This document shows, in pieces, positions 1 through 64,000 of a stretch of 64,000 bases of DNA. The translations under genes and the position numbers were made by a program. The notes under the pieces were generated by a model. The model was not told where the DNA came from. It ran no database searches and worked only from the letters and a program-made list of their open reading frames with translations. Every line of letters starts with the position of its first letter. Positions within the stretch are counted from its first letter, which is position 1. Source of the DNA: Escherichia phage LQ5; sequence record OR677401; one strand, given 5' to 3'.

Positions 1-8490: not shown

Positions 8491-8674
8491 CCCTAAAAAT
8501 AAAGCGGAAATTATTCGACACTGGACTGAAACACGAGTAACTAAATGCCCTATAAAAAGTCAACACAACACCGATAAATGGTATATTGGTGAATATGTTG
8601 AGTATACTTTTATAGATAAAAATAAACGTAAACAGCATGTAGAAGAATATTGCTTAAAGGTGCAATGGTTATGA
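8462..8674 (+). CDS. hypothetical protein
   Basis: ORF 70 aa overlapping macro gene end. Confidence 0.45.
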   Translation: MKAHYPHPFDPKNKAEIIRHWTETRVTKCPIKSQHNTDKWYIGEYVEYTFIDKNKRKQHVEEYCLKVQWL

Positions 8675-8844
8675 GTCTGAGTAAAGAACAGAAAGATAAA
8701 TTGTTTGAGCTTATCCATGAGCTTATGGAACTCAACATAGAATGTGAATTTGATAACTCTCTGGATTGGGATTGGAGAGGTGGTGAAGAGGATGAGTTTT
8801 CTAAAAAGGAAAATGAATTAATTGCTTATGTAAATAGTCTTTAA
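8671..8844 (+). CDS. hypothetical acidic protein
   Basis: ATGA overlap; 57 aa. Confidence 0.5.
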   Translation: MSLSKEQKDKLFELIHELMELNIECEFDNSLDWDWRGGEEDEFSKKENELIAYVNSL

Positions 8845-8853
8845 GAAGGTAAT

Positions 8854-9426
8854 ATGGCTCAACTTTATTTTCATTATGCGGCGATGAATTCCGGGAAAAC
8901 CGCTTCATTGCTAACGGCAGCTCATAACTACAAAGAACGTGGTATGGGCGTACTCCTTTTAAAGCCTGCGATAGACAATAGAGAATCAAGCCATAGCATT
9001 TCGTCTCGTATAGGGATTAGTCAAGAGGCTAATGCCGTGACTCCGGATATGGACCTATACGAGTTCTATCGTTGGGCTGAATCTCAAAAAGATATCCACT
9101 GCGTATTTGTGGATGAAGCACAGTTCTTAGAACCTGCACAGATAAAACAACTGGCAAAGATAGTAGACAATTATAATGTTCCGGTTATGTGCTATGGGCT
9201 AAGAACTGATTTTCAGGGTAAACTGTTTCCTGGCTCTGCTGAATTACTCGCTACGGCAGATAAACTCGTTGAGTACAAAGGTGTGTGCCATTGTGGCCGT
9301 AAAGCTACTATGACTGCTAGGGTCCAGGATGGTATCGCAATTAAGGACGGCGCCCAAGTTTCTATAGGTGGCAACGATTCTTACGTGTCATTGTGCAGGA
9401 AGCACTGGATAGAAATAACGAGTTGA
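8854..9426 (+). CDS. tk: thymidine kinase
   Basis: AAMNSGKTASLL P-loop and CHCGRKA zinc motif; collinear with T4 Tk. Confidence 0.95.
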   Translation: MAQLYFHYAAMNSGKTASLLTAAHNYKERGMGVLLLKPAIDNRESSHSISSRIGISQEANAVTPDMDLYEFYRWAESQKDIHCVFVDEAQFLEPAQIKQLAKIVDNYNVPVMCYGLRTDFQGKLFPGSAELLATADKLVEYKGVCHCGRKATMTARVQDGIAIKDGAQVSIGGNDSYVSLCRKHWIEITS

Positions 9427-9433
9427 GGGTATT

Positions 9434-9712
9434 ATGGACCTAAATTCAAAGATTTTAATTCTAGCGTTCGCTGTGGCTATTTCTTATATTGTTCTTTCGC
9501 CTATCATGGATGATGTGGCTTACAAAAGAGAGATAGAGGTTGTAGCAGCGACGTATAATGCTAATAATAAAGAATGTCCTAATAAAAATGGGATGGATTT
9601 AATTAAAGCGCATTATATGCTTTCCATTACCTCGCCTATACAGAGGAATTGGGTTGAATATAATTTTAACGACGTGTTCTATTCTTATTGTCGTAAGCTT
9701 AAAAAGCTATAA
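9434..9712 (+). CDS. hypothetical membrane protein
   Basis: N-terminal hydrophobic helix ILILAFAVAISYIVLSPI. Confidence 0.6.
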   Translation: MDLNSKILILAFAVAISYIVLSPIMDDVAYKREIEVVAATYNANNKECPNKNGMDLIKAHYMLSITSPIQRNWVEYNFNDVFYSYCRKLKKL

Positions 9713-9715
9713 ATA
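9708..9715 (+). promoter_or_regulatory. possible late promoter TATAAATA
   Basis: exact TATAAATA about 90 nt upstream of the rI-like gene. Confidence 0.35.
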
Positions 9716-9804
9716 ATAATACTAACCGTAGAGCTTTAGCTTTTGGTAATCGCTATCGGTTAAGGCCGAAAGGCAAATAGTATAAAACAACAAAGGACTT
9801 TTGT

Positions 9805-10098
9805 ATGGGTATTTTCCGTACAGCGGCTTGTATCCTTATGGCGGGATGTTTAAGCCCTACAGTTTCACTAGCAAATGGTGCCAATGATAAATTGATGGAT
9901 GCATTTGCTAGTAGTGCGATGCCTGTTTATGCGCAAATGAGTAGACCCAGCGTAAAGGCCTCCGAAGACTATTGGGCCTATGTTACGGCTTCCTGGAAGA
10001 TTTCAAGTTGTCGGACTATAGAAGCGTGTTCAATTGAAGGTCGGGCCATCGGAGAGCGTTATGTAAAACTAATGAAGGTGGAAGATGAAGTTCAATGA
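9805..10098 (+). CDS. rI: lysis-inhibition regulator RI-like (signal-anchored periplasmic protein)
   Basis: 97 aa, N-terminal signal; C-terminal CSIEGRAIGERYVKLMKVE resembles T4 RI as recalled; position next to tk. Confidence 0.5.
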   Translation: MGIFRTAACILMAGCLSPTVSLANGANDKLMDAFASSAMPVYAQMSRPSVKASEDYWAYVTASWKISSCRTIEACSIEGRAIGERYVKLMKVEDEVQ

Positions 10099-10468
10099 TT
10101 TCGTACCCAGTCGAGGGTCTGAAGTGGATTCTTATATTGGTTGGCTACTGGTTTCTTTAGCCTATTTTAAGTCAGCCCATTTAGAAACCAAAAGCTATGC
10201 AAGACACAAAGCGTATGACTTCTATTATGTAGAAGTTCAAGGACCGCTGGACCAATTTAGTGAGCAATATCTTGGATTCAGTGGCAAAGAATATAAAGCA
10301 TCATTACCGTCTGCTTCAGACTTGCCTAAGGACCCGGTAGATTTTCTTGACGAGCTTCTTAAAGCATCTGATAAAATCTATGATACCCTTCCTAAGGCCA
10401 TCCAGTCGACTTTGGACGATATCACTGGCGTCTTTTACCAGACTAAGTATTTGCTGACGTTAGAATAA
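10085..10468 (+). CDS. hypothetical protein
   Basis: ORF 127 aa followed by terminator. Confidence 0.6.
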   Translation: MKFNDFVPSRGSEVDSYIGWLLVSLAYFKSAHLETKSYARHKAYDFYYVEVQGPLDQFSEQYLGFSGKEYKASLPSASDLPKDPVDFLDELLKASDKIYDTLPKAIQSTLDDITGVFYQTKYLLTLE

Positions 10469-10472
10469 TCAA

Positions 10473-10500
10473 AGGTCTCACTTCGGTGGGACCTTTTTTC
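10473..10500 (+). terminator. rho-independent terminator
   Basis: stem ggtctcac/gtgggacc (one G-U), loop ttcg, T-tract. Confidence 0.75.
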
Positions 10501-10508
10501 GTTTAGGT

Positions 10509-10537
10509 GTTTACATCCTCTAGGAACATGATACTAT
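10509..10537 (+). promoter_or_regulatory. T4-type early promoter
   Basis: GTTTAC ... GATACTATA GACCTATCAA. Confidence 0.65.
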
Positions 10538-10565
10538 AGACCTATCAACTAATGAGGAGAACAGT

Positions 10566-10802
10566 ATGAAACTTACAAGTACTACGGTTTCATTAGAATA
10601 TGAAATCAACGGTCGTATCCTTGAGATTAAGATATTCGACGACCGAAGTATCTTCGCTGATTATCGAGGATACAGAATTCGTCTAGAAAAGGACGAGCTC
10701 AAGGAACCGTGGCTCCTTAAAGACACATTAAAGGGTTGTGGATGTAAACTGAAGACTACCCAAGCCCAAGAATTAATTTCTACTATCAACAAATACTGGT
10801 GA
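10566..10802 (+). CDS. hypothetical protein
   Basis: GAGGAGAA before ATG. Confidence 0.6.
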   Translation: MKLTSTTVSLEYEINGRILEIKIFDDRSIFADYRGYRIRLEKDELKEPWLLKDTLKGCGCKLKTTQAQELISTINKYW

Positions 10803-10806
10803 TATT

Positions 10807-10989
10807 ATGTTAACTACTGAACAGATTGAACAAATCCTTAAACTGGCTACTGCTATTGAACGTGATTCTTATGATAGTGCAGTAGAACATTGCGAAGGCT
10901 ATTCATATTCCGCAATAGAGCAGTGTAAACGAGATTTGGATAACTCTAAAGCGGCATTGGTTGAGTATCTTAATGAGTTGAAAGCGTAA
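10807..10989 (+). CDS. hypothetical protein
   Basis: ORF 60 aa. Confidence 0.5.
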   Translation: MLTTEQIEQILKLATAIERDSYDSAVEHCEGYSYSAIEQCKRDLDNSKAALVEYLNELKA

Positions 10990-11110
10990 TGGCTGATGGC
11001 ACAGGAGCCTGAAGATGATTTACTATCTTGAACCTTGGGCTTGGTCAACAATGATTATAGGCCCTATTTTAATCGGTTTATTCTTTTCATGGTTAGTGAG
11101 GAAATTGTAA

Positions 11111-11308
11111 ATGTTATACGATCCAAATGGTTGTTCTGAAGATGGTGTGATTGCCCTTTTAGCAGATGTTGAAGAATCTGACGATGACGTCTTTGTTAAA
11201 GATTGGGAAGAAAAAGGTGGAATTACGCTCCAACAAGAAAATGATATGATTTGTCTGAATGCAGACCAAGTCGAAGAGCTTTATAGTATTTTAAAACATA
11301 ACCGTTGA
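11111..11308 (+). CDS. hypothetical acidic protein
   Basis: GAGG before ATG. Confidence 0.5.
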   Translation: MLYDPNGCSEDGVIALLADVEESDDDVFVKDWEEKGGITLQQENDMICLNADQVEELYSILKHNR

Positions 11309-11318
11309 GGAATAGAAA

Positions 11319-11879
11319 ATGATTATTGAAACAACTGAATTGTTTGGCGAACTGTCCGCTGAAGTAGTTAATAACGCAATTGAGCTTTCACAAGAAGACG
11401 ATAAAATCGTACTGACTATCGCTGATATTAAACCGCTTTATGATTTAATGGTTTTAGATAGACACGATTATCTTAACGGTCGGGCTAGTGCTCCTATCGA
11501 TATCAATGATGATATGTTTGCCTATATCTATAAAAATGAAACCGGGTTTAATCTGGAAAATGGTATTGAATGTCTGAGCATCAGCGATTCTGATAAATTC
11601 TTTGATTGTATTTTCAAACTGTTCCAGGAAGAATGCAAGCCGGAAGTTGAATGGAAAGTCCCTGGCCAAGATGCCGTGATTCGTTCTAGTGAAACCTTTG
11701 AAGGTGATGAAGAAGAACTGAATTATGATACTGAATTAACCGTGTATCAACATCAGGGCCGTGATTTGTTATCCTTGACCCAAAGACACGATGGTGAAAG
11801 TGAAGTGGTATTTACTAAAGACGAACTAAAAGTTTTAGTCTCTTATCTGAACTCTGTTATCCCAACTATGAACTCTTAA
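11319..11879 (+). CDS. hypothetical acidic protein
   Basis: ORF 186 aa. Confidence 0.65.
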   Translation: MIIETTELFGELSAEVVNNAIELSQEDDKIVLTIADIKPLYDLMVLDRHDYLNGRASAPIDINDDMFAYIYKNETGFNLENGIECLSISDSDKFFDCIFKLFQEECKPEVEWKVPGQDAVIRSSETFEGDEEELNYDTELTVYQHQGRDLLSLTQRHDGESEVVFTKDELKVLVSYLNSVIPTMNS

Positions 11880-11889
11880 GGAAAATATT

Positions 11890-12348
11890 ATGATTATGAT
11901 TATCAATGCAAACTCTTGGCACGCTAAACTTCATGACCGTTTTTATGACAGTCATTCTCGACCGCACTCTTTATGTGCTTACTTCTGGAAAATGGTTTGG
12001 GCTTGTTTTGCTTGTGCTGTTGTTGCAGGTAGTACGCTTTTTGGATTAACTGTTGCAGGTGTTGGTGTATTAGAGCATTTCTTTGTATTAAGTACCCCTG
12101 TTCTGTTGAGTCTAGGGTTTGTTTTAGGATTGGTTGCAATAGCTCTTATTATTGCGCTATCCATTGGTTTGGCATTCGGTGTGATGAATTTACACGCATG
12201 GTATGATGCCCGTAGAGAAGAAAAGGAATGGCAACGTATTCAAGCTGAGCGTGAAGGCCGAGAAACTAAAGAAAATATCGTTATTCAATACATTAAAGCT
12301 CGTAAATCTAAGGTCTGTCCGGTAATCCACTTCGAGGACAAAGAATGA
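11890..12348 (+). CDS. hypothetical membrane protein
   Basis: three to four hydrophobic helices. Confidence 0.6.
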   Translation: MIMIINANSWHAKLHDRFYDSHSRPHSLCAYFWKMVWACFACAVVAGSTLFGLTVAGVGVLEHFFVLSTPVLLSLGFVLGLVAIALIIALSIGLAFGVMNLHAWYDARREEKEWQRIQAEREGRETKENIVIQYIKARKSKVCPVIHFEDKE

Positions 12349-13355
12349 GAACAGTTATGAAAGGCTACTTCGGTAGCCACCTTTATGGAACAAGTACTCC
12401 AGAATCTGATGTTGATTTTAAAGAAATCTTTGTTCCACATCCGCGTGATATTCTGTTAGGTACGGCTATGAACCATACCAACCTGAATACGAATAACACT
12501 GCTTCCAAAAACACTAAAGATGATGTTGACCACGAGCTTTACAGTCTGAAATATTTCTTTAAACTGGCTGCTGAAGGCGAAACCGTTGCTCTGGATATGC
12601 TCCACACTCCACCTGAAATGGTGGTTAAATCTGATTTACCTGATGTATGGAAATTTATCCAAGACAATCGTTCACGGTTCTATACAACCAACATGAAAGC
12701 CTATTTAGGGTACGTCCGTAAGCAAGCTTCTAAATATGGTGTTAAAGGTTCTCGTCTGGCTGCTCTGCGTGGTGTACTGGCAATCGTTAACCAGATTCCT
12801 GAACAGTGGGTTGACTATCAAGAAGGAATCCCTGATAGACTTCGTCGTACTAAGGTAGAAGATATCAAACACAGACTCCCTGAAAATGAGTTCTGTGAAT
12901 GGGTATTCCATAACCATGAGAAAACAGGCCCTCAAACGTTCTATACTGTTCTAGGACGTAAGTACCAAACTACTTTGTCTTTAATCGAGCTCAAGCAATC
13001 TCTGAATAAGCTTGATGCTGAATATGGCGAACGTGCTCGTAAGGCTGAAGCTAATGAAGGTATCGATTGGAAAGCTCTGAGCCATGCTTATCGGGCTGGA
13101 TATCAATTGTTGGAAATCTACCAAACAGGCGACCTGGTATTCCCATTGCGCGAAGCCTCTATCATTAAGCTGATTAAGGCCGGTGAACTTCCATTTAAAG
13201 AGGTCCAAGAACTTCTTGAAGACACTGTTGACCTGGTTGAAGTCCTGGCCCTGCAAGCCGCTAAGAACGGTATGCCTGCTAAGGTAGATATGAAGTTCTG
13301 GGACAAGTTTGTTGAAGAGGTATACCTTGACAACCACAACTCTTATTATCGATAA
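12345..13355 (+). CDS. predicted nucleotidyltransferase-fold protein
   Basis: N-terminal GSHLYGTSTPESDVDFKEIF resembles the G-S...D.D nucleotidyltransferase signature. Confidence 0.5.
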   Translation: MRTVMKGYFGSHLYGTSTPESDVDFKEIFVPHPRDILLGTAMNHTNLNTNNTASKNTKDDVDHELYSLKYFFKLAAEGETVALDMLHTPPEMVVKSDLPDVWKFIQDNRSRFYTTNMKAYLGYVRKQASKYGVKGSRLAALRGVLAIVNQIPEQWVDYQEGIPDRLRRTKVEDIKHRLPENEFCEWVFHNHEKTGPQTFYTVLGRKYQTTLSLIELKQSLNKLDAEYGERARKAEANEGIDWKALSHAYRAGYQLLEIYQTGDLVFPLREASIIKLIKAGELPFKEVQELLEDTVDLVEVLALQAAKNGMPAKVDMKFWDKFVEEVYLDNHNSYYR

Positions 13356-13362
13356 CGAAGAA

Positions 13363-13551
13363 ATGAAGGTCTTTTTATCATATGGAAGACCCCATAAAAC
13401 CCGACGTTGGTATCTTGAAGCTGTCTGTAAAGAAACCGGACGTCGAGTCAATATCAAGTACGTGTGCAAACCTACGCCTAAACAGACAAGACAATTTGTT
13501 AACTGGGCTATAAATGATATACGCTTCCATAATTTTTGGAGCGCAATTTAG
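13363..13551 (+). CDS. hypothetical basic protein
   Basis: ORF ending inside terminator stem. Confidence 0.45.
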   Translation: MKVFLSYGRPHKTRRWYLEAVCKETGRRVNIKYVCKPTPKQTRQFVNWAINDIRFHNFWSAI

Positions 13552-13573
13552 GAACCTTCGGGTTCCTTTTTTG
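13551..13573 (+). terminator. rho-independent terminator
   Basis: ggaacc-ttcg-ggttcc then T6. Confidence 0.85.
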
Positions 13574-13591
13574 GGTTTAGTGCAAAAAAGA

Positions 13592-13620
13592 GTTTACACC
13601 TTCGTAGAGCATGTTATTAT
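13592..13620 (+). promoter_or_regulatory. T4-type early promoter
   Basis: GTTTAC ... GTTATTATGGACCTATCAA; leader gagtgaaatggagaatataatg duplicated at 361-384. Confidence 0.6.
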
Positions 13621-13657
13621 GGACCTATCAAATCTACTGAGTGAAATGGAGAATATA

Positions 13658-14638
13658 ATGTTAACTATCAAAATCAACAAAGGTATCTATCGCGGTAATG
13701 TAATCTCTGGTACGTTCATGAGTTCAGGTAAAACCTGGTTCCCTAATAAAATTCATGAATCCGAAGCTCACCTCGGTGATGGCAAGGTATTCGTACAGAT
13801 TGATGGTGTTGAACGTGGTGTATGGGTATTCAAATGTGATATCGAAACCGAAGGCGCACCAGCTCCTGCAATGGTTACTGAATCCGCTGAAGAAATGAAA
13901 CACCGTATCAACAAACGTTTTAAAGTAATGAACATGATGACTAACGGAATCATCGATGGTAAAATTCGTTCCCTTATAATCTCTGGTGCCGCAGGTATTG
14001 GTAAAACATATTCTTTGGATAAAGCATTACAGAATGCCCACGAAAATGAAACTATCGAATATAAATCAATCAACGGAAAGATTAGTGGAATCGGTCTTTA
14101 CGAGCAGCTTTGGAATAACCGCGGCCCTAATAGTGTTCTTCTTATTGATGATGTTGATGTATTCTCTGATATGGATATCCTGAACCTGTTAAAAGCAGCA
14201 TTGGATACTGGTGAAAAACGTAAGGTGTGCTGGAGCACTTCAAGTTCTTATCTTGATGATAAAAATATCGATAAAGAATTTGAGTATGAAGGCACCATCG
14301 TGTTCATCACCAACGTTGATATTGACCGTGAATTAGAGCGTGGAACTAAACTTGCTCCACACCTCCAGGCTTTAGTATCGCGTTCAGTTTACTTAGACCT
14401 CGGAGTTCACTCGAACGAAGAGATTATGGTTCGTGTTGAAGACGTTATCCTGTCCACTGATATGATGCAAAACCGTGGTCTGACTGATGCCGAGACTTAC
14501 CAAGCTTTAGCATGGATGAAGGCTAATGTATCTCGTCTTCGTAACGTATCATTACGTACAGCTCTTTATCTGGCGGACTTCATTGCCACCGATAAAAATG
14601 ACTGGAGCGAAATCGCTGAAGTTACACTTCTGAAATAA
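13658..14638 (+). CDS. AAA-type ATPase
   Basis: Walker A GAAGIGKTYSL, Walker B-like VLLIDDVD. Confidence 0.7.
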   Translation: MLTIKINKGIYRGNVISGTFMSSGKTWFPNKIHESEAHLGDGKVFVQIDGVERGVWVFKCDIETEGAPAPAMVTESAEEMKHRINKRFKVMNMMTNGIIDGKIRSLIISGAAGIGKTYSLDKALQNAHENETIEYKSINGKISGIGLYEQLWNNRGPNSVLLIDDVDVFSDMDILNLLKAALDTGEKRKVCWSTSSSYLDDKNIDKEFEYEGTIVFITNVDIDRELERGTKLAPHLQALVSRSVYLDLGVHSNEEIMVRVEDVILSTDMMQNRGLTDAETYQALAWMKANVSRLRNVSLRTALYLADFIATDKNDWSEIAEVTLLK

Positions 14639-14647
14639 GGGTGAATT

Positions 14648-14989
14648 ATGTTTGAACAATTTATTTACAATCTTTATAACGCAGGTCAGACTTTTTCCAA
14701 AGCTATGAAACAGTCTGTTGAAGACTATACTAATGAATGTAGTACTAAGTTTTCTGAGAAATTCTATAAAAATCCGTGTAGTGGAGGAGACTTCAGGAGA
14801 CTGCGCTTGGCCGTTAACACCCAGGCCTTAATAAATCTAGACCGCAAGCAGGTAAAGTTGGCAGGCGACTTCCGAGATGAACTCTGCGCCATCAGGAATG
14901 AATATCGCATTCGTATTGAACACCAACGGAAAGAGAACACTCAATCCGCATGGTTTAGTGGTCAAGCCGGTGAAAAAAGTTTCTATTAG
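14648..14989 (+). CDS. hypothetical protein
   Basis: ORF 113 aa. Confidence 0.55.
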   Translation: MFEQFIYNLYNAGQTFSKAMKQSVEDYTNECSTKFSEKFYKNPCSGGDFRRLRLAVNTQALINLDRKQVKLAGDFRDELCAIRNEYRIRIEHQRKENTQSAWFSGQAGEKSFY

Positions 14990-14991
14990 TT

Positions 14992-15020
14992 GTTTACATC
15001 TCCGGTAGAAATGATACTAT
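14992..15020 (+). promoter_or_regulatory. T4-type early promoter with SD-sequestering inverted repeat (covarying arms)
   Basis: arms atctccggtag (14998-15008) and ctactggaggt (15032-15042) pair fully when two G-U wobbles are allowed. Confidence 0.7.
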
Positions 15021-15046
15021 AGACCTATCAACTACTGGAGGTTATC

Positions 15047-15571
15047 ATGAACGCTAAAGATATTTTTTCACTGATTAATTTTAATAATGGTAATTTCAAA
15101 TCTGAAAAACAAAGCAAGTTCTTTAACGACGTTGCTTGCGGTAATGAGATTACCGTATCTGGAGGAGAGATTTACAAAAGCCGTTGGAACTGGATTGCTG
15201 TCATCGATTCAGTCGGTATTGTAGAGCTCTATAAAAACACTAACAAAAAACGTACTCTTCACTGGAGTCGTGAAACCAACCAAGCTTATCAAGCTGAACG
15301 TAACAAACGTTTAATGCCTACCGAATCCGACCTGGCAAACGTTAAATCTGATATCGCTTATTTCGATAATCTGATTGCTGAACAACAAGCTGTTATTGAT
15401 AAGTTTGACGAAATCAAAGCTTGTAAAGAGATTCCTGAATTCATGCGGGAATCAGTAAACGAACAGTACGCCCTCACTTCAGGTCGTATCGAGCAGTACA
15501 AATCACAACGAGCTGAACGCCAAGCTCTGCTTCAGAAATTTGAAGAGCGTTTAAAGACGGTTCTCGCATAA
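15047..15571 (+). CDS. hypothetical protein
   Basis: ORF 174 aa. Confidence 0.65.
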   Translation: MNAKDIFSLINFNNGNFKSEKQSKFFNDVACGNEITVSGGEIYKSRWNWIAVIDSVGIVELYKNTNKKRTLHWSRETNQAYQAERNKRLMPTESDLANVKSDIAYFDNLIAEQQAVIDKFDEIKACKEIPEFMRESVNEQYALTSGRIEQYKSQRAERQALLQKFEERLKTVLA

Positions 15572-15634
15572 ACGCTTTATACCAAGGATGGTATAATGGT
15601 TCTAGGTTCTTAATTACTTACTGAGGAAATTATT

Positions 15635-16477
15635 ATGTCACAGGCAATTAATCAAATTCGTTCTGAAGTTAAAAAAGTTGTTAAATTTGGTCGTATTCCG
15701 AGTTCTAAAGAAGTGGTTGAAAAGGTTCTATATATGATGTGGGACAAGTTCAACGTTTGTACTGTTAAAGATGACTTCACTAAAATCTTTGACAAGACCA
15801 GGTCGTTTACCTTAGAAGACCGGGTCATGAAAACTCTTCGTAAAACAGGTATGTTGTCTCGTGCTAATGCCAAAATTATTCTTAAAAATTATAACAAAGG
15901 CTACGACCTCTATGGTCGTTTAATCCAGGCGATGTCATTTGACGAAGTGGTTCAAGACCTTCATGCCAACCAACGACGTCTACTAGCACTAGGTGCTCGC
16001 CTTGCAAAAGGTCAAGATAAACAAATGACCTTTAAGACCAATGGTTCAGGCGATTGGATTATCTTTAATATTGTTAACCACCCCGGAAATGAAAATGAGT
16101 ATACCATTTCAACTTTTAGTGGTTGTCAATATGACAACTGGAAGTTCCATCTCCGATTAGCCTTGTCCGAATTAGAACAGCACGGTGTTCTTAGTTTTGG
16201 TGATGCCGAAACTGGGGTGGGTCAGCGTATTAAACTTTATAAAATTAAAGACCTGGCTGAAGAGCATTCAGAACAAGCTCCTAAACCGGAACCTGTGCCA
16301 GTGCGCAGCAATGAGAAGCATCAAGCCCAGATTGAGTATTTTAGCAATTTGCTTACTTGCTTGAATGTTACAATTCAACAACAAGATGATGAGATTTTCC
16401 GACTCTCTGGTCTGAATGCCAAAGCCAAGGCTGAACGTCAAAAATATATCGATATCCTAAATCTTCTTAAGGATTAA
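15635..16477 (+). CDS. hypothetical protein
   Basis: ORF 280 aa; leader tgaggaaattattatg. Confidence 0.65.
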   Translation: MSQAINQIRSEVKKVVKFGRIPSSKEVVEKVLYMMWDKFNVCTVKDDFTKIFDKTRSFTLEDRVMKTLRKTGMLSRANAKIILKNYNKGYDLYGRLIQAMSFDEVVQDLHANQRRLLALGARLAKGQDKQMTFKTNGSGDWIIFNIVNHPGNENEYTISTFSGCQYDNWKFHLRLALSELEQHGVLSFGDAETGVGQRIKLYKIKDLAEEHSEQAPKPEPVPVRSNEKHQAQIEYFSNLLTCLNVTIQQQDDEIFRLSGLNAKAKAERQKYIDILNLLKD

Positions 16478-16479
16478 TT

Positions 16480-16695
16480 ATGGAAATTATTGGTTTTATT
16501 CTTGCTTATCTTGTGATAGGATTTATTACTGCTTTGATTGCGCATAAAACAGGCGCGTGGAACCCGGTTAAAATTGAATCAAGCTATGATGCGGTATTCA
16601 TTACATTTGTATGGCCAGTATTTTGCTTTGCCTGGTTATGTATGCTAATTCTGTGGCCTATCGCTAAACTCTATGAAAAATTATTTGGACTCTGA
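16480..16695 (+). CDS. small membrane protein
   Basis: two hydrophobic helices. Confidence 0.55.
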   Translation: MEIIGFILAYLVIGFITALIAHKTGAWNPVKIESSYDAVFITFVWPVFCFAWLCMLILWPIAKLYEKLFGL

Positions 16696-16696
16696 T

Positions 16697-17566
16697 ATGA
16701 ACATTAAAACACGTAAAGAATATTCCATCTATGACCATGACACGACTCGTCGTATCGCTATCGATCGGCTGGCAGACTTTGGCCATATTTGTAATGGTAA
16801 TTATACTTATGGTGTAGGTCGTAAAGGGACTTATATTAGTTCTTTGAACGATTATTGCCGTTGCCCTGCTCATTTATTTGGTGCAACACTGCGAGCTAAT
16901 ATCAAAGACCTCTTGGCTACCGCAGGACGTATTTCTACGGTTCCTGTCAATATCAAGAATATTAATTTTACGGCTCGTAACCTAGTCATTAATATTCTGC
17001 CTGACGGTATTCAAGTTCGTTTCCGTCCTACCTCAAAAGGTAATAAGGCCCTTCGTGAAGCATTCGAAACCTTATTCAGAGAGGCAATGACCCGTATTAA
17101 GGCAGTAGAATCATATAAAGTTACAACCGATGAATATGCTGATTGTTTTGAGCGGGCTGATGCAGTGTATTTTAATGTTAAACTAACTCGTGAATATCTT
17201 TTGTCTTATGCCCCTTATCAATCCCAACAAAAGGACCCACAAATGGAACGTCGTATCTCTGCAGTATCATGTGACAGTGTAGGCCAGTATGCGGCCTATG
17301 ACAAATTCAAAACCACTGCTGTACCAAGCCCATTCAATTCCGAACCGTATCATTGGAAAATTAAACCCGAGAATTCTTTGGTGGTTACTAACCCTACGAT
17401 GAAACCTATCGAGAAGTATCATGAGGACCACCTCCAGGAATCAATCCACCGTTTAAACGGCCAGATCGAAGATGAGAAAAAGAGTATCCAAGACGTATTG
17501 ATTCGCATCAAGAACATGGAACTCCAGCGTGACAAGCTCCGCGCGGCAGTATTAGCTCTAAAATAA
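16697..17566 (+). CDS. hypothetical protein
   Basis: ORF 289 aa from ATG 16697. Confidence 0.65.
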   Translation: MNIKTRKEYSIYDHDTTRRIAIDRLADFGHICNGNYTYGVGRKGTYISSLNDYCRCPAHLFGATLRANIKDLLATAGRISTVPVNIKNINFTARNLVINILPDGIQVRFRPTSKGNKALREAFETLFREAMTRIKAVESYKVTTDEYADCFERADAVYFNVKLTREYLLSYAPYQSQQKDPQMERRISAVSCDSVGQYAAYDKFKTTAVPSPFNSEPYHWKIKPENSLVVTNPTMKPIEKYHEDHLQESIHRLNGQIEDEKKSIQDVLIRIKNMELQRDKLRAAVLALK

Positions 17567-17567
17567 T

Positions 17568-17597
17568 GTTTACATCCAAGGATGGATGGAGTATAAT
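17568..17597 (+). promoter_or_regulatory. sigma70-like early promoter
   Basis: GTTTAC, 18-nt spacer, TATAAT. Confidence 0.55.
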
Positions 17598-17623
17598 CTT
17601 TTAAATCTACTGAGGAGAATATC

Positions 17624-18634
17624 ATGACTCGTACTGAATACATCAATGCCTTTACTACGTATATCACTACCAACACCCCTCCGTTAACCCCATACGAGGT
17701 AATAGTTTCTAATATCAATAAATGGGTCGACCAAATTGATGATGCATTATCGCGCTGTTTCAAAGCTGAAATCGAAAAGATTGCAGGCCGTTTGTGCATT
17801 CATGATATCATTAAAACATTTAAAGGTTCTCGACTGCTTTCGCGCCTGGTCAATAAGGACATCCTTTCTGAGTTCGGTAAAGAGAAATACCCAGGTTCCA
17901 ACCGTGTTGTTAACTACAAATGGTTTGGTGATACCATAAAAGGTTATATCAAAATTAAAGGTATGGACCCTAATAGTTTATTTCCGCAACGTTGGGTTAG
18001 CGAATTCAAGGCTAACTCTGCATTAATTCTCAAAGCGGCCTCTAAAACTATAGTTTCCGGTGATTGTCGTACTATTCACCCGATGGCTAATTGCATGATT
18101 AAAACAAATAGTTATAAAGGAAAAGCTATTATTTCTGTTATTTGGTCACCTAATAGGAAACCTAAAGATGATGCGGAAGTTGTAAAGTATCAAGATATTG
18201 CTTACGATACCTTGAATACTATCGAACAAGCTTTAGCTCTGATGGATACCGTAGAGAAATATGAGACCCAAGAAGTTAAACACCACTTAGGCTGGAAAGG
18301 ATATGAAGTCTTAGTAACAGTCCGTGAAATCAAATGTACCGTTCCAAAAACTGATGCTGAAATTTACCAAGAAAAATGTGAGGAAATTGTGAACACTGAT
18401 AAAGAGCCTGCTACATTAGAAGATTTGATTAACGACTTGAACAGCCCTATCATGGCCCCTACACCAATTACTAAATCCAAGTTACCAGAAGTCGTTGCCT
18501 TGGAAAAAGCGTATAAAGACGCCCTTGCTATCAACAAAAAACTGACTGGCCAATATACCGCCGCCAAGAAACTTTGGGAAGAGTCTACCAATCGTTTAGA
18601 CCGTCTTGAACAGGCTCTGGAGCTGCTGAAATGA
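17624..18634 (+). CDS. hypothetical protein
   Basis: ORF 336 aa; GAGGAGAA before ATG. Confidence 0.7.
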   Translation: MTRTEYINAFTTYITTNTPPLTPYEVIVSNINKWVDQIDDALSRCFKAEIEKIAGRLCIHDIIKTFKGSRLLSRLVNKDILSEFGKEKYPGSNRVVNYKWFGDTIKGYIKIKGMDPNSLFPQRWVSEFKANSALILKAASKTIVSGDCRTIHPMANCMIKTNSYKGKAIISVIWSPNRKPKDDAEVVKYQDIAYDTLNTIEQALALMDTVEKYETQEVKHHLGWKGYEVLVTVREIKCTVPKTDAEIYQEKCEEIVNTDKEPATLEDLINDLNSPIMAPTPITKSKLPEVVALEKAYKDALAINKKLTGQYTAAKKLWEESTNRLDRLEQALELLK

Positions 18635-18852
18635 AATACCAATTAGCTGAAGATATTGACCAAACTATTCCTGATTGGAATGCCATTATTAAAATTGTCG
18701 AACGTCGTGAAAAAGCTTCTAAGAACGTTCCGAACTGTCCGGAATGTGGAACTGAACAGGTTCAATTGGTCCATTGGCAGACTAGTAATCTTCGTTACAA
18801 ATGCCGCCATTGTAAACATAAATTTGAGCGAGAAGAAAATGGCAAAGCGTAA
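18631..18852 (+). CDS. zinc-ribbon protein
   Basis: CPECG ... CRHCKH. Confidence 0.55.
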
Positions 18853-19075
18853 AGAATATGTAGAGGCTGCCGATAAGGCAGTCCGCGAACTTACTCTAGC
18901 TTATTATAAAGAGCACGGTAAATTTCCGGACAGTTATTCAGTATTGAAATCTGCTTTAACTCGCTCGTATAATAATATACTATCTGATGTGTATAATTTA
19001 AAATATGAGCACATGGAAAAATACGGAACAGAACTCGACCGTTCTGAAGCATTCAAACAAATATTAGGAATTTAA
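18839..19075 (+). CDS. hypothetical protein
   Basis: ATG 18839, out of frame with and overlapping previous ORF by 14 nt. Confidence 0.5.
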
Positions 19076-19076
19076 A

Positions 19077-19340
19077 ATGTTTAAAGTTTATGGTTATGAT
19101 TCAAATATTCACCGTTGTGTTTTCTGTGATAATGCCAAACGACTGCTTGAGGTTAAGAAACAACCTTACGAATTCATTAACGTGATGCCTGAAAAAGGTG
19201 TGTTTGATGATGAGAAGATTGCCGAACTCCTGGCTGCTCTTGGACGCGAATCTCAGGTAGGTTTGACTATGCCTCAGGTATTTGCTCCGGACGGAACTTC
19301 TATTGGTGGCTTTGACCAACTGCGAGCTTATTTCAAATGA
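19077..19340 (+). CDS. nrdC: thioredoxin/glutaredoxin NrdC
   Basis: 87 aa, CVFCDNAK active site; collinear with T4 NrdC as recalled. Confidence 0.9.
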   Translation: MFKVYGYDSNIHRCVFCDNAKRLLEVKKQPYEFINVMPEKGVFDDEKIAELLAALGRESQVGLTMPQVFAPDGTSIGGFDQLRAYFK

Positions 19341-19498
19341 TTGAATTAATGTTGGTTGTTTTGTATCTTATCATCGGTATTGGTTATGCTAAGACCCTAG
19401 CTAAATTAGATGATTCAGGTGACTTTTGTTCATGGCTGACGTCTATGATTTGTTGGCCTTTATTTCTGGTTGGTGCTTCATTCTGGAACTTCAAATGA
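19337..19498 (+). CDS. small hydrophobic protein (53 aa)
   Basis: ATGA-coupled to nrdC; below the 60-aa ORF-track cut-off. Confidence 0.45.
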   Translation: MIELMLVVLYLIIGIGYAKTLAKLDDSGDFCSWLTSMICWPLFLVGASFWNFK

Positions 19499-19683
19499 CT
19501 GAATTTGATACAGCTTATGGAACCTGCGCAAGAGAGTTTACAAGTGAGTTTGATACTCCTGCGCCTAGTAAAGAAACCGTATTGGCAAATCTCCCGGATT
19601 GGTTAAAAGAAGAAGCCAACGAATGGGGCTGGACTGATACTTGTGTACGTGACCAGCTATTTGAATTTATGGTGGAATTATGA
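19495..19683 (+). CDS. hypothetical acidic protein
   Basis: ATGA coupling. Confidence 0.5.
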   Translation: MTEFDTAYGTCAREFTSEFDTPAPSKETVLANLPDWLKEEANEWGWTDTCVRDQLFEFMVEL

Positions 19684-19988
19684 TTGAATTAAACGAACAA
19701 ACCATTTTTCTAGGTGATGGTACCGAAGATGACCTAGAGTATAAACTATACGAATATATGGTTTGGCTGGCTAAAGCAGAAGGTGTAGACTTTGCTGTAG
19801 CTCATCCATATGGCGAGAACACCGTTGTAATCGGTGGCACTGCTTATGAAGTCCAATGGCAATACGTTGGCCTTGAATCTGAAGAATTTGAAGAAGATGA
19901 ACACGGTGATTGGCATCCAGTCGGTCCTTGGTACTGGGAACACGGTGAACCTGATTTTGAAGTAAGTAGTTGGTGGTGTGACAGTTAA
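19680..19988 (+). CDS. hypothetical acidic protein
   Basis: ORF 102 aa. Confidence 0.55.
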   Translation: MIELNEQTIFLGDGTEDDLEYKLYEYMVWLAKAEGVDFAVAHPYGENTVVIGGTAYEVQWQYVGLESEEFEEDEHGDWHPVGPWYWEHGEPDFEVSSWWCDS

Positions 19989-20034
19989 GCCATGGTATGT
20001 CGCTCGGTGGAAAACTACCGAGCCAGAGGAACCT

Positions 20035-20064
20035 GTTTACAACGATTCCGAAATAGAGTATAAT
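20035..20064 (+). promoter_or_regulatory. sigma70-like early promoter
   Basis: GTTTAC, 18-nt spacer, TATAAT. Confidence 0.55.
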
Positions 20065-20110
20065 GAACCTTCAAACAATGATTTAATTGATATGGAATAT
20101 GGGTTTTACT

Positions 20111-20296
20111 ATGAAAACTGAACTGATTTATACTGAAAAGTTAAATGGCGGTAAAGTCTGGAAACTTCTTATTAAAGGAAGTCCTACTGATCAGTTTATG
20201 GCCACTTGTGTAGGGTTATACACCCGTCCTACTAAAAAGATGATTCGTCAATTTAAACGGTTGCATCGCTCGTTTTATAGTACATTTGAAAAATAA
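20111..20296 (+). CDS. hypothetical basic protein
   Basis: ATG 20111. Confidence 0.5.
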   Translation: MKTELIYTEKLNGGKVWKLLIKGSPTDQFMATCVGLYTRPTKKMIRQFKRLHRSFYSTFEK

Positions 20297-20333
20297 TAAA
20301 TACCCTTATCTAATAATGGTAAGGGTATAGGTC

Positions 20334-21407
20334 ATGCAAGATTTCGGGCATTGGGCGGTATTTGAAGAAGTTGATATTAAAAATTATATTGGATTTGTGT
20401 ATGTAATCACTTTTGAAGATGGCAAAAAATATGTCGGTGCTAAAAAGATTTGGAAACGAATCAAAGCTGCACCTTGCACATTTAAACGTGGTCCTAAAAA
20501 AGGGTTTGAGGAATCTGATTGGAAAACCTATACCTCATCATCCAATGAATTGAACGCAATGATAGAAAAGGGTATAAGTCCAAAAGAATATCTTATTGTA
20601 GGATGGTACCCTACTTGGGGTAAAACTCTTATGGCAGAAATGGAAATGCAATTAGCCAATGATGTTTTACGAGACCCTATGTGGCTCAATAAACAAATTG
20701 GCGGGCATTTCAACCCTAACTGCTTTGACGATTTAACAGAGGATGATATTGCAAGATGGATGGAATTTGATAAAGGGAATGAGCATGTTTCTTGGCCTAT
20801 GATGTATAAAATTGGCCAGAAAACCAAGTACGTTAAACCTGATGAAGTTAGTGAGTATATTAAATCTGGATGGCAATTTGGTCGTTCTAAAATGGAAAAA
20901 CATTCTGTTACCTATAATTGCTCTAAATTTACTATATGGGACTATGAAGAAAACAAGCCGGTGGAAGTAATAAATCAAAACGAATTCGCTCGTAATAATG
21001 ATTTAAGTAGCAACCATTTAACAAGGCTTCTTCAAGGAACCCTCGACCTAATTAAAGACCGATGGGGCCTTCCACCAGATATTGCTCGTCAGCGTTATAA
21101 ATTTCAGGACGTTTCTTCAGGAACAAAATTTTTATCCAATTCCGAGTTAGAAGAATTTTACGGTATGACTCGCGGTCAGGCTAACAAAGCTATTAAAGAT
21201 GGAAGAGCTGTTAAATTAGTAGTCGAAAGCAAAGAAGACCATATTAAAAAACTTGGCTCTATCGAATTGGTAAAAACCGAAAAGACAAAAGTTACGTCTC
21301 AAGTAATGCTTAACAGTTTTAAAGATATAGTTAATCCTATGACTACTGCCGAAAAATCAGAAATGATTGAATGGTTGGAAAGTTATATAACTTATTTGAA
21401 ATCTTAA
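20334..21407 (+). CDS. GIY-YIG-like homing endonuclease (seg-type)
   Basis: N-terminal YIGFVYVITFEDGKKYVGAKK fits the GIY...YIG pattern; AT-rich gene. Confidence 0.5.
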   Translation: MQDFGHWAVFEEVDIKNYIGFVYVITFEDGKKYVGAKKIWKRIKAAPCTFKRGPKKGFEESDWKTYTSSSNELNAMIEKGISPKEYLIVGWYPTWGKTLMAEMEMQLANDVLRDPMWLNKQIGGHFNPNCFDDLTEDDIARWMEFDKGNEHVSWPMMYKIGQKTKYVKPDEVSEYIKSGWQFGRSKMEKHSVTYNCSKFTIWDYEENKPVEVINQNEFARNNDLSSNHLTRLLQGTLDLIKDRWGLPPDIARQRYKFQDVSSGTKFLSNSELEEFYGMTRGQANKAIKDGRAVKLVVESKEDHIKKLGSIELVKTEKTKVTSQVMLNSFKDIVNPMTTAEKSEMIEWLESYITYLKS

Positions 21408-21423
21408 TGAGGAAATCGCTTAA

Positions 21424-21549
21424 ATGATTAATTTTTATGGCTATACATTTTATGCTTTAGCCGAATCTCTGAACGATGCGGTTCGTATTATGGGTGTTGA
21501 GTATCCTGCTCAATGGTTATTTGTTGTAACTAACATGTGGGTTCTTTAA
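21424..21549 (+). CDS. micro-ORF (41 aa)
   Basis: ATG after GAGGAAA; coupled to next gene by TAATG. Confidence 0.3.
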   Translation: MINFYGYTFYALAESLNDAVRIMGVEYPAQWLFVVTNMWVL

Positions 21550-21764
21550 TGAACAAATTTCGTAATGCTGTTTCTGATATCCTGGCCAATATTACATTAG
21601 TTCTGTTTATCGTATGCCTTTTAATCCTGGCTATTCCGTTTGGATTGCTGTTCATGATTATTGGTGCTCTGAGTACTGAAAAAGGTCTTGAAGGGTCTGA
21701 GTTCGAAAAACGAATCCAGGCTGTTCATAGTGTTATTGCAAAAATGATGAAGGTGAAAGAATGA
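21549..21764 (+). CDS. small membrane protein
   Basis: long hydrophobic stretch ITLVLFIVCLLILAIPFGLLFMIIGAL. Confidence 0.55.
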   Translation: MNKFRNAVSDILANITLVLFIVCLLILAIPFGLLFMIIGALSTEKGLEGSEFEKRIQAVHSVIAKMMKVKE

Positions 21765-22072
21765 AACGTTTTGAAGAATATGTAGCTTTGAATTGGACCG
21801 CTTGGGACAAGTTTGGTGATGATTGGTACTTCCATGACTGTGACCTGAACCCGGAATTCTTTAAAGGTAAGGAAGAAGACCTCAAGGACATCTACGCTTT
21901 ATCAGAGATTCATGGTATTAAACCTACTGTCTATTTCTCTTTTGATGATACCGGGTTCCTTGTACAGATTTATGTTCCTTATGAAACTGTTGATGACGAA
22001 GCTGTTTGTGAAGAAGTTCTAAAAACCTGGGACTACCAAGGAGTTATTTCCTGTGGACCAAAAGTTAACTAA
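21761..22072 (+). CDS. hypothetical protein
   Basis: ORF 103 aa. Confidence 0.55.
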   Translation: MKRFEEYVALNWTAWDKFGDDWYFHDCDLNPEFFKGKEEDLKDIYALSEIHGIKPTVYFSFDDTGFLVQIYVPYETVDDEAVCEEVLKTWDYQGVISCGPKVN

Positions 22073-22370
22073 AATTGAGATTTACGGTATCCCTGAGACA
22101 GTCATGCGCTGTCCAGGGTGCATTGCTGTTCTATCGCTCCTAAATTCCCTTTCTATCCCATATACTTTCTATCCTGTGATTAACCAGACGCCGTCAGGCG
22201 CAGTATATGACAAGCCTCTTATAGTATCATTGGCCAAACGTGCAGGCTTCAAGAGCTTAGCGATACGCTATCCTGTCATATTTGTCGATAATAAGAAAAT
22301 AGAAAATATTCCTGCCTTCAAATCGCTTTTGATTGAACTTGGTTATGACCGAGATTTAATTGAAGATTAG
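22053..22370 (+). CDS. CxxC thioredoxin-fold-like protein (possible NrdH-type redoxin)
   Basis: KIEIYGIPETVMRCPGC motif. Confidence 0.4.
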   Translation: MDQKLTKIEIYGIPETVMRCPGCIAVLSLLNSLSIPYTFYPVINQTPSGAVYDKPLIVSLAKRAGFKSLAIRYPVIFVDNKKIENIPAFKSLLIELGYDRDLIED

Positions 22371-22371
22371 T

Positions 22372-22400
22372 GTTTACTTCCTCTCCTCACGTGTTATAGT
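22372..22400 (+). promoter_or_regulatory. T4-type early promoter with SD-sequestering inverted repeat
   Basis: arms tcctcacgtgtt (22384-22395) and aacacatgagga (22411-22422). Confidence 0.6.
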
Positions 22401-22429
22401 CTATCCTATCAACACATGAGGAGAACATT

Positions 22430-22612
22430 ATGACTATCCAAGATAAAGAAATTAAAGCCGACCAGTATTATTTGGTAAATGGGCGTGCGGTTCGTGTAAT
22501 TGCTGCTAGCGATTCAGACGTATGGTACCGTGTACTAGACCATAGAAATATTCCATTGATGGTATGTGACCGTAGTTTGTTTTGTTCGATAGCTAAGGAA
22601 ATTAAATTATGA
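22430..22612 (+). CDS. hypothetical protein
   Basis: GAGGAGAA before ATG. Confidence 0.55.
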   Translation: MTIQDKEIKADQYYLVNGRAVRVIAASDSDVWYRVLDHRNIPLMVCDRSLFCSIAKEIKL

Positions 22613-22863
22613 GCCTGAAATTACACTCAATGAAAAATATCATTACCCTTAATCTGGATGATGAGCGCCTGATTTTTCTCACCGTCACTGATAAGAATAT
22701 TGAAATTGCAAATGGTCCTAAGACTTATTGTTGCCCAGTGAAGAATTGGAAACATGTAACCTTTTTGACCCTGTGCGACCGTCTGAAAGATATTAAGTTA
22801 GATTTGGATGTCAAAGATGTCCAATACATTAAAAATCTTATTGGATACAAACTGCTGAGGTAA
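22609..22863 (+). CDS. hypothetical protein
   Basis: ATGA coupling. Confidence 0.55.
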   Translation: MSLKLHSMKNIITLNLDDERLIFLTVTDKNIEIANGPKTYCCPVKNWKHVTFLTLCDRLKDIKLDLDVKDVQYIKNLIGYKLLR

Positions 22864-22865
22864 CT

Positions 22866-23159
22866 ATGGGTAAAACTATTCGTCGTAAAGAATTGTCTGT
22901 AAAAGATTTTTATTATTCCGGACGTCGTAAAGCACCGGACGGCGTAAGTCAGGAACTGGTTGAAGAAAATATCTTCCGTTCTGACAAGTGGAAACGTATG
23001 CGCGGTGTTGATTCTGAAGTTAAGAACGAAATGAACCGCCAGCTTCGTAAAGAAGTGAGAAAGCTGAAAAAAGATGTTTACAATGACGATGAACCTGATT
23101 ACAATACTTCTCATCGAGTTGCAAAACGTAAATCAAACGAGTGTTATCGTTACAGCTGA
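22866..23159 (+). CDS. hypothetical basic protein
   Basis: ORF 97 aa, Lys/Arg rich. Confidence 0.55.
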   Translation: MGKTIRRKELSVKDFYYSGRRKAPDGVSQELVEENIFRSDKWKRMRGVDSEVKNEMNRQLRKEVRKLKKDVYNDDEPDYNTSHRVAKRKSNECYRYS

Positions 23160-23166
23160 GGAAAAT

Positions 23167-23379
23167 ATGAATCCACAATCTTTATTGTCACAACGTATTG
23201 CTGAAGAACGTCGTCAATTCTTTGAAAATATGAGAGCCCAAGGTATTGATGACGAACGTTTTCTAATTTGGTTTTGGGACCACAAGCACTCAAGCTGCTC
23301 CGGTGCTTTGTTACTTTCCGCTGGAATGATGTACGAAGGCTGGAAAGGTGCATTAAAATATAAATTGAAACAGCAATAA
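23167..23379 (+). CDS. hypothetical protein
   Basis: GAGGAAAA before ATG 23167. Confidence 0.5.
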   Translation: MNPQSLLSQRIAEERRQFFENMRAQGIDDERFLIWFWDHKHSSCSGALLLSAGMMYEGWKGALKYKLKQQ

Positions 23380-23408
23380 TTTACAAACTCTTGGGACCAG
23401 AGTATAAT
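23380..23408 (+). promoter_or_regulatory. sigma70-like promoter with -10 inside a palindrome
   Basis: TTTACA, 17-nt spacer, TATAAT; inverted repeat tgggacca (23392-23399) / tggtccca (23408-23415). Confidence 0.5.
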
Positions 23409-23447
23409 GGTCCCACGGATTATAAATTTTTAACTGAGGAAATTATT

Positions 23448-23777
23448 ATGTCACAAGCTATTAAAAACGTACTGAACTCTTTCGCTTTCGATAAAGTAAA
23501 CGAACTGATGAATACCGGTTTTGTGACTCCTGAAATTCTTGACCAATGGGTTGCTGAACTGCTGCCAATCATGCACTCTAAAGACCAGAAAATTGGTAAG
23601 AACGGTATTCGTGAAATCCTGGTTCAATATATCCTTGATGAATTCGATGTCGCTGCCTTTGGTGTAGAATCTAAAGCTTGGGCCCCTGGTGAAATCACGG
23701 ATAAAACCATCCGTCGTATGAAAAACCAACGTAAGAAAAAATTCGTTGACCTGAAAATTGTTAAGGCAGCGAAATGA
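23448..23777 (+). CDS. hypothetical protein
   Basis: leader tgaggaaattattatg identical to the 15635 gene leader. Confidence 0.6.
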   Translation: MSQAIKNVLNSFAFDKVNELMNTGFVTPEILDQWVAELLPIMHSKDQKIGKNGIREILVQYILDEFDVAAFGVESKAWAPGEITDKTIRRMKNQRKKKFVDLKIVKAAK

Positions 23778-24040
23778 TTAAAATAAAACTCTCTAATTAC
23801 GATAAAAACTTGGAAATGATTGCTATGAAAGAAGAACTCTTGAATGATGTCCACTTTACAGGTTATGCAGTTCAATTTAATGGTGATGGGACTCTCCAGA
23901 TTGAGGGTGACCACTTTATCATCGAATACGAATTTAAACAGTATTGGCTGTATGCAAAAGATGAGGTTGGCGGTGTTGATTACGTCGACGAGTTCGATAA
24001 CCTAGATGATGCCTTGGAAGGAGCTCGATTCCTACAATGA
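23774..24040 (+). CDS. hypothetical protein
   Basis: ATGA coupling. Confidence 0.55.
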   Translation: MIKIKLSNYDKNLEMIAMKEELLNDVHFTGYAVQFNGDGTLQIEGDHFIIEYEFKQYWLYAKDEVGGVDYVDEFDNLDDALEGARFLQ

Positions 24041-24300
24041 AACCCATATCCACCACCCTCGCCTACGAAGGTCTCGGATTTTTCTTAATAGATAACTGTA
24101 TGGATGTTGAGTTTGTTTGTGGTGAGACTTCTTTAGTATGGAAGTCTCATATTTCCAAATACAACCATCGTGAATATCCAAGTCTTTTTAAAGAATTTTG
24201 TGGATATATGTCTGAACATGGATGTACTGATACAATTTCTTATTCCGAGTTCACACAAATCCTTGAAACCGTATTTCAGGCTTATTGCTTACTCCGTTGA
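24037..24300 (+). CDS. hypothetical protein
   Basis: ATGA coupling. Confidence 0.55.
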   Translation: MKPISTTLAYEGLGFFLIDNCMDVEFVCGETSLVWKSHISKYNHREYPSLFKEFCGYMSEHGCTDTISYSEFTQILETVFQAYCLLR

Positions 24301-24335
24301 TGCTTTAAAAGGGTCTTCAAATACTATGATATAAT
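24301..24335 (+). promoter_or_regulatory. possible MotA-dependent middle promoter (TGCTTTA box plus -10)
   Basis: TGCTTTA at 24301-24307, TACTAT/TATAAT downstream; upstream of gene 55. Confidence 0.3.
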
Positions 24336-24366
24336 AGACCTATGATTTGAGTTATCTGAGGTAACA

Positions 24367-24924
24367 ATGACCGAAATTAAACTGACTAAAAATAACTATG
24401 TAAATAATAAGGAGCTTCTGAAAGCTATCACCCAATGGAAAACAGAACTCAGAGAAAATACCGATCCTAATAAAATAGTTCGCCAGAACGACGTTATCGG
24501 CTTGGCTATTATGCTCATTGCTGAAGGACTAAGTAAACGTTTCAACTTCTCAGGATATACCCAATCTTGGAAGCAAGAAATGATTGCTGATGGAATCGAA
24601 GCTTCGATTAAAGGTCTTCACAACTTCGACGAAACAAAATACGACAACCCACATGCATATATCACTATGGCTTGTTTTAATGCCTTCGTTCAGCGTATCA
24701 AAAAAGAACGTAAAGAAATGGCAAAGAAATATAGCTACTTCGTCCATAATGTCTATGACAGTAATGATGACGACATGGTAGGTATTGCAGATGAAACCTT
24801 TATCCAAGATATCTACGACAAAATGACTCAGTATGAAACCTCTTTAACTAAAGCACCAGGGTCTGATAAGAGTGCCGAACCTAAAGTTGGTGAATTGGAT
24901 TTTTTATATGGAACATCAGATTAA
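24367..24924 (+). CDS. 55: late-transcription sigma factor gp55
   Basis: 185 aa, long collinear match to T4 gp55 as recalled ([55 protein letters not shown]). Confidence 0.95.
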
Positions 24925-25138
24925 TATCACTCCACTTTTAGATGGAATGGAAGACTTCGAAGCACTCCCTTATTTTATTAAATTGATATTACGGGATGTT
25001 AAAGGCCTTCCTATTGATATTGACCCACTTAACGTCAGGAATATTGAATTCACTTCTCCTGATAATAACGTAGATTATCGTTATCATGTTGAGAACGCTA
25101 ATTTCTACTTCACTATTGAATTGACTCCAAAGGATTAA
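24908..25138 (+). CDS. hypothetical protein
   Basis: ATG 24908 overlapping gene 55 end. Confidence 0.5.
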
Positions 25139-25139
25139 T

Positions 25140-25451
25140 ATGCAAAGCCATGACATTTCTCAATTGACCGATGAGCAAATTGAAGAAGCCCAGCAACGTT
25201 TAGAAGAGCACAATATTAAAGAAGCTAATTCTCAAGCGGCTAAGATTCTTAAGAAGAATGCTCGTGAAATCCGTCGTTTAAATCTCCATGCCCAAGGCGC
25301 TGTACTTGAAAACAACTTTGAAGCATATAAGTACGCTTTAATTAAATTACGCGGTATTTACCGTCAACCTGTTACTGATGAACTTGTTCAATTGATGTGG
25401 GAATCTACCCGCAAACAAATTTGGGAAATCGTCAATGGCCCTAGTAAATAA
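25140..25451 (+). CDS. hypothetical protein
   Basis: ORF 103 aa. Confidence 0.55.
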   Translation: MQSHDISQLTDEQIEEAQQRLEEHNIKEANSQAAKILKKNAREIRRLNLHAQGAVLENNFEAYKYALIKLRGIYRQPVTDELVQLMWESTRKQIWEIVNGPSK

Positions 25452-25635
25452 ACCCTTTAAACGGCTTCTTATTGGGGCCGCCTTTAGACTTCGCTCATAC
25501 AGTAATATCTGTATTAAGCAGTCCGAAACCGAATATAAAATGGTCGGCCAGTATTCCGATGGAATTTTTCGGATTGAGCCTGTAGCCAAGGTTTGGGTAG
25601 ATTCTCATCAACTTAAGAAATGGTGGCAACGATGA
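25435..25635 (+). CDS. hypothetical basic protein
   Basis: ORF 66 aa overlapping previous end. Confidence 0.35.
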   Translation: MALVNKPFKRLLIGAAFRLRSYSNICIKQSETEYKMVGQYSDGIFRIEPVAKVWVDSHQLKKWWQR

Positions 25636-25693
25636 TAACGTGGACAGGTGGCTAATGAAAGACGAATACGAAAAAGTTTAAGAGGTTGTATGA

Positions 25694-25867
25694 ATGACGA
25701 ATTCGATGGATTTTGATAAGATTAAATCTGACAAAAACGAGATGATACTTCAATTTGAAGCCGCTCGTATTAAAGCAGAAAATGAAGGTACTATTACCTA
25801 TAAGCCTATCAAGTTCAGGTCTAATCACGAACCTCTGTACGGTGTATTAGTTGGTAAAGGAGCTTAG
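25694..25867 (+). CDS. hypothetical small protein (57 aa)
   Basis: ends in terminator stem. Confidence 0.4.
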   Translation: MTNSMDFDKIKSDKNEMILQFEAARIKAENEGTITYKPIKFRSNHEPLYGVLVGKGA

Positions 25868-25878
25868 GCTCCTTTTTT
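25857..25878 (+). terminator. rho-independent terminator
   Basis: ggagc-ttag-gctcc then T6. Confidence 0.8.
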
Positions 25879-25907
25879 GCTTTCTAAACGGATGATAAAA
25901 TAAATCT

Positions 25908-26762
25908 ATGAAATACATTACATACCTGACAATATATTCCGGGACTAAGCTTCCACCGTTTTATATAGGGTCCACTACTTTAGAGAAGCATTTAAAAGGA
26001 TACCATGGGAGCGTCCTTTCTAAAGCATATAAAGAAATCTATAACAAGGAGCTTTTAGAGCATCCTGAATTATTTGACTCATGTATTGTAAGTGAACACC
26101 CTACAAGAGAAGAGGCTTTAGAAGCTGAAAGAATGTACCAGTTAAGAACCGATGCGGCCCAAAATCCTCTATTCTTTAATATGGCTGTCGCAGCTCCTAA
26201 AGGATTCTTTGGGCTTTCGCTACCTAAAGAGCAACACCCTCTTTACGGCTCTCATAATGCTAAAGGATATATTCATTCCTATAATCCTGTTACATTAGAA
26301 CAAACCTTTGCACCTACAGTCCCCGAAGGATACGTAGAAGGTCGTTCTCCTAATTATAAAGCGTCTAGTCATAATAAGGGTAAGAAGTGGTATAACAATG
26401 GCGTTGATAAAGGATTATTTGTAGAAGGAAAACAACCTGAATCTTGGGTCCTTGGCAGTTTTCTAACCGATGAACATAAGAAAAACTTGAAAAAGACCGA
26501 TGGGATATATGACCCTGATATTCAAAAAGAATTAAAAGAGCTTTGGATTTCTACTGGATTTTTGCCACCGTATAAATTTAGAGAAATAGCTTTAGCTAAA
26601 GGTTTTATGGATGGTAATTATCACAATTTGGTTTATAAAATTTTTAAGCCTACAGTTACAATTACTAGACCTAAGAAAATCTGGGCTAATGACGGCATAA
26701 AAAGCTTTATGATTTCTGAGATAGAATTTAATAGTGAAATACATTATAAAGGTAGATTATGA
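25908..26762 (+). CDS. GIY-YIG-like putative homing endonuclease
   Basis: YITYLTIYSGTKLPPFYIGST N-terminus; AT-rich; sits where T4 carries alpha-glucosyltransferase. Confidence 0.4.
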   Translation: MKYITYLTIYSGTKLPPFYIGSTTLEKHLKGYHGSVLSKAYKEIYNKELLEHPELFDSCIVSEHPTREEALEAERMYQLRTDAAQNPLFFNMAVAAPKGFFGLSLPKEQHPLYGSHNAKGYIHSYNPVTLEQTFAPTVPEGYVEGRSPNYKASSHNKGKKWYNNGVDKGLFVEGKQPESWVLGSFLTDEHKKNLKKTDGIYDPDIQKELKELWISTGFLPPYKFREIALAKGFMDGNYHNLVYKIFKPTVTITRPKKIWANDGIKSFMISEIEFNSEIHYKGRL

Positions 26763-27781
26763 AAATTTTGAATATAGGTGATTTGCATATCGGAGTAAAA
26801 GCCGATGACCCTTGGATTCAGGAAATCCAGCTTAACGGTATTAAACAGGCTGTAGAATATTCTAAAGCAAACAATATTGATACATGGATTCAATATGGTG
26901 ATTGGTTCGATGTACGCAAGGCTATCACCCATAAATGTATGGAATTTAATCGCGGTCTGGTGGAAATTATCAGCGATGCAGGTATTAAAGTCCATGTTAT
27001 AATTGGTAACCATGATGCAACGTTTAAAAATAGCATAACTCCTAATGCGGTTTCTGAACTTCTTACTCAGTATGAAAATTTTACTGTTTACGAGAAACCT
27101 ACTACGGTTAACTTTGATGGCACCGAAATTGATTTGATTCCATGGATGTGTGAAGAAAACACGACCGATATCATGGACCATATCAAAAATACCACAGCAG
27201 ATTTCTGTATAGGTCACTGGGAATTAAATGGTTTCTATTTCTATAAAGGAATGAAATCTCATGGTTTAGAACCTGATTTCCTTAAGAAGTATAAGCAAGT
27301 ATGGTCTGGCCACTTCCACACCATTTCTGATGCGGCAAACGTTAAGTATATTGGTACGCCCTGGACCCTAACTGCGGGTGATGAGAACGACCCTCGTGGC
27401 TTCTGGATTTTCGATACAGAAACCCATAAAATGGATTTCATCATCAATGAAACTTGTTGGCACCGTAAGATTCATTACCCGAATGCGACTATCGATTACA
27501 AAGATTTTACAAATATTGCGGTTCGTGTTATAGTCGATAAAATTGATGACGGGCTTACTAAGTTCGAATCAGAGCTTGAAAAGGTTGTCCACTCTTTGCG
27601 TATTGTGTCTAAGGTAGATAACAGTGTTGATATCGATGATTCTGAAGAGGAAGATGAAGTTAAGTCCCTCTTGGATATGATGTATGATTATATCGATGCC
27701 CTCCCTGATGGCCACACTGAAGACGATGTTAAAGCCCTTAAGACTATGGCCGCACAACTTTATAATGAGGTTACACGATGA
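26759..27781 (+). CDS. 47: recombination endonuclease subunit gp47 (Mre11-like)
   Basis: phosphoesterase motifs GDLHIG, GDWFD, GNHD; collinear with T4 gp47. Confidence 0.95.
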   Translation: MKILNIGDLHIGVKADDPWIQEIQLNGIKQAVEYSKANNIDTWIQYGDWFDVRKAITHKCMEFNRGLVEIISDAGIKVHVIIGNHDATFKNSITPNAVSELLTQYENFTVYEKPTTVNFDGTEIDLIPWMCEENTTDIMDHIKNTTADFCIGHWELNGFYFYKGMKSHGLEPDFLKKYKQVWSGHFHTISDAANVKYIGTPWTLTAGDENDPRGFWIFDTETHKMDFIINETCWHRKIHYPNATIDYKDFTNIAVRVIVDKIDDGLTKFESELEKVVHSLRIVSKVDNSVDIDDSEEEDEVKSLLDMMYDYIDALPDGHTEDDVKALKTMAAQLYNEVTR

Positions 27782-28041
27782 CTTTAGATGAATTCAAAAA
27801 ATCAGGCCTTGAACTAGAACACGACTGCATCGTTATTGATGACGATAACCAAACGAATATCATTAAGTTCTGGTTTGAAGCCGTGAGCACTCGCGATACC
27901 AACGAGCTTATTAAAGTTTATGTTGCTACTGATTGGGCTGTGGAATTTAGCTTTAATGTAATGGTAGATGATACTCCAGAAACATTAATTCATATGGCTG
28001 AATCATGCATCAAGGATGCTTATAATGATGAAAATGTATAA
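27778..28041 (+). CDS. hypothetical protein
   Basis: ATGA coupling. Confidence 0.55.
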   Translation: MTLDEFKKSGLELEHDCIVIDDDNQTNIIKFWFEAVSTRDTNELIKVYVATDWAVEFSFNVMVDDTPETLIHMAESCIKDAYNDENV

Positions 28042-28240
28042 ACATGATTTTCATATTGGCGATGGCTGGTTCGGTAATGTAGAATGGGACGTGGATGGTT
28101 CTTGGTATACCGGAACTATGTATGTCACTTCTGAATATTCTGAAGGTGTTTCATGGGCCATGGAACTTGACGACGTGTTTGCTTCTTCCGAAGAAATGCT
28201 AGAATATGCTGAACAAACAATTCGTGAGAACAATACATGA
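28016..28240 (+). CDS. hypothetical acidic protein
   Basis: ORF 74 aa. Confidence 0.5.
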   Translation: MLIMMKMYKHDFHIGDGWFGNVEWDVDGSWYTGTMYVTSEYSEGVSWAMELDDVFASSEEMLEYAEQTIRENNT

Positions 28241-29919
28241 AGACTTTTAAGTTAAAGAAAGTAACGTATAAAAATATTATGTCGGTAGGCCAGCAACCTA
28301 TTACAATCCAACTTGACAAGGTCCAAAAGACCTTAGTCACCGGTAAAAATGGTGCTGGGAAATCTACGTTCCTTGAAGCCGTTACATTTGCTCTGTTCGG
28401 TAAGCCTTTTCGTGATGTTAAGAAAGGGCAGTTGATTAACTCAAGTAATAAGAAAGACCTTTTGGTCGAACTGTGGATGGAATATGATGGCAAAGAATAC
28501 TACATCAAACGTGGGCAAAAACCGAACGTTTTTGAAATCTCTTGTGGCGGTGAACGTCTTGATGAATCTGCCAGCAGTAAAGACTTCCAAGCAGAATTTG
28601 AACAGCTTATCGGAATGTCCTATGCAAGCTTCAAACAGATTGTCGTACTTGGTACAGCAGGGTATACCCCTTTCATGGGTTTGTCGACCCCTGCGCGCCG
28701 AAAGCTTGTGGAAGACCTCTTAGAGGTTTCTGTATTAGCGGATATGGATAAGTTGAACAAATCTTTGATTCGCGAGACTAATAGCCAAATCCAAGTAATA
28801 GACGTTAAGCAGGATTCTATTACCCAACAGATTAAAATTTATAATGACAACGAAGAACGTCAACGTAAATTATCCGGCGAGAACGCAGCAAGACTACAAG
28901 TAATGTATGACGAGCTCGTTAAAGAAGCCAGGACTGCGAAGGGCCATATAGAAAAACTAACTGATGAATTACTCAATGTCATTGTCGACGATGACCCTAG
29001 CAACTCCATGAGTGACCTGAGCAATAAAGGGTTTGCAATCAAGAATGATATGGCAACCTTTACTAAGGTCGTGAAATTATACGAAACCGGTGGTAGTTGT
29101 CCTACATGTATGCAAGGATTGGAAGAGCATGGAAATATCCTTACTAAAATTAAGGATAAGAACTTTGAGCTTCAAAAATCTTTGGATAAGATTAACGAGC
29201 AATACCAAGAGCTCAAACTTATTAAAGACCAAGTAACTGAGCAACGTAATAAAGCGCTGGCTATTAAATCTCAGATAGCTACTCATAAGCAACAAGCTGT
29301 TACTGCTGTAGAGAAAGCTAAAAAGGTTAAAGTATTAATCGACCAAGCCGCTGCTGAGTTCGTAAGTAATGCCGAAGAGATTGCAGCGCTTCAAGCAGAG
29401 CTTGATAAAATCGTCTCTACCAAATCGTCCTTGGTAATGGAAAAATACCATCGTGGAATTCTGACAGAAATGTTGAAGGATACAGGTATTAAAGGTTCCA
29501 TTATTAAGAAATACATTCCTATCTTTAATAAGCAGATAAATTCTTATTTGAAGATTATGGAAGCCGACTACGTCTTTACACTAGACGAAGAGTTCAATGA
29601 GACGATTAAATCACGTGGGCGTGAAGACTTTAGTTATGCTTCATTTTCACAGGGTGAGAAAGCACGTATTGATATCGCACTACTTTTTACATGGCGTGAT
29701 ATTGCTTCTAAGGTATCAGGTGTTAATATCAGCACGTTAATTCTTGATGAGGTATTTGACAGTGCTACTGACGCTGAAGGCGTTAAGACCATTGCAACCA
29801 TCTTGAATAGCCTTGAGGATACGAACGTGTTCATTATCTCTCACCGAGACCATGACCCACAAGCATATGGCCAACATCTTCAAATGAAGAAAGTTGGACG
29901 ATTCACGGTGTTGGAATGA
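28237..29919 (+). CDS. 46: recombination endonuclease subunit gp46 (Rad50/SbcC-like ATPase)
   Basis: Walker A GKNGAGKST, CPTC zinc hook, signature FSQGEKARIDIALL, Walker B LILDEVFD. Confidence 0.95.
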   Translation: MKTFKLKKVTYKNIMSVGQQPITIQLDKVQKTLVTGKNGAGKSTFLEAVTFALFGKPFRDVKKGQLINSSNKKDLLVELWMEYDGKEYYIKRGQKPNVFEISCGGERLDESASSKDFQAEFEQLIGMSYASFKQIVVLGTAGYTPFMGLSTPARRKLVEDLLEVSVLADMDKLNKSLIRETNSQIQVIDVKQDSITQQIKIYNDNEERQRKLSGENAARLQVMYDELVKEARTAKGHIEKLTDELLNVIVDDDPSNSMSDLSNKGFAIKNDMATFTKVVKLYETGGSCPTCMQGLEEHGNILTKIKDKNFELQKSLDKINEQYQELKLIKDQVTEQRNKALAIKSQIATHKQQAVTAVEKAKKVKVLIDQAAAEFVSNAEEIAALQAELDKIVSTKSSLVMEKYHRGILTEMLKDTGIKGSIIKKYIPIFNKQINSYLKIMEADYVFTLDEEFNETIKSRGREDFSYASFSQGEKARIDIALLFTWRDIASKVSGVNISTLILDEVFDSATDAEGVKTIATILNSLEDTNVFIISHRDHDPQAYGQHLQMKKVGRFTVLE

Positions 29920-30107
29920 GTGATTTTATAACAGGCCAGCATTTGTTGGCCGTTCCTGAACTAAAGCGGTATGTTTTAGTTAATAACTTCTCTGGAGACG
30001 AACATCTTGTTACTGAAGATTATCTCCGAAATGCTTTTACGACAGAGTATGATAAAATCATGTCGAACAGGAACCCTGCCTGGTTCGTTTATGAATACTT
30101 TGATTAA
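29916..30107 (+). CDS. hypothetical protein
   Basis: ATGA coupling. Confidence 0.5.
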   Translation: MSDFITGQHLLAVPELKRYVLVNNFSGDEHLVTEDYLRNAFTTEYDKIMSNRNPAWFVYEYFD

Positions 30108-30115
30108 ACGTTAAG

Positions 30116-30139
30116 TGCTTTAAAATATTGATTTATAAT
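30116..30139 (+). promoter_or_regulatory. possible MotA-dependent middle promoter
   Basis: TGCTTTA box 30116-30122, 11-nt gap, TATAAT 30134-30139. Confidence 0.4.
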
Positions 30140-30169
30140 ACATCTACCAACCAAATGAGAGAAAATATT

Positions 30170-30583
30170 ATGTTTGCTAACGCTATTACTGTTAAAGATA
30201 TCCAAGTTAAAACCATTCGTACCGATTCCAACCCGCACAATCAAAATCGTATTCGTAAATCATGGGTACTGAATATTGATACCAACTCTGCACGTCGTCT
30301 GCAGTCTCTTCCACAAGAAACTAAGTTCATGCTCTACGGTATCATTGATAACGACGTATCTGATAAGTGGGTAGAAATCATGCGTCGTCATTATAACGAT
30401 TCGCTGGCCGCAGGTGCTAAACTGGTTATCGACCGTGATGGTTCTGAACGTCTCGAAGATGATTATTGCGTAGATTTTGACGAACAGTTGCTTGAAGCCG
30501 GTGCTATTGTTGCTTCCCAGATTCCAGAGTATATTGAATCTCTGCCTGAATCCATTCGTAAACAAATGATCGTTATTGCTTAA
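30170..30583 (+). CDS. rpbA: RpbA-like RNA polymerase-binding protein (positional call)
   Basis: 138 aa between gene 46 and gene 45 as in T4. Confidence 0.4.
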   Translation: MFANAITVKDIQVKTIRTDSNPHNQNRIRKSWVLNIDTNSARRLQSLPQETKFMLYGIIDNDVSDKWVEIMRRHYNDSLAAGAKLVIDRDGSERLEDDYCVDFDEQLLEAGAIVASQIPEYIESLPESIRKQMIVIA

Positions 30584-30607
30584 TTTTTGACTTGATAAGG
30601 AAACATT

Positions 30608-31306
30608 ATGAAATTCTCTAAAGAAACTCTGAACATTCTGAAAAACTTCTCCAGTATTAACCCAGGTATCATGCTTAAGCCTGGTAACACTATTCTAACT
30701 CGTTCAGTAACGGGTGCAAGTTATGGTGAAGCTACTGTAAGCGATACCTTTGATATCGAAGCCGCAATCTATGATTTGAACGGCTTCTTAAGTATTCTGT
30801 CATTGGTATCTGATAGTGCTGAAGTTTCGGTAAGTGAAGACCAAACCACCTTAATTATTAAAGACCAACGTTCAACTATTAAATGGCCTATTGCCGACCC
30901 AAGTACAATTGCATTCCCAAGCAAAGCTATTCCATTCCCGGTGGCTGAAGTTATTTTTGACCTTAAAGCCGAAGATTACCAACAGTTGATGCGTGTGTCC
31001 TCTGGATTGAGTATTGATACATTTGCTATCACTGTAGACAACGGTAAAATTGTAATCAATGGCTACAAACAAGTTGATGATAAGGACCTGGCACGTCCAT
31101 TGTATTCCTTAGTGGTTGCAGACCATGATGGTCCTGAATTCAAATTCATTATCAACAAAACCAATATGAAAATGATGCCTGCTGATTACCATGTATTGCT
31201 ATGGGCTCGTGGTGAAGGTCAGGATGCTCGTTTCGCAGCCAAGTTTGAAGGTTCACAAGCTTCTTATGTATTGGCTATGGAAGCAGGCTCAAGCCACTCG
31301 TTCTAA
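30608..31306 (+). CDS. 45: sliding clamp gp45
   Basis: collinear with T4 gp45 N-terminus as recalled (LKNF..IN.GIMLK.G..I.TR.V.G..Y.EA..SD..D...AIYDLNGFL.ILSLV). Confidence 0.95.
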   Translation: MKFSKETLNILKNFSSINPGIMLKPGNTILTRSVTGASYGEATVSDTFDIEAAIYDLNGFLSILSLVSDSAEVSVSEDQTTLIIKDQRSTIKWPIADPSTIAFPSKAIPFPVAEVIFDLKAEDYQQLMRVSSGLSIDTFAITVDNGKIVINGYKQVDDKDLARPLYSLVVADHDGPEFKFIINKTNMKMMPADYHVLLWARGEGQDARFAAKFEGSQASYVLAMEAGSSHSF

Positions 31307-31872
31307 TGTACATTTGCTATCATAATACAATAACAAATACCAAAACTAAGGATGTCTACCATTATTTCGGTAGACACCGTGTTACTCCTGAAGAATATTA
31401 TGGTACTGGTAAATTTGTTAAGAAATGCAAACGAGAAAATGCTATAACTCCTGGTGTTTGGGAGTTTAGTATTGAGGTTGTCCACAAAGCGGATACATTT
31501 AAAGAAGCCAAACTTATTGAAGAGGCACTTGTTAAAGAAGGTATTGCCAAGTATGGTTCACGTTGTGTTAATAAAGCTCCCGGTGGTCCGGGTGGTGTAG
31601 ATTTCCACAGTGCTGAATCTAAACGTAAGATGTCTATCAGCCGAACCGGAAAATCAAGAACATTTTCCGAAAGCCATAAGCTTAATTGCTCTAAATGGCA
31701 ACGCTCTGAAATATGGCAGAATTATGAAGAGCTCCGTAAGATTTGGATAGAACTTGGTATGCCTAAAAAGGGTAGATTTAGTACGCTTTTACAAAATTAT
31801 GGATATAATTATTCTGCAAACGAATTGAATAAAATTGTTAAACATTTTAATGAGGAAAATAATAATGAGTAA
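31306..31872 (+). CDS. degenerate GIY-YIG/seg-like homing endonuclease-like protein
   Basis: YICYHNTITNTKTKDVYHYFG N-terminus parallels the 25908 gene; C-terminal HSAESKRKMSISRTGKSRTFSESHK resembles DNA-binding repeats of phage homing endonucleases; inserted between genes 45 and 44. Confidence 0.4.
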   Translation: MYICYHNTITNTKTKDVYHYFGRHRVTPEEYYGTGKFVKKCKRENAITPGVWEFSIEVVHKADTFKEAKLIEEALVKEGIAKYGSRCVNKAPGGPGGVDFHSAESKRKMSISRTGKSRTFSESHKLNCSKWQRSEIWQNYEELRKIWIELGMPKKGRFSTLLQNYGYNYSANELNKIVKHFNEENNNE

Positions 31873-32842
31873 AGTGGTAAATGGTTTAACTATTAATGAA
31901 AATGACTTCATGTGGGAACAGAAATATCGTCCGGGTACTTTATCTGAATGTATTCTGCCTGCACATGATAAAGAAACTCTCCAAGCCATTGTTAATAAGG
32001 GTCTAATCCCTAACATTATCCTAGTCTCTGCTTCACCAGGCACAGGTAAAACTACCGTAGCTAAAGCATTGTGTGCTGATACAAATTCAGATATGCTTTT
32101 TGTTAACGGTTCCGACTGCCGTATTGATTTCGTTCGTAATGAACTTACTCGTTTTGCATCTTCCAAATCTATCGAAGGTAAACGTAAGGTAATTGTTATC
32201 GACGAATTCGACCGCGCAGGTGTTGCTGAAGCTCAACGTCACCTTCGTTCATTCTTAGAGGCCTATTCCTCAAACTGTTCTGTAATTATTACAGCAAACA
32301 ATATTGATGGTATTATCGGCCCACTTCAATCCCGTTGTCGTGTTATTAAATTTGGTGAAGCCACTCCAGCCGACCAAACATCCATGATGAAAGAAATGAT
32401 TCATCGTGCTGTAGCAATCTGTAAAAACGAAAATATCGAAGTCGAAGACCTTAAAGTTATTGCTGCCTTAGTTAAACAAAACTTTCCTGACTTCCGTAAA
32501 ACAGTTAACCAACTGGACCGTTACTCATCCGGTGGTAAAATCGATACAGGCATTTTGAGTATTGTAATGAATACCAATTCGCCTATCGATGAAGTAGTGG
32601 CTGCACTTAAAGATAAAAACTTTAAAGAACTCCGTGCATTAGCTCCACGCCATGTCAATGACTATTCCAACTTTATTATGTCGCTGGCTAACGAACTCTA
32701 TGGTAAATTGCCTGGGCCAAGCATTGTTAGAATGTACGAAATTGTCGGTGAAAATAACCAATACCATGGTATTGCGGCCAACCCAGAAATTCACATGACT
32801 TATCTGTTCATCCAACTTGCTCTGGAGCTCCAATGGCTATAA
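31865..32842 (+). CDS. 44: clamp loader large subunit gp44 (AAA+)
   Basis: Walker A SPGTGKTT, DEFDR, SRC motif; collinear with T4 gp44. Confidence 0.95.
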   Translation: MSKVVNGLTINENDFMWEQKYRPGTLSECILPAHDKETLQAIVNKGLIPNIILVSASPGTGKTTVAKALCADTNSDMLFVNGSDCRIDFVRNELTRFASSKSIEGKRKVIVIDEFDRAGVAEAQRHLRSFLEAYSSNCSVIITANNIDGIIGPLQSRCRVIKFGEATPADQTSMMKEMIHRAVAICKNENIEVEDLKVIAALVKQNFPDFRKTVNQLDRYSSGGKIDTGILSIVMNTNSPIDEVVAALKDKNFKELRALAPRHVNDYSNFIMSLANELYGKLPGPSIVRMYEIVGENNQYHGIAANPEIHMTYLFIQLALELQWL

Positions 32843-33405
32843 GTCTTTTTGATGATGACGTCGAACTGAACGAACATGAAGTTGCTTGGAAATCACGTAA
32901 TGACGCTGCAATTCAAGCCTTGGCCGATTCATTTAAAGAAAAGGCTGAAAACGAACTGTTCGCTATTATGAACGATATCACGTATGGTAAGAACCAACGT
33001 AACCTGGCTCAATCGGAAAACTATAATCAATTTTGGCTCGATAATAGTTTGAGCCAACATGTGGATTGCATTATGCAAGCTGCAATGGTTAACTGTTTGA
33101 AACTTGATGACCAAAGTCATTTCAACTATCTTTTACACGCAGTTCCTAAGGGTAAGAGATTTGGTAAATGGGCTAAGGCCCGTGATGATGAAGTTAGTGT
33201 AGTTTTTATTACTCGTTTATTGATGAAATACCATTCAATTAATAATGATGACGCTTATCGTTATCTCGAGACTTATAAAATTAAAGGACATCTTCCAGCG
33301 GTTCTTAAGAAGATGAAAGGGCTGGTTACTGACGAGTTCCTGAAATCCGTAACCAAAAATGTTAAAGAACAAAAAGACTTGAAAAAGAAAGCATTGGAAT
33401 GGTAA
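32833..33405 (+). CDS. 62: clamp loader small subunit gp62
   Basis: position and size (190 aa) between gene 44 and regA. Confidence 0.8.
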   Translation: MAISLFDDDVELNEHEVAWKSRNDAAIQALADSFKEKAENELFAIMNDITYGKNQRNLAQSENYNQFWLDNSLSQHVDCIMQAAMVNCLKLDDQSHFNYLLHAVPKGKRFGKWAKARDDEVSVVFITRLLMKYHSINNDDAYRYLETYKIKGHLPAVLKKMKGLVTDEFLKSVTKNVKEQKDLKKKALEW

Positions 33406-33411
33406 ATTAAA

Positions 33412-33774
33412 ATGATTGAAATTACTCTGAAACAACCTGAAGACTTCTTGAAAGTGAAAGAGACCCTAACTCGTATGGGTATCGCTAATAATAAAGAAAA
33501 GAAACTATATCAATCCTGCCACATTCTGCAAAAGCAAGGGCTATATTATATCGTCCACTTTAAAGAGATGTTACGTATGGATGGCCGCCAAGTTGATATC
33601 GATGGTGAAGACTATCAACGTCGAGATTCAATTGCCCAGCTTCTTAAGGAGTGGGGACTGATTGATATCGTAGACGACTCTGAGCTGTTCGAAATCACTA
33701 ATAATTTCCGTGTCATTTCCTTTAAGCAGAAAAATGACTGGGAACTACTGTCTAAATACACAATCGGTAATTAA
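33412..33774 (+). CDS. regA: translational repressor RegA
   Basis: 120 aa, position immediately upstream of gene 43, matches T4 RegA as recalled. Confidence 0.9.
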   Translation: MIEITLKQPEDFLKVKETLTRMGIANNKEKKLYQSCHILQKQGLYYIVHFKEMLRMDGRQVDIDGEDYQRRDSIAQLLKEWGLIDIVDDSELFEITNNFRVISFKQKNDWELLSKYTIGN

Positions 33775-33783
33775 ATTAAGCAA

Positions 33784-33806
33784 AGGGACTTCGGTCCCCT
33801 TTTTGG
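33784..33806 (+). terminator. rho-independent terminator
   Basis: gggac-ttcg-gtccc then T-tract. Confidence 0.8.
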
Positions 33807-33862
33807 AGTATAATAATTCATCAACAAACAAAAGACAATCACTCGTCTATAAAGGAAATGAA

Positions 33863-36574
33863 ATGCAAGAATTCTATTTGACAGTCGAACAAATCGGTGA
33901 TAATATTCTCGAACGTTACATCGATAAAAATGGTAACGAACGTAGTCGTGAAGTTCCATACAAGCCTACAATGTTTATGCATGCTAATCCAGAGCAAGCC
34001 GTAAAATACATTGATATCTATGGTAAGGGTTGTGTTAAGAAAGAATTCGACTCTATGCGTGATGCATCCCAATGGATGAAACGTATGGATGATATGGGCC
34101 TCGAAGCCCTGGGTATGGACGACTATAAATTAGCCTATTTGTCTGATACCTATCGTAAAGAAATCAAATATGATTCTTCTAAGATTCGTATTGCTAACTT
34201 CGACATCGAGGTAACATCTCCTGATGGATTCCCTGAACCAGCTCAGGCTAAACATCCTATCGATGCCATTACCCACTACGACTCGATTGACGATAAATTC
34301 TATGTATTCGACCTTTTAGTTTCGCCTTATGGTACTGTTGAAGAGTGGTCGATTAAAATCGCTGAGAAACTCCAAGACGAAGGTGGTGACGAAGTTCCAC
34401 AGGAAATCATTGACAAAATCGTTTATCTTCCGTTTAATTCTGAAGAAGAAATGATGCTTGAGTACTTGAATTTCTGGCAACAGAAAACTCCTGTGATTTT
34501 GACTGGATGGAACGTTGAGTCGTTTGACGTACCGTACGTTTATAACCGTCTGAAAAATCTGTTCGGTGAGAACACTGCTAAGCGATTAAGCCCACATCGT
34601 AAAACTCGTGTTAAAGTTATTGAGAACATGTACGGTGCTCGTGAAATCATTACATTGTTCGGTATCTCTGTTCTGGATTATATCGACCTCTATAAAAAAT
34701 TCAGCTTCACCAACCAGCCTTCTTATTCTCTGGATTATGTTTCTGAATATGAATTGAAAGTGGGTAAGTTGAAATATGATGGTCCAATCTCTAAGTTACG
34801 TGAGACGAACCACCAACGATATATTTCCTATAACATTATCGACGTATATCGTGTAGTGCAGATTGATATGAAGCGTCAGTTCATTCTTCTGAGTTTGGAC
34901 ATGGGTTATTATGCCAAGATGCAGATTCAGTCGGTGTTCAGTCCAATTAAGACTTGGGACGCTATTATCTTTAATAGCCTTAAAGAGCAAGGCAAGGTAA
35001 TTCCACAAGCTCGTTCACACGTGGTTCAACCTTATCCCGGTGCTTTCGTTAAGGAACCTATTCCTAACGCTTACAAATATGTAATGAGTTTCGACCTTAC
35101 ATCTCTGTACCCGAGTATCATTCGACAAGTGAATATAAGCCCAGAGACCATCGCAGGGACATTCGCTAACGCACCGATACATGAATATATTGCCGGAACA
35201 GCTCCGCGTCCTAGCGACGTCTACAGTTGCTCTCCTAACGGCATGATGTACTATAAAGACCGCGATGGTGTGATTCCTACAGAAATCACCAAGGTGTTCT
35301 TACAACGTAAAGAACATAAAGGTTATATGCTTGCAGCTCAACGTAATGGTGAGTTAATTAAAGAAGCATTAGAAAATCCTAATCTCTCGGTTGATAGTCC
35401 ACTGGATATCGATTATCGTTTTGACTTCTCTGACGAAATCAAAGCCAAGATTAAAACGCTGTCAGCACCTTCTTTAAGAGAAATGTTGTTCAGAGCTGAA
35501 CGTACCGAAGTTGCAGGTATGACTGCTCAGATTAACCGTAAGTTGCTTATCAACTCCCTTTATGGTGCACTTGGTAACGTATGGTTCCGTTATTACGACC
35601 TCAGGAACGCAACTGCAATCACATTGTTTGGTCAAATGGCCCTCCAATGGATTGAACGTAAGGTTAACGAATATCTGAATAGCGTGTGTAAGACTGAAAA
35701 CCAGAAGTTCGTGCTCTATGGTGATACTGACTCCATTTATGTTAAGGCGGATGCAATCATCAATAAAGTAGGCGAAGACAAATTCCGTGATACTAACCAC
35801 TGGGTTGACTTCTTAGATAAATTTGCACGTGAACGTATGGAACCGGCTATTGATGCAGGCTTCCGTGAGATGTGCGAGTACATGAACAACAAACAGCACT
35901 TGATGTTCATGGACCGAGAAGCTATCGCAGGTCCTCCACTTGGTTCTAAAGGTCTTGGTGGATTCTGGACAGGTAAGAAACGTTATGCACTGAACGTTTG
36001 GGACATGGAAGGTACTCGTTATGCCGAACCGCACTTGAAAATCATGGGTCTCGAAACCCAGAAATCAAGTACACCTAAAGCAGTTCAGAAAGCTCTGAAA
36101 GAATGTATCCGTCGTATGCTTCAGGAAGGCGAGGCCTCTTTGCAAGAATATTTCAAACAGTTTAATAAGGAATTTAACGAACTAAACTATGTAAGCATTG
36201 CAGCAGTATCCAGTGCTAACAACATCGAGAAATATAATGAAGGTGGATTCCCGGGTTCTAAATGTCCATACCACATCAAAGGTTGCTTAGCTTACATGCG
36301 TGCTTCTGCAGGTGATTTGACTATGCCTCGTATCGTTGATGGTGAAAAGGTATATGTACTGCCACTTAAAGAAGGCAACCCGTTTGGTGAAGCTTGTATG
36401 GCATGGCCGTCAGGTATTGAACTTCCGGTTCAGATTCGTGACCAAGTCCTCCGTTGGATGGACTACAACGTACTGTTCCAAAAGACCTTTATCAAACCTC
36501 TGACCGGTTTTACTGAGTCTGCTAAAATCGACTACGAGAAAAAAGCAACATTATTTGATATGTTCGACTTTTAA
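33863..36574 (+). CDS. 43: DNA polymerase gp43 (family B)
   Basis: exo motifs FDIEV, YNIIDV; pol motifs DLTSLYPS, YGDTDS; very close to RB69 gp43 as recalled; start trimmed to MQEFYLT. Confidence 0.97.
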   Translation: MQEFYLTVEQIGDNILERYIDKNGNERSREVPYKPTMFMHANPEQAVKYIDIYGKGCVKKEFDSMRDASQWMKRMDDMGLEALGMDDYKLAYLSDTYRKEIKYDSSKIRIANFDIEVTSPDGFPEPAQAKHPIDAITHYDSIDDKFYVFDLLVSPYGTVEEWSIKIAEKLQDEGGDEVPQEIIDKIVYLPFNSEEEMMLEYLNFWQQKTPVILTGWNVESFDVPYVYNRLKNLFGENTAKRLSPHRKTRVKVIENMYGAREIITLFGISVLDYIDLYKKFSFTNQPSYSLDYVSEYELKVGKLKYDGPISKLRETNHQRYISYNIIDVYRVVQIDMKRQFILLSLDMGYYAKMQIQSVFSPIKTWDAIIFNSLKEQGKVIPQARSHVVQPYPGAFVKEPIPNAYKYVMSFDLTSLYPSIIRQVNISPETIAGTFANAPIHEYIAGTAPRPSDVYSCSPNGMMYYKDRDGVIPTEITKVFLQRKEHKGYMLAAQRNGELIKEALENPNLSVDSPLDIDYRFDFSDEIKAKIKTLSAPSLREMLFRAERTEVAGMTAQINRKLLINSLYGALGNVWFRYYDLRNATAITLFGQMALQWIERKVNEYLNSVCKTENQKFVLYGDTDSIYVKADAIINKVGEDKFRDTNHWVDFLDKFARERMEPAIDAGFREMCEYMNNKQHLMFMDREAIAGPPLGSKGLGGFWTGKKRYALNVWDMEGTRYAEPHLKIMGLETQKSSTPKAVQKALKECIRRMLQEGEASLQEYFKQFNKEFNELNYVSIAAVSSANNIEKYNEGGFPGSKCPYHIKGCLAYMRASAGDLTMPRIVDGEKVYVLPLKEGNPFGEACMAWPSGIELPVQIRDQVLRWMDYNVLFQKTFIKPLTGFTESAKIDYEKKATLFDMFDF

Positions 36575-36576
36575 GT

Positions 36577-36606
36577 GTTTACATACCACAAGGAACGTGG
36601 TAGTAT
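36577..36606 (+). promoter_or_regulatory. T4-type early promoter
   Basis: GTTTAC ... TAGTAT then cctatcaac. Confidence 0.55.
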
Positions 36607-36636
36607 CCTTCCTATCAACTACATGAGGAAATTACA

Positions 36637-36873
36637 ATGGAAGCTTTAATCGTTAGTGCTGGTGTTTTAGGATTCGGTTCTCTGGTTATTATGTTCATCG
36701 GTTACTTTTTACCATGGATTCTGGCTCTTCTGCGAGGCACTCGTAGTAATGTCGGAATTTTCTTCCTTAATCTCCTGTTAGGCTGGACGATGATTGGTTG
36801 GGTAGTGGCTTTAATCTGGGCTATCGTCGCTGAACGTAAATCAAACGCACAAATCATTATTGTTAAGCAATGA
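36637..36873 (+). CDS. imm: superinfection-immunity (Imm)-like small membrane protein
   Basis: two TM helices with GIFFLNLLLGWTMIGWVVALIWAI; position between genes 43 and 42 as for T4 imm. Confidence 0.4.
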   Translation: MEALIVSAGVLGFGSLVIMFIGYFLPWILALLRGTRSNVGIFFLNLLLGWTMIGWVVALIWAIVAERKSNAQIIIVKQ

Positions 36874-37007
36874 AAATAATTATTTTATTTCTTATAATGA
36901 CTGCCTTTACCATTTATTGGGCAGTGGCAATTCCGCCAATGATTCCGACACTAATCATCGGATGGATTATTCTTATAGCACAAATTAAGTATAACTGTTT
37001 TAATTGA
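36870..37007 (+). CDS. hydrophobic micro-protein (45 aa)
   Basis: ATGA-coupled; single TM; not in ORF track (below 60 aa). Confidence 0.35.
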   Translation: MKIIILFLIMTAFTIYWAVAIPPMIPTLIIGWIILIAQIKYNCFN

Positions 37008-37014
37008 GGATATT

Positions 37015-37515
37015 ATGAAAAAGTTAATTATCGCAATGAGTATGCTCCTATCAGGTTGTGCGGTCCAATATGGTGATGCAGTTTCGGCTGATGAAGTTGG
37101 TAAAGCTCGTATCGCAGCTGAACAGAAACAATTCGATGGCGAAATGAAATTCCGTGCAGGTTCTGGACTTGTGTACACCCGAGCCAATAATCAATGTGGT
37201 AATAACTGTGCAAAATATGCTCAAAGGGAAATCGAATTCCAACGTGAACAAGAGTCTAAGCGTGAAGCGGTACTAGCCAAACACCAGGCAGAAATGAAGC
37301 GTCAAGATGATTTGTACAAAAAGCAGAAACTGTATGCGATGTGCGTAAACCATATCAATCTACAGATTTCCATCCACGAGGCTCGTTATTACGAAATGCT
37401 CGAAACCGAGAGCTTCGGTAAAGCTCGTGATTATAAGAAACAAATCGATAAGCTCAAGACCAAAGCACCGGCGGCAATAAAACAGTGTATTGAAATCGGT
37501 AAAGATAAGATTTAA
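37015..37515 (+). CDS. lipoprotein
   Basis: lipobox-like LLSGC after signal MKKLIIAMSM. Confidence 0.6.
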   Translation: MKKLIIAMSMLLSGCAVQYGDAVSADEVGKARIAAEQKQFDGEMKFRAGSGLVYTRANNQCGNNCAKYAQREIEFQREQESKREAVLAKHQAEMKRQDDLYKKQKLYAMCVNHINLQISIHEARYYEMLETESFGKARDYKKQIDKLKTKAPAAIKQCIEIGKDKI

Positions 37516-37575
37516 GCAATACCAATTTATTAAAAATAGTGTATAATGTACCTACATTCACTTGAGGAACAGATA

Positions 37576-39249
37576 ATGAAAAAGGTTGTTATTTTAGGCG
37601 CGGGTCTTGGCTCACGGTTGTATCCAATTACCAACGAAATCCCGAAGGTACTGGTTAACTACAAACAACATACTGTATTAAAACATTTGTATGATTTGTA
37701 TAGTAATCAATCAGATGAAATTATTCTGGTTATTCACAGCAAATTTAACGACCTCGTTAAAGGCTATATTAAATCCATTAACATGATTAATAGTGATAAG
37801 CCCAAATTCACTATTCGTAACGTTGATGTTGCCAATGGTTCGGCTCATGCTATCGATTGCATTGCCGAAGATATCATTGGGCACAATGTCTTGTTTAACT
37901 GGTGTGATATTATTCCTGAAGGTCATAAAGTTGAGTGGGATAACGACTACTGTTATACCTATGGGACTGACTGTCGTTTTACATTTGAAGAACCGTACTT
38001 GCGTGAAATTGGTACCGGTGGTGGTGTGGTTGGTTTGTATCAGGTTGCTAATTGGACAGGCTTCAACCGTTCTAATTATGGCGAAGACCTTGCTGATAAC
38101 CTGGATTCGATGGTCCATTTGACCGAACGTAAGCTGGACTTTGTAGTTGATGTCGGTGACAAATTGAAACTGGCTAAGGCCCATGAAGATTCTGAAATTA
38201 ACCGTGAATTTAATAAATTAGAGTTCACTGAGAATCTAGCTATTAAAGTACCTACAAACGAATTAGGTAAAGAAATCCAATCTAAAGAAATCAATTGGTA
38301 CAATTCTATTGATTCTGAATTCGTTCCTAGCATTGTAGACTTTGCTCCAGGTGAATTCATTAAAATGGAACGTATCTTTGGTCGAACCATGGCAGATGCC
38401 TACCGGTTTATGTCTAAAGAAACTAAAGTCCTAATGGTTTATAAGGTTATTAGTGCATTACGTTCGTTCGGTGGAACTATCGATAATCCGTCCGATGAGC
38501 AATGGTATTCTGATGTTAAGAAAGAAGTATTGGACAAGGTCCTTATTCGTAATGCTTCTATTGCCGGATTGATTGAAGGCTTTGCTCCACAGGGTATTAC
38601 CCATGTTAACGACTTCAAGGTAGGCGACCCAGAAAAACTTCTTCGTCACGCCTTAGAAATTCTGTCTGAACATAAAGAACCGTACCAACTTATTCATGGC
38701 GACCCGCACTACAGTAATATTATGTTGTCGGACGAAGGTAATATTAAAATCATCGACCCACGTGGTTATTTTGGTAATAGTTCTAAAGGCCCTGCGATTT
38801 ATGATGAAGCTAAGGTGCTTTATTCTATCGATGGTTATGACAAATTTAACTCTGACCCTCTATGGGGCGGATTAACTCGTAACGGAACTCGTGTATTCGT
38901 TGATATTGAAAAGGTTATGCCTTTAGATGATATTCCGATGTGTACATTTAAGCACAAGCTCTGGATTGCCGTTATTTGGATGGCATTGGCAGGTTACTTT
39001 AAAAATAACCCTCTGAAAGCTCTGGGCGCTTATTACAATGGGCTATATCAACTGAGTGTGCTGCTGAAGCGGCATCCTCGTAAGCGTAAGCTTATCACAG
39101 GTGAATTCGTTGATGAAGTTCGCGACCCTATCACGGCTCAAATTATCACTCGTTGTCCTGATAAGTGGGTTTTGCTTGACCAAGAAACTGGTGTAAAATA
39201 TAAACCTACAGGTTCTACCGAACTCCACAAACAATGGAAGAAAATTTAA
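37576..39249 (+). CDS. bifunctional nucleotidyltransferase / kinase (predicted sugar-1-phosphate nucleotidyltransferase fused to APH/choline-kinase-like kinase)
   Basis: N-terminus ILGAGLGSRLYPITNEIPKVL matches the NTP-transferase glycine loop; C-terminus LIHGDPHYSNIML ... IIDPRGY matches the HGD..N / D-x-x-G kinase catalytic and metal loops. Confidence 0.65.
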   Translation: MKKVVILGAGLGSRLYPITNEIPKVLVNYKQHTVLKHLYDLYSNQSDEIILVIHSKFNDLVKGYIKSINMINSDKPKFTIRNVDVANGSAHAIDCIAEDIIGHNVLFNWCDIIPEGHKVEWDNDYCYTYGTDCRFTFEEPYLREIGTGGGVVGLYQVANWTGFNRSNYGEDLADNLDSMVHLTERKLDFVVDVGDKLKLAKAHEDSEINREFNKLEFTENLAIKVPTNELGKEIQSKEINWYNSIDSEFVPSIVDFAPGEFIKMERIFGRTMADAYRFMSKETKVLMVYKVISALRSFGGTIDNPSDEQWYSDVKKEVLDKVLIRNASIAGLIEGFAPQGITHVNDFKVGDPEKLLRHALEILSEHKEPYQLIHGDPHYSNIMLSDEGNIKIIDPRGYFGNSSKGPAIYDEAKVLYSIDGYDKFNSDPLWGGLTRNGTRVFVDIEKVMPLDDIPMCTFKHKLWIAVIWMALAGYFKNNPLKALGAYYNGLYQLSVLLKRHPRKRKLITGEFVDEVRDPITAQIITRCPDKWVLLDQETGVKYKPTGSTELHKQWKKI

Positions 39250-39608
39250 TGCATCTGTGTTTTGATATCGATAATACCATTACTCACTGGCAAGATGACC
39301 GTGATTACGAAAACTTTAAACCGGACACCGAAATGGTGTCCATGATTAATAAGCTTTATGATGAAGGGTACGAGATTACCTTGTTCACTGCCCGTGGTAT
39401 GACTTCATGCGGCCCGGGTCGAATCTTGGTTGAAGTAGTTCCTGCATTAGTTAAGAACCTTGAAAAGATTGGATTGAAATATCACAATCTGCTTACACAT
39501 AAGCCGAGTTATACTTTTATCATCGATGACCGAGCAATCCGTCCTGACCACTTTAAAGAAATGGTTCGTGAAGGAACTCTTGAAACCTATAAGGCATATC
39601 ATCCGTGA
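39234..39608 (+). CDS. HAD-superfamily phosphatase
   Basis: motif I CFDIDNTIT (DxDxT), motif IV FIIDD; alternative start at 39249. Confidence 0.6.
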   Translation: MEENLMHLCFDIDNTITHWQDDRDYENFKPDTEMVSMINKLYDEGYEITLFTARGMTSCGPGRILVEVVPALVKNLEKIGLKYHNLLTHKPSYTFIIDDRAIRPDHFKEMVREGTLETYKAYHP

Positions 39609-40141
39609 AACCAAAAATCATTGTTATCGACGGCCCGGATAATTCCGGGAAGTCTACTTTAATTGAATCACTTTTATCTGATAAGAAATATCGTCTTATC
39701 GATTTCCCTAAAAAGATTAACGGCAAATGCATTTCATTAGGGACTGATAATGACAAGGCTTTAGTCGAGACGTTGTATAAGTTTTTAGACCCTAATTTTG
39801 TCTACATCTTAGACCGTGGGTATCCTAGTAATATTGTTTACTCTGGATTCCTTCGTGGTGAAATGGACCCTTATGTAGAATTAGCAGATTGGATTGATTT
39901 CAAAAAAGAATTCAATATCATTGAGATTATTTTAACCCGTAATCCATTAGATGAAGACTTTGAAGATGACCTTATTAAATTAACCAAAGATGAGTTCAAC
40001 CTAACTATCCAGCAATATGAAACATGTTTTGAAAACGTGTTTAAAATCTTAAATCACGACGGCCATAATAACTTGCTTAACGTCGATATGGTAGAATTAA
40101 AACGTCTGAATGAATATATTGAAAATAAGGTGAATAAATGA
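39605..40141 (+). CDS. P-loop (thymidylate-kinase-like) nucleotide kinase
   Basis: IVIDGPDNSGKSTL Walker A; LDRGY resembles the Tmk DRY motif. Confidence 0.6.
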   Translation: MKPKIIVIDGPDNSGKSTLIESLLSDKKYRLIDFPKKINGKCISLGTDNDKALVETLYKFLDPNFVYILDRGYPSNIVYSGFLRGEMDPYVELADWIDFKKEFNIIEIILTRNPLDEDFEDDLIKLTKDEFNLTIQQYETCFENVFKILNHDGHNNLLNVDMVELKRLNEYIENKVNK

Positions 40142-40836
40142 AACACATTACCGCTGTTAGTTTTGAAAACGCGTTTAAGCAAATGAACGAAGAAATCCTG
40201 GAAGCTCCACAGTTTGCAGTTGATTCTCGTATCGGCCGTTGTTATGAAATTGGTTCTGCTTCGGTAGAAGTACTGGATGCAAGCACCTATAAATTCACCG
40301 ACCCTCGTATTAATCGTATCAACTATGATTATGCCGAATCCTTTTGGAAGTTTATGATTTCTGGTGGTACTGACGCTGCTGAAGCATTTAAGGAATATCC
40401 TAATGTTGCTAAGTTCATTGATAAGCCGAAAAGTGACGTATTGCCTGCAAACTTCAACACTTTCTATGGACCTCGAATTGTGGCCCAACTCCCGGCCCTA
40501 CTTAAAGAGCTTAAAGAGAAGCCTAACTCAAGACGAGTTGTGTTCCAAATTCTCCAAGAACAAGACCAGGCCCTCCTTGATTCTGACGAATCCTTAGAAT
40601 ACCCATGTACCGATTCGGTGACATATTATATTCGTGATGGACGTCTGTATGCACATACTCATATGCGTTCACAGAACTGTGCTATCGTTATGCAGCTGGA
40701 TTTCTATCTGCAGGGTAAACTGATGGCCTTTATTGCTGAACAGTGTGGTGTTGGTCTGGGTACGTATTCCCATACTATGGTTAGTGCACACGTATTTGAA
40801 CGTGATTTTGACTACGTTCGAGGATTCCTGAAATGA
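40138..40836 (+). CDS. 42: thymidylate-synthase-family pyrimidine hydroxymethylase (dCMP hydroxymethylase-like, gp42 slot)
   Basis: catalytic EYPCTDS cysteine; MRSQNCAIVMQLD aligns by eye with T4 gp42 MRSNDVVFGFRND, Asp at the TS Asn specificity position. Confidence 0.65.
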   Translation: MKHITAVSFENAFKQMNEEILEAPQFAVDSRIGRCYEIGSASVEVLDASTYKFTDPRINRINYDYAESFWKFMISGGTDAAEAFKEYPNVAKFIDKPKSDVLPANFNTFYGPRIVAQLPALLKELKEKPNSRRVVFQILQEQDQALLDSDESLEYPCTDSVTYYIRDGRLYAHTHMRSQNCAIVMQLDFYLQGKLMAFIAEQCGVGLGTYSHTMVSAHVFERDFDYVRGFLK

Positions 40837-41726
40837 GTTTGTTTATCGTTCCTATTTTCAGTATGCGTAGTTACGAAACAGGTGAATATGCCGTCCTTAA
40901 GGACGGTAATTTTCAACTCCATTTAAACCGTGCTTGCCCAGGTGATTATCTGGCTTATCCTAGAAATTCGAGCGATATCAAAGAATGCATTGAATTATTT
41001 CCTGAACTGAATTTTGTACCGCTTTGGTATAAAGAAAATGCTTATGAAACTCGTAAACATTTTTGGTCTGAAAACGAGTTCGTTGTTGATTCGTTAATCG
41101 AATACTATGACTGCTCAGGATTGGTAACCGATATCACAGGTTATGATGGCACTCAGACTGTACAATTCAACTTTAACATTACAATGGACCCTGAAGTTCC
41201 TCGTTATTATATCGACGAGTTTATTGATACCGACGTGTCCTCAGTTGAACGTTCGATTTATACCACAGTCCTGAATCAATGTCAGAAAGACGTCCTGGTG
41301 TCACGAGGTGCGTCCTCTGATAAGATTTTTGTAGACCAAAAGGTAATTAATCCGGCAGTAATTGAGCGTTACTCTGAAGGCCTAGCGCCTATTAAAATTG
41401 ATGGTATTTTCCACCCATTCCGTATTTCGGATAAGTGTTATCAATTCGAAAGAGTTGTAGACCAAGCTGCGGCTGAAGGTGCTCGTCTTTATATCACCGA
41501 CCCGAATGATTCATTTAAGCGTGAAGACTATCGTCCTGATGTAGAGATTATTAAATTCAAACCGAGTAAGGTTGAATATTATCAGATTCTGAAATCAAGA
41601 CCTCATATCATTTATCATGAGAATCCCGGTTTAGTATTCCATCCTGGTCTGGCTGAATTCATTTATTTCGGTGCCCATATCCATTCTGAGCACGAAATGC
41701 CAAGTTATGAGGACGTGGTCCTTTAA
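40833..41726 (+). CDS. hypothetical protein in the beta-glucosyltransferase slot (candidate DNA sugar transferase)
   Basis: 297-aa ORF ATGA-coupled to hydroxymethylase; no recognisable T4 beta-gt similarity. Confidence 0.35.
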   Translation: MSLFIVPIFSMRSYETGEYAVLKDGNFQLHLNRACPGDYLAYPRNSSDIKECIELFPELNFVPLWYKENAYETRKHFWSENEFVVDSLIEYYDCSGLVTDITGYDGTQTVQFNFNITMDPEVPRYYIDEFIDTDVSSVERSIYTTVLNQCQKDVLVSRGASSDKIFVDQKVINPAVIERYSEGLAPIKIDGIFHPFRISDKCYQFERVVDQAAAEGARLYITDPNDSFKREDYRPDVEIIKFKPSKVEYYQILKSRPHIIYHENPGLVFHPGLAEFIYFGAHIHSEHEMPSYEDVVL

Positions 41727-41803
41727 CGCTGTAAATGTGAAGTGATATAATTACCCTATCTTAAAACGTGAGTAAAATATAATGATGCCTATGGAAAAAT
41801 ATA

Positions 41804-42976
41804 ATGTCTGATTTAAAATCCCGTTTGATTAAAGCTTCTACTTCTAAAATGACTGCCGACCTGACCAAATCTAAATTGTTTAATGGTCGTGACGAAGTTC
41901 CTACTCGTATCCCTATGCTGAATATTGCATTAGGCGGTGCGTTGAATGCAGGCTTACAATCAGGTTTGACAATCTTTGCTGCTCCATCTAAACACTTTAA
42001 AACGTTGTTTGGACTTACCATGGTTGCGGCATATATGAAGAAATATCCAGACGCAATTTGTTTGTTCTACGACTCTGAGTTTGGTGCTTCAGAATCTTAT
42101 TTCCGTTCGATGGGTGTTGATTTAGAACGTGTGGTTCATACACCAATCCAGTCAGTCGAACAGCTTAAAGTTGATATGACCAACCAATTAGAAGAAATTA
42201 CTCGTGGCGAAAAGGTTATTATCTTTATCGACTCTATCGGTAACACTGCTTCTAAGAAAGAAACCGAAGATGCTTTGAACGAGAAAGTTGTAGGTGATAT
42301 GACTCGTGCTAAATCACTGAAATCTCTGTTCCGTATCGTAACACCTTATCTGACCATCAAAGATATCCCTTGTGTAGCAATTAACCATACGGCTATGGAA
42401 ATTGGTGGAATGTACCCTAAAGAGATTATGGGTGGTGGTACTGGTATTCTGTACTCTGCTTCTACCGTGTTCTTTATCTCTAAACGTCAGGTTAAAGATG
42501 GTACTGAGCTCACTGGTTATGACTTCACACTGAAGGCCGAGAAATCTCGTACGGTTAAAGAGAAATCAACGTTCCCGATTACAGTGAACTTCGAAGGTGG
42601 TATCGACCCATTCAGTGGATTGCTTGAAATGGCTACTGATATCGGCTTTGTCGTGAAACCTAAAGCTGGTTGGTATAATCGTGCATTCCTTGACGAAACC
42701 ACAGGTGAAATGGTTCAAGAAGAAAAAGCATGGCGTGCTAAAGCTACCGATTGTGTCGAGTTCTGGGGACCGCTGTTTAAACATGCCCCGTTCCGTGAAG
42801 CAATCGAGAATAAGTATAAGCTCGGTGCAATTAATTCTATTAAAGAAGTTGACGATGCAGTGAACGACCTTATTAACTCTCGTGTCTCTAAGAACGTTGC
42901 TGTTAAATTAGGTGGTAATGCCCAAAGCGCCGCTGATATCGAAAACGATTTAGAAGAGATGGATTTAGATGACTGA
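41804..42976 (+). CDS. uvsX: recombinase UvsX (RecA-like)
   Basis: collinear with T4 UvsX as recalled (MSDLKSRLIKASTSK ... CLFYDSEFG ... ETEDALNEKVV.DMTRAK). Confidence 0.95.
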   Translation: MSDLKSRLIKASTSKMTADLTKSKLFNGRDEVPTRIPMLNIALGGALNAGLQSGLTIFAAPSKHFKTLFGLTMVAAYMKKYPDAICLFYDSEFGASESYFRSMGVDLERVVHTPIQSVEQLKVDMTNQLEEITRGEKVIIFIDSIGNTASKKETEDALNEKVVGDMTRAKSLKSLFRIVTPYLTIKDIPCVAINHTAMEIGGMYPKEIMGGGTGILYSASTVFFISKRQVKDGTELTGYDFTLKAEKSRTVKEKSTFPITVNFEGGIDPFSGLLEMATDIGFVVKPKAGWYNRAFLDETTGEMVQEEKAWRAKATDCVEFWGPLFKHAPFREAIENKYKLGAINSIKEVDDAVNDLINSRVSKNVAVKLGGNAQSAADIENDLEEMDLDD

Positions 42977-43298
42977 TTTATCTGATTTAGATAATTTTGT
43001 TAAAGATACCGAAGAGGGTCCTAGTGACCCTCGTTATTATGAGAAATCATTAGATATAATCCGTAAGTCAATGGGATCGGTTAAGCAGGAAATTATGCTT
43101 ACTTTACCCGATGGCACTGCTCACATCGTTTATGTGATGAATATTGTTATTGAGAAAGATGGAAAAGTGTCGGTTGATTTCGGAACACCTTCCGAAGACC
43201 GAAAAGAAGAGCTGGCGCTTCATGTAGAAAAATGTGTTACAATGCAAATACAAGAAGAACTGGATAAAATTAAATCTAAGAGGTGGTGGAAGTGGTAG
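42969..43298 (+). CDS. 40: gp40-like protein (positional call)
   Basis: 109-aa ORF between uvsX and gene 41. Confidence 0.4.
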   Translation: MTDLSDLDNFVKDTEEGPSDPRYYEKSLDIIRKSMGSVKQEIMLTLPDGTAHIVYVMNIVIEKDGKVSVDFGTPSEDRKEELALHVEKCVTMQIQEELDKIKSKRWWKW

Positions 43299-44722
43299 AA
43301 ACTATTTTGGCTCAACTGCTAGGCAATAGTGATTATTTCACTAAGGTCTGGCCTTATATGAATGATTCTTATTTTGACCAGGGTCCTGCAAAGACCCTTT
43401 TCAAAGAAATTAAAAAACATGTCAATGAATATAATGCAGTGCCTTCTAAGAACGCATTGAGCATTGCATTAGATAACAGTACGCTTTCAGAAGTTGAACA
43501 CCAAGGCGCTAAAGAGCTTTTAAGTTCGCTGAATGCCGGACCTGAAGACCAAGAATGGTTGGTTAAAGAGACGGAGAAATACGTTCAGAAAGCAGCGATG
43601 TATAATGCAACTTCAAAAATCATTGAAATCCAAACTAATGCCGACCTTCCGGTTGAGCAACAAAATAGAAAACTTCCAGGTATTGGTGCTATTCCGGATA
43701 TCATGCGTGATGCATTATCGATTTGTTTCGATTCTGAATTAGGTCATGACTGGATGGATGACTATGAAGAACGATTCAAAAGTTATTCCGATAAAGCACG
43801 TAAGGTTCCATTCCGTCTTAATATTCTGAATAAGATTACCAAGGGTGGTGCTGAGTTTGGTACTGAAAACGTATTGTTGGCAGGAACAAACGTAGGTAAG
43901 TCTCTTGGTCTTTGTTCATTGGCTGCTGATTACCTTCAATCTGGTTACGATGTTCTTTATATCTCCATGGAGATGGCAGAGGAAGTATGTGCTAAGCGTA
44001 TCGATGCCAACCTTCTGGACGTGTCGCTGGATGATATCGATGATGGTCACGTCTCGTGGCCTGAATATAAAGCTAAGATGGATAAATGGCGTTCAACTGC
44101 TACTTTAGGTCGTTTAAAGATTAAACAGTATCCTACTGGCGGTGCTAATGCCGATACATTCCGTGCATTATTAAACGAATACAAGCTCAAACAAAACTTT
44201 GTCCCACAGGTCGTTATCGTTGACTACTTGGCTATCTGTGCATCGTCTCGTACGAAAGTTTTCTCTGAAAACAGTTACGGATTGATTAAGATGGTTGCTG
44301 AAGAACTACGTGGACTTGCAGTAGAGAAGAAATTACTGTTGTGGACTGCAGCCCAGACTACTCGTGGTGCGAACGTTGCAGCCGAAATCGATATGGCCGA
44401 TATTGCTGAATCCTTTGGTATTGCACATACTGCAGACTTCATGTTGGGTGTGGTCGAGACAGAAGAGTTCGCTCAGATGGGTATGCAGATGGTTAAGCAG
44501 CTTAAATCTCGTTATGGTGATAAGAGCTACTACAACAAATTTAAGATTGGTGTTAAGAAAGGAAATCAACGTTGGTATGAAGTTGAAGACGATTCCAACC
44601 CAGGTCCAGTGAACACGGTACGTGAGGCTACAGGTGAGATGAATCGCCAAGCCGAGGTCAATCGACAGACGCGTGTTAATAGAAGTGATTTGGACGATTT
44701 AGCAGCATCTATCAAATTTTAA
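43283..44722 (+). CDS. 41: replicative DNA helicase gp41 (DnaB-like)
   Basis: Walker A GTNVGKSLGL; collinear with T4 gp41. Confidence 0.95.
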   Translation: MVEVVETILAQLLGNSDYFTKVWPYMNDSYFDQGPAKTLFKEIKKHVNEYNAVPSKNALSIALDNSTLSEVEHQGAKELLSSLNAGPEDQEWLVKETEKYVQKAAMYNATSKIIEIQTNADLPVEQQNRKLPGIGAIPDIMRDALSICFDSELGHDWMDDYEERFKSYSDKARKVPFRLNILNKITKGGAEFGTENVLLAGTNVGKSLGLCSLAADYLQSGYDVLYISMEMAEEVCAKRIDANLLDVSLDDIDDGHVSWPEYKAKMDKWRSTATLGRLKIKQYPTGGANADTFRALLNEYKLKQNFVPQVVIVDYLAICASSRTKVFSENSYGLIKMVAEELRGLAVEKKLLLWTAAQTTRGANVAAEIDMADIAESFGIAHTADFMLGVVETEEFAQMGMQMVKQLKSRYGDKSYYNKFKIGVKKGNQRWYEVEDDSNPGPVNTVREATGEMNRQAEVNRQTRVNRSDLDDLAASIKF

Positions 44723-44748
44723 GGAGCTTCGGCTCCTTTTTTGTTTTT
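44722..44748 (+). terminator. rho-independent terminator
   Basis: ggagc-ttcg-gctcc then T-tract. Confidence 0.85.
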
Positions 44749-44752
44749 AAGG

Positions 44753-44782
44753 GTTTACATCTCCTGTAGGCGTGATACTATA
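44753..44782 (+). promoter_or_regulatory. T4-type early promoter
   Basis: GTTTAC atctcctgtag ... GATACTATA. Confidence 0.7.
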
Positions 44783-44805
44783 GACCTATCAACTTGGAGA
44801 ACAAA

Positions 44806-45123
44806 ATGAAAACCATCGACTGTAAAGCAGAATATAAAGTGTATTATCACGGAAGTTGTAGTGTTGCTAATATCGGTAATATGCTTTGTCCTCCTGAGGA
44901 GACAGGAGTTCTGTCTGAAACCGGTCGTAAGAAAAACCTAAATCGTGTGTTCTTTACTGAAGATATCGGTTTGGCTAAGATTTATGCTGGACGTGCAGCT
45001 CGTTCAGTGGGAGGAGAACCCCGTCTTTATCGTGTAATTGCTCCGGTGGATGTGGTTTGTTTAAATGATACTAAAGGCGCTACGGTTTATCATGCTGAAT
45101 GGGCCTTCTGCGAGGAAATCTAA
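44806..45123 (+). CDS. hypothetical protein
   Basis: GGAGAA before ATG 44806. Confidence 0.6.
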   Translation: MKTIDCKAEYKVYYHGSCSVANIGNMLCPPEETGVLSETGRKKNLNRVFFTEDIGLAKIYAGRAARSVGGEPRLYRVIAPVDVVCLNDTKGATVYHAEWAFCEEI

Positions 45124-45318
45124 ATGTCTGAATCAATTAAAGTAAAATTTGTCGGCCATTTCGCCAACGGTGATACCGCTACCAAAGAAGCTTCAGTGCG
45201 TGAAAACGATATCGTGTGGGTGACTACCCAATTCGCTGAAGTCAATAATATTTTGGTTAAGGCGTATGTCGACGACGTAGAAGTTTATGAACATGATGCC
45301 CGTATTGAGGAAATCTAA
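45124..45318 (+). CDS. dmd: Dmd-like small protein (putative antitoxin against RnlA/LsoA-type toxins)
   Basis: 64 aa; position downstream of gene 41; motif VWVTTQFAEVNNILVKAYVDD recalled as Dmd-like (unverified). Confidence 0.35.
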   Translation: MSESIKVKFVGHFANGDTATKEASVRENDIVWVTTQFAEVNNILVKAYVDDVEVYEHDARIEEI

Positions 45319-45459
45319 ATGGAAGAATTTGAATGTGTAGTATGTGGTTGTTCGGTCTGTGAAGACCAGGCAGTATTTGATGCTTGGGACAACGCAACCT
45401 GTTTAGACTGTGACAGCGAATTCGAAGAAATTGCTCATAAACATGAAGGCGAGGAATAA
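45319..45459 (+). CDS. zinc-ribbon micro-protein (46 aa)
   Basis: CVVCGCSVC ... CLDCD; below ORF-track cut-off. Confidence 0.4.
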   Translation: MEEFECVVCGCSVCEDQAVFDAWDNATCLDCDSEFEEIAHKHEGEE

Positions 45460-45699
45460 ATGAATATCGTACTAATGAAACCAACTCCTAGCTCTTTTTG
45501 GAATAAATCTTTCGGTAAGCATAATATGTTTATCCAACGTACCGTAAACAACTGGGAACTAGTTCTTTCAGTGGGCCACAACGATTATGAACAAGAATAC
45601 GTAGAGTTCTTCGAATTTCCTGTGAAGCCCACTAAGCGTCAGATTCGTCAGACAAAACGTAAATTCCGTAAAATTTCTTTGGAAGATTCATTAAAATAA
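45460..45699 (+). CDS. hypothetical basic protein
   Basis: TAAATG coupling. Confidence 0.55.
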   Translation: MNIVLMKPTPSSFWNKSFGKHNMFIQRTVNNWELVLSVGHNDYEQEYVEFFEFPVKPTKRQIRQTKRKFRKISLEDSLK

Positions 45700-45700
45700 A

Positions 45701-45730
45701 GTTTACAACGGTCTATGGTAGTGATACTAT
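45701..45730 (+). promoter_or_regulatory. T4-type early promoter
   Basis: GTTTAC ... GATACTATGGACCTATCAA. Confidence 0.7.
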
Positions 45731-45758
45731 GGACCTATCAACTACCGAGGAGAACATT

Positions 45759-46052
45759 ATGAAAAAGTTATTAATCGCAGCAATCCTTACAGTAGCGTCA
45801 TGTGGCACGGCTCCAGTTACGGCTGGATTGGATAAAGACCTTTGTGAATGGTCTATGACTGCAGACCAAGAATCGGTTGAACATCAGATTTATGCTGATA
45901 TCATGAACATCACTAAACGCGACCGCCCTGATATGGTTAAAGAAGTGTCAGACCAATTGGCTTCAAGCGGTGTTATGCAATATAACTATGTTTTGTATTG
46001 CGATGCCAATTTCGATAACAAAAATATCGTTAAAGAGGTGACAGGTGAATAA
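45759..46052 (+). CDS. sp: periplasmic/lipoprotein, Spackle-like by size and position
   Basis: signal MKKLLIAAILTVASC; 97 aa. Confidence 0.35.
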   Translation: MKKLLIAAILTVASCGTAPVTAGLDKDLCEWSMTADQESVEHQIYADIMNITKRDRPDMVKEVSDQLASSGVMQYNYVLYCDANFDNKNIVKEVTGE

Positions 46053-46485
46053 GATTAACAGAAATTTAGTTATCAAAAAACTTCGTTGTAAAAATCCAAA
46101 TGCACAAGCATACAGGATGTTTTGGAGCGACGACCACCAATACCTAGGTTATTTTCTTGTTGATAGCGATGATCGAATTACAATGGCTCATAAACTTCTT
46201 AACAGAGAATTAAACCATTGGCAAGAACTTATTGCGGTGAGGTCTAAATTATTTTCTCGCAATACAATGCACCAATTGGTTTATTTTTTCGCCGAAGGTA
46301 TTCCTGACAAGGTTGAGTTTGATGGATTCGAATTTAAAGACATCCTCCCAGACAACGAATTGAACGACCGCGTTAATATGGACATCCCTAGCAAGTATAT
46401 CAAAAACAGTCTGTTGAAAATTCTGGAAGCTCCGGTTTATTCAATAGATGACCAGATTTTTAATGCCTTTATGAATCGAGGTTAA
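46045..46485 (+). CDS. hypothetical protein
   Basis: ORF 146 aa. Confidence 0.6.
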   Translation: MNKINRNLVIKKLRCKNPNAQAYRMFWSDDHQYLGYFLVDSDDRITMAHKLLNRELNHWQELIAVRSKLFSRNTMHQLVYFFAEGIPDKVEFDGFEFKDILPDNELNDRVNMDIPSKYIKNSLLKILEAPVYSIDDQIFNAFMNRG

Positions 46486-46486
46486 T

Positions 46487-46708
46487 ATGTTTGTCTTAAC
46501 TCAATTCTCTAAAGCCGTGTATAGTTACTCTTGTCAGTGGGAAGTCTTTATCGATTCTCCTTCACCTAAGTATGGTGTTTTTGGACGAGTAACTACTCAA
46601 GCTTATGTCGCACGGCCGACTAAGCGCCAGCTTCGTAAACTTAAAAAGGCCCATCGCCAACTGATTGAGAGAAGGGAACAATATGAGTGCAATGTGTACG
46701 GGCTCTAA
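46487..46708 (+). CDS. hypothetical basic protein
   Basis: ORF 73 aa. Confidence 0.5.
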   Translation: MFVLTQFSKAVYSYSCQWEVFIDSPSPKYGVFGRVTTQAYVARPTKRQLRKLKKAHRQLIERREQYECNVYGL

Positions 46709-46874
46709 GATTTCTGTATTCGAATTATTCGAAGAGTATGAAATCGTATCAAAGGACCAAGAAGCTATCCATATTATTGCCGGTGATGGTGTGACTTGGA
46801 TTATTCCACTTTACCACGAAGATACGTACGAAGTCACTGATGCAAATGGTGATAAAGCTATTTTCGTAATATAA
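46683..46874 (+). CDS. hypothetical protein
   Basis: ATG 46683 with GGGAACAA upstream; overlaps previous ORF. Confidence 0.4.
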   Translation: MSAMCTGSKISVFELFEEYEIVSKDQEAIHIIAGDGVTWIIPLYHEDTYEVTDANGDKAIFVI

Positions 46875-46877
46875 ATA
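46870..46877 (+). promoter_or_regulatory. late promoter TATAAATA
   Basis: exact TATAAATA 13 nt upstream of AGGAG and micro-ORF 46891. Confidence 0.5.
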
Positions 46878-46890
46878 AGGCCAGGAGCCT

Positions 46891-47052
46891 ATGAAATCTT
46901 TTAAAGAAGTTATGAACGAAGATATGGTCGCAGGCGATGCAGGTGGAAACCCATCTAATATTGCCTCCGGAACTACCTCAGGCGCAGTCGTCAACAAAGG
47001 GCCTGAACAAATCCCATCTAAAAAGCGTAAAGAAAAATCCGAAAACGAATGA
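46891..47052 (+). CDS. micro-protein (53 aa)
   Basis: AGGAGCC then ATG; below ORF-track cut-off. Confidence 0.4.
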   Translation: MKSFKEVMNEDMVAGDAGGNPSNIASGTTSGAVVNKGPEQIPSKKRKEKSENE

Positions 47053-47090
47053 TATAATGGCTCTATTAATTTAGAGCCCAAGGAAAAATA

Positions 47091-48119
47091 ATGTCATATG
47101 TCGATAGAGAATTTGCTGTACGTGCCTTGAATTACCAACCTAAATTCAGACAAGTAACCGGTAGTGATTTTAAATTAAACTGCCGTTGTCGTGTATGTGG
47201 CGACTCCCTAAAAGATGAAAACAAAGCTCGTTTTTGGGCCTATCCGGCCAATGACGGCTCCGTAATGCTGCACTGTTTTAACTGTGACTATTCAGCAGGA
47301 ATTAAGAAGTATCTATACGAATATGAGCCTGATTTATATCGAGAATATATTCTTGAGAAACATAAAGAGCAATCGTTCGGGAGACAAGCTGCACCTAAGG
47401 TGGAGATATCAGAAAAGATTAAAGCCAAGATGCCTGTCATCGAAAAGCTTAATTTCTGTGAACGTCTGGATAGAATGCCAAAGGACCATCCTATTATCAA
47501 ATATGTAACACTACGTTGCATTCCTGAAAACAAATGGAATCGCTTATGGTTTACTAAAGAATGGCCGGCATTGGTGAACTCTGTCAATCCAGGGACCTAT
47601 TCTAAAGAAATGCCTGAGCCTCGTTTGGTTATTCCAATTTTCAATAAGAATAAACAAATTGAAAGTTTTCAGGGTCGAGCCTTACGTAAAGATGCTCCAC
47701 AAAAATATATTACAATAAAAGCTCATGACCAAGCTACAAAAATATATGGAATGGATACAGTTGACGAACGTCAGTTGGTGTGGGTAATGGAAGGCCCTAT
47801 TGACTCTTTGTTTGTTCCGAATGCAATAGCAATTACTGGCGGGTCGTTGGACTTGGCTATGGTTCCATGTAAAGAAACTCGTGCCTGGGTAATGGACAAT
47901 GAACCCCGCCATCCTGACACAATTAAGCGTATGCAACGATTAGTTGATGCTGGCGAAAGGGTTCTATTCTGGGACAAGGCTCCATGGCCTTCTAAAGATA
48001 TAAATGATATGATTATGAAAGATAAAGCTGATATAAATGATGTACTGGCATATATGAAAGCTAATATAGCCCAAGGTTTAATGGCAAAAATGAGACTTTC
48101 AAAATATTCTAAAATTTAG
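47091..48119 (+). CDS. 61: DNA primase gp61
   Basis: zinc ribbon CRCRVCGD ... HCFNCDY; collinear with T4 gp61. Confidence 0.95.
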   Translation: MSYVDREFAVRALNYQPKFRQVTGSDFKLNCRCRVCGDSLKDENKARFWAYPANDGSVMLHCFNCDYSAGIKKYLYEYEPDLYREYILEKHKEQSFGRQAAPKVEISEKIKAKMPVIEKLNFCERLDRMPKDHPIIKYVTLRCIPENKWNRLWFTKEWPALVNSVNPGTYSKEMPEPRLVIPIFNKNKQIESFQGRALRKDAPQKYITIKAHDQATKIYGMDTVDERQLVWVMEGPIDSLFVPNAIAITGGSLDLAMVPCKETRAWVMDNEPRHPDTIKRMQRLVDAGERVLFWDKAPWPSKDINDMIMKDKADINDVLAYMKANIAQGLMAKMRLSKYSKI

Positions 48120-48316
48120 GCAGGAACTCCGCTAAAGAATCCAATTATGCTTAATACGTGTTCCATTGTAACCGCTGGTAAAATTATCCCTTGGCTAGCG
48201 GCTACAGGGACTACTAGAAGATTCCAAAGGAATACGTCTAGCGCAAGAAAACCTAACATCATTTTCTTGTCTTTCTTTTCGGCCAATTTCCAGATTTGGT
48301 AAAAAATACTGCCCAT
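48116..48316 (-). CDS. small membrane protein on the minus strand
   Basis: strong RBS caggaggataacATG on minus strand; two hydrophobic helices; convergent with gene 61, divergent from the HNH gene. Confidence 0.55.
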   Translation of the reverse strand: MGSIFYQIWKLAEKKDKKMMLGFLALDVFLWNLLVVPVAASQGIILPAVTMEHVLSIIGFFSGVPA

Positions 48317-48378
48317 GTTATCCTCCTGTTAAATTAATATTTATAACTTGCTTTACAAATTAATGATACAATTATCCC

Positions 48379-49035
48379 ATGAATTACGAAAAAATATACC
48401 AGGAATTAATATCTAAAGGAAAATTAAGAGGTTCTAAGCGGTCTTTATCATATTATACGGAAGAACACCATGTTATACCTAGATGTATGAATGGTTCTGA
48501 TGATAAAAACAATTTAGTTGCTTTATTGCCAAGAGAACACTTTGTAGCTCATAGGCTTTTAACAAAAATATATCCCGAAGTAAAAGGTCTACATTATGCT
48601 GTTAATTTAATGAGATATAATAAAGGAGTTAAATTAACTAGTAGAACTATAGCCACGTTAAGAGAAAATAACGCTAAAGCATTTTCAGGAAAAAATAACC
48701 CGATGTTTGGTAAACCTTCCTGGATTAGAGGGATGAAAACTCCTGAAGAAACTAAAGCCAAAATGCGCCTGGCTCATAAAGATAAAATTATATCTGATGA
48801 AGCCAAGGCCAATATGAGTAAAGCTAGAAAAGGAAGATTTAGTGGTAAAGATTCCCCTAGATATGGTTTACCGAATCCTAGGCGTGGAGAAATATGGAAT
48901 AGTTACGATATGCTTTACGAATTATGGGTTTACAATAATAAACCTAAACGCACCAAATTTAATAAAATAGCTGTTGATAATGGATATCCTGATATTTGTT
49001 ATCGACGAATGATAGAAAACTTTAATAGGAAATAA
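48379..49035 (+). CDS. HNH homing endonuclease with C-terminal DNA-binding repeats
   Basis: EEHHVIPRCMNGSDDKNNLVALLPREHFVAHRL HNH core; repeats NNPMFGK, TPEETKAKM, SDEAKANMSKARKG; AT-rich. Confidence 0.8.
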   Translation: MNYEKIYQELISKGKLRGSKRSLSYYTEEHHVIPRCMNGSDDKNNLVALLPREHFVAHRLLTKIYPEVKGLHYAVNLMRYNKGVKLTSRTIATLRENNAKAFSGKNNPMFGKPSWIRGMKTPEETKAKMRLAHKDKIISDEAKANMSKARKGRFSGKDSPRYGLPNPRRGEIWNSYDMLYELWVYNNKPKRTKFNKIAVDNGYPDICYRRMIENFNRK

Positions 49036-49039
49036 TATA

Positions 49040-49561
49040 ATGGCATTTTTTAACGAATGTAGTGGTTTGATTTCTGGTGTTGATAAAGCTGAGGAAGCTT
49101 ATTTTAATGCTCTGATTCATGAAGATAAAGACCCTCTGCAGGTTATGCTTGATATGCAGAAATCATTACAGGTCCGTTTGGCTACTGAAAAATCTGAATT
49201 TAACTCTAACCCCGATGAACTGGCTACTGCAGGTCAAGTTGTCGATTGGCTTCGCAACCAGAAAGATTATATTGATGACGAATTCCGTGAACTGTTGACT
49301 TCTCTTGGTGGCATGAGCAATGGCGAAAAAGATGCATCTGCAGTATGGAAGCCTTGGAAAGCTCAACATGCTGAACGTCGTGAAACCCTGATTAACGATT
49401 TGTCTCCTGAAGACCAGCTCGAAATTAAATTCGAAATGATTGATATTCTGCACTTTGTTCTGAATATGTTCCAAGGTCTTGGACTGACTGCTGAAGAAAT
49501 CTTTAAACTGTATTACCTGAAAAATGCCGAGAACTTTGCTCGCCAGGACCGAGGTTATTAA
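49040..49561 (+). CDS. 56: dCTPase/dUTPase gp56 (MazG-like)
   Basis: collinear with T4 gp56 as recalled (DPLQVMLDMQ ... DDEFRELLTSLG ... EIFKLYYLKNAENFARQDRGY). Confidence 0.9.
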   Translation: MAFFNECSGLISGVDKAEEAYFNALIHEDKDPLQVMLDMQKSLQVRLATEKSEFNSNPDELATAGQVVDWLRNQKDYIDDEFRELLTSLGGMSNGEKDASAVWKPWKAQHAERRETLINDLSPEDQLEIKFEMIDILHFVLNMFQGLGLTAEEIFKLYYLKNAENFARQDRGY

Positions 49562-49563
49562 GT

Positions 49564-49571
49564 TATAAATA
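49564..49571 (+). promoter_or_regulatory. late promoter TATAAATA upstream of soc
   Basis: exact TATAAATA 32 nt before soc ATG. Confidence 0.7.
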
Positions 49572-49602
49572 CACCTGTAATTAAACAACAAAGGAGTTAA
49601 TT

Positions 49603-49836
49603 ATGGGTGGTTTCGTTAATATTAAAACCTTTACGCATCCGGCTGGTGAAGGTAAAGAAGTTAAAGGTGTTGAAGTATCTGTCCCGTTTGAAATCTATTC
49701 AAACGAGCATCGTATTGCGAATGCACACTATCAGACATTTCCTTCTGAAAAGGCGGCATACACTACTGTAGTAACTGATGCAGCCGATTGGCGAACTAAG
49801 AACGCGGCGATGTTTACGCCTACCCCAGTAGTTTAA
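49603..49836 (+). CDS. soc: small outer capsid protein Soc
   Basis: VNIKTF ... AHYQTFPSEKAAY matches T4 Soc as recalled. Confidence 0.9.
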   Translation: MGGFVNIKTFTHPAGEGKEVKGVEVSVPFEIYSNEHRIANAHYQTFPSEKAAYTTVVTDAADWRTKNAAMFTPTPVV

Positions 49837-49840
49837 TTAT

Positions 49841-49868
49841 AAGGAACCTTCGGGTTCCTTTTTTGGTT
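49841..49868 (+). terminator. rho-independent terminator
   Basis: ggaacc-ttcg-ggttcc then T-tract. Confidence 0.85.
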
Positions 49869-49930
49869 TTAAGGGTTTACTTTCTAAGAAGGTTATGTTA
49901 AGATGGTCTTATCTTATAGAGGAGAATGCT

Positions 49931-50140
49931 ATGTTAAATCGTTGGATTAAACCAAATAAAACTTTAGATGAAATTATCGCTAATCATGTATTGAAAAAGT
50001 ACTTCTATACGCCTTGGTATACCGAAGTTATTGTCCATTCATTTATGATGCATGAAGACGGTTCTATCGAATTTAATGCCGAAATCCGTCACGAGACTGA
50101 TGATATCGATAAAGTTGAATTTAAACGAGGTTTCCTATGA
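49931..50140 (+). CDS. hypothetical protein
   Basis: GAGGAG before ATG 49931. Confidence 0.55.
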   Translation: MLNRWIKPNKTLDEIIANHVLKKYFYTPWYTEVIVHSFMMHEDGSIEFNAEIRHETDDIDKVEFKRGFL

Positions 50141-50454
50141 TTCGTTGGCTTAAGAATTTTTTCAAGACCAAACCTGGTGAAGGGGTGGTTCCTATCTCAG
50201 GTCTGAAGGAATATGTTTATGTGGGCGATGGTATGATGGAAGAAGTTATACGGCAACCTGAAAAAGCAGGTAATGTGGGCCTGGGCACCCTTCCTTTGAA
50301 TTCTAAAAAGTTTAAAGAGCATCTAGAAGCTCGTCGCACAAGCCATATTGATACCACTCCTATTATGGTTGCGGCTGCTGTTAGTTCATGGACTGGTGAT
50401 TCTTCTTATTCTGACTCAGGAAGCTGTGGCTCATCGTCCGGCTCGTGTGATTGA
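50137..50454 (+). CDS. hypothetical protein with Ser/Gly/Cys-rich tail
   Basis: C-terminus [17 protein letters not shown]. Confidence 0.55.
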   Translation: MIRWLKNFFKTKPGEGVVPISGLKEYVYVGDGMMEEVIRQPEKAGNVGLGTLPLNSKKFKEHLEARRTSHIDTTPIMVAAAVSSWTGDSSYSDSGSCGSSSGSCD

Positions 50455-50654
50455 TGAAACCTTTATCATGGCTTAAAGATTGGCTAGACCGTCCTGGTGA
50501 TTATCTTGATGACGGGTGGTTGGACCAAGCTAATGCAGAAATGAAACGCGAGTCCGAAGAATGGATTCTTAAAGGTATCCGTGAAGAACGCGAAAAGAAA
50601 TTAGAACGCGAAGCTCTTAGAATTATGCGTGACATCTATGGGGATAAATCATGA
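50451..50654 (+). CDS. hypothetical protein
   Basis: ATGA coupling. Confidence 0.5.
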
Positions 50655-50818
50655 CTACTGAAGAGGCCGAAAAACAAGCTAAAGAGGCACTGGATTTGCT
50701 TCTTAAAATTGGTAGTAAAATGATGGAAGAAAACGAGAAATACATCCAAGAAAATAAAATTCCGGATGGTCCTTTAGTAGGTAAACTAAAAAGAGGAAAA
50801 TATAATGAAAGTCTATGA
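50651..50818 (+). CDS. hypothetical small protein (55 aa)
   Basis: ATGA coupling; overlaps next gene start. Confidence 0.35.
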
Positions 50819-51296
50819 ACTCGAATTCCATGTACGTGATTCTGCCGGACAAACGCGACCTTATGATGCTACGGCATGTCTTATCCTTGTCGATAATGGC
50901 ACGAATTCTATAACCCAGTTAGAAACACGATTAAAAGATATTAAGCTTCCAGAAAATATTATGATGAAGGCGTATCATAATAAAAATGTTGATGTTGCTG
51001 AAGGTTGTCCTTTTAGCCTGGCTGAAGCATTACATATCAAGGGTTATCGTTATCCGGCGGACCCATACGCCGAAGGAACCATGGATATTTTCTATAAGGA
51101 TAGAGATAAAATGGCAAATGAGCGTCTTAAAGGTCGTACATATTTGATTTCCGCTACCGAAGACCTTACTGAAGTCGAACGTCAGATTTGGAAACACTTT
51201 GATATTGGATTGCGCTTTACCATGACTGAAGACGCTATTTGCGATGCTAAGGCGCGAGCTCGTATGTATGGCTACGGTCCTATCGGTGGTTACTAA
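50805..51296 (+). CDS. hypothetical protein (163 aa; T4 mrh position)
   Basis: GAGGAAAA before ATG. Confidence 0.55.
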
Positions 51297-51484
51297 TGGA
51301 CTTGTTTGATATGTTCGTCATTCCGGACCCTGAGCCTGAAACAACTCAGGAGCCGCCTGTTGACCTTGTCAACGAACTTGATATGATTATACAGAAGCAT
51401 GGTTTTAAGTTGCCTAAAGATGTTCTTAGTGACCTAGCTTCTTATTACTTAGACCCTCCACCCTGGGCTCCTTGGGTAAAATAA
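51296..51484 (+). CDS. hypothetical acidic protein
   Basis: ATGG coupling. Confidence 0.5.
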   Translation: MDLFDMFVIPDPEPETTQEPPVDLVNELDMIIQKHGFKLPKDVLSDLASYYLDPPPWAPWVK

Positions 51485-51486
51485 AG

Positions 51487-51515
51487 TTTTACACCTCCTC
51501 CCTTCATGTTATAAT
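51487..51515 (+). promoter_or_regulatory. sigma70-like promoter followed by SD hairpin
   Basis: TTTTAC ... TATAAT; hairpin atgacctc (51514-51521) / gaggtcat (51532-51539). Confidence 0.45.
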
Positions 51516-51539
51516 GACCTCTAAATCACTGGAGGTCAT

Positions 51540-52109
51540 ATGAACATCGAACAAAAATGTCTTTATCAAGACCGAATCAATTCCAAATTCTCAAAACACG
51601 AACAGAATCTTTTAGAAAAATGTCTGGATGCTAAAAAAGACCCTAACTTCCATTACGACCTTGACAAACTGGTTCGCAAGCATGTTACTTCAGCGGTTCC
51701 AGTAGAGTTGTATCGTGGGATTACCACCAGAGAACTTGAGCAATTAGAGCTCCTTTCAGTAGGGTGTCAATGGTCTCCTGGTCGAGTTACTTCTTTTAGT
51801 ACACAATACTCACAGGCTCGTCAGTTCGCAGGGGCATGGGAATATGGAACCAGAACCATTTTAAGTCTCAGGAATGCACCGTTCATTTTCGACTACTATA
51901 ACCATGCTATCGACCTTGTTCTTGCAGGGAATGTAGATGAGCTTGAAATAGATGAAACCCGTATAGACCTCTACGATATGGTCGAAACTGAATGTGAGTT
52001 CATGGTCTCCAGCCAATCACGATTTGAGATTGTGGAAATCGAAACTATCAAAAGGGACCCGTACGAAATCGAGTACAAAACAATTCATTTAAAAATGTTG
52101 GATTTTTAG
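51540..52109 (+). CDS. modB: Mod-type ADP-ribosyltransferase (ModB-like)
   Basis: R-S-E-type pattern: VELYRGIT, SFST, acidic C-terminal region; position after soc. Confidence 0.5.
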   Translation: MNIEQKCLYQDRINSKFSKHEQNLLEKCLDAKKDPNFHYDLDKLVRKHVTSAVPVELYRGITTRELEQLELLSVGCQWSPGRVTSFSTQYSQARQFAGAWEYGTRTILSLRNAPFIFDYYNHAIDLVLAGNVDELEIDETRIDLYDMVETECEFMVSSQSRFEIVEIETIKRDPYEIEYKTIHLKMLDF

Positions 52110-52138
52110 TTTACAGGCAAGGAAGCTTGTGGTACTAT
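52109..52138 (+). promoter_or_regulatory. T4-type early promoter
   Basis: GTTTAC ... GGTACTATC. Confidence 0.55.
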
Positions 52139-52163
52139 CTTTCTATCAACTGAGGAGAATAAT

Positions 52164-52778
52164 ATGTTATACCCTAACCACAGATTATCAGAGTTCTATG
52201 ACAATGTTAAGTGCGATGATTTCCGTGAAAACATTCAGTGTGAAATCGACCAGCAGTATTCTGATTTAGAACAGAGTACCCTCTGGCTGTGTATGGAAAA
52301 TAAACCGGATTGCATCCAAGAAACTCTGAATAAAATTATCCGTAAGAATCTGACTTCTGTAGTGCCTGACAAGCTGTACCGTGGAATTTCTAAGAAAACT
52401 TTGAAATACCTTGAATCGGTAGGATGTGTCGGCGCTACTATTGAATTTGACAGGGTAATGAGCTTCTCTAAAGATTTTAAGATTGCCCGTAATTTTGCTT
52501 CATATAATTTTTACGGAACTAAAAATATTTTCTGTATTAACGATGCCCCCTTTGCATTTGATTATCAGGAAGCAATCTTTAAAATGATTTGTGGCGCTCC
52601 TCCCGAAGAGTTCAACGGGCCGTATCCTGAAATAACTCGAACTTCAAACTTACAACTAGTGAATGATGAGGATGAGATGATGTTCCCTGCGGGAACTACG
52701 CTGCGCGTAGACTCTATTGAGAAGGTTTATGGATGGCAAGATTATACATTATGGAATCTTTCCGTTCTTTCTTACTGA
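52164..52778 (+). CDS. modA: Mod-type ADP-ribosyltransferase (ModA-like paralogue)
   Basis: KLYRGIS ... MSFSKDF parallel to upstream paralogue. Confidence 0.5.
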   Translation: MLYPNHRLSEFYDNVKCDDFRENIQCEIDQQYSDLEQSTLWLCMENKPDCIQETLNKIIRKNLTSVVPDKLYRGISKKTLKYLESVGCVGATIEFDRVMSFSKDFKIARNFASYNFYGTKNIFCINDAPFAFDYQEAIFKMICGAPPEEFNGPYPEITRTSNLQLVNDEDEMMFPAGTTLRVDSIEKVYGWQDYTLWNLSVLSY

Positions 52779-52847
52779 ACCACCCGGTTTAATTGAAAGG
52801 CAAAGTCCTTGATTCATTATACCGTCGAAAATTTAAAGCAAAAAAGT

Positions 52848-52876
52848 GTTTACTTTACCGAGCAACATGATACTAT
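52848..52876 (+). promoter_or_regulatory. T4-type early promoter
   Basis: GTTTAC ... GATACTATAGACCTATCA. Confidence 0.65.
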
Positions 52877-52916
52877 AGACCTATCAGCTAATCGTCCGTA
52901 AGATGAGAAAAATATT

Positions 52917-53666
52917 ATGCCTACTATTAAAACTAACGATGAATTTGAGTTAAAGGTTTACAAACGTCGCGAACACACTAAAGCCTCTGCCAAAAAACGT
53001 GGTAAGGACTTTAACCTGTCTAGTAAGTACGTTCGTAGACTTCTTGAACAAAAAGTGTGTGCATATTCAGGCGAGCGCTTTGATGAGAATTCAGATAAAG
53101 ATAAGATTTCGTTTGAACGCTTTAACAACGATATAGGTTATATCGAAGGTAATGTAATCCCGGTTAAAGTTAAGTACAACGGGTTGCGAGCTGATTTGTC
53201 TTTAGATGAATTGAAACGTGCACAGACTCGTTTAGCGTCCCGTATTTCAGGTGGTTCTAAAATGCCTAATAGTTTTAAAGTTACCCCAGATAATTATTAT
53301 AAAATTCGTAAAATAGTTAAAAATATTAAAGATACCCAAAGAGGTCTTAAAAAGCGTGAAAAACGTCTTAAGGACCTTATTAAATCAGGAGCCACTGATA
53401 ATACCCCTTCTGTCATCGCGGTTAAGGCCCGTATCCATGGTTCTAACGCTTCAATAGGTACTATGGAAAAGGGTCTTAAATCTTTAATTGGTGGGCCTGA
53501 TTGGCGTGTCAAGTTTAAATTGTCTGAAGCAGAAACGCGTTACGATATGTATGATAAAATTATTCAAGGTCTGGAGCGTTTAGAACACCTTTCTTTTATT
53601 GACAAAATGAAGTTGAAAAAAGGTCTTCCGCTGAATGCTTCAATTTTTTCACTGATTAGAGGTTAA
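52917..53666 (+). CDS. hypothetical basic protein (249 aa; T4 srd position)
   Basis: ORF with own early promoter. Confidence 0.55.
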   Translation: MPTIKTNDEFELKVYKRREHTKASAKKRGKDFNLSSKYVRRLLEQKVCAYSGERFDENSDKDKISFERFNNDIGYIEGNVIPVKVKYNGLRADLSLDELKRAQTRLASRISGGSKMPNSFKVTPDNYYKIRKIVKNIKDTQRGLKKREKRLKDLIKSGATDNTPSVIAVKARIHGSNASIGTMEKGLKSLIGGPDWRVKFKLSEAETRYDMYDKIIQGLERLEHLSFIDKMKLKKGLPLNASIFSLIRG

Positions 53667-53670
53667 CGTG

Positions 53671-53967
53671 ATGTACTATGCATACGTATTAGTTCACAAG
53701 GACAAAGACGGGTACGAAATTCCATTAGAAGAGGCCGGTGAAGTGACTTTGTATTCGACAAAGATTGGAGCCGATACCGCTCTATCCGTTTATGAAATGT
53801 CAACAAAAAGATATCTTCGGCTTGGACGCCTTGAAACGGTGTGCACACCTAGAAAATGGTGGTTTGATAAGTGGGAAACTAAAACAGTATATCCTACCGA
53901 AGAACGAGCCCGAGAACTTAAATTAGTTTTAGACACTTTATATGTTAAGCGAGTAAAATTGGCATGA
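53671..53967 (+). CDS. hypothetical protein
   Basis: ATG 53671. Confidence 0.5.
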   Translation: MYYAYVLVHKDKDGYEIPLEEAGEVTLYSTKIGADTALSVYEMSTKRYLRLGRLETVCTPRKWWFDKWETKTVYPTEERARELKLVLDTLYVKRVKLA

Positions 53968-55295
53968 TTACATTTGAAGACTTGAACATCGGCCAGAGGA
54001 CGGCCTTTAAAGAAATCATTGAAGCTATTAAACGACGTAAGGGCGAATGGATTACATTGAACGGCCCTGCTGGTACGGGTAAAACAACCCTTACCAAATT
54101 TATTCTTGACCATCTAGTCAAGAATGGTGAACTCGGAGTTATTTTGACTGCACCTACCCATGCGGCCAAAAAGGTGTTGTCGAAACTCGCAGGTCAAGAA
54201 GCATCAACAATCCATAGAATCTTAAAGATTAACCCTACTACGTACGAAGACCAGGACATCTTTGAACAACGCGAAGCTCCTGACTTGAGCAAATGTAGCG
54301 TTCTGGTTGTTGATGAAGGCTCGATGATTGACGGTAAGCTGTTTAAGATTATCGAATCTTCAGTGCCACCATGGTGTACTGTATTAGGGATTGGCGACAG
54401 AGCTCAGCTACAGCCAGTGGAACCTGGAAGTGATGGTAGTCCACAGTTGTCTCCGTTCTTTACCCATCCAAAAATCAAGCAATTGCATTTGACCGAAGTA
54501 ATGCGTAGCAATGCTCCAATCATTGAGGTTGCTACTGAAATCCGTAATGGCGGATGGTTTAGAGATTGTGTATTCGAAGGACATGGTGTCCATGGTTTTA
54601 AATCTCAAACTGCTTTAAAAGATTTTATGATGAATTATTTTTCCATTGTAAAAGACGCGGATGCCTTATTTGAAAATAGGATGTTTGCTTATACAAATAA
54701 ATCGGTTGAAAAGCTGAATAGCATTATTCGTAAAAAGCTTTATGAAACCGATGCACCTTATATCAAGGGTGAAATCCTGGTGATGCAAGAGCCTTTTATG
54801 AAGGAACTTGAATACGATGGTAAGAAATTCTCTGAAACCATTTTTAATAACGGTCAAATGGTTCGTATTCTGGATGTGAACCACACCTCATTGTTCTTGT
54901 CTGCTAAGGATGTAGGCACTCGTCAAATGATTAATTACTGGGACCTGCAAGTAGAATCTGTTGATGAAGACGACGAGTACTATGTAGAGCATTTAAAGGT
55001 TATCGATGAGGCTTCAGTTGAGAAGTTCCATTATTTCTTGGCTAAGGTTGCTACAGAGTACAAAGCCATGCGTGGTAGTGGTAAGAAACCTAAGTGGGCT
55101 GATTTCTGGAAAGCCAAGCGAATGTTCAGTAAGGTTCGAGCTCTTCCTGTGAGCACTGTTCATAAATCCCAAGGACTTACAGTCCAAAACAGTTTCATCT
55201 ATACTCCATGCATGCATATGGCTGATGCGAATTTAGCTTCACAGCTGGCTTATGTTAGTATTACTCGTGCTCGTACTGACGCCTACTACGTTTGA
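53964..55295 (+). CDS. dda: DNA helicase Dda (SF1)
   Basis: Walker A GPAGTGKTTL, Walker B VLVVDEGSM; 443 aa. Confidence 0.9.
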   Translation: MITFEDLNIGQRTAFKEIIEAIKRRKGEWITLNGPAGTGKTTLTKFILDHLVKNGELGVILTAPTHAAKKVLSKLAGQEASTIHRILKINPTTYEDQDIFEQREAPDLSKCSVLVVDEGSMIDGKLFKIIESSVPPWCTVLGIGDRAQLQPVEPGSDGSPQLSPFFTHPKIKQLHLTEVMRSNAPIIEVATEIRNGGWFRDCVFEGHGVHGFKSQTALKDFMMNYFSIVKDADALFENRMFAYTNKSVEKLNSIIRKKLYETDAPYIKGEILVMQEPFMKELEYDGKKFSETIFNNGQMVRILDVNHTSLFLSAKDVGTRQMINYWDLQVESVDEDDEYYVEHLKVIDEASVEKFHYFLAKVATEYKAMRGSGKKPKWADFWKAKRMFSKVRALPVSTVHKSQGLTVQNSFIYTPCMHMADANLASQLAYVSITRARTDAYYV

Positions 55296-55303
55296 GGAAA
55301 ATA

Positions 55304-55542
55304 TGATTAAAGTAACTAAAGACCAATTTTATAAGTTGAAATTCGAAACCGAACATATTATTAAAGTCAACCAAAATAATATCAGCATTAGGCAAAAGGC
55401 CCATACTGTCCTGAACTCTCTTAAAGAGATTGAAAGTGATTTTATTGCAGTACAAAATCTGATGGACGACAATATCTCTTCGGTTTATATTGAAGACTAC
55501 ACCGTTGGCCAAATCCGAGACCTTATGAGGTACGTTAAATGA
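55304..55542 (+). CDS. hypothetical protein
   Basis: GAGGAAAA before ATG 55304. Confidence 0.55.
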
Positions 55543-56213
55543 AAGATATAATTATTGACTTTGAAACCTTTGCCACTACTCAAAATGCAGCGGTTATCGA
55601 CCTAGCCGTAATTGCTTACGACCCTAATCCAGAGGTTGTAGAAACGTTTGAAGAGCTTACTCAACGAGGCCTTCGTATTAAATTTGACCTCGCTTCTCAA
55701 CGTGATAAACGACTGTTTTCTAAAAGCACGTTGCAGTGGTGGAAAGAGCAAGGGCCTGAAGCGCGTAAAAACCTGGCTCCATCTGAAATTGATGTGTCCA
55801 CTTCTATTGGTCTCGGTAATTTCCTGGAATACTGCCGTAAAAACGAAGTAGACCAATGGAAATCCCAGATGTGGTGTCGTGGAATGTCCTTTGACTTTCC
55901 TATCTTAGTCGACCTTATTCGTGATGCTTATCGTTCTGAAGGGGTTCCTGAGAATGAAATCGATACCAGTAAATTAGAACCGGTTAAATTCTGGAACCAA
56001 CGTGACATCCGTACAGCTATTGAAGCATATTCACTAATTCGTGGATTGAGCATGTGTCCTCTGCCTAACGGAACATTGAATGGCTTTGTTGCTCATGACT
56101 CCATCCATGACTGTGCTAAGGATATCTTGATGCTTAAATATGCCCAACGTTATGCCTTAGGCCTGGAAGATGTCCCTGAGAATCCGGACCCATTAAGTAT
56201 AAAAAATCGATAA
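55539..56213 (+). CDS. dexA: exonuclease A (DEDDh)
   Basis: collinear with T4 DexA as recalled (IDFET ... AVIDLAVIA.DPNPEVVETF ... CRGMSFDFPILVDLIRD ... FVAHDSIHDCAKDILM). Confidence 0.9.
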   Translation: MKDIIIDFETFATTQNAAVIDLAVIAYDPNPEVVETFEELTQRGLRIKFDLASQRDKRLFSKSTLQWWKEQGPEARKNLAPSEIDVSTSIGLGNFLEYCRKNEVDQWKSQMWCRGMSFDFPILVDLIRDAYRSEGVPENEIDTSKLEPVKFWNQRDIRTAIEAYSLIRGLSMCPLPNGTLNGFVAHDSIHDCAKDILMLKYAQRYALGLEDVPENPDPLSIKNR

Positions 56214-56217
56214 AAGT

Positions 56218-56246
56218 GTTTACTTCTCCTCATGACATGATATTAT
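56218..56246 (+). promoter_or_regulatory. T4-type early promoter with SD-sequestering inverted repeat
   Basis: arms ttctcctcatg (56224-56234) and catgaggagaa (56259-56269), perfect 11 bp. Confidence 0.7.
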
Positions 56247-56273
56247 CTACCCTATCAACATGAGGAGAACAAA

Positions 56274-56783
56274 ATGAAAATTTATCGAGTGGAGTCATCG
56301 TTCAGTATCTTAGATAACAGCGATGTTATAGCAATCACTCACCAACAGTGCCGCCAATTAACACCGTATAGAGGCTCGTTTGATGAATGGAGCGAAGGTT
56401 GGTTATTAGAAGTAGGTTTCGACAAACCTAATTTTAGACACCACCATACCAATAATAAAAATATTCCACTACCAGGTCAAGACAAGTTGTTGGTGGAAAA
56501 TTCTAATAAAACCATTCGAACTAAGTGGAACCAGCCTGATTATGAAGGCTGTGATGATTATATTCCAGGTTGGTTTGTTAATCTCTACCATTTTGCTTTT
56601 GCCAGTGAGTATGATATGATGCGCTGGTTCACTCGTGAAGAGCGTGAAGAATTATCTTCTAAAGGATTCTATCTTGCCGTTTACGAAATCCCTGAAGATG
56701 AGGTTGTCATTGGTGGCCGCCAAGTAATGTTCCGCAAATCCCATGCTGAACTCGTAGATTTTATTGAATTGAGAACAATATGA
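56274..56783 (+). CDS. hypothetical protein
   Basis: ORF 169 aa. Confidence 0.65.
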   Translation: MKIYRVESSFSILDNSDVIAITHQQCRQLTPYRGSFDEWSEGWLLEVGFDKPNFRHHHTNNKNIPLPGQDKLLVENSNKTIRTKWNQPDYEGCDDYIPGWFVNLYHFAFASEYDMMRWFTREEREELSSKGFYLAVYEIPEDEVVIGGRQVMFRKSHAELVDFIELRTI

Positions 56784-57328
56784 AATTTAATTACAACCCT
56801 AAATACACCCCGAATCCGGCAGCTAAACTGATTGATTTTGATGTTTTAAGCACTTATGTATGCCCTGTTAAACCACTGGAAATTAAGGAACCTGCTATGA
56901 ATACTCAGACTATCGAAATCGGCAAAACCTACAAACTGGTTGAACCTGAAATTAAAACTAAGGCCTTGATTTCTGGCCATAAAACTCTGACTGAGGTTTT
57001 TGGCGAAGGCGAATTTATTGTTGAAGAATTTACCAAAAGTGAGTGGTTCTCTAAAGCCTATATTCTCCACGGCCGTCGTTTAGACAATAACAAAATTGAG
57101 CAAACCCTGGTTTATGAAGCAGAGTTAATCCTGTTCCAAGAAGTTGAAGAACAAGACCCTACCGACCTTCTAACTCGTGCTGTGTCTATCCGTCGTCCTT
57201 TTGATAATCCTATCTGTGGTTGGGTAACAGACCAGTGGGTTGAAGACGGTGTTGAGCTGCTGAACGTTGTACATGCTGGTGATTTTAGCGTAGTACCTCG
57301 TAGTGCAGTGGTTAATGTATTGAATTAG
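56780..57328 (+). CDS. hypothetical protein, paralogue A
   Basis: C-terminus GWVTDQWVEDGVELLNVVHAGDFSVVPRS shared with next gene. Confidence 0.65.
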   Translation: MKFNYNPKYTPNPAAKLIDFDVLSTYVCPVKPLEIKEPAMNTQTIEIGKTYKLVEPEIKTKALISGHKTLTEVFGEGEFIVEEFTKSEWFSKAYILHGRRLDNNKIEQTLVYEAELILFQEVEEQDPTDLLTRAVSIRRPFDNPICGWVTDQWVEDGVELLNVVHAGDFSVVPRSAVVNVLN

Positions 57329-57330
57329 TA

Positions 57331-57359
57331 GTTTACTTTATCGAGAGCCATGTTATAAT
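57331..57359 (+). promoter_or_regulatory. sigma70-like promoter with -10 inside a palindrome
   Basis: GTTTAC ... TATAAT; inverted repeat gagagccat (57344-57352) / atggctctc (57359-57367). Confidence 0.55.
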
Positions 57360-57401
57360 GGCTCTCATGGAGAATAAACTTATTAACCAAGAGAGAAAAT
57401 T

Positions 57402-57953
57402 ATGATTACTATCGGTGAAATTGTTCGTGTATCCAAAGAATCTCGCTCAAAAGCCGCAGGTCGTTTTGTTGAAGTTGCAGGTATTCGTACTAATTTAGTA
57501 GGCGGAATTAAAGAAGTTAAAGTGCGTATTATTCCTAAAAATGGCCATACCGAAACCGAATTTGCCTATGTGCATCCTAAATTCTTGGAATCGACTGAAT
57601 TTACTGGACACATCGCTCCTGTAGTTGAAGAAGTTGAATCCCATGATGGGTATGTATGTGAAAGCAATGATATCCGTGGCGTAGTAGCTCAAGACGTTGA
57701 AACTATTGACCAATCTCATGTTGGTGTTGATTTCAAATGGAAATTAGGTAAAGGTGTCTTTTTCGTTTCACCTAAACCGTTTGAATACAATTGCAAGTAT
57801 GGCCCGACTTATGAAACCACTAGTATGTCCGGTTACATCACAGACCAATGGGTTGAAGAAGGTGTTAAGCTGTATAACATCGTGTTCCTTGGCACCTTTA
57901 AAGTAGTTCCTGAAAGTTTTATTGTTGAGTACGCTGATATTCATTTTGCATAA
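57402..57953 (+). CDS. hypothetical protein, paralogue B
   Basis: C-terminus GYITDQWVEEGVKLYNIVFLGTFKVVPES. Confidence 0.65.
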   Translation: MITIGEIVRVSKESRSKAAGRFVEVAGIRTNLVGGIKEVKVRIIPKNGHTETEFAYVHPKFLESTEFTGHIAPVVEEVESHDGYVCESNDIRGVVAQDVETIDQSHVGVDFKWKLGKGVFFVSPKPFEYNCKYGPTYETTSMSGYITDQWVEEGVKLYNIVFLGTFKVVPESFIVEYADIHFA

Positions 57954-58025
57954 AGTTTAAAAACAGTATACACTATGGTAGGGTAGTGATACTATTACCC
58001 TATCAACAAATGAGAGGAAAATAAA

Positions 58026-58244
58026 ATGGCTAAAGTTACTGTGAACTCGACTCGTGAAGAATTTGAAGATGTTCTGTTCAACCCTGATTTAATCGTGGTT
58101 CAAAAGGAACATTCTGATACGTTTTCTCATTTATCGTCGGTTTATGTATACGAAAACCAAGGTGACAAAAATCCTATCTATGCAGTGTTCCGTGAAATCA
58201 CTGCTGAAGGCATTGACTACTGGAAGGAGACTTATAATGTCTAA
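58026..58244 (+). CDS. hypothetical protein
   Basis: ORF 72 aa. Confidence 0.55.
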   Translation: MAKVTVNSTREEFEDVLFNPDLIVVQKEHSDTFSHLSSVYVYENQGDKNPIYAVFREITAEGIDYWKETYNV

Positions 58245-58641
58245 TGAAGCTAAATTTGAAGCCGGTAAATGGTACTATTTTAAAGATGAGGCGGCCGAAG
58301 CTGAATTCCGTCGTAGAGATATCAATAATATTGTAGCCGATGTTATTATTGAAGGTGAAGGTTTTTCCCCGGTTAAAATTTCAAATGGATGTGTAATCAA
58401 CTTCGACCTGGTTTACGGCGATAATAAAGATATGGTTATATACGCTAGTGAGAGGAAATTTTTTACCGAAATGGTTGAAGTTGAGTGCGACGAAGAATTG
58501 GATGAAGACCGTGATTATGGCTACGATGATAGTGATGATCTGTCCGAACTAAGTGATTTCCCTTTGACTAAAATCACTATCTCTAATAATTCTGAAGCCT
58601 GGTCAGTTTTCCAGATGTTGAAAGCTCACTTTAAGGAATAA
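58237..58641 (+). CDS. hypothetical acidic protein
   Basis: GGAGA before ATG 58237. Confidence 0.55.
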   Translation: MSNEAKFEAGKWYYFKDEAAEAEFRRRDINNIVADVIIEGEGFSPVKISNGCVINFDLVYGDNKDMVIYASERKFFTEMVEVECDEELDEDRDYGYDDSDDLSELSDFPLTKITISNNSEAWSVFQMLKAHFKE

Positions 58642-58642
58642 T

Positions 58643-58819
58643 ATGCCACTTTATGATTACAAATGCCAATCTGAAGACTGTGCAAAAGAATACGAAAAAA
58701 TCAAGAAAATCTCTGAAAGAGATAATGATGTTTGTCCTGATTGCCATCGGCTGGCTGTTCGGTTAGTCTCGGCTCCTAAACATGTTAATGGCGGTTTTTA
58801 CGACCTGCTGACTAAGTGA
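58643..58819 (+). CDS. zinc-ribbon protein (58 aa, FmdB-like pattern)
   Basis: MPLYDYKCQSEDC ... CPDCH; below ORF-track cut-off. Confidence 0.5.
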   Translation: MPLYDYKCQSEDCAKEYEKIKKISERDNDVCPDCHRLAVRLVSAPKHVNGGFYDLLTK

Positions 58820-58825
58820 GAAATT

Positions 58826-59086
58826 ATGAAATATATTAATCGTTCTATTGCAGCTCTCGTATTAGCAGTTTCTTTGGTTGGATGTACTGATGCCGATAAT
58901 GCTACCCGTGTATTGGATGCAAATGGCTACGAACAAATCCAAATCACAGGATACAACCTATTTGGCTGCTCTGAAGATGATTTCCAACGTACAGGCTTTA
59001 TTGCTGTGGGTCCGACAGGTAAAAGGGTTGAAGGAACTGTTTGTTCCGGATTATTCTTTAAAAAGTCGACCATTCGATTTGATTAA
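58826..59086 (+). CDS. lipoprotein
   Basis: signal with lipobox LVGC. Confidence 0.6.
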   Translation: MKYINRSIAALVLAVSLVGCTDADNATRVLDANGYEQIQITGYNLFGCSEDDFQRTGFIAVGPTGKRVEGTVCSGLFFKKSTIRFD

Positions 59087-59104
59087 GGGCTTCGGCCCTT
59101 TTAT
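59086..59104 (+). terminator. probable rho-independent terminator
   Basis: gggc-ttcg-gccc then TTTTA. Confidence 0.55.
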
Positions 59105-59152
59105 GCTTTAAGTGAAATGGGATAATATTCTCCTACTACATGAGGAAATAAC

Positions 59153-60970
59153 ATGATTAAGAATGAAATTAAAGTACTGTCCGACATTGAACATATCAAA
59201 AAACGTAGTGGGATGTATATTGGCTCAAGTGCTAATGAAGCTCACGGTCGATTCCTGTTTGGTAATTTTACACAGGTAAACTATGTTCCTGGACTGGTTA
59301 AATTAATTGATGAAATCATTGATAACTCTGTCGATGAAGCTATTCGTACCAATTTTAAATTCGCAAATAAAATTGATGTTCAAATTAAGAATAACCAGGT
59401 TTCAGTTTCTGATAATGGTCGTGGTATTCCACAAGCAATGGTCACCGACCAAAATGGTGAACAGATTCCAGGTCCTGTAGCTGCATGGACTATTCCAAAG
59501 GCAGGTGGTAACTTTGGAGATGACGCTGAGCGTAAGACAGGCGGCATGAATGGTGTCGGTAGTAGTTTAACTAATATCTTCTCTGTTTTGTTCACAGGCA
59601 TCACCTCTGATGGCGAGAATGAAATTACAGTTAACTGTTCCAACGGAATGGAAAACAAAGGTTGGTCTACTAAGAAATCTAAAGGTAAGGGTACTTCGGT
59701 TATATTCACCCCAGACTTTAATCATTTCGAAGAAAATAGCCTGTCACAAATTTATCTGGATATTACATTAGACCGATTGCAAACTCTGGCCGTAATTTAT
59801 CCTGATATTCAATTTACTTTTAATGGTAAAAAAGTAGATGGCAACTTTAAAAAGTATGCTAAGCAATTTGGTGAAGACTTTGTAATCCAAGAAACTGATA
59901 ACGTTTCGATGGCATTCACTCCTTCTCCGGATGGATTTCGTCAACTGACTTATGTAAACAATATCCACACCAAGAATGGGGGTCATCATGTTGAATGCGT
60001 GTTTGATGATATCTGCGAACATCTCTTGCCAGGCATCAAGAAGAAATATAAAGGCATTGAAGTAACTAAAGCTCGTGTTAAAGAATGCCTTACGATGGTG
60101 ATGTTCATTCGTGATATGAGCAACATGCGTTTTGATTCACAGACTAAAGAACGTTTGACCTCTCCTTTTGGTGAGATTCGCAATCATATCCAAATTGATG
60201 CTAAGAAAATTGCTCAAGCCATTCTTAAAGTTGATGGGTTGATTATGCCTATCGTTGAAGCTGCTTTAGCACGTAAATTAGCAGCTGAAAAGGCTGCCGA
60301 AACTAAAGCCGCTAAGAAAGCTTCTAAAGCCAAGGTCCATAAGCATATTAAAGCTAACTTATATGGCAAAGATGCTGATACCACATTGTTCCTAACCGAA
60401 GGTGATTCCGCTATGGGTCCTTTCATTGAAGTTCGTAATAAAGACCTTCAAGGCGGTTACCCATTGCGTGGTAAGGTTATGAATACCTGGGGAATGACAG
60501 CAACAGATATCATGAAGAACAAGGAACTATTTGATATCTGTGCAATCACTGGATTGGTTATTGGTGAACCCGCAGAGAAAACCAACTATCGTAATATTGC
60601 TATTATGACCGATGCCGATGTGGATGGTACTGGTTCGATTTATCCATCATTGCTAGCCTTCTTTAGTCAATGGCCCGAATTGTTCGAACAAGGCCGAGTA
60701 CGGTTCTGTAAAACTCCGGTGATTATTGCTCAGGTTGGTAAAGAACAGGAATGGTTCTATGATGTGCCTAGTTATACCAAAGCTAAGGACTCTCTACCAA
60801 AACATTCTATTCGGTATATCAAAGGACTAGGTTCTCTTGAGAAAGCTGAATACCGTCGAATGATTCAAGACCCTAAATTTGATGTGGTTCAATTACCTGA
60901 AGATTGGAAAGAACAGTTCGAAATGCTCCTTGGTAATGACCCTCAACTCCGTAAGGCCTGGATGTCGTAA
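59153..60970 (+). CDS. 39: DNA topoisomerase II large subunit gp39, unsplit (includes the region T4 encodes as gene 60)
   Basis: GHKL ATPase N-terminus; C-terminal MTDADVDGTGSIYPSLLAFFSQWPELFEQGR continuous across the T4 gene 60 bypass junction. Confidence 0.9.
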   Translation: MIKNEIKVLSDIEHIKKRSGMYIGSSANEAHGRFLFGNFTQVNYVPGLVKLIDEIIDNSVDEAIRTNFKFANKIDVQIKNNQVSVSDNGRGIPQAMVTDQNGEQIPGPVAAWTIPKAGGNFGDDAERKTGGMNGVGSSLTNIFSVLFTGITSDGENEITVNCSNGMENKGWSTKKSKGKGTSVIFTPDFNHFEENSLSQIYLDITLDRLQTLAVIYPDIQFTFNGKKVDGNFKKYAKQFGEDFVIQETDNVSMAFTPSPDGFRQLTYVNNIHTKNGGHHVECVFDDICEHLLPGIKKKYKGIEVTKARVKECLTMVMFIRDMSNMRFDSQTKERLTSPFGEIRNHIQIDAKKIAQAILKVDGLIMPIVEAALARKLAAEKAAETKAAKKASKAKVHKHIKANLYGKDADTTLFLTEGDSAMGPFIEVRNKDLQGGYPLRGKVMNTWGMTATDIMKNKELFDICAITGLVIGEPAEKTNYRNIAIMTDADVDGTGSIYPSLLAFFSQWPELFEQGRVRFCKTPVIIAQVGKEQEWFYDVPSYTKAKDSLPKHSIRYIKGLGSLEKAEYRRMIQDPKFDVVQLPEDWKEQFEMLLGNDPQLRKAWMS

Positions 60971-61014
60971 TAAATATGTATGGTACTAATTGGTACCATA
61001 CAAAAGGAGACTTT

Positions 61015-61176
61015 ATGAGAAAGTACTGGGTTACGCTCGTCACCGGTGAATACGGTTATATCTGGACTGATACTAGACCTCAGTTTGCAGAATACGTGAC
61101 TATTACAGTCGAGACATGGGACGGCGAAGTTTACCAAACCCGCGGACAAGTCTATAAGGTCGATTCAAGTAACTAA
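61015..61176 (+). CDS. micro-protein (53 aa)
   Basis: AAGGAGA before ATG 61015. Confidence 0.4.
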   Translation: MRKYWVTLVTGEYGYIWTDTRPQFAEYVTITVETWDGEVYQTRGQVYKVDSSN

Positions 61177-61183
61177 ACTAATA

Positions 61184-61203
61184 AGGGCCTTCGGGCCCTT
61201 TTC
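61184..61203 (+). terminator. rho-independent terminator
   Basis: gggcc-ttcg-ggccc then TTTT. Confidence 0.7.
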
Positions 61204-61253
61204 GGGGTTTACAAAGACCTGTGGTTATGATAGGATTATCTAGAGGTGAGAAT

Positions 61254-61577
61254 ATGATTATGCAAGATAACAGTATAGTGAACACTGACAACCTGGCTCT
61301 ATCCTTTATGGAAACAGCCATACGAAATTGTAAGGACGAAGGAATAGTGACTACAAGCGGTAAGGGACTTGAATACCTTAAGGCTGTAAAATCTATTGCC
61401 TTAAAGATTAAAGATAACCAGGCGCTCTCTCCTGTGGTCCAGGAAAAGGTTTTAGAGATAATGTATCGCCATCGGGATCACAAGAGTACAATGGGTTCTA
61501 TGAGAAGAATTCTGGCTGAACTAGGTTCTACCAGAGAATATGTTCAACATGAGGTAGTTAAAAATGACAAACTTTAA
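61254..61577 (+). CDS. hypothetical protein
   Basis: GAGGTGAG before ATG 61254. Confidence 0.55.
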   Translation: MIMQDNSIVNTDNLALSFMETAIRNCKDEGIVTTSGKGLEYLKAVKSIALKIKDNQALSPVVQEKVLEIMYRHRDHKSTMGSMRRILAELGSTREYVQHEVVKNDKL

Positions 61578-61767
61578 AGTGAATATTGATTTGTTCGATA
61601 AAGCCGTCCATAAAGAATTCCGGTTAATCCAACGATTTTTTGATATCAATGCGGCTGAGGATTTTAAAGAACGCTTTAAAGAAATCAGATATAAAATACT
61701 CAACGACATCGCTACTAAGGACGAGCTCCTTGAAGTGGCAGACATTTTTAAACGTAACCTGAATTGA
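61564..61767 (+). CDS. hypothetical protein
   Basis: ORF 67 aa upstream of rIIA. Confidence 0.5.
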   Translation: MTNFKVNIDLFDKAVHKEFRLIQRFFDINAAEDFKERFKEIRYKILNDIATKDELLEVADIFKRNLN

Positions 61768-61774
61768 GAAAAAT

Positions 61775-63985
61775 ATGATTATTGAAACCGAAAAAGAACA
61801 AATCATTGGTAATGGTGCTAAGTCCACAGGCTTTACTATTCAGGCATCGCCTAAGGTCTTTAAAATTTTGTCATCAGACCTTTATAGTAATAAAGTACGT
61901 GCCGTAGTTCGTGAACTAATTACCAACATGATTGATGCCCATATTCTAAATGGTAATAAAGAACGTTGGAAAGTACAGGTTCCTGGTAAACTAGACCCTC
62001 GCTTTGTATGTCGTGATTTCGGTCCGGGTATGAGTGATTTCCAAATTCGTGGTGATGAAAACGAAACAGGTTTGTACAACTCTTATTTCGCATCATCCAA
62101 AACGGCTTCTAACGATTTCATCGGTGGCTTTGGCCTTGGTTCAAAATCTCCGTTCAGTTATACCGAAACGTTTAATATCACCTCATGGCATAACGGTGAA
62201 GTTCGTGGTTATGTAGCTTATATGGATGGTGATGGCCCGCAGATTAAACCTACTTTCGTAGAACCCATGCAGCCAGGTGATAAAACAGGTATCGAAATCA
62301 CGGTTCCTGTTGATGAAGAAGATTTCCGTAAGTTTGAAACTGAAGTTCGTTATATCATGCGGCCTTTCATTGGTCTTGGTGATGTAGACGGTGTTGAAGT
62401 TGATTATTTCCCTGAATTTGACGATTACCATCCTGTAACCACTACAAATTATGGCAGCTTCGAACGTTCAGGACTTTATGCAGTTTATGGTGGTATTGTT
62501 TATCCATTGGATTCCGCCTATAATAAAGGCACGTGGATGCGTACTCGCCATGATGTGGTTTATATTAAGTTCCCTATGGGTTCACTGGATATTGCTCCTT
62601 CTCGTGAAGTGTTGTCTCTTGATAAACGTACGATGGAAAATATTGCAACCCGTATCGAAGCACTGGATGCAGTGGTCTTTAAAAACGATACACAGGAATG
62701 GGTTGAATCTGATAATCCACGCCATGTTTATCGTGACCTTTCTAACCTTGGTTACAGTGCTCGTGACTATCTTACCAAAAAAGGTGGAACTAGCCTGTTT
62801 ACTACAGAAAAATTGACATATGAGAAATTATACCAGCGTTATACCCTTCAAAACGACCTTATTAATTTAGGTGTGGTTTACGAAGTCGTTTCAGACCCAC
62901 GTTTGAAACGAATTAAGTCAAGTGGTAATACTTCTTCGGTAGCAGGACTTAGTAATTTATTAGGCATTAATAAGAAAGAAATCCATGTTGTTTATGATGA
63001 TGAAAAAGGTCGTGTGCCGTTAGTTCGAGGTCTTTGGGCTCTGGCAATGGACAACAGTGCTTCGGCTAAGAAAATTGTTAAAGAGAACAATATTCCTAAA
63101 TACGGAACTGACCTTATTTTTGTCGACCCAAATTCAATGTTGCAAATGCAACAACTTGAAAAGGTTAAAGAACTTTTTAAAGGTGACATAATTCATTTTT
63201 ATAAAGTCTCTGAACTGAATAAAATTGTTAAGCCATGGATTCCGGTTACTGTCCGTTCATCAGAACCGCGCCCTAAAACACCAAGTGCTTATCGTTGGTT
63301 TATTAAAGACGGGCGCTGGCAACAAGAGACCATGTATTTGACTGCTGCCGAAGCAGAAGAAATTACAGGTTATGTTCTGTTTGGTAGCCGTTCTGATATC
63401 ATGGGAATGGATGAAGCTTATGGTATCTTTGACATCAATACCACTACCATGTGTCGTATGGCTAATTTGATTGGTGCTACCGAATTCCATATCATTCGCC
63501 CTCAGATTGCCAAAAAGATTAAAAAGTTAGGCCAGTGTGAATGCTTGATGGAAGCTACATTAGAAGCCTATGCCAAAGCTCTAGATGCGGTAGATGTTGA
63601 TGATTACCTTGGTAGTAATACCCGTGCTCGGTATTACCTTGAAATTATTGCCAAGTTCCCTGAGCTCGGTTTCATGACCAAGTATTTCAGTGATAAACCT
63701 GTGACTGAAGCATATACTCGTCTGAGTAATTTCTATGATATATTCCGTTATATGAATTTCCATGGTTATATCACTGATGACAAGCTTTCCGTTATCAAGA
63801 AAATTTGTAACAATACTTTTTTTAAGTTGACTGATAATGCTTCAAGCAACAATGATAAAATGACTGTACAGTTTGAATCTGATTACCATTTAGTTTCAGA
63901 CTACATGTATCGTCGTGGAACATCCATTACCGAGGCTTCTGTAGCTCAAATTGTTAAATTCATGAAAGCCGTGGAAGCGGCTTAA
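61775..63985 (+). CDS. rIIA: rIIA protein (membrane-associated, GHKL-like ATPase fold)
   Basis: collinear with T4 rIIA as recalled (KVFKILSSDLY.NK.RAVVRELITNMIDAH ... RFVCRDFGPGMSDF). Confidence 0.95.
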   Translation: MIIETEKEQIIGNGAKSTGFTIQASPKVFKILSSDLYSNKVRAVVRELITNMIDAHILNGNKERWKVQVPGKLDPRFVCRDFGPGMSDFQIRGDENETGLYNSYFASSKTASNDFIGGFGLGSKSPFSYTETFNITSWHNGEVRGYVAYMDGDGPQIKPTFVEPMQPGDKTGIEITVPVDEEDFRKFETEVRYIMRPFIGLGDVDGVEVDYFPEFDDYHPVTTTNYGSFERSGLYAVYGGIVYPLDSAYNKGTWMRTRHDVVYIKFPMGSLDIAPSREVLSLDKRTMENIATRIEALDAVVFKNDTQEWVESDNPRHVYRDLSNLGYSARDYLTKKGGTSLFTTEKLTYEKLYQRYTLQNDLINLGVVYEVVSDPRLKRIKSSGNTSSVAGLSNLLGINKKEIHVVYDDEKGRVPLVRGLWALAMDNSASAKKIVKENNIPKYGTDLIFVDPNSMLQMQQLEKVKELFKGDIIHFYKVSELNKIVKPWIPVTVRSSEPRPKTPSAYRWFIKDGRWQQETMYLTAAEAEEITGYVLFGSRSDIMGMDEAYGIFDINTTTMCRMANLIGATEFHIIRPQIAKKIKKLGQCECLMEATLEAYAKALDAVDVDDYLGSNTRARYYLEIIAKFPELGFMTKYFSDKPVTEAYTRLSNFYDIFRYMNFHGYITDDKLSVIKKICNNTFFKLTDNASSNNDKMTVQFESDYHLVSDYMYRRGTSITEASVAQIVKFMKAVEAA

Positions 63986-64000
63986 TCTAAGGAAATATTA

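Follow-up and report, generated by a model that had tools for sequence, protein, structure and literature searches.

The gene at positions 40138–40836 of the window, by which we mean the whole 64,000-nucleotide stretch of Escherichia phage LQ5 (OR677401) that was analysed, very probably codes for a phage 5-hydroxy-dCMP synthase, the Dhakavirus member of the orthologous group represented by HY126 AfhB, RB69 gp48 and DLP3 gp80. What supports this assignment directly is homology together with the signature residues, the fold, the structure of the operon and the genes present. The product, the origin of its oxygen from O2 and the use of flavin would carry over from the literature on the orthologues; the order of the steps and the identity and number of the sugars in an LQ5-type phage are what we infer. 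The gene belongs to a group of five overlapping ORFs, extending from 37576 to 41726, which have homologues in the HY126, RB69 and DLP3 clusters. These genes, together with that coding for gp56, are listed below.

37576–39249, + strand: AfhE-like bifunctional sugar kinase/NDP-sugar pyrophosphorylase (PHROG 4098, 5.8e-269)
39234–39608, + strand: AfhF-like HAD-family sugar phosphatase (62% identity to the HY126 and RB69 gp51 proteins)
39605–40141, + strand: thymidylate-kinase-like P-loop nucleotide kinase, a conserved cluster member (GTG start; PHROG 761 'thymidylate kinase', 2.8e-40)
40138–40836, + strand: probable AfhB-type 5-hydroxy-dCMP synthase (dCMP 5-hydroxylase), with Arg31, Tyr110, Arg132/Arg133, Glu154, Cys157, Arg177/Ser178, Asn180, Asp188 and His218
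40833–41726, + strand: homologue of the first, base-proximal DNA arabinosyltransferase (RB69 gp46:47, DLP3 gp79; PHROG 3891, 2e-158)
49040–49561, + strand: gp56 dCTPase/dUTPase (PHROG 173, 1.2e-44; Pfam dUTPase_2; QL01 orthologue annotated as gp56 dCTPase)

The synthase ORF encodes 232 amino acids and starts with an ATG, 5' of which lies the sequence AAGGTG. This start codon shares bases with the stop codon of the upstream gene (ATGA), and the synthase stop codon shares bases with the ATG of the following gene. Alternative-frame and antisense ORFs within the gene (40054–40488 and 40523–40672 on the − strand, 40364–40597 on the + strand) are without a family match and were set aside as spurious. 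A promoter and terminator scan of the region 36500–42000 returned sites no commoner than in shuffled sequence, and an Rfam scan of the entire window gave no match. With the Dhakavirus phages QL01, WG01 and Bp7 the window shares about 98% identity; the RefSeq product name of their orthologue is 'thymidylate synthase'. The orthologues of Klebsiella, Serratia, Acinetobacter and Shewanella phages carry the label 'dCMP hydroxymethylase', and in GenBank/RefSeq the gene still appears under one of these two names or as 'hypothetical'.

Profile searches matched the synthase ORF to Pfam PF00303 (Thymidylat_synt; E=4.8e-14, cut-off 24.3 bits) and to PHROG 160 (5.6e-43), the matching PHROG families bearing the name 'thymidylate synthase'. 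The AF2 model (pLDDT 86.9) matched structures with the thymidylate-synthase fold and, judging from the profiles and the predicted model, membership in this family is not a matter of chance. The top PDB matches obtained with phmmer were 9IQC, entitled 'Monooxygenase dependent on riboflavin with dCMP and FAD', and 9IQU, entitled 'phage HY126 dCMP hydroxylase-AfhB' (E=1.5e-125, 79% identity); the predicted structure superposes on 9IQC with a TMq of 0.95 and an rmsd of 1.8 Å. The 9IQC sequence is that of the HY126 CDS. The AfhB structure is reportedly the subject of He et al. 2026 (Nat Chem Biol), and phages Bas46, Bas47, LC53 and 92A1 are said to feature in Mahler et al. 2025 (Cell Host Microbe). 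Over its full length, the LQ5 protein is 79% identical to HY126 AfhB, 78% to RB69 gp48 and 71% to DLP3 gp80; identity is 81% with the Serratia 92A1 protein and 69–71% with those of Thanatos. When RB69 gp48 and DLP3 gp80 were expressed in E. coli, 5-hydroxy-dC was produced, and 18O2 labelling with RB69 gp48 traced the hydroxyl oxygen to O2 (PMC13326640). In addition, 92A1 is cited by Lee et al. 2026 as containing arabinosylated 5hoC.

The motif EYPCTDS occupies residues 154–160, and its Cys157 (codon 40606–40608) falls on ThyA C146 in three alignment methods. From this cysteine context the sequence-only reading had recognised an enzyme of the thymidylate-synthase superfamily, with which Pfam, PHROG and the AF2 model agree. 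An Asp at the cytosine-specificity position had also been proposed, by eye, and the alignment with gp42 and ThyA bears it out, Asp and not Asn being found there. Specifically, Asp188 (codon 40699–40701), the last residue of MRSQNCAIVMQLD (residues 176–188), falls on ThyA Asn177 and T4 gp42 Asp179, both with MAFFT and with a 58-sequence family profile set against gp42, ThyA and MilA, and phmmer against PDB chains places it on the equivalent Asp of MilA. Because of this Asp at the pyrimidine-specificity position, dCMP, not dUMP, is the expected substrate. Asn180 falls on ThyA D169, T4 gp42 D171 and MilA D174 (MAFFT and family profile). The D169N change (ThyA numbering) is a published diagnostic of 5-hydroxy-dCMP synthases (PMC13326640), and all the natural D169N homologues tested by Lee et al. 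2026 produced 5hodC. Both the profile alignment and the constant distance from the Cys (Cys-3) assign Glu154 to ThyA L143, the MAFFT gap near L143 being ambiguous. Cys157, Glu154, Asn180 and Asp188 are invariant across 58 homologues, down to 50% identity. The column of the cofactor-pocket Trp (ThyA W80, gp42 W82) is occupied by Ala91 in the MAFFT alignment, an uncertain placement in that residues 90–106 are poorly conserved and 97–106 have a pLDDT <50.

The earlier reading had gone on to call the enzyme a dCMP hydroxymethylase, of which the dCMP half stands, given the specificity residue, and the hydroxymethyl chemistry does not. The protein is 71–79% identical to experimentally established C5 dCMP hydroxylases, which use O2 and a flavin, and carries Asn180 at the D169 position, and therefore the expected product is 5-hydroxy-dCMP, not 5-hydroxymethyl-dCMP. 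By analogy with these relatives, 'hydroxymethylase' almost certainly names the wrong chemistry, and methylene-tetrahydrofolate would not be expected as a co-substrate.

Turning to the neighbouring genes, the longest ORF for the AfhE-like protein begins at 37546, and the homologues and the QL01 annotation begin at 37576. The protein contains Pfam NTP_transferase (residues 13–110) and APH kinase (356–427) matches, and over its full length it shares 43% identity with the corresponding HY126 protein; the figure for DLP3 gp82 is 44%. It belongs to a subclade sharing 71–80% identity within Dhakavirus, Marfavirus and Bragavirus and 43–47% with all others; the AfhE proteins of proven or reported arabinosylating phages are 45–57% identical to one another. 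The AfhF-like gene possibly starts at 39249, as in the QL01 annotation, and its product matches PDB 9IQW (E=2.8e-53) and, under the cut-off, the NCBIfam capsule-biosynthesis phosphatase TIGR01689 (1.6e-14). The P-loop kinase is 37–44% identical to RB69 gp45, DLP3 gp78 and the HY126 and Thanatos proteins, and 76% to that of Marfavirus VAC36. The arabinosyltransferase homologue sits where T4 has beta-gt; its identity is 67% with HY126, 64–69% with RB69 gp46/gp47 and 49.5% with DLP3 gp79, and searches of Pfam and of PDB sequences gave no match for it.

The closest complete genome, that of QL01 (98% identical), was searched in full with tblastn together with the window. Only two thymidylate-synthase homologues are present in the complete QL01 genome, namely td (47% identical to ThyA) and the orthologue of the synthase. 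QL01 also carries frd, as well as gp56, gp1, denA, denB and alc. Neither a canonical gp42 nor a T4 beta-gt homologue was found by tblastn in the window or in the complete QL01 genome, and the same search likewise failed to turn up an arabinose-5-P isomerase, a U32-like gene or any glycosyltransferase beyond the first. A 166-aa ORF at 37015–37515, considered as an isomerase substitute, was rejected: it carries the lipoprotein signal MKKLIIAMSMLLSGC, Pfam and NCBIfam were searched without a match, and none of the other clusters contains a homologue.

The mechanism that we propose for the synthase is that of a thymidylate-synthase fold in which folate would be swapped for flavin. Arg31, Arg132/133 and Arg177/Ser178 would grip the dCMP phosphate, and Asp188 would read the N3/N4 face of the cytosine. 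Cys157 would then attack C6, as in all thymidylate-synthase enzymes, making C5 nucleophilic; an O2-derived flavin peroxide, in place of the methylene of CH2-THF, would give its oxygen to C5, and elimination of Cys157 would free 5-hydroxy-dCMP. Around this step, the gp56 dCTPase would remove dCTP and supply dCMP, and the gp1 dNMP kinase with the host NDP kinase would yield 5-hydroxy-dCTP, to be used by the replisome instead of dC. E. coli itself makes arabinose-5-phosphate via KdsD/GutQ. From this host compound the AfhE-like and AfhF-like products would make an NDP-pentose, most likely UDP-arabinofuranose, which the single glycosyltransferase encoded just downstream of the synthase would join to the 5-OH. 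The outcome would probably be mono-arabinosyl-5-hydroxycytosine DNA, resistant to host nucleases.

Two other readings concern the enzyme itself. A divergent dCMP hydroxymethylase like T4 gp42, converting dCMP with CH2-THF to 5-hydroxymethyl-dCMP that is then glycosylated, would account for the fold, the catalytic Cys, the Asp at the N177/D179 position and the acidic residue at Cys-3 that is also found in gp42 (D145) and MilA. The gene-42 slot, between gene 43/imm and uvsX, the annotation of several GenBank orthologues and the arabosyl-hmC of the first report on RB69 DNA (PMC6024577) point the same way. However, the RB69 hmC assignment has since been corrected to ether-linked 5-hydroxycytosine, the Asp common to the folate-dependent enzymes ThyA, gp42 and MilA (ThyA D169) is Asn180 here and an Asn in every close homologue, and identity to gp42 is 24–25% (25% over 159 aa; phmmer E=4.7e-6) against 79% to the crystallised dCMP hydroxylase. 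The flanking gp43, gp44, gp62, regA, uvsX and gp41 are 52–77% identical to their T4 counterparts, and the stronger divergence of this gene, already remarked on in the earlier reading, is thereby confirmed. As far as sequence comparison can tell, the synthase is not an ordinary gp42 orthologue, and we regard a gp42-like activity as very unlikely. The RefSeq annotation of QL01, WG01 and Bp7 suggests a second thymidylate synthase with dUMP as substrate, a reading that agrees with the PF00303 match and with the name of the PHROG matches, but is scarcely credible in the face of an Asp, not an Asn, at ThyA-177. In addition, the ThyA C-terminal segment is missing, normal td and frd genes lie elsewhere in QL01, and the NCBIfam thymidylate-synthase equivalogs are matched far under their cut-offs (63.1 bits at best, against 174.55; the others at 43 or less, against 108–427, for example 43 against 327).

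A further alternative accepts a true 5-hydroxy-dCMP synthase and proposes that the Dhakavirus, Marfavirus and Bragavirus clusters attach to the hydroxyl a group different from the arabinose chains of RB69, HY126 and DLP3. It overlaps with our explanation as regards the enzyme and differs downstream only. The missing isomerase, U32-like gene and second and third glycosyltransferases of QL01, the AfhE-like enzyme in a subclade of its own and the hexoses known on 5hoC in Rhizobium phage RL38J1 speak for it, and the downstream sugar is less certain than the hydroxylation step because the AfhE-like subclade is only 43–47% identical to the enzymes of proven arabinosylators. Nevertheless, the phage isomerase is dispensable because KdsD/GutQ of E. 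coli supply arabinose-5-phosphate, and full reliance on this host supply is the alternative to a different sugar. AfhE evolves fast everywhere, and its divergence is weak evidence of a different sugar because the proteins of proven arabinosylators are themselves only 45–57% identical. The HAD phosphatase shares 62% identity with its HY126 counterpart, and the first glycosyltransferase (GT1) 67%. Thanatos, mono-arabinosylated, has a single ara-GT (Lee et al. 2026), and a search of the 12.7-kb Thanatos-2 locus gave no homologue of the isomerase. We therefore consider this alternative unlikely; a sugar other than arabinofuranose on 5-hydroxycytosine, which would be a cytosine hypermodification as yet undescribed, is given the same low probability. 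As for the cluster, the distinct AfhE subclade and the absence of the isomerase characterise Dhakavirus and, in part, Marfavirus and Bragavirus, and the absence of the U32-like gene and the single glycosyltransferase belong to the Dhakavirus version.

In conclusion, the synthase is an orthologue of an already known family, and the finding is already explained because that family was described in 2025–2026. Lee et al. 2026 assigned the syntenic cluster, by comparative genomics, to Dhakaviruses among other genera, thus extending the family to them; in the searchable literature, only genomic inference was found on Dhakaviruses, and neither an assay of the enzyme nor a nucleoside analysis. The value of the present analysis is corrective, the database labels of the gene being misleading; in a 2025 survey, Dhakaviruses scored positive for an 'hmC' gene (PMC12115623). 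By analogy with its orthologues, the synthase almost certainly performs the first step in the sugar-coating of phage cytosines, dCMP hydroxylation, on a thymidylate-synthase scaffold that has been converted from one-carbon transfer with folate to hydroxylation with flavin and O2. The 5-O-glycosyl cytosines that arise from 5-hydroxylation shield phage DNA against restriction and CRISPR. Dhakavirus phages should be treated as probable 5-hydroxycytosine-glycoside phages, with consequences for sequencing chemistry, for susceptibility to restriction and CRISPR, for sensitivity to Type IV systems and for phage-therapy choices.

Among known systems, the closest are AfhB (PDB 9IQC, 9IQU, 9IR2), RB69 gp48 and DLP3 gp80, which are of similar length (235–238 aa, against 232 here) and contain the near-identical active-site strings (S/T)LEYPCTDS and MRSQNCA(I/V)VMQLD, with the Cys, Glu (L143), Asn (D169) and Asp (N177) all there. 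The genes of the AfhB family occupy the same slot between DNA polymerase and uvsX, beside the AfhE, AfhF, kinase and GT1 homologues. In those clusters, however, the kinase gene lies 3' of the synthase, whereas here it lies 5', and the AfhE-like partner is of a different subclade; the RB69 and HY126 clusters also encode an arabinose-5-P isomerase, a U32-peptidase-like protein and a second arabinosyltransferase, all missing from the present, reduced cluster.

T4 gp42 (PDB 1B5E, 1B49) likewise has the thymidylate-synthase fold, with C148 as the Cys nucleophile, Asp179 for the recognition of cytosine and an acidic residue, D145, at Cys-3. Its gene lies at the matching place in the genome, and the logic of the pathway is also alike, a modified dCMP being made before replication and then glycosylated. 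The T4 enzyme differs in having Asp171 where Asn180 is found here, in its cofactor (folate, against flavin and O2 in the characterised orthologues of the synthase) and in its product, -CH2OH for gp42 and, by analogy, -OH here. The next-closest solved structure is that of the Streptomyces CMP 5-hydroxymethylase MilA (PDB 5B6D, 5JNH; E=2.5e-14, TMq 0.83–0.86), likewise cytosine-specific and with one Asp in place of N177 and another in place of L143. MilA is larger (about 320–340 aa), only 25–27% identical and retains the Asp at D169; its substrate is the ribonucleotide CMP, with CH2-THF, and it serves antibiotic biosynthesis, not DNA modification. Finally, compared to ThyA, the synthase is 19% identical, lacks the C-terminal folate lid and shows the changes N177 to Asp, D169 to Asn, L143 to Glu and H147 to Thr, yet it has in common with ThyA and T4 td the fold, the Cys, the equivalents of Arg126/127, Arg166/Ser167, Tyr94 and His207, and the logic of covalent addition at C6.

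The gene at 40138-40836 (+) encodes a 232-aa protein, starts at an ATG preceded by an AAGGTG Shine-Dalgarno sequence, and is the fourth of five closely packed genes; its cluster neighbours are homologues of pathway genes of phages HY126, RB69 and DLP3.

Genes of the modification cluster (percentages are identities)
37576-39249, +, AfhE-like bifunctional kinase/NDP-sugar pyrophosphorylase, 43% to HY126
39234-39608, +, AfhF-like HAD phosphatase, 62% to HY126; PDB 9IQW, 2.8e-53
39605-40141, +, thymidylate-kinase-like P-loop protein, 37-38% to RB69 gp45 and HY126
40138-40836, +, thymidylate-synthase-fold protein
40833-41726, +, first arabinosyltransferase homologue, 67% to HY126 and 49.5% to DLP3 gp79

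The overlapping start and stop codons (39234-39249, 39605/39608, 40138/40141, 40833/40836) indicate that the five genes form a single translationally coupled operon. Two starts are ambiguous (37546 versus 37576, 39234 versus 39249), the longest ORFs beginning 30 and 15 nt upstream of those annotated in phage QL01; homologue alignments for the 37576-39249 and 39249-39608 genes start at or after the QL01-annotated starts.

The 40138-40836 protein matches Pfam Thymidylat_synt (E=4.8e-14) and PHROG 160 (5.6e-43), and its membership of the thymidylate-synthase family is far above chance; its AlphaFold2 model has a mean pLDDT of 86.9 and a pTM of 0.85. Antisense and alternative-frame ORFs within 40138-40836 matched no family, and an Rfam search of the window gave no match.

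By phmmer, the top PDB matches were 9IQC, 9IQU and 9IR2 (E=1.5e-125), followed by MilA (2.5e-14) and then T4 gp42 (4.7e-6), and a Foldseek search with the model retrieved 9IQC (TMq 0.95, 79% identity) as well as 9IQU. The latter two entries, released on 2025-07-16, are entitled 'Monooxygenase dependent on riboflavin with dCMP and FAD' and 'phage HY126 dCMP hydroxylase-AfhB with substrate dCMP', respectively, and the HY126 CDS from PP658200 is the 9IQC sequence. Identity amounts to 78% with RB69 gp48, 71% with DLP3 gp80, 81% with Serratia 92A1 and 69-71% with Thanatos, AfhB being the best-conserved cluster protein (67-87% between genera). Lee et al. (NAR 2026, PMC13326640) report that the homologues RB69 gp48 and DLP3 gp80 turn dCMP into 5-hydroxy-dCMP, that 18O2 provides the oxygen in the case of RB69 gp48, and that the purified RB69 gp48 contains a flavin; in RB69 DNA they find the arabinose joined through an ether bond to 5-hydroxycytosine and not to hmC. 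In the same study the diagnostic signature is Asn at the ThyA D169 position, 5-hydroxy-dC being made by 9/9 natural D169N homologues tested.

Residue equivalences were taken from the agreement of three independent alignments: MAFFT with E. coli ThyA (MG1655), T4 gp42, MilA and six phage homologues; phmmer against PDB chains, for the MilA equivalences only; and a 58-homologue profile aligned to T4 gp42, ThyA and MilA. The motif EYPCTDS comprises residues 154-160, and MRSQNCAIVMQLD residues 176-188.

Active-site equivalences
Cys157: E. coli ThyA C146; T4 gp42 C148
Asp188: E. coli ThyA N177; T4 gp42 D179
Glu154: E. coli ThyA L143; T4 gp42 D145
Asn180: E. coli ThyA D169; T4 gp42 D171

In the column before Cys157 the MAFFT gap position is ambiguous, and the profile alignment together with the fixed Cys-3 spacing leads to Glu154. 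Over seven genera the active-site strings read (S/T)LEYPCTDS and MRS(Q/E)N(C/T)A(I/V)V(M/L)QLD, and in 58 homologues (to 50% identity) Cys157, Glu154, Asn180, Asp188, Arg31, Tyr110, Arg132/133, Arg177/Ser178 and His218 are invariant.

The sequence-only reading had proposed a divergent dCMP hydroxymethylase, placing an Asp by eye at the cytosine-specificity position. Because the three alignments concur, that placement is correct, and the residue there is Asp188 rather than Asn. The marked divergence from T4 gp42 also holds (25% identity over 159 aa, versus 52-77% for gp43, gp44, gp62, regA, uvsX and gp41). The reading is right on family and cytosine specificity, but hydroxymethylase activity is unlikely: homology to AfhB and RB69 gp48, together with Asn180, makes it very probable that the protein is a hydroxylase. 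The family is already described, structurally solved and extended to Dhakavirus by comparative genomics. Its public names are inconsistent and mostly wrong: they include 'hypothetical protein', 'thymidylate synthase' in RefSeq QL01, WG01 and Bp7, and 'dCMP hydroxymethylase' or 'deoxycytidylate 5-hydroxymethyltransferase' in Klebsiella, Serratia, Acinetobacter and Shewanella phages and phage NC-G. In some records 'phosphoheptose isomerase' stands for the adjoining HAD phosphatase, and 'RNA polymerase binding protein' for the glycosyltransferase.

By analogy with thymidylate-synthase chemistry and from the orthologue data, Cys157 would attack C6 of dCMP, with conserved arginines gripping the phosphate and Asp188 reading the base; the activated C5 would attack a flavin peroxide derived from O2, and elimination of Cys157 would yield 5-hydroxy-dCMP. 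Gp1 and host NDP kinase would then supply the triphosphate and gp56 would remove dCTP; before or after incorporation, the single glycosyltransferase would attach a sugar that the AfhE-like and AfhF-like enzymes have activated.

Over bases 37500-42000 the window shares 96-98.5% identity with Escherichia phages QL01, WG01, Bp7, MX01 and relatives, all of Straboviridae, Tevenvirinae, genus Dhakavirus; the QL01, PSD9 and SHP1 proteins are 100% identical to the 40138-40836 product. The complete QL01 genome, assembled from five stretches, was searched by tblastn. Its only thymidylate-synthase-family genes are td (47% identity to ThyA, adjoining frd) and the 40138-40836 orthologue, and no homologue was found of T4 beta-gt, RB69 gp3, DLP3 gp76/77, the U32-like RB69 gp50, gp49 or the arabinose-5-P isomerase gp55; gp49 and gp50 likewise had no homologue in the window. 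QL01 has gp1 dNMP kinase, cd, denA, denB and alc, a content that fits full cytosine replacement.

Other window features
12345-13355, +, RlaP-type nucleotidyltransferase (RNA-repair pathway, pol-beta superfamily), nrdC region
13514-14638, +, 374-aa AAA/STAND-like NTPase following it, PHROG 1250 (unknown function)
20334-21407, +, homing-endonuclease-type gene
25908-26762, +, homing-endonuclease-type gene
37015-37515, +, 166-aa ORF between imm and the modification cluster, PHROG 1754 (unknown function)
48379-49035, +, homing-endonuclease-type gene
49040-49561, +, gp56 dCTPase (family match)

The homing-endonuclease trio comprises a SegE-like GIY-YIG gene, an HNH gene and a NUMOD3-containing one inserted directly upstream of gene 56. 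The 37015-37515 ORF, with a lipoprotein signal peptide and lipobox (MKKLIIAMSMLLSGC), had no Pfam or NCBIfam match, and nothing homologous to it occurs in the loci of HY126, RB69, DLP3 or Thanatos; its position beside imm suggests that it may encode a superinfection-exclusion-type lipoprotein.

One or two small ORFs (74-85 aa) invariably come after the U32-peptidase-like gene of arabinosylation clusters; Serratia 92A1 has such an ORF with a chorismate-mutase type 2 (CM_2) Pfam match, lying directly upstream of the synthase.

U32-like gene plus small ORFs in comparison phage loci
L005 (RB69), 8257-9662, gp49+gp50
L002, 5543-6822
L016, 7675-9077
L015, 6360-8004

AfhE-like subclade members (kinase/pyrophosphorylase)
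window, 37546/37576-39249
L016, 5001-6665
L017, 660-2318

Lee et al. (PMC13326640) named Dhakaviruses among the genera with the syntenic cluster. In Dhakavirus the cluster is reduced, and the downstream sugar is less certain than the hydroxylation step. The same gene order and AfhE subclade occur in Marfavirus (Klebsiella VAC36) and Bragavirus (Proteus SJ_PmiM). AfhE-like proteins are 71-80% identical within the subclade but 43-47% to those of all other phages, and its clusters have no SIS-type arabinose-5-P isomerase and carry the gene for the P-loop kinase ahead of that for the synthase. Marfavirus and Bragavirus retain, by position, a gene in the U32-like slot (annotated 'peptidase' in VAC36). 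Since AfhE identity is just 45-57% among proven arabinosylators, we read the divergent Dhakavirus protein as probable fast evolution rather than the sign of a different sugar. Thanatos, with one glycosyltransferase, is mono-arabinosylated (Lee et al., PMC13326640); as only one is present here too, we predict mono-arabinosyl-5-hydroxycytosine in the DNA of this phage, with arabinose-5-phosphate from the host. The five-gene cluster is preceded by 43, imm and the lipoprotein-like ORF, in that order, and followed by uvsX, 40 and 41, so that the 40138-40836 gene lies where T4 carries gene 42 and beta-gt.

Follow-up and report, generated by a model that had tools for sequence, protein, structure and literature searches.

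Gene content of the locus

The window analysed here is a 64,000-nucleotide stretch of Escherichia phage LQ5 DNA (OR677401), a Dhakavirus with 98.6% identity to QL01. It carries a block of five genes that overlap successively (-16, -4, -4 and -4 nt; Table 1), the last of which is the open reading frame (ORF) that is the subject of this study. As stated in a preliminary description of the sequence, this ORF is translationally coupled to its upstream neighbour: its ATG overlaps the TGA of a 232-aa thymidylate-synthase (TS) homologue, and a Shine-Dalgarno-like motif lies 8 nt before it. A promoter and terminator scan gave results at chance level.

The ORF lies between the gene-42 position and uvsX, which is the position of the beta-glucosyltransferase gene (b-gt) in phage T4, again as previously described. 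The gene order is 43-imm-42-b-gt-segA-uvsX-40-41 in T4 and 43-imm-...-TS homologue-ORF-uvsX-40-41 in the window. The further claim that the product shows no likeness to the T4 enzyme was also borne out, with a BLASTP value of E=6.1 against T4 b-gt and nothing meaningful from tblastn of b-gt against the window. The candidate explanation that the ORF is a diverged beta-gt was rejected.

Table 1. Features of the five-gene cluster in the LQ5 window
Feature	Coordinates	Strand	Description and basis
Bifunctional sugar-1-P nucleotidyltransferase (N) and sugar kinase (C), 567 aa	37546..39249	+	RB69 gp53:52 / TH1_060 / HY126 AfhE-like
HAD-type phosphatase	39234..39608	+	RB69 gp51 / HY126 AfhF-like; predicted arabinofuranose-1,5-bisphosphate 5-phosphatase, by homology
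Thymidylate-kinase-like (Tmk-like) P-loop protein	39605..40141	+	RB69 gp45 / TH1_064 homologue; PHROG 761, E=2.8e-40
TS homologue, predicted 5-hydroxy-dCMP synthase	40138..40836	+	Putative maker of the acceptor base; homology and diagnostic residues
GAGGA, Shine-Dalgarno-like	40820-40824	+	8 nt before the ATG of the last ORF
ATGA start/stop overlap	40833..40836	+	Translational coupling to the upstream gene; from sequence and overlap table
Target ORF, 297 codons, ATG start	40833..41726	+	Compact GT-B glycosyltransferase; putative base-proximal 5-hydroxycytosine arabinosyltransferase

Family membership and distribution

The ORF had previously been regarded as an orphan, a view that could not be maintained, since its product matches PHROG 3891 with E=2e-158 over residues 1-296. 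We found homologues in 117 clusters and 356 phage genome records. These numbers, together with an AlphaFold2 model of mean pLDDT 95.9, indicate a genuine gene and not a chance ORF. The family is kept across Straboviridae and, distantly, is also found in Pootjesviridae. Identity to RB69 ORF047c+046c ('gp46:47') was 69% over residues 1-179 and 64% over residues 184-297, the gene being split in two in the RB69 record whereas it is intact in the window. Thanatos TH1_063, which occupies the same position, shared 51% identity, and a search of BFVD structures matched the KARL-1 homologue with a TM score of 0.95. By sequence comparison, the LQ5 protein is a full-length orthologue of RB69 gp46:47, DLP3 gp79 and TH1_063. 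Lee et al. (NAR 2026, PMC13326640) list all three as the putative 'arabinosyltransferase 1' in the gene cluster for arabinosylation of 5-hydroxycytosine. This type of gene has already been described in 2025-2026 (in RB69, DLP3 and Thanatos), and the LQ5 gene adds a member to a known family. The published model, in which Dhakaviruses are named, agrees with our reading of the window (PMC13326640). It should be noted that public records of Dhakavirus (JS98, Bp7, IME08, QL01 and relatives) list this gene as 'hypothetical protein', while the neighbouring gene appears as 'thymidylate synthase' or 'dCMP hydroxymethylase', and that both labels are misleading. A degenerate member of the family was observed in Serratia phage PS2.

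Predicted fold and glycosyltransferase assignment

Fold prediction, which had been proposed as a check on the suggested glycosyltransferase (GT) function, gave a GT-B fold with two Rossmann-like beta/alpha/beta domains and an interdomain cleft. The family-invariant residues R197, K246 and H270 and the conserved E275 were located in the C-domain; R74, D200 and D223 are likewise invariant in the family. Relatives by structure in CAZy family GT4 were sucrose-phosphate synthase (6kih), BshA (6n1x), PglA (8dqd), PimA (2gej), MshA (3c4q) and WaaG (8b5s), and the protein is read as a GT4-like GT-B enzyme, probably of the retaining type. However, it shares only 7-12% identity with the GT4 enzymes and is 60-100 residues shorter, and whereas their acceptors are sugars, lipids or small molecules, its proposed acceptor is a modified nucleobase. 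T4 beta- and alpha-glucosyltransferase are classified in GT63 and GT72, respectively, and the LQ5 protein shares the gene position of b-gt but not its sequence.

In a Pfam scan of the protein, no GT family was detected at E<=0.1. When 83 relatives were scanned (E<=1), the sole GT-named model was PF01762 (Galactosyl_T), which appeared in one member at chance level (E=0.11). NCBIfam gave no match to the protein or its relatives, and PDB sequences, searched by profile, likewise yielded no match to the protein. Because no GT-family sequence model detects either the protein or its 83 relatives, the GT assignment rests on the predicted fold. In this respect, many UDP-GlcNAc 2-epimerases were present among the top-ranked Foldseek matches in the PDB (E about 2e-6), and the top published PDB match of the Rhizobium-phage counterpart is also an epimerase (PMC13326640). 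Both observations, as well as the degenerate member in phage PS2, would fit a different GT-B-fold enzyme (UDP-sugar 2-epimerase-like or hydrolysing) or a non-catalytic partner that remodels a nucleotide sugar, although we consider such a role highly improbable.

The upstream neighbour and the acceptor base

The TS homologue shares 79% identity with RB69 gp48 and 71% with TH1_062, but only 25% with T4 gp42. Against the PDB, it matched 9iqu/9iqc with E=1.5e-125 and T4 gp42 (1b49) with E=4.7e-6. In the alignment, it has MRSQN at the position of ThyA D169, where T4 gp42 has MRSND, and in window numbering its diagnostic residues are N180 (ThyA D169N), D188 (N177D) and the catalytic C157. The D169N rule and the assays for 5-hydroxy-dCMP (5hodCMP) synthases have been reported (PMC13326640). 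The neighbour had been described as a hydroxymethylase; the Asp169->Asn replacement and the 79% identity to RB69 gp48 identify it as a 5hodCMP synthase instead. A dCMP hydroxymethylase was rejected on account of the Asn signature and of the gp48-like sequence, which is distant from T4 gp42.

The acceptor is therefore 5-hydroxycytosine (5hoC) and not 5-hydroxymethylcytosine (hmC). With a 5hoC acceptor the sugar would be ether-linked, and the transfer assay onto hmC-DNA proposed earlier would thus use the wrong acceptor. The idea that the ORF encodes a non-orthologous replacement of T4 beta-gt, glycosylating hmC in DNA, draws on the shared b-gt position and on the first description of RB69 DNA with arabinosyl-hmC (PMC6024577). 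We find it scarcely credible: the RB69 assignment has since been corrected to 5hoC, the upstream enzyme carries the 5hodCMP-synthase signature and is 79% identical to an enzyme shown to make 5hodC, and no further gp42-like gene turned up in the cluster.

Sugar activation and the proposed pathway

Among the other cluster proteins, the 567-aa protein matched the Pfam models NTP_transferase (2.5e-8) and APH (9.1e-6) and PHROG 4098 (E=5.8e-269), and its identity was 44% with TH1_060 and 41-44% with RB69 gp52/53. Its true start is probably at 37576 (Met11), as annotated in QL01, where gp045 has 557 aa. By homology, this protein is predicted to make UDP-arabinofuranose, and its HY126 homologue AfhE has been reported to be a UDP-arabinose pyrophosphorylase (PMC13326640). 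The HAD phosphatase shares 62% identity with RB69 gp51 and matched PDB 9iqw with E=2.8e-53; the role of AfhF-like phosphatases has been described previously (PMC13326640). The Tmk-like protein shares 38% identity with RB69 gp45 and 44% with TH1_064.

A three-step pathway could be proposed for these genes. First, the coupled TS homologue would hydroxylate dCMP to 5hodCMP, which the dNMP kinase of the phage, together with kinases of the host, would convert to the triphosphate that substitutes for C in replication. In published work, the phage dNMP kinase phosphorylates 5hodCMP, and the synthase and dNMP kinase expressed alone put 5hoC into DNA (PMC13326640). Second, host arabinose-5-phosphate would become UDP-arabinofuranose through the action of the bifunctional 567-aa protein and the HAD phosphatase. 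Third, we infer that the ORF product would transfer the sugar from this donor to 5hoC, most likely in newly synthesised DNA, following the paradigm of the T4 glucosyltransferases, yielding 5-O-(alpha-D-arabinofuranosyl)-cytosine. The 5hodCMP synthase activity, the arabinosyl-5hoC chemistry and the AfhE and AfhF activities are taken from the literature on orthologues and would apply to LQ5 by analogy.

On the whole, we think it rather likely that the protein attaches the first D-arabinofuranose, the one nearest the base, to the 5-hydroxyl group of 5hoC in phage DNA. The preliminary description had considered the ORF the prime candidate for a DNA glycosyl, possibly arabinosyl, transferase. The GT-B fold, the orthology and the fact that no other GT-like gene was detected in the window favour this part of the proposal, whereas its hmC chemistry did not survive the reassignment of the neighbour as a 5hodCMP synthase.

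A different function has been reported for TH1_063, which in purified form made UDP-xylose from UTP and xylose-1-phosphate in vitro and gave no transfer to DNA, dCMP or dCTP (PMC12838424). By extension, the LQ5 protein could be a UDP-pentose pyrophosphorylase that activates a sugar-1-phosphate. This appears improbable to us for several reasons. The acceptors tested with TH1_063 were all without a 5-OH group (PMC12838424). The fold of the LQ5 protein is GT-B rather than that of a nucleotidyltransferase, with no NTP_transferase signature in Pfam or NCBIfam, and the cluster has an NTP_transferase domain of its own in the 567-aa protein, the homologue of the reported pyrophosphorylase AfhE. Moreover, if the protein were a pyrophosphorylase only, phages with a single GT (Thanatos and LQ5) would be left without a sugar-transfer enzyme, which we count against this function.

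The Tmk-like partner and the stage of sugar transfer

A Tmk-like gene is an adjacent companion of the GT gene in the window, RB69, Thanatos and a jumbo-phage contig (L009) and, weakly, in Rhizobium phage Y68. In the RB69, DLP3 and Thanatos system it sits downstream of the GT gene, whereas in the window it sits upstream of the synthase gene. The order TS(D169N)-GT-Tmk-like is kept in the jumbo phage and in a family of Rhizobium phages with galactosyl-5hoC in their DNA (PMC13326640). In seven distant clusters, the GT module carries a Tmk-like domain fused at its C-terminal end (hhalign 89.5%, E=2e-6). The relationship of this C-terminal partner to Tmk-like proteins was detected by hhalign only, as neither phmmer nor hmmsearch connected the domains fused to the GT with the HAD or Tmk-like proteins of the window. 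The N-terminal fusion partner is classed as HAD by its motifs and a weak Pfam match, although membership of the same HAD subfamily as that of the window was not demonstrable.

The presence of a Tmk-like protein beside the GT in every cluster examined, and its fusion to the GT in the seven distant ones, raise the possibility that the same transferase acts before replication. Its acceptor would then be free 5hodCMP or the di- or triphosphate, the Tmk-like protein would phosphorylate the arabinosylated dNMP, which may be too bulky for the general dNMP kinase, and the polymerase would incorporate a pre-glycosylated nucleotide. Since the phage dNMP kinase already handles 5hodCMP, the presence of a second kinase indeed calls for explanation. 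In addition, individual DLP3 GTs, supplied with UDP-Araf or UDP-Arap, failed to modify 5hoC-DNA, and that study leaves open whether the first arabinose is added to the mononucleotide or to DNA (PMC13326640). The literature consulted contained no in vitro demonstration that a member of the family transfers the first sugar. The family is also acidic (median pI 5.2; pI 4.83 and net charge -19 for the LQ5 protein), unlike T4 beta-gt (pI 9.05). However, charge is a weak argument, because RB69 gp3, a GT of the class that includes the DNA-acting DLP3 gp76 and gp77, likewise has a mildly acidic pI of 6.3.

Several points led us to regard transfer to a free nucleotide as unlikely. To our knowledge, sugars are added after replication in every T-even system characterised so far, which we count against it. 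A shared pathway alone could explain the fusions and the adjacency, without a common substrate. Unglycosylated 5hodCTP must be a competent polymerase substrate, because the synthase and dNMP kinase suffice for 5hoC DNA, and the later arabinoses are added onto DNA by DLP3 gp76 and gp77 (PMC13326640). If true, however, transfer to free nucleotides would represent a pre-replicative sugar hypermodification, against the T-even paradigm.

Number of glycosyltransferases and predicted DNA modification

The LQ5 gene was the sole GT-like gene and the sole member of its family detected in the window, where no homologues of RB69 gp3 or T4 b-gt were detected. Annotation tables and Pfam scans of unassigned large proteins revealed no second GT in the QL01 genome. 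RB69 gp3, the HY126 glycosyltransferase (PDB 9iqz and 9ir0) and DLP3 gp76-gp77 are chain-extending arabinosyltransferases ('Aat'), which form a separate family without sequence relationship to the LQ5 protein (a profile search of the PDB found nothing). These enzymes are dispensable, add the second and third sugars onto already arabinosylated DNA and have no homologue in the window. Among the phages characterised so far, there are as many GTs as sugars: one in Thanatos, a single sugar in LC53, two in RB69, Bas46 and NP, and three in DLP3. Considering the minimal five-gene block and the lack of a second GT, the phage DNA is therefore predicted to be mono-arabinosylated, that is, to carry mono-arabinosyl-5hoC. 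The literature searched contained no chemical analysis of Dhakavirus DNA, and the LC53/Bas46 transposon-mutagenesis preprint contained no essentiality data on these genes.

Sugar-decorated cytosines protect T-even-type phages from restriction enzymes, DNA glycosylases and several CRISPR systems. Because of this escape, the type of modification would predict the host-defence profile of a therapeutic or model coliphage.

Compared with the RB69 cluster, that of the window is without the arabinose-5-phosphate isomerase (gp55), the U32 protein (gp50), gp49 and the second GT (gp3); a gp55 homologue was neither found in the window nor annotated across the QL01 genome (annotation tables). With five overlapping genes, one GT and no isomerase, it is the smallest complete version seen, and therefore convenient for reconstituting the transfer of the first sugar, which would also decide between DNA and nucleotide as the acceptor.

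Identity of the modified base

The gene directly upstream of the 297-aa ORF had been taken in the preliminary description for a hydroxymethylase. On the basis of current results, this annotation should be revised: the 232-aa product shares 79% identity with RB69 gp48 and 71% with Thanatos TH1_062, versus 25% over 159 residues with T4 gp42. Its closest solved structures are 9iqu, 9iqc and 9ir2 (E about 1e-125; the deposition series shared with the HY126 glycosyltransferase), compared with 4.7e-6 for T4 dCMP hydroxymethylase (1b49). Conversion of dCMP to 5-hydroxy-dCMP, using O2 and a flavin, has been shown for RB69 gp48, DLP3 gp80 and the Thanatos enzyme, among others, and an Asn replacing ThyA Asp169 has been proposed as the diagnostic residue of these synthases (PMC13326640). 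The upstream enzyme reads M-R-S-Q-N, as do the RB69, Thanatos and jumbo-phage homologues, whereas T4 gp42 reads M-R-S-N-D; the catalytic Cys and the dCMP-specifying Asp are kept in all of these sequences. A dCMP hydroxymethylase was ruled out by the gp48 identity and this motif. Because of the same identity, the structural matches and the Asn, the base made by the phage is very probably 5-hydroxycytosine (5hoC). The RB69 modification was first reported as arabinosyl-5-hydroxymethylcytosine; the corrected assignment is arabinosyl-5hoC, in which the sugar is joined by a direct ether bond.

Genomic position and distribution of the family

The window is a segment of a T4-like phage genome. Over the 5 kb around the ORF it shares 98.6% identity with the Dhakavirus Escherichia phage QL01 and 96-98% with three other Dhakaviruses, WG01, Bp7 and MX01. 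GAGGA lies 8 nt upstream of the ATG, which overlaps the TGA of the 232-aa gene, confirming the ATGA coupling described before; uvsX, gene 40 and gene 41 follow. Since the T4 order is 43-imm-42-b-gt-segA-uvsX-40-41, the ORF, lying between the gene-42-position gene and uvsX, indeed fills the beta-gt slot, and similarity to T4 beta-gt is likewise undetectable (E=6.1). It is not an orphan, however: it falls into PHROG 3891, a family of unknown function (E=2e-158), and tblastn located the gene in 356 phage records. Identities were 95-99% in Dhakaviruses, ~67% in RB69-group Mosigviruses, 51% in Shewanella phage Thanatos and ~49% in Acinetobacter T4-like phages, with further matches in Klebsiella, Enterobacter, Yersinia, Serratia and Proteus phages. 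Nearly always, the homologue adjoins a gene annotated as thymidylate synthase (TS) or dCMP hydroxymethylase. A search of 5.8 billion proteins gave 117 homologue clusters. Only 236 clusters among 1.84 billion cluster representatives matched in a profile search; thus, the family is small and largely viral.

RB69 ORF047c (69%) and ORF046c (64%) together cover the ORF end to end and have been described as one gene split by sequencing error, gp46:47 'arabinosyltransferase 1' (Lee et al., NAR 2026, PMC13326640). The RB69 RefSeq record still divides this gene and the kinase/nucleotidyltransferase gene; the intact genes of the window align over both junctions, which supports both splits being sequencing errors. 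On every testable criterion (sequence, synteny, companions and fold), the ORF agrees with the RB69 gp46:47/DLP3 gp79/TH1_063 family. Dhakaviruses are among the genera listed with a syntenic cluster (Lee et al., PMC13326640), so the identity of the gene is effectively published. Public records name it a hypothetical protein and its neighbour a thymidylate synthase. The mechanistic interest lies in whether DNA or a nucleotide is the acceptor and in what the thymidylate-kinase-like (Tmk-like) partner does.

Predicted fold

In an alignment of 83 sequences, 12 positions are invariant and about 40 nearly so, and they occur in both halves of the protein. In the AlphaFold2 model (mean pLDDT 95.9, pTM 0.91), beta/alpha elements alternate in two halves. 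Foldseek searches against PDB and viral models agreed with a GT-B fold, yet UDP-GlcNAc 2-epimerases, which are also GT-B-like, ranked high. No significant glycosyltransferase (GT) model of Pfam could be found in the ORF or any of 83 relatives (the sole GT-named match, Galactosyl_T in one member, was at chance level, E=0.11), and neither NCBIfam nor a profile search of PDB sequences gave a match. The fold comparison proposed earlier therefore favours a glycosyltransferase. Sequence models find no GT, so this is an assignment from predicted structure. The protein would work like GT4-type GT-B enzymes although it falls outside GT4 by sequence models, nor does it belong with T4 beta-gt.

For the Thanatos orthologue TH1_063, synthesis of UDP-xylose out of UTP and xylose-1-phosphate has been reported (PMC12838424), which would make the ORF product a UDP-pentose pyrophosphorylase. 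We give this low weight, since the acceptors in those assays (DNA, dCMP, dCTP) lacked a 5-OH and the predicted fold differs from the nucleotidyltransferase fold.

The proposed arabinosylation block

The ORF and the four genes upstream form one block, with successive overlaps of 16, 4, 4 and 4 nt.

Features of the window and of comparison loci
Source	Feature	Coordinates	Strand	Details
Window	GIY-YIG ORF	20334..21407	+	357 aa; SegE-type homing-endonuclease domain
Window	Imm-like membrane protein	36637..36873	+	78 aa; 50% identity to RB69 imm
Window	166-aa protein	37015..37515	+	Hypothetical in QL01
Window	Kinase/nucleotidyltransferase	37546..39249	+	567 aa; N-terminal sugar-1-phosphate nucleotidyltransferase, C-terminal kinase; 41-44% identity to RB69 gp53:52, 44% to TH1_060
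Window	Extension before QL01-annotated start	37546..37575	+	10 codons
Window	HAD phosphatase	39234..39608	+	62% identity to RB69 gp51; E=2.8e-53 to PDB 9iqw
Window	Tmk-like P-loop protein	39605..40141	+	38% identity to RB69 gp45
Window	5hodCMP synthase	40138..40836	+	Fourth gene of block, directly before GT
Window	Putative GT	40833..41726	+	ATG start, 297 codons; last gene of block
RB69, NC_004928.1 (L001)	Divided GT	6598-7498		ORF046c/047c
RB69, NC_004928.1 (L001)	Divided kinase/nucleotidyltransferase	10095-11781		ORF052c/053c
Jumbo-phage contig, JAWVHC010000046.1 (L009)	GT locus	6426-9576		383-kb contig
Logan SRR22071707_3375 (L010)	P0117 locus	7496-11220		Most distant member from word-indexed search
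Serratia phage PS2, NC_024121.1 (L012)	GT homologue	5001-5927		308 aa
Serratia phage PS2, NC_024121.1 (L012)	Flanking genes	4217-4954, 5977-7925		

The mechanical ORF of the 567-aa protein is longer than that of QL01 (557 aa); all homologue alignments start at residue 11, so the true start is probably 37576. By tblastn, the RB69 arabinose-5-phosphate isomerase gp55, U32-family gp50, gp49 and second GT gp3 had no counterpart in the window, where the rIIA.1-gene 39 gap (the gp3 site in RB69) spans only about 800 bases. The complete QL01 genome has no annotated isomerase or GT, and its unassigned proteins of GT-B size either belong to DUF or AAA families or correspond to T4 proteins. The window contains one member of the ORF's family and no beta-gt homologue. 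PDB 9iqz is an orthologue of RB69 gp3 (E=5e-249); thus, the phage GT whose structure has been solved is the chain extender and not of this family. Compared with known 5hoC arabinosylation clusters, what is specific to this phage is a minimal, rearranged, single-GT version.

The Imm-like and 166-aa genes lie between the DNA polymerase gene and the block. The N-terminus of the latter protein (MKKLIIAMSMLLSGC) is lipoprotein-signal-like by eye, and it had no significant family match (best, a sub-threshold Pfam hit, E=0.006). Where the window has the GIY-YIG ORF, QL01 carries small genes only, and from window position 1295 to 40833 the offset between window and QL01 coordinates changes by about 1082 nt. 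This would fit the insertion of a homing-endonuclease gene into this phage genome.

Proposed pathway and acceptor

AfhE and AfhF, the HY126 homologues of the kinase/nucleotidyltransferase and the HAD phosphatase, convert arabinose-5-phosphate to UDP-arabinofuranose (UDP-Araf), as summarised in PMC13326640. The two enzymes of the block would likewise make UDP-Araf, from arabinose-5-phosphate that we infer to be supplied by host KdsD/GutQ, and the ORF product would move arabinose from UDP-Araf to the 5-OH of 5hoC. The GT4-like predicted fold points to a retaining enzyme; this would agree with the alpha linkage that the base-proximal arabinose is reported to have (PMC13326640). GT number tracks sugar number in characterised phages (Thanatos and LC53, mono; RB69, Bas46 and NP, mono and di; DLP3, tri), and on this ground we predict mono-arabinosyl-5hoC in the phage DNA.

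DNA is the more likely acceptor, both from the T4 precedent and because the later arabinoses were shown to be added on DNA (PMC13326640). Post-replicative transfer also fits the finding that synthase and dNMP kinase expressed together suffice for 5hoC in DNA (PMC13326640). Pre-replicative glycosylation of the nucleotide is kept as a minority reading by several observations. No demonstration of the first sugar transfer in vitro was found in the accessible literature, and TH1_063 was reported not to glycosylate DNA, dCMP or dCTP. The ORF product is acidic (pI 4.83, net charge -19; family median pI 5.2), compared with pI 9.05 for T4 beta-gt. A Tmk-like protein, a second kinase-like protein where 5hodCMP is already handled by the phage dNMP kinase (PMC13326640), accompanies the GT family at every locus examined for it. 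Its gene adjoins the GT gene in the window, RB69, Thanatos and the jumbo-phage contig, and the protein can be recognised weakly in Rhizobium phage Y68, from a family that puts galactose on 5hoC (PMC13326640). In seven distant clusters (P0207, P0214, P0220, P0228, P0239, P0245 and P0246), the GT module bears a homologous domain as a C-terminal fusion (hhalign 89.5%, E=2e-6). Instead of this partner, 10 other clusters (P0131, P0144, P0147, P0151, P0166, P0171, P0183, P0192, P0213 and P0215) carry a HAD-like domain in an N-terminal extension of about 140-190 aa, HAD-phosphatase-like motifs (DFDG...GDS...GDD) being read in the first three.

Relatives at other loci

The PS2 protein is a true homologue (hhalign 99.2%, E=1.5e-19) with an hmC-type gp42 (M-R-S-N-D) on one side and the canonical genes beta-alpha-gt and beta-gt on the other. 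The invariant C-domain residues of the family (PFR..D, TDPN, K246, HPG) have been lost from it, and it probably represents the degenerate remnant of a GT ancestral to that locus. The order in the jumbo-phage contig is flavodoxin-like, 107-aa protein, TS homologue of the 5hodCMP-synthase type (MRSQN), GT and Tmk-like; the flavodoxin-like gene, a little upstream of the synthase, could supply reduced flavin to the hydroxylase. P0117 has no TS homologue within 8 kb, and its neighbours are a small P-loop protein, a U32-family protein and a GT47-like protein. RB69 gp50 also belongs to the U32 family. Since U32 proteins include the RNA C5-hydroxylases RlhA and TrhP, a U32 enzyme may offer another way of forming the 5-hydroxy base.

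Follow-up and report, generated by a model that had tools for sequence, protein, structure and literature searches.

The interval between gene 61 and gene 56 of Escherichia phage LQ5 very probably holds a mobile homing endonuclease cassette on one strand and, on the other, a resident late gene for a small membrane protein. The endonuclease and the small ORF are two unrelated things side by side. The window analyzed here, i.e. the whole 64,000-nt stretch of sequence record OR677401, was placed by megablast in the JS98/IME08 group of Dhakavirus, a T4-like coliphage, with vB_EcoM-E33 as the best match (98%). The ORF listing bore out the predicted order of primase gene, 66-aa minus-strand ORF, HNH gene, and dCTPase gene (Table 1). 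The stop codons of gene 61 and the small ORF, which are convergent, overlapped by 4 nt, and the starts of the small ORF and the homing endonuclease (HE) gene were divergent with a 62-nt spacer between them. The GC content of the HE gene was 0.29-0.36 versus approximately 0.40 in its flanks, in agreement with the AT-rich gene of the original prediction. Genes 61 and 56 had also been taken to be adjacent in T4, which was incorrect, in that dam and an unannotated homolog of the small ORF separate them there.

Table 1. Positions of the features discussed, in coordinates of the window
Feature	Position	Strand	Evidence or remark
Gene 61, DNA primase	47091-48119	+	phrog_47 DNA primase, 9.8e-96; annotated 58/61 in IME08, JS98, and QL01
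Small ORF, 66 aa	48116-48316	-	phrog_2024, 5.8e-28
Shine-Dalgarno AGGAGG of the small ORF	48322-48327	-	5 nt before ATG; read from the sequence
T4-type late promoter TATAAATA (predicted)	48338-48345	-	21 nt upstream of the small-ORF ATG
MotA-dependent middle-promoter-like element	48349-48372	+	TGCTTTA 48349-48355, 11 nt, TACAAT 48367-48372
HNH homing endonuclease (HE), 218 aa	48379-49035	+	phrog_655, NUMOD3, HNH motif
Putative co-conversion tract, 5' two-thirds of gene 56	49036-49400	+	mismatch profile against QL01/IME08
Gene 56, dCTPase/dUTPase	49040-49561	+	phrog_173 (nucleoside triphosphate pyrophosphohydrolase), 1.2e-44; Pfam dUTPase_2
soc	49603-49836	+	Soc family PF16855
Lysozyme gene e	2594-3082		approximately 45 kb from the small ORF

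The HE protein matched phrog_655, 'homing endonuclease', at 2e-54, and consisted of an HNH domain, NUMOD3 repeats, and a putative DNA-binding C-terminal tail. The catalytic motif was present as HHVIPRC...NNLV...EHFVAH (pattern HHVIP..N..H), with the Pfam HNH score at 18.4 bits, under the gathering cutoff of 21.4. NUMOD3 scored 28.6 bits against a cutoff of 20.4, and two to three repeats were recognizable by eye (SGKNNPMFGK, TPEETKAKM, and SGKDSPRYGL), so the C-terminal DNA-binding repeats predicted earlier were confirmed. By tblastn, the protein was at least 99% identical in 8 records, and identity was 76-78% in Jiaodavirus KEN22 and in Tequatrovirus G50 with its relatives. The protein shared only 35% identity with T4 MobD (4e-31) and, across 78% of its length, 41% identity with the HE adjoining nrdA in T6. 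A sequence search of the PDB returned marginal HNH matches only, to McrA and IscB. The gene was under purifying selection, with dN/dS of 0.09-0.14 in comparison with G50 and KEN22. IME08 carries the same HE under the name 'mobE' with 100% amino acid identity, all 6 nucleotide differences between the two genes being synonymous, and leaves the minus-strand ORF unannotated.

These features identify the HE, as judged from its domains and motifs, as a free-standing homing endonuclease of the Mob type. It shares with T4 MobA-MobE, and especially with MobD and MobE, an N-terminal HNH domain of the form MNY...HH(V/I)IP...N...H followed by NUMOD3 repeats. It is also Mob-like in being a promoter-less, AT-rich cassette that lies between two essential genes and relies on host transcription, in its presence/absence polymorphism, and in the co-converted DNA at its flank. 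Orthology to T4 MobE was considered and rejected, since the window HE is found between genes 61 and 56, directly between the small ORF and gene 56, unlike MobE, whose site is between nrdA and nrdB and whose target is nrdB, and since its identity to the nrdA-neighboring HE of T6 is at the level given above. The name 'mobE' in IME08 is therefore a family-level label. With that annotation the HE was already known, and it is nothing new in kind.

The distribution of the HE among related phages supported its mobility. The whole 2.7-kb query including the HE was present in 9 records, and the HE was carried by IME08, E33, and VR5. It was absent from QL01, JS98, WG01, AnYang, and other Dhakaviruses that were 94-98% identical over the 2.7-kb segment, and QL01, JS98, WG01, and others lacked exactly the HE segment. 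G50 and KEN22 shared the insertion site, with small ORF, HE, and gene 56 in that order. Compared to the HE-less QL01, the window had no mismatches in 47300-48345, 47 mismatches within 49036-49400, and again none in 49400-49899, and compared to the HE-carrying IME08 it had no mismatches in 49000-49300. Because the mismatches to QL01 were confined to 49036-49400 and IME08 was identical there, the HE and the first approximately 360 bp of gene 56 are best read as having entered a QL01-like backbone together, as one block. The mismatch block in gene 56 has the signature of co-conversion expected from intronless homing, a concept said to come from the SegF paper. The recognition or cleavage site of the HE-less allele would probably lie within 49036-49400 or at the gene-56 ribosome-binding site. 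The original prediction of a mobile HNH cassette between genes 61 and 56 was thus upheld by the polymorphism, by the site shared with G50 and KEN22, and by the tract in gene 56, and the HE, whose co-conversion tract has sharp boundaries, offers a clean natural case of intronless homing.

We further compared the HE junctions with the undisturbed leader of gene 56. HE-less phages have the middle promoter, a leader containing ATGAATTGA, and then GAAAGGAAAAAT(A)ATG of gene 56. In G50 and KEN22, the HE was inserted directly after GAAAGGA, which becomes the HE Shine-Dalgarno sequence with a GTG start, and the last HE codons (AGAAAGGAAAAATAA) re-create the Shine-Dalgarno sequence of gene 56. The window HE carried a 19-bp deletion between two TGAATT repeats. 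Its ATG is the ATG of the leader, has no Shine-Dalgarno sequence, and follows the -10 element of the MotA-type middle promoter by 6 nt; the final HE codons (AATAGGAAATAA) supply the ribosome-binding site of gene 56. The Shine-Dalgarno sequence of gene 56 was therefore duplicated or re-created at the HE insertions. The element at 48349-48372 matches the middle-promoter consensus (a/t)3TGCTTtA-N11-13-TAtaAT quoted in PMC1524935. Among the HE-less counterparts before gene 56, QL01 and JS98 had the diverged CGCTTTA and Bp7 the full TGCTTTA, and T4 has P(M)16.53 at this place. The predicted middle promoter would serve both the HE and gene 56, with a predicted start at or beside the HE ATG. Since this ATG is without a Shine-Dalgarno sequence, we infer that HE translation is low and possibly leaderless. 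RNA folding at the HE start gave no sequestering hairpin (z = +1.4). The seg and mob genes of T4 are likewise promoter-less cassettes on host promoters, with weak or absent translation-initiation regions (PMC2988022).

A mechanism can be proposed from this arrangement. The HE is inserted into the 5' untranslated leader of gene 56, between the middle promoter and the ribosome-binding site. There it would ride on the resident promoter, its last codons would rebuild the ribosome-binding site of gene 56, and its own translation would probably be poor, as usual for such genes. During mixed infection, the HE would cut within or close to the 5' end of gene 56 on genomes of the HE-less type, and repair would copy the HE gene and the adjacent gene-56 sequence from the HE-carrying genome. 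The closest parallel in host gene is SegF of T4, in that gene 56, listed as the SegF target in a review table (PMC2988022), is targeted or converted in both cases from an adjacent intergenic position. However, SegF is a GIY-YIG enzyme whereas the window HE is of the HNH type, and SegF is encoded between gene 56 and soc, on the opposite flank of gene 56. AnYang, VR26, and T4 carry segF on that other side.

The small ORF did not follow the HE. Its product was 100% identical in the HE-less QL01, WG01, LHE83, and FB and 98.5% identical in JS98, and the window and QL01 had zero nucleotide differences in the ORF. It was also found in AnYang, C2-3, and T4, which are without this HE. The match to phrog_2024, a family of small T4-like phage proteins without annotated function, ran end to end (residues 1-64 of 65 profile positions), as did those of the VR26, Kosakonia, and T4 versions, with E values from 1e-15 to 1e-31 when the window ORF is included. 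By tblastn, homologs were present in 121 phage records, and the T4-type version in 693 further records, mostly named 'hypothetical protein'; neither set of records was de-duplicated. In at least 8 genera (Dhaka-, Tequatro-, Gapriver-, Marfa-, Jiaoda-, Kanagawa-, Mosuguk-, and Gelderlandvirus) the ORF was syntenic and convergent with gene 61, and the overlap of the two stop codons was usual in Marfavirus, Gaprivervirus, Kanagawavirus, Mosugukvirus, Gelderlandvirus, and Jiaodavirus.

The slot beside the small ORF was variable. It was empty in QL01 and C2-3, and held this HE in the window, G50, and KEN22, dam in T4, dam and an extra ORF in MX01, and a different HE in Kosakonia 305. Bp7 and RZ carry another Mob-like HE, which is located between gene 61 and the small ORF. 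VR26 has both types of small ORF in tandem as paralogs, and RZ retains the T4-type version, with the other type reduced to a 31-aa remnant.

In the original prediction, the HNH cassette was suggested to carry the membrane ORF as its cargo, e.g. as an exclusion or anti-defense factor, so that the ORF would move with the HE. The ORF does adjoin the HE divergently, with 62 nt between the starts, and the first base of its late promoter (T for A at -13) falls within the imported DNA. However, the imported DNA begins only at the promoter, so that the ORF itself is outside the tract, and the co-conversion tract runs away from it. Moreover, phages without the HNH gene, from QL01, JS98, AnYang, C2-3, and T4 to hundreds more, also conserve the ORF, and it stays at the end of gene 61 whether dam, other HEs, or nothing lies alongside. 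Such conservation had been named in the original prediction itself as grounds for rejecting the idea. The cargo reading is refuted by these comparative data, and the small ORF is treated below as a resident gene.

We further investigated if the small ORF is a coding gene and when it would be expressed. Between the window and Bp7, 33.7 changes over 41 synonymous sites (saturated) were counted versus 14.3 over 157 nonsynonymous sites, and the proteins were 89% identical. In other pairs dN/dS was 0.07-0.2 (0.07-0.18 in the unsaturated pairs), indicating strong purifying selection. The strong AGGAGG ribosome-binding site noted in the original prediction was present 5 nt before the ATG and was conserved at all homologous loci. 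On the minus strand, TATAAATA at 48345-48338 is followed by TTAATTTAAC-AGGAGG-ATAAC-ATG, which would place the predicted transcription start near 48332 and give a leader of approximately 16 nt. With both strands counted, the 64 kb contained only 5 TATAAATA sites; three of the others precede e, 61.1, and soc, and one is at 9708. In 17 of 18 independently promoted copies of the small ORF, TATAAATA or NATAAATA was found 20-30 nt before the ATG. The promoter in JS98 and QL01 was the common A(-13) variant and that in T4 had G(-13); the T4 (GATAAATA) and SEA1 (TATTAAATA) promoters were non-consensus at one position. The motif was thus conserved across genera. Descriptions of the late-promoter consensus, which occupies -13 to -6 near the gene start, and of its frequent A(-13) variant are given in PMC2988020 and PMC1524935. 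Similarly, the T4 late genes soc and e are located in the early region and have TATAAATA near a strong Shine-Dalgarno sequence, but both are on the early strand, whereas the small ORF is on the opposite strand.

Strand usage in the region was consistent with this timing. In the near-identical phage QL01, approximately 130 CDS are annotated in 1-65 kb, all on one strand except the small ORF. Minus-strand ORFs in the window were counted when they had at least 50 aa and less than half of their length under a plus-strand ORF, and the 7 others had no PHROG match. The small ORF thus appears to be the sole opposite-strand gene in approximately 65 kb, which supports the earlier claim that it is the only minus-strand gene. 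[quoted passage not shown] The small ORF is therefore a predicted late gene; it would be transcribed by gp55-RNA polymerase from TATAAATA, convergently with gene 61.

A scan for sigma-70 promoters and terminators gave chance-level results, with no terminator after the small ORF. Because of this, late transcripts probably run antisense into gene 61. The conserved feature at the locus could then be RNA-based and not a protein, either as a late antisense transcript over the gene 61 3' end or as a roadblock to transcription between genes 61 and 56; the late promoter aims into gene 61 with no terminator between, and at some T4 sites both strands are known to be transcribed, each at a different time (PMC2988020). 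The saturation of synonymous sites with the protein 89% identical, the low dN/dS, the Shine-Dalgarno sequence conserved across the loci, the length (mostly 60-69 aa) and motif conserved in the 15 clusters formed at 50% identity, and the paralogs that VR26 has in tandem are all against this, which makes an RNA or roadblock function highly unlikely as the conserved feature. The small ORF is thus taken to act through its protein, and an antisense effect could exist in addition.

The predicted structure of the protein was examined. AlphaFold2 gave a model with pLDDT 76 and helices at residues 2-11, 14-41 (long), and 51-62 (short). Hydropathy showed one clear transmembrane segment at 20-38 (KD19 = 2.05), and a second, C-terminal hydrophobic segment was marginal, under the usual transmembrane threshold. 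The predicted two-helix membrane protein accordingly held in the two modeled helices (14-41 and 51-62) and in one clear transmembrane segment; for the second segment the support was marginal, and the topology could be either single-pass or a hairpin. The window protein has a basic N-terminus, a transmembrane segment at about 19-41, and a conserved WN..(V)P.A...G..LP.VT.E motif. The family as a whole likewise has a basic N-terminus and a hydrophobic helix, followed by WN(F/L/Y)xx(x)P(V/I/L)A...G..(L/I)P.(V/I)(T/P).(E/D). Together, the model and the hydropathy suggest that this small protein resides in the inner membrane, with its basic N-terminus in the cytoplasm, a single transmembrane helix, and a short conserved hydrophobic C-terminal segment.

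Relatives of this protein were confined to a narrow family. A profile search of 1.84 billion representative proteins retrieved only 15 clusters, all of 33-69 aa and most of 60-69; none of these relatives was longer or carried an annotation from which a function could be guessed. When the most distant of the profile matches (P0073) was used as a tblastn query, the phage collection gave no match. For three family members, scans against Pfam and NCBIfam with E values up to 10 gave only sub-threshold chance matches (SspI, YwcE, and NADH dehydrogenase C1 subunit), and Foldseek of the AlphaFold2 model against BFVD returned family members plus non-significant noise only.

A holin-like or pinholin-like lysis protein would agree with the small size, predicted late timing, and membrane embedding. 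One UniRef entry (P0057) names a T4-type homolog 'Holin', and Foldseek gave a weak, non-significant likeness to phage holins (E above 1). However, the name is an uncurated label, and the Pfam and NCBIfam scans gave no holin match even at E values up to 10. The charge is N-terminal, and the last 25 residues contain no K/R and one D/E, which is the reverse of typical holins. In addition, the ORF is outside a lysis cassette, with primase and dCTPase genes as neighbors and the lysozyme gene approximately 45 kb away. In T4, this role is already filled by holin T, together with the antiholins RI and RIII. A holin function is therefore improbable, and the protein was not filed as a holin on account of its reversed charge distribution and the lack of a lysis cassette. 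As a tentative suggestion, the small inner-membrane protein may have an envelope-directed late function, e.g. modulation of lysis or lysis timing, or of membrane integrity, by contacts within the membrane, although the neighborhood contains no lysis gene. Such contacts may be made by the conserved Asn, Pro, and acidic residues, a detail proposed with low confidence. More tentatively still, it may be a conserved late inner-membrane factor of T-even-type phages with a distinct envelope role. That role could be to tune lysis or lysis inhibition as a new component, to exclude superinfecting phages at late times, or to protect against a membrane-acting host defense.

The small ORF is also present in the reference phage of the group. 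The T4 homolog is a 66-aa ORF at 17738-17938 (+) of NC_000866, in a 309-bp 'gap' that separates dam from gene 61, and matched phrog_2024 at 4.6e-31. It is unannotated in NC_000866, in AF158101, and in the 1984 record X01416, and a literature search on its expression or annotation (Ribo-seq, transcription start sites, and unannotated small proteins) found nothing relevant. Hundreds of T4-like genomes thus retain, where the primase gene ends, a strongly constrained small ORF that the T4 reference annotation misses, and through this ORF an envelope or lysis-phase function so far missing for a model phage could come to light.

A homolog of the small gene, the 66-aa minus-strand ORF that encodes a phrog_2024 membrane protein convergent with the primase gene 61, was found in T4. 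There it lay between dam and gene 61, with GGAGG as its Shine-Dalgarno (SD) sequence and GATAAATA upstream. Many other Tequatrovirus records did annotate this 66-aa ORF, either as a hypothetical protein or as a putative membrane protein. Tandem paralogs were present in the Gaprivervirus VR26, and in RZ the Dhaka-type gene was cut down to a 31-aa remnant, adjoining a different Mob-like HNH gene that was inserted after gene 61.

Small-gene homologs in T4, VR26 and RZ, and consensus late promoters in the window (L-numbers, comparison loci with local coordinates)
Feature	Coordinates	Strand	Remark
66-aa phrog_2024 homolog, T4	NC_000866 17738-17938 (= L004 3239-3439)	+	no CDS in T4 reference genome
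Tandem paralogs, VR26	L006 1295-1492 and 1501-1701		one T4-type, one Dhaka-type
Small-gene copies, RZ	L012 1549-1746 and 1834-1929		
Consensus late promoter	window 46870-46877	early	directly before 61.1 (46891-47052)
Consensus late promoter	window 49564-49571	early	directly before soc (49603-49836)

Selfish elements have a hotspot in the 61-56-soc segment (L014 1708-2463; L010 523-1173; L011 2677-3132; L003 4392-5087). Bp7 and RZ carried a different HNH homing endonuclease (HE) gene after gene 61, Kosakonia phage 305 carried an HE gene before gene 56 (dCTPase), PEi20 had a mobE-like gene before gene 61, and segF followed gene 56 in AnYang, VR26, and T4. In Klebsiella phage Marfa (L005 1-1472), two CDS were located between the small ORF and a full gene-56 homolog, one a short 93-aa 'nucleoside triphosphate pyrophosphohydrolase' and the other a 252-aa hypothetical protein. 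This pair may represent a gene 56 split or partly duplicated around an insertion.

We compared the start of the window HE with the related HE genes of G50 and KEN22, and found that 19 bp between two TGAATT repeats were missing from the window (48373-48385 versus L016 2170-2210). This loss removed the SD and the GTG start, and a leader mini-ORF contributes the ATG to which the HE is now fused. The gene-56 leader of HE-less phages retained ATGAATTGA, the Bp7 version of which was a 7-codon mini-ORF with a TAATG end.

The T4-type late-promoter motif TATAAATA occurred at only 5 sites in 64 kb on both strands, about half of the ~11 expected from a rough base-composition estimate. At the lysozyme gene e (2594-3082), TATAAATA was followed by a hairpin with a 10-bp stem (ACCUCC...GGAGGU) that covered the SD of e, motif and hairpin together lying within window 2564-2610. 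The e locus had the classic T4 arrangement, in which translation is possible from the late transcript only.
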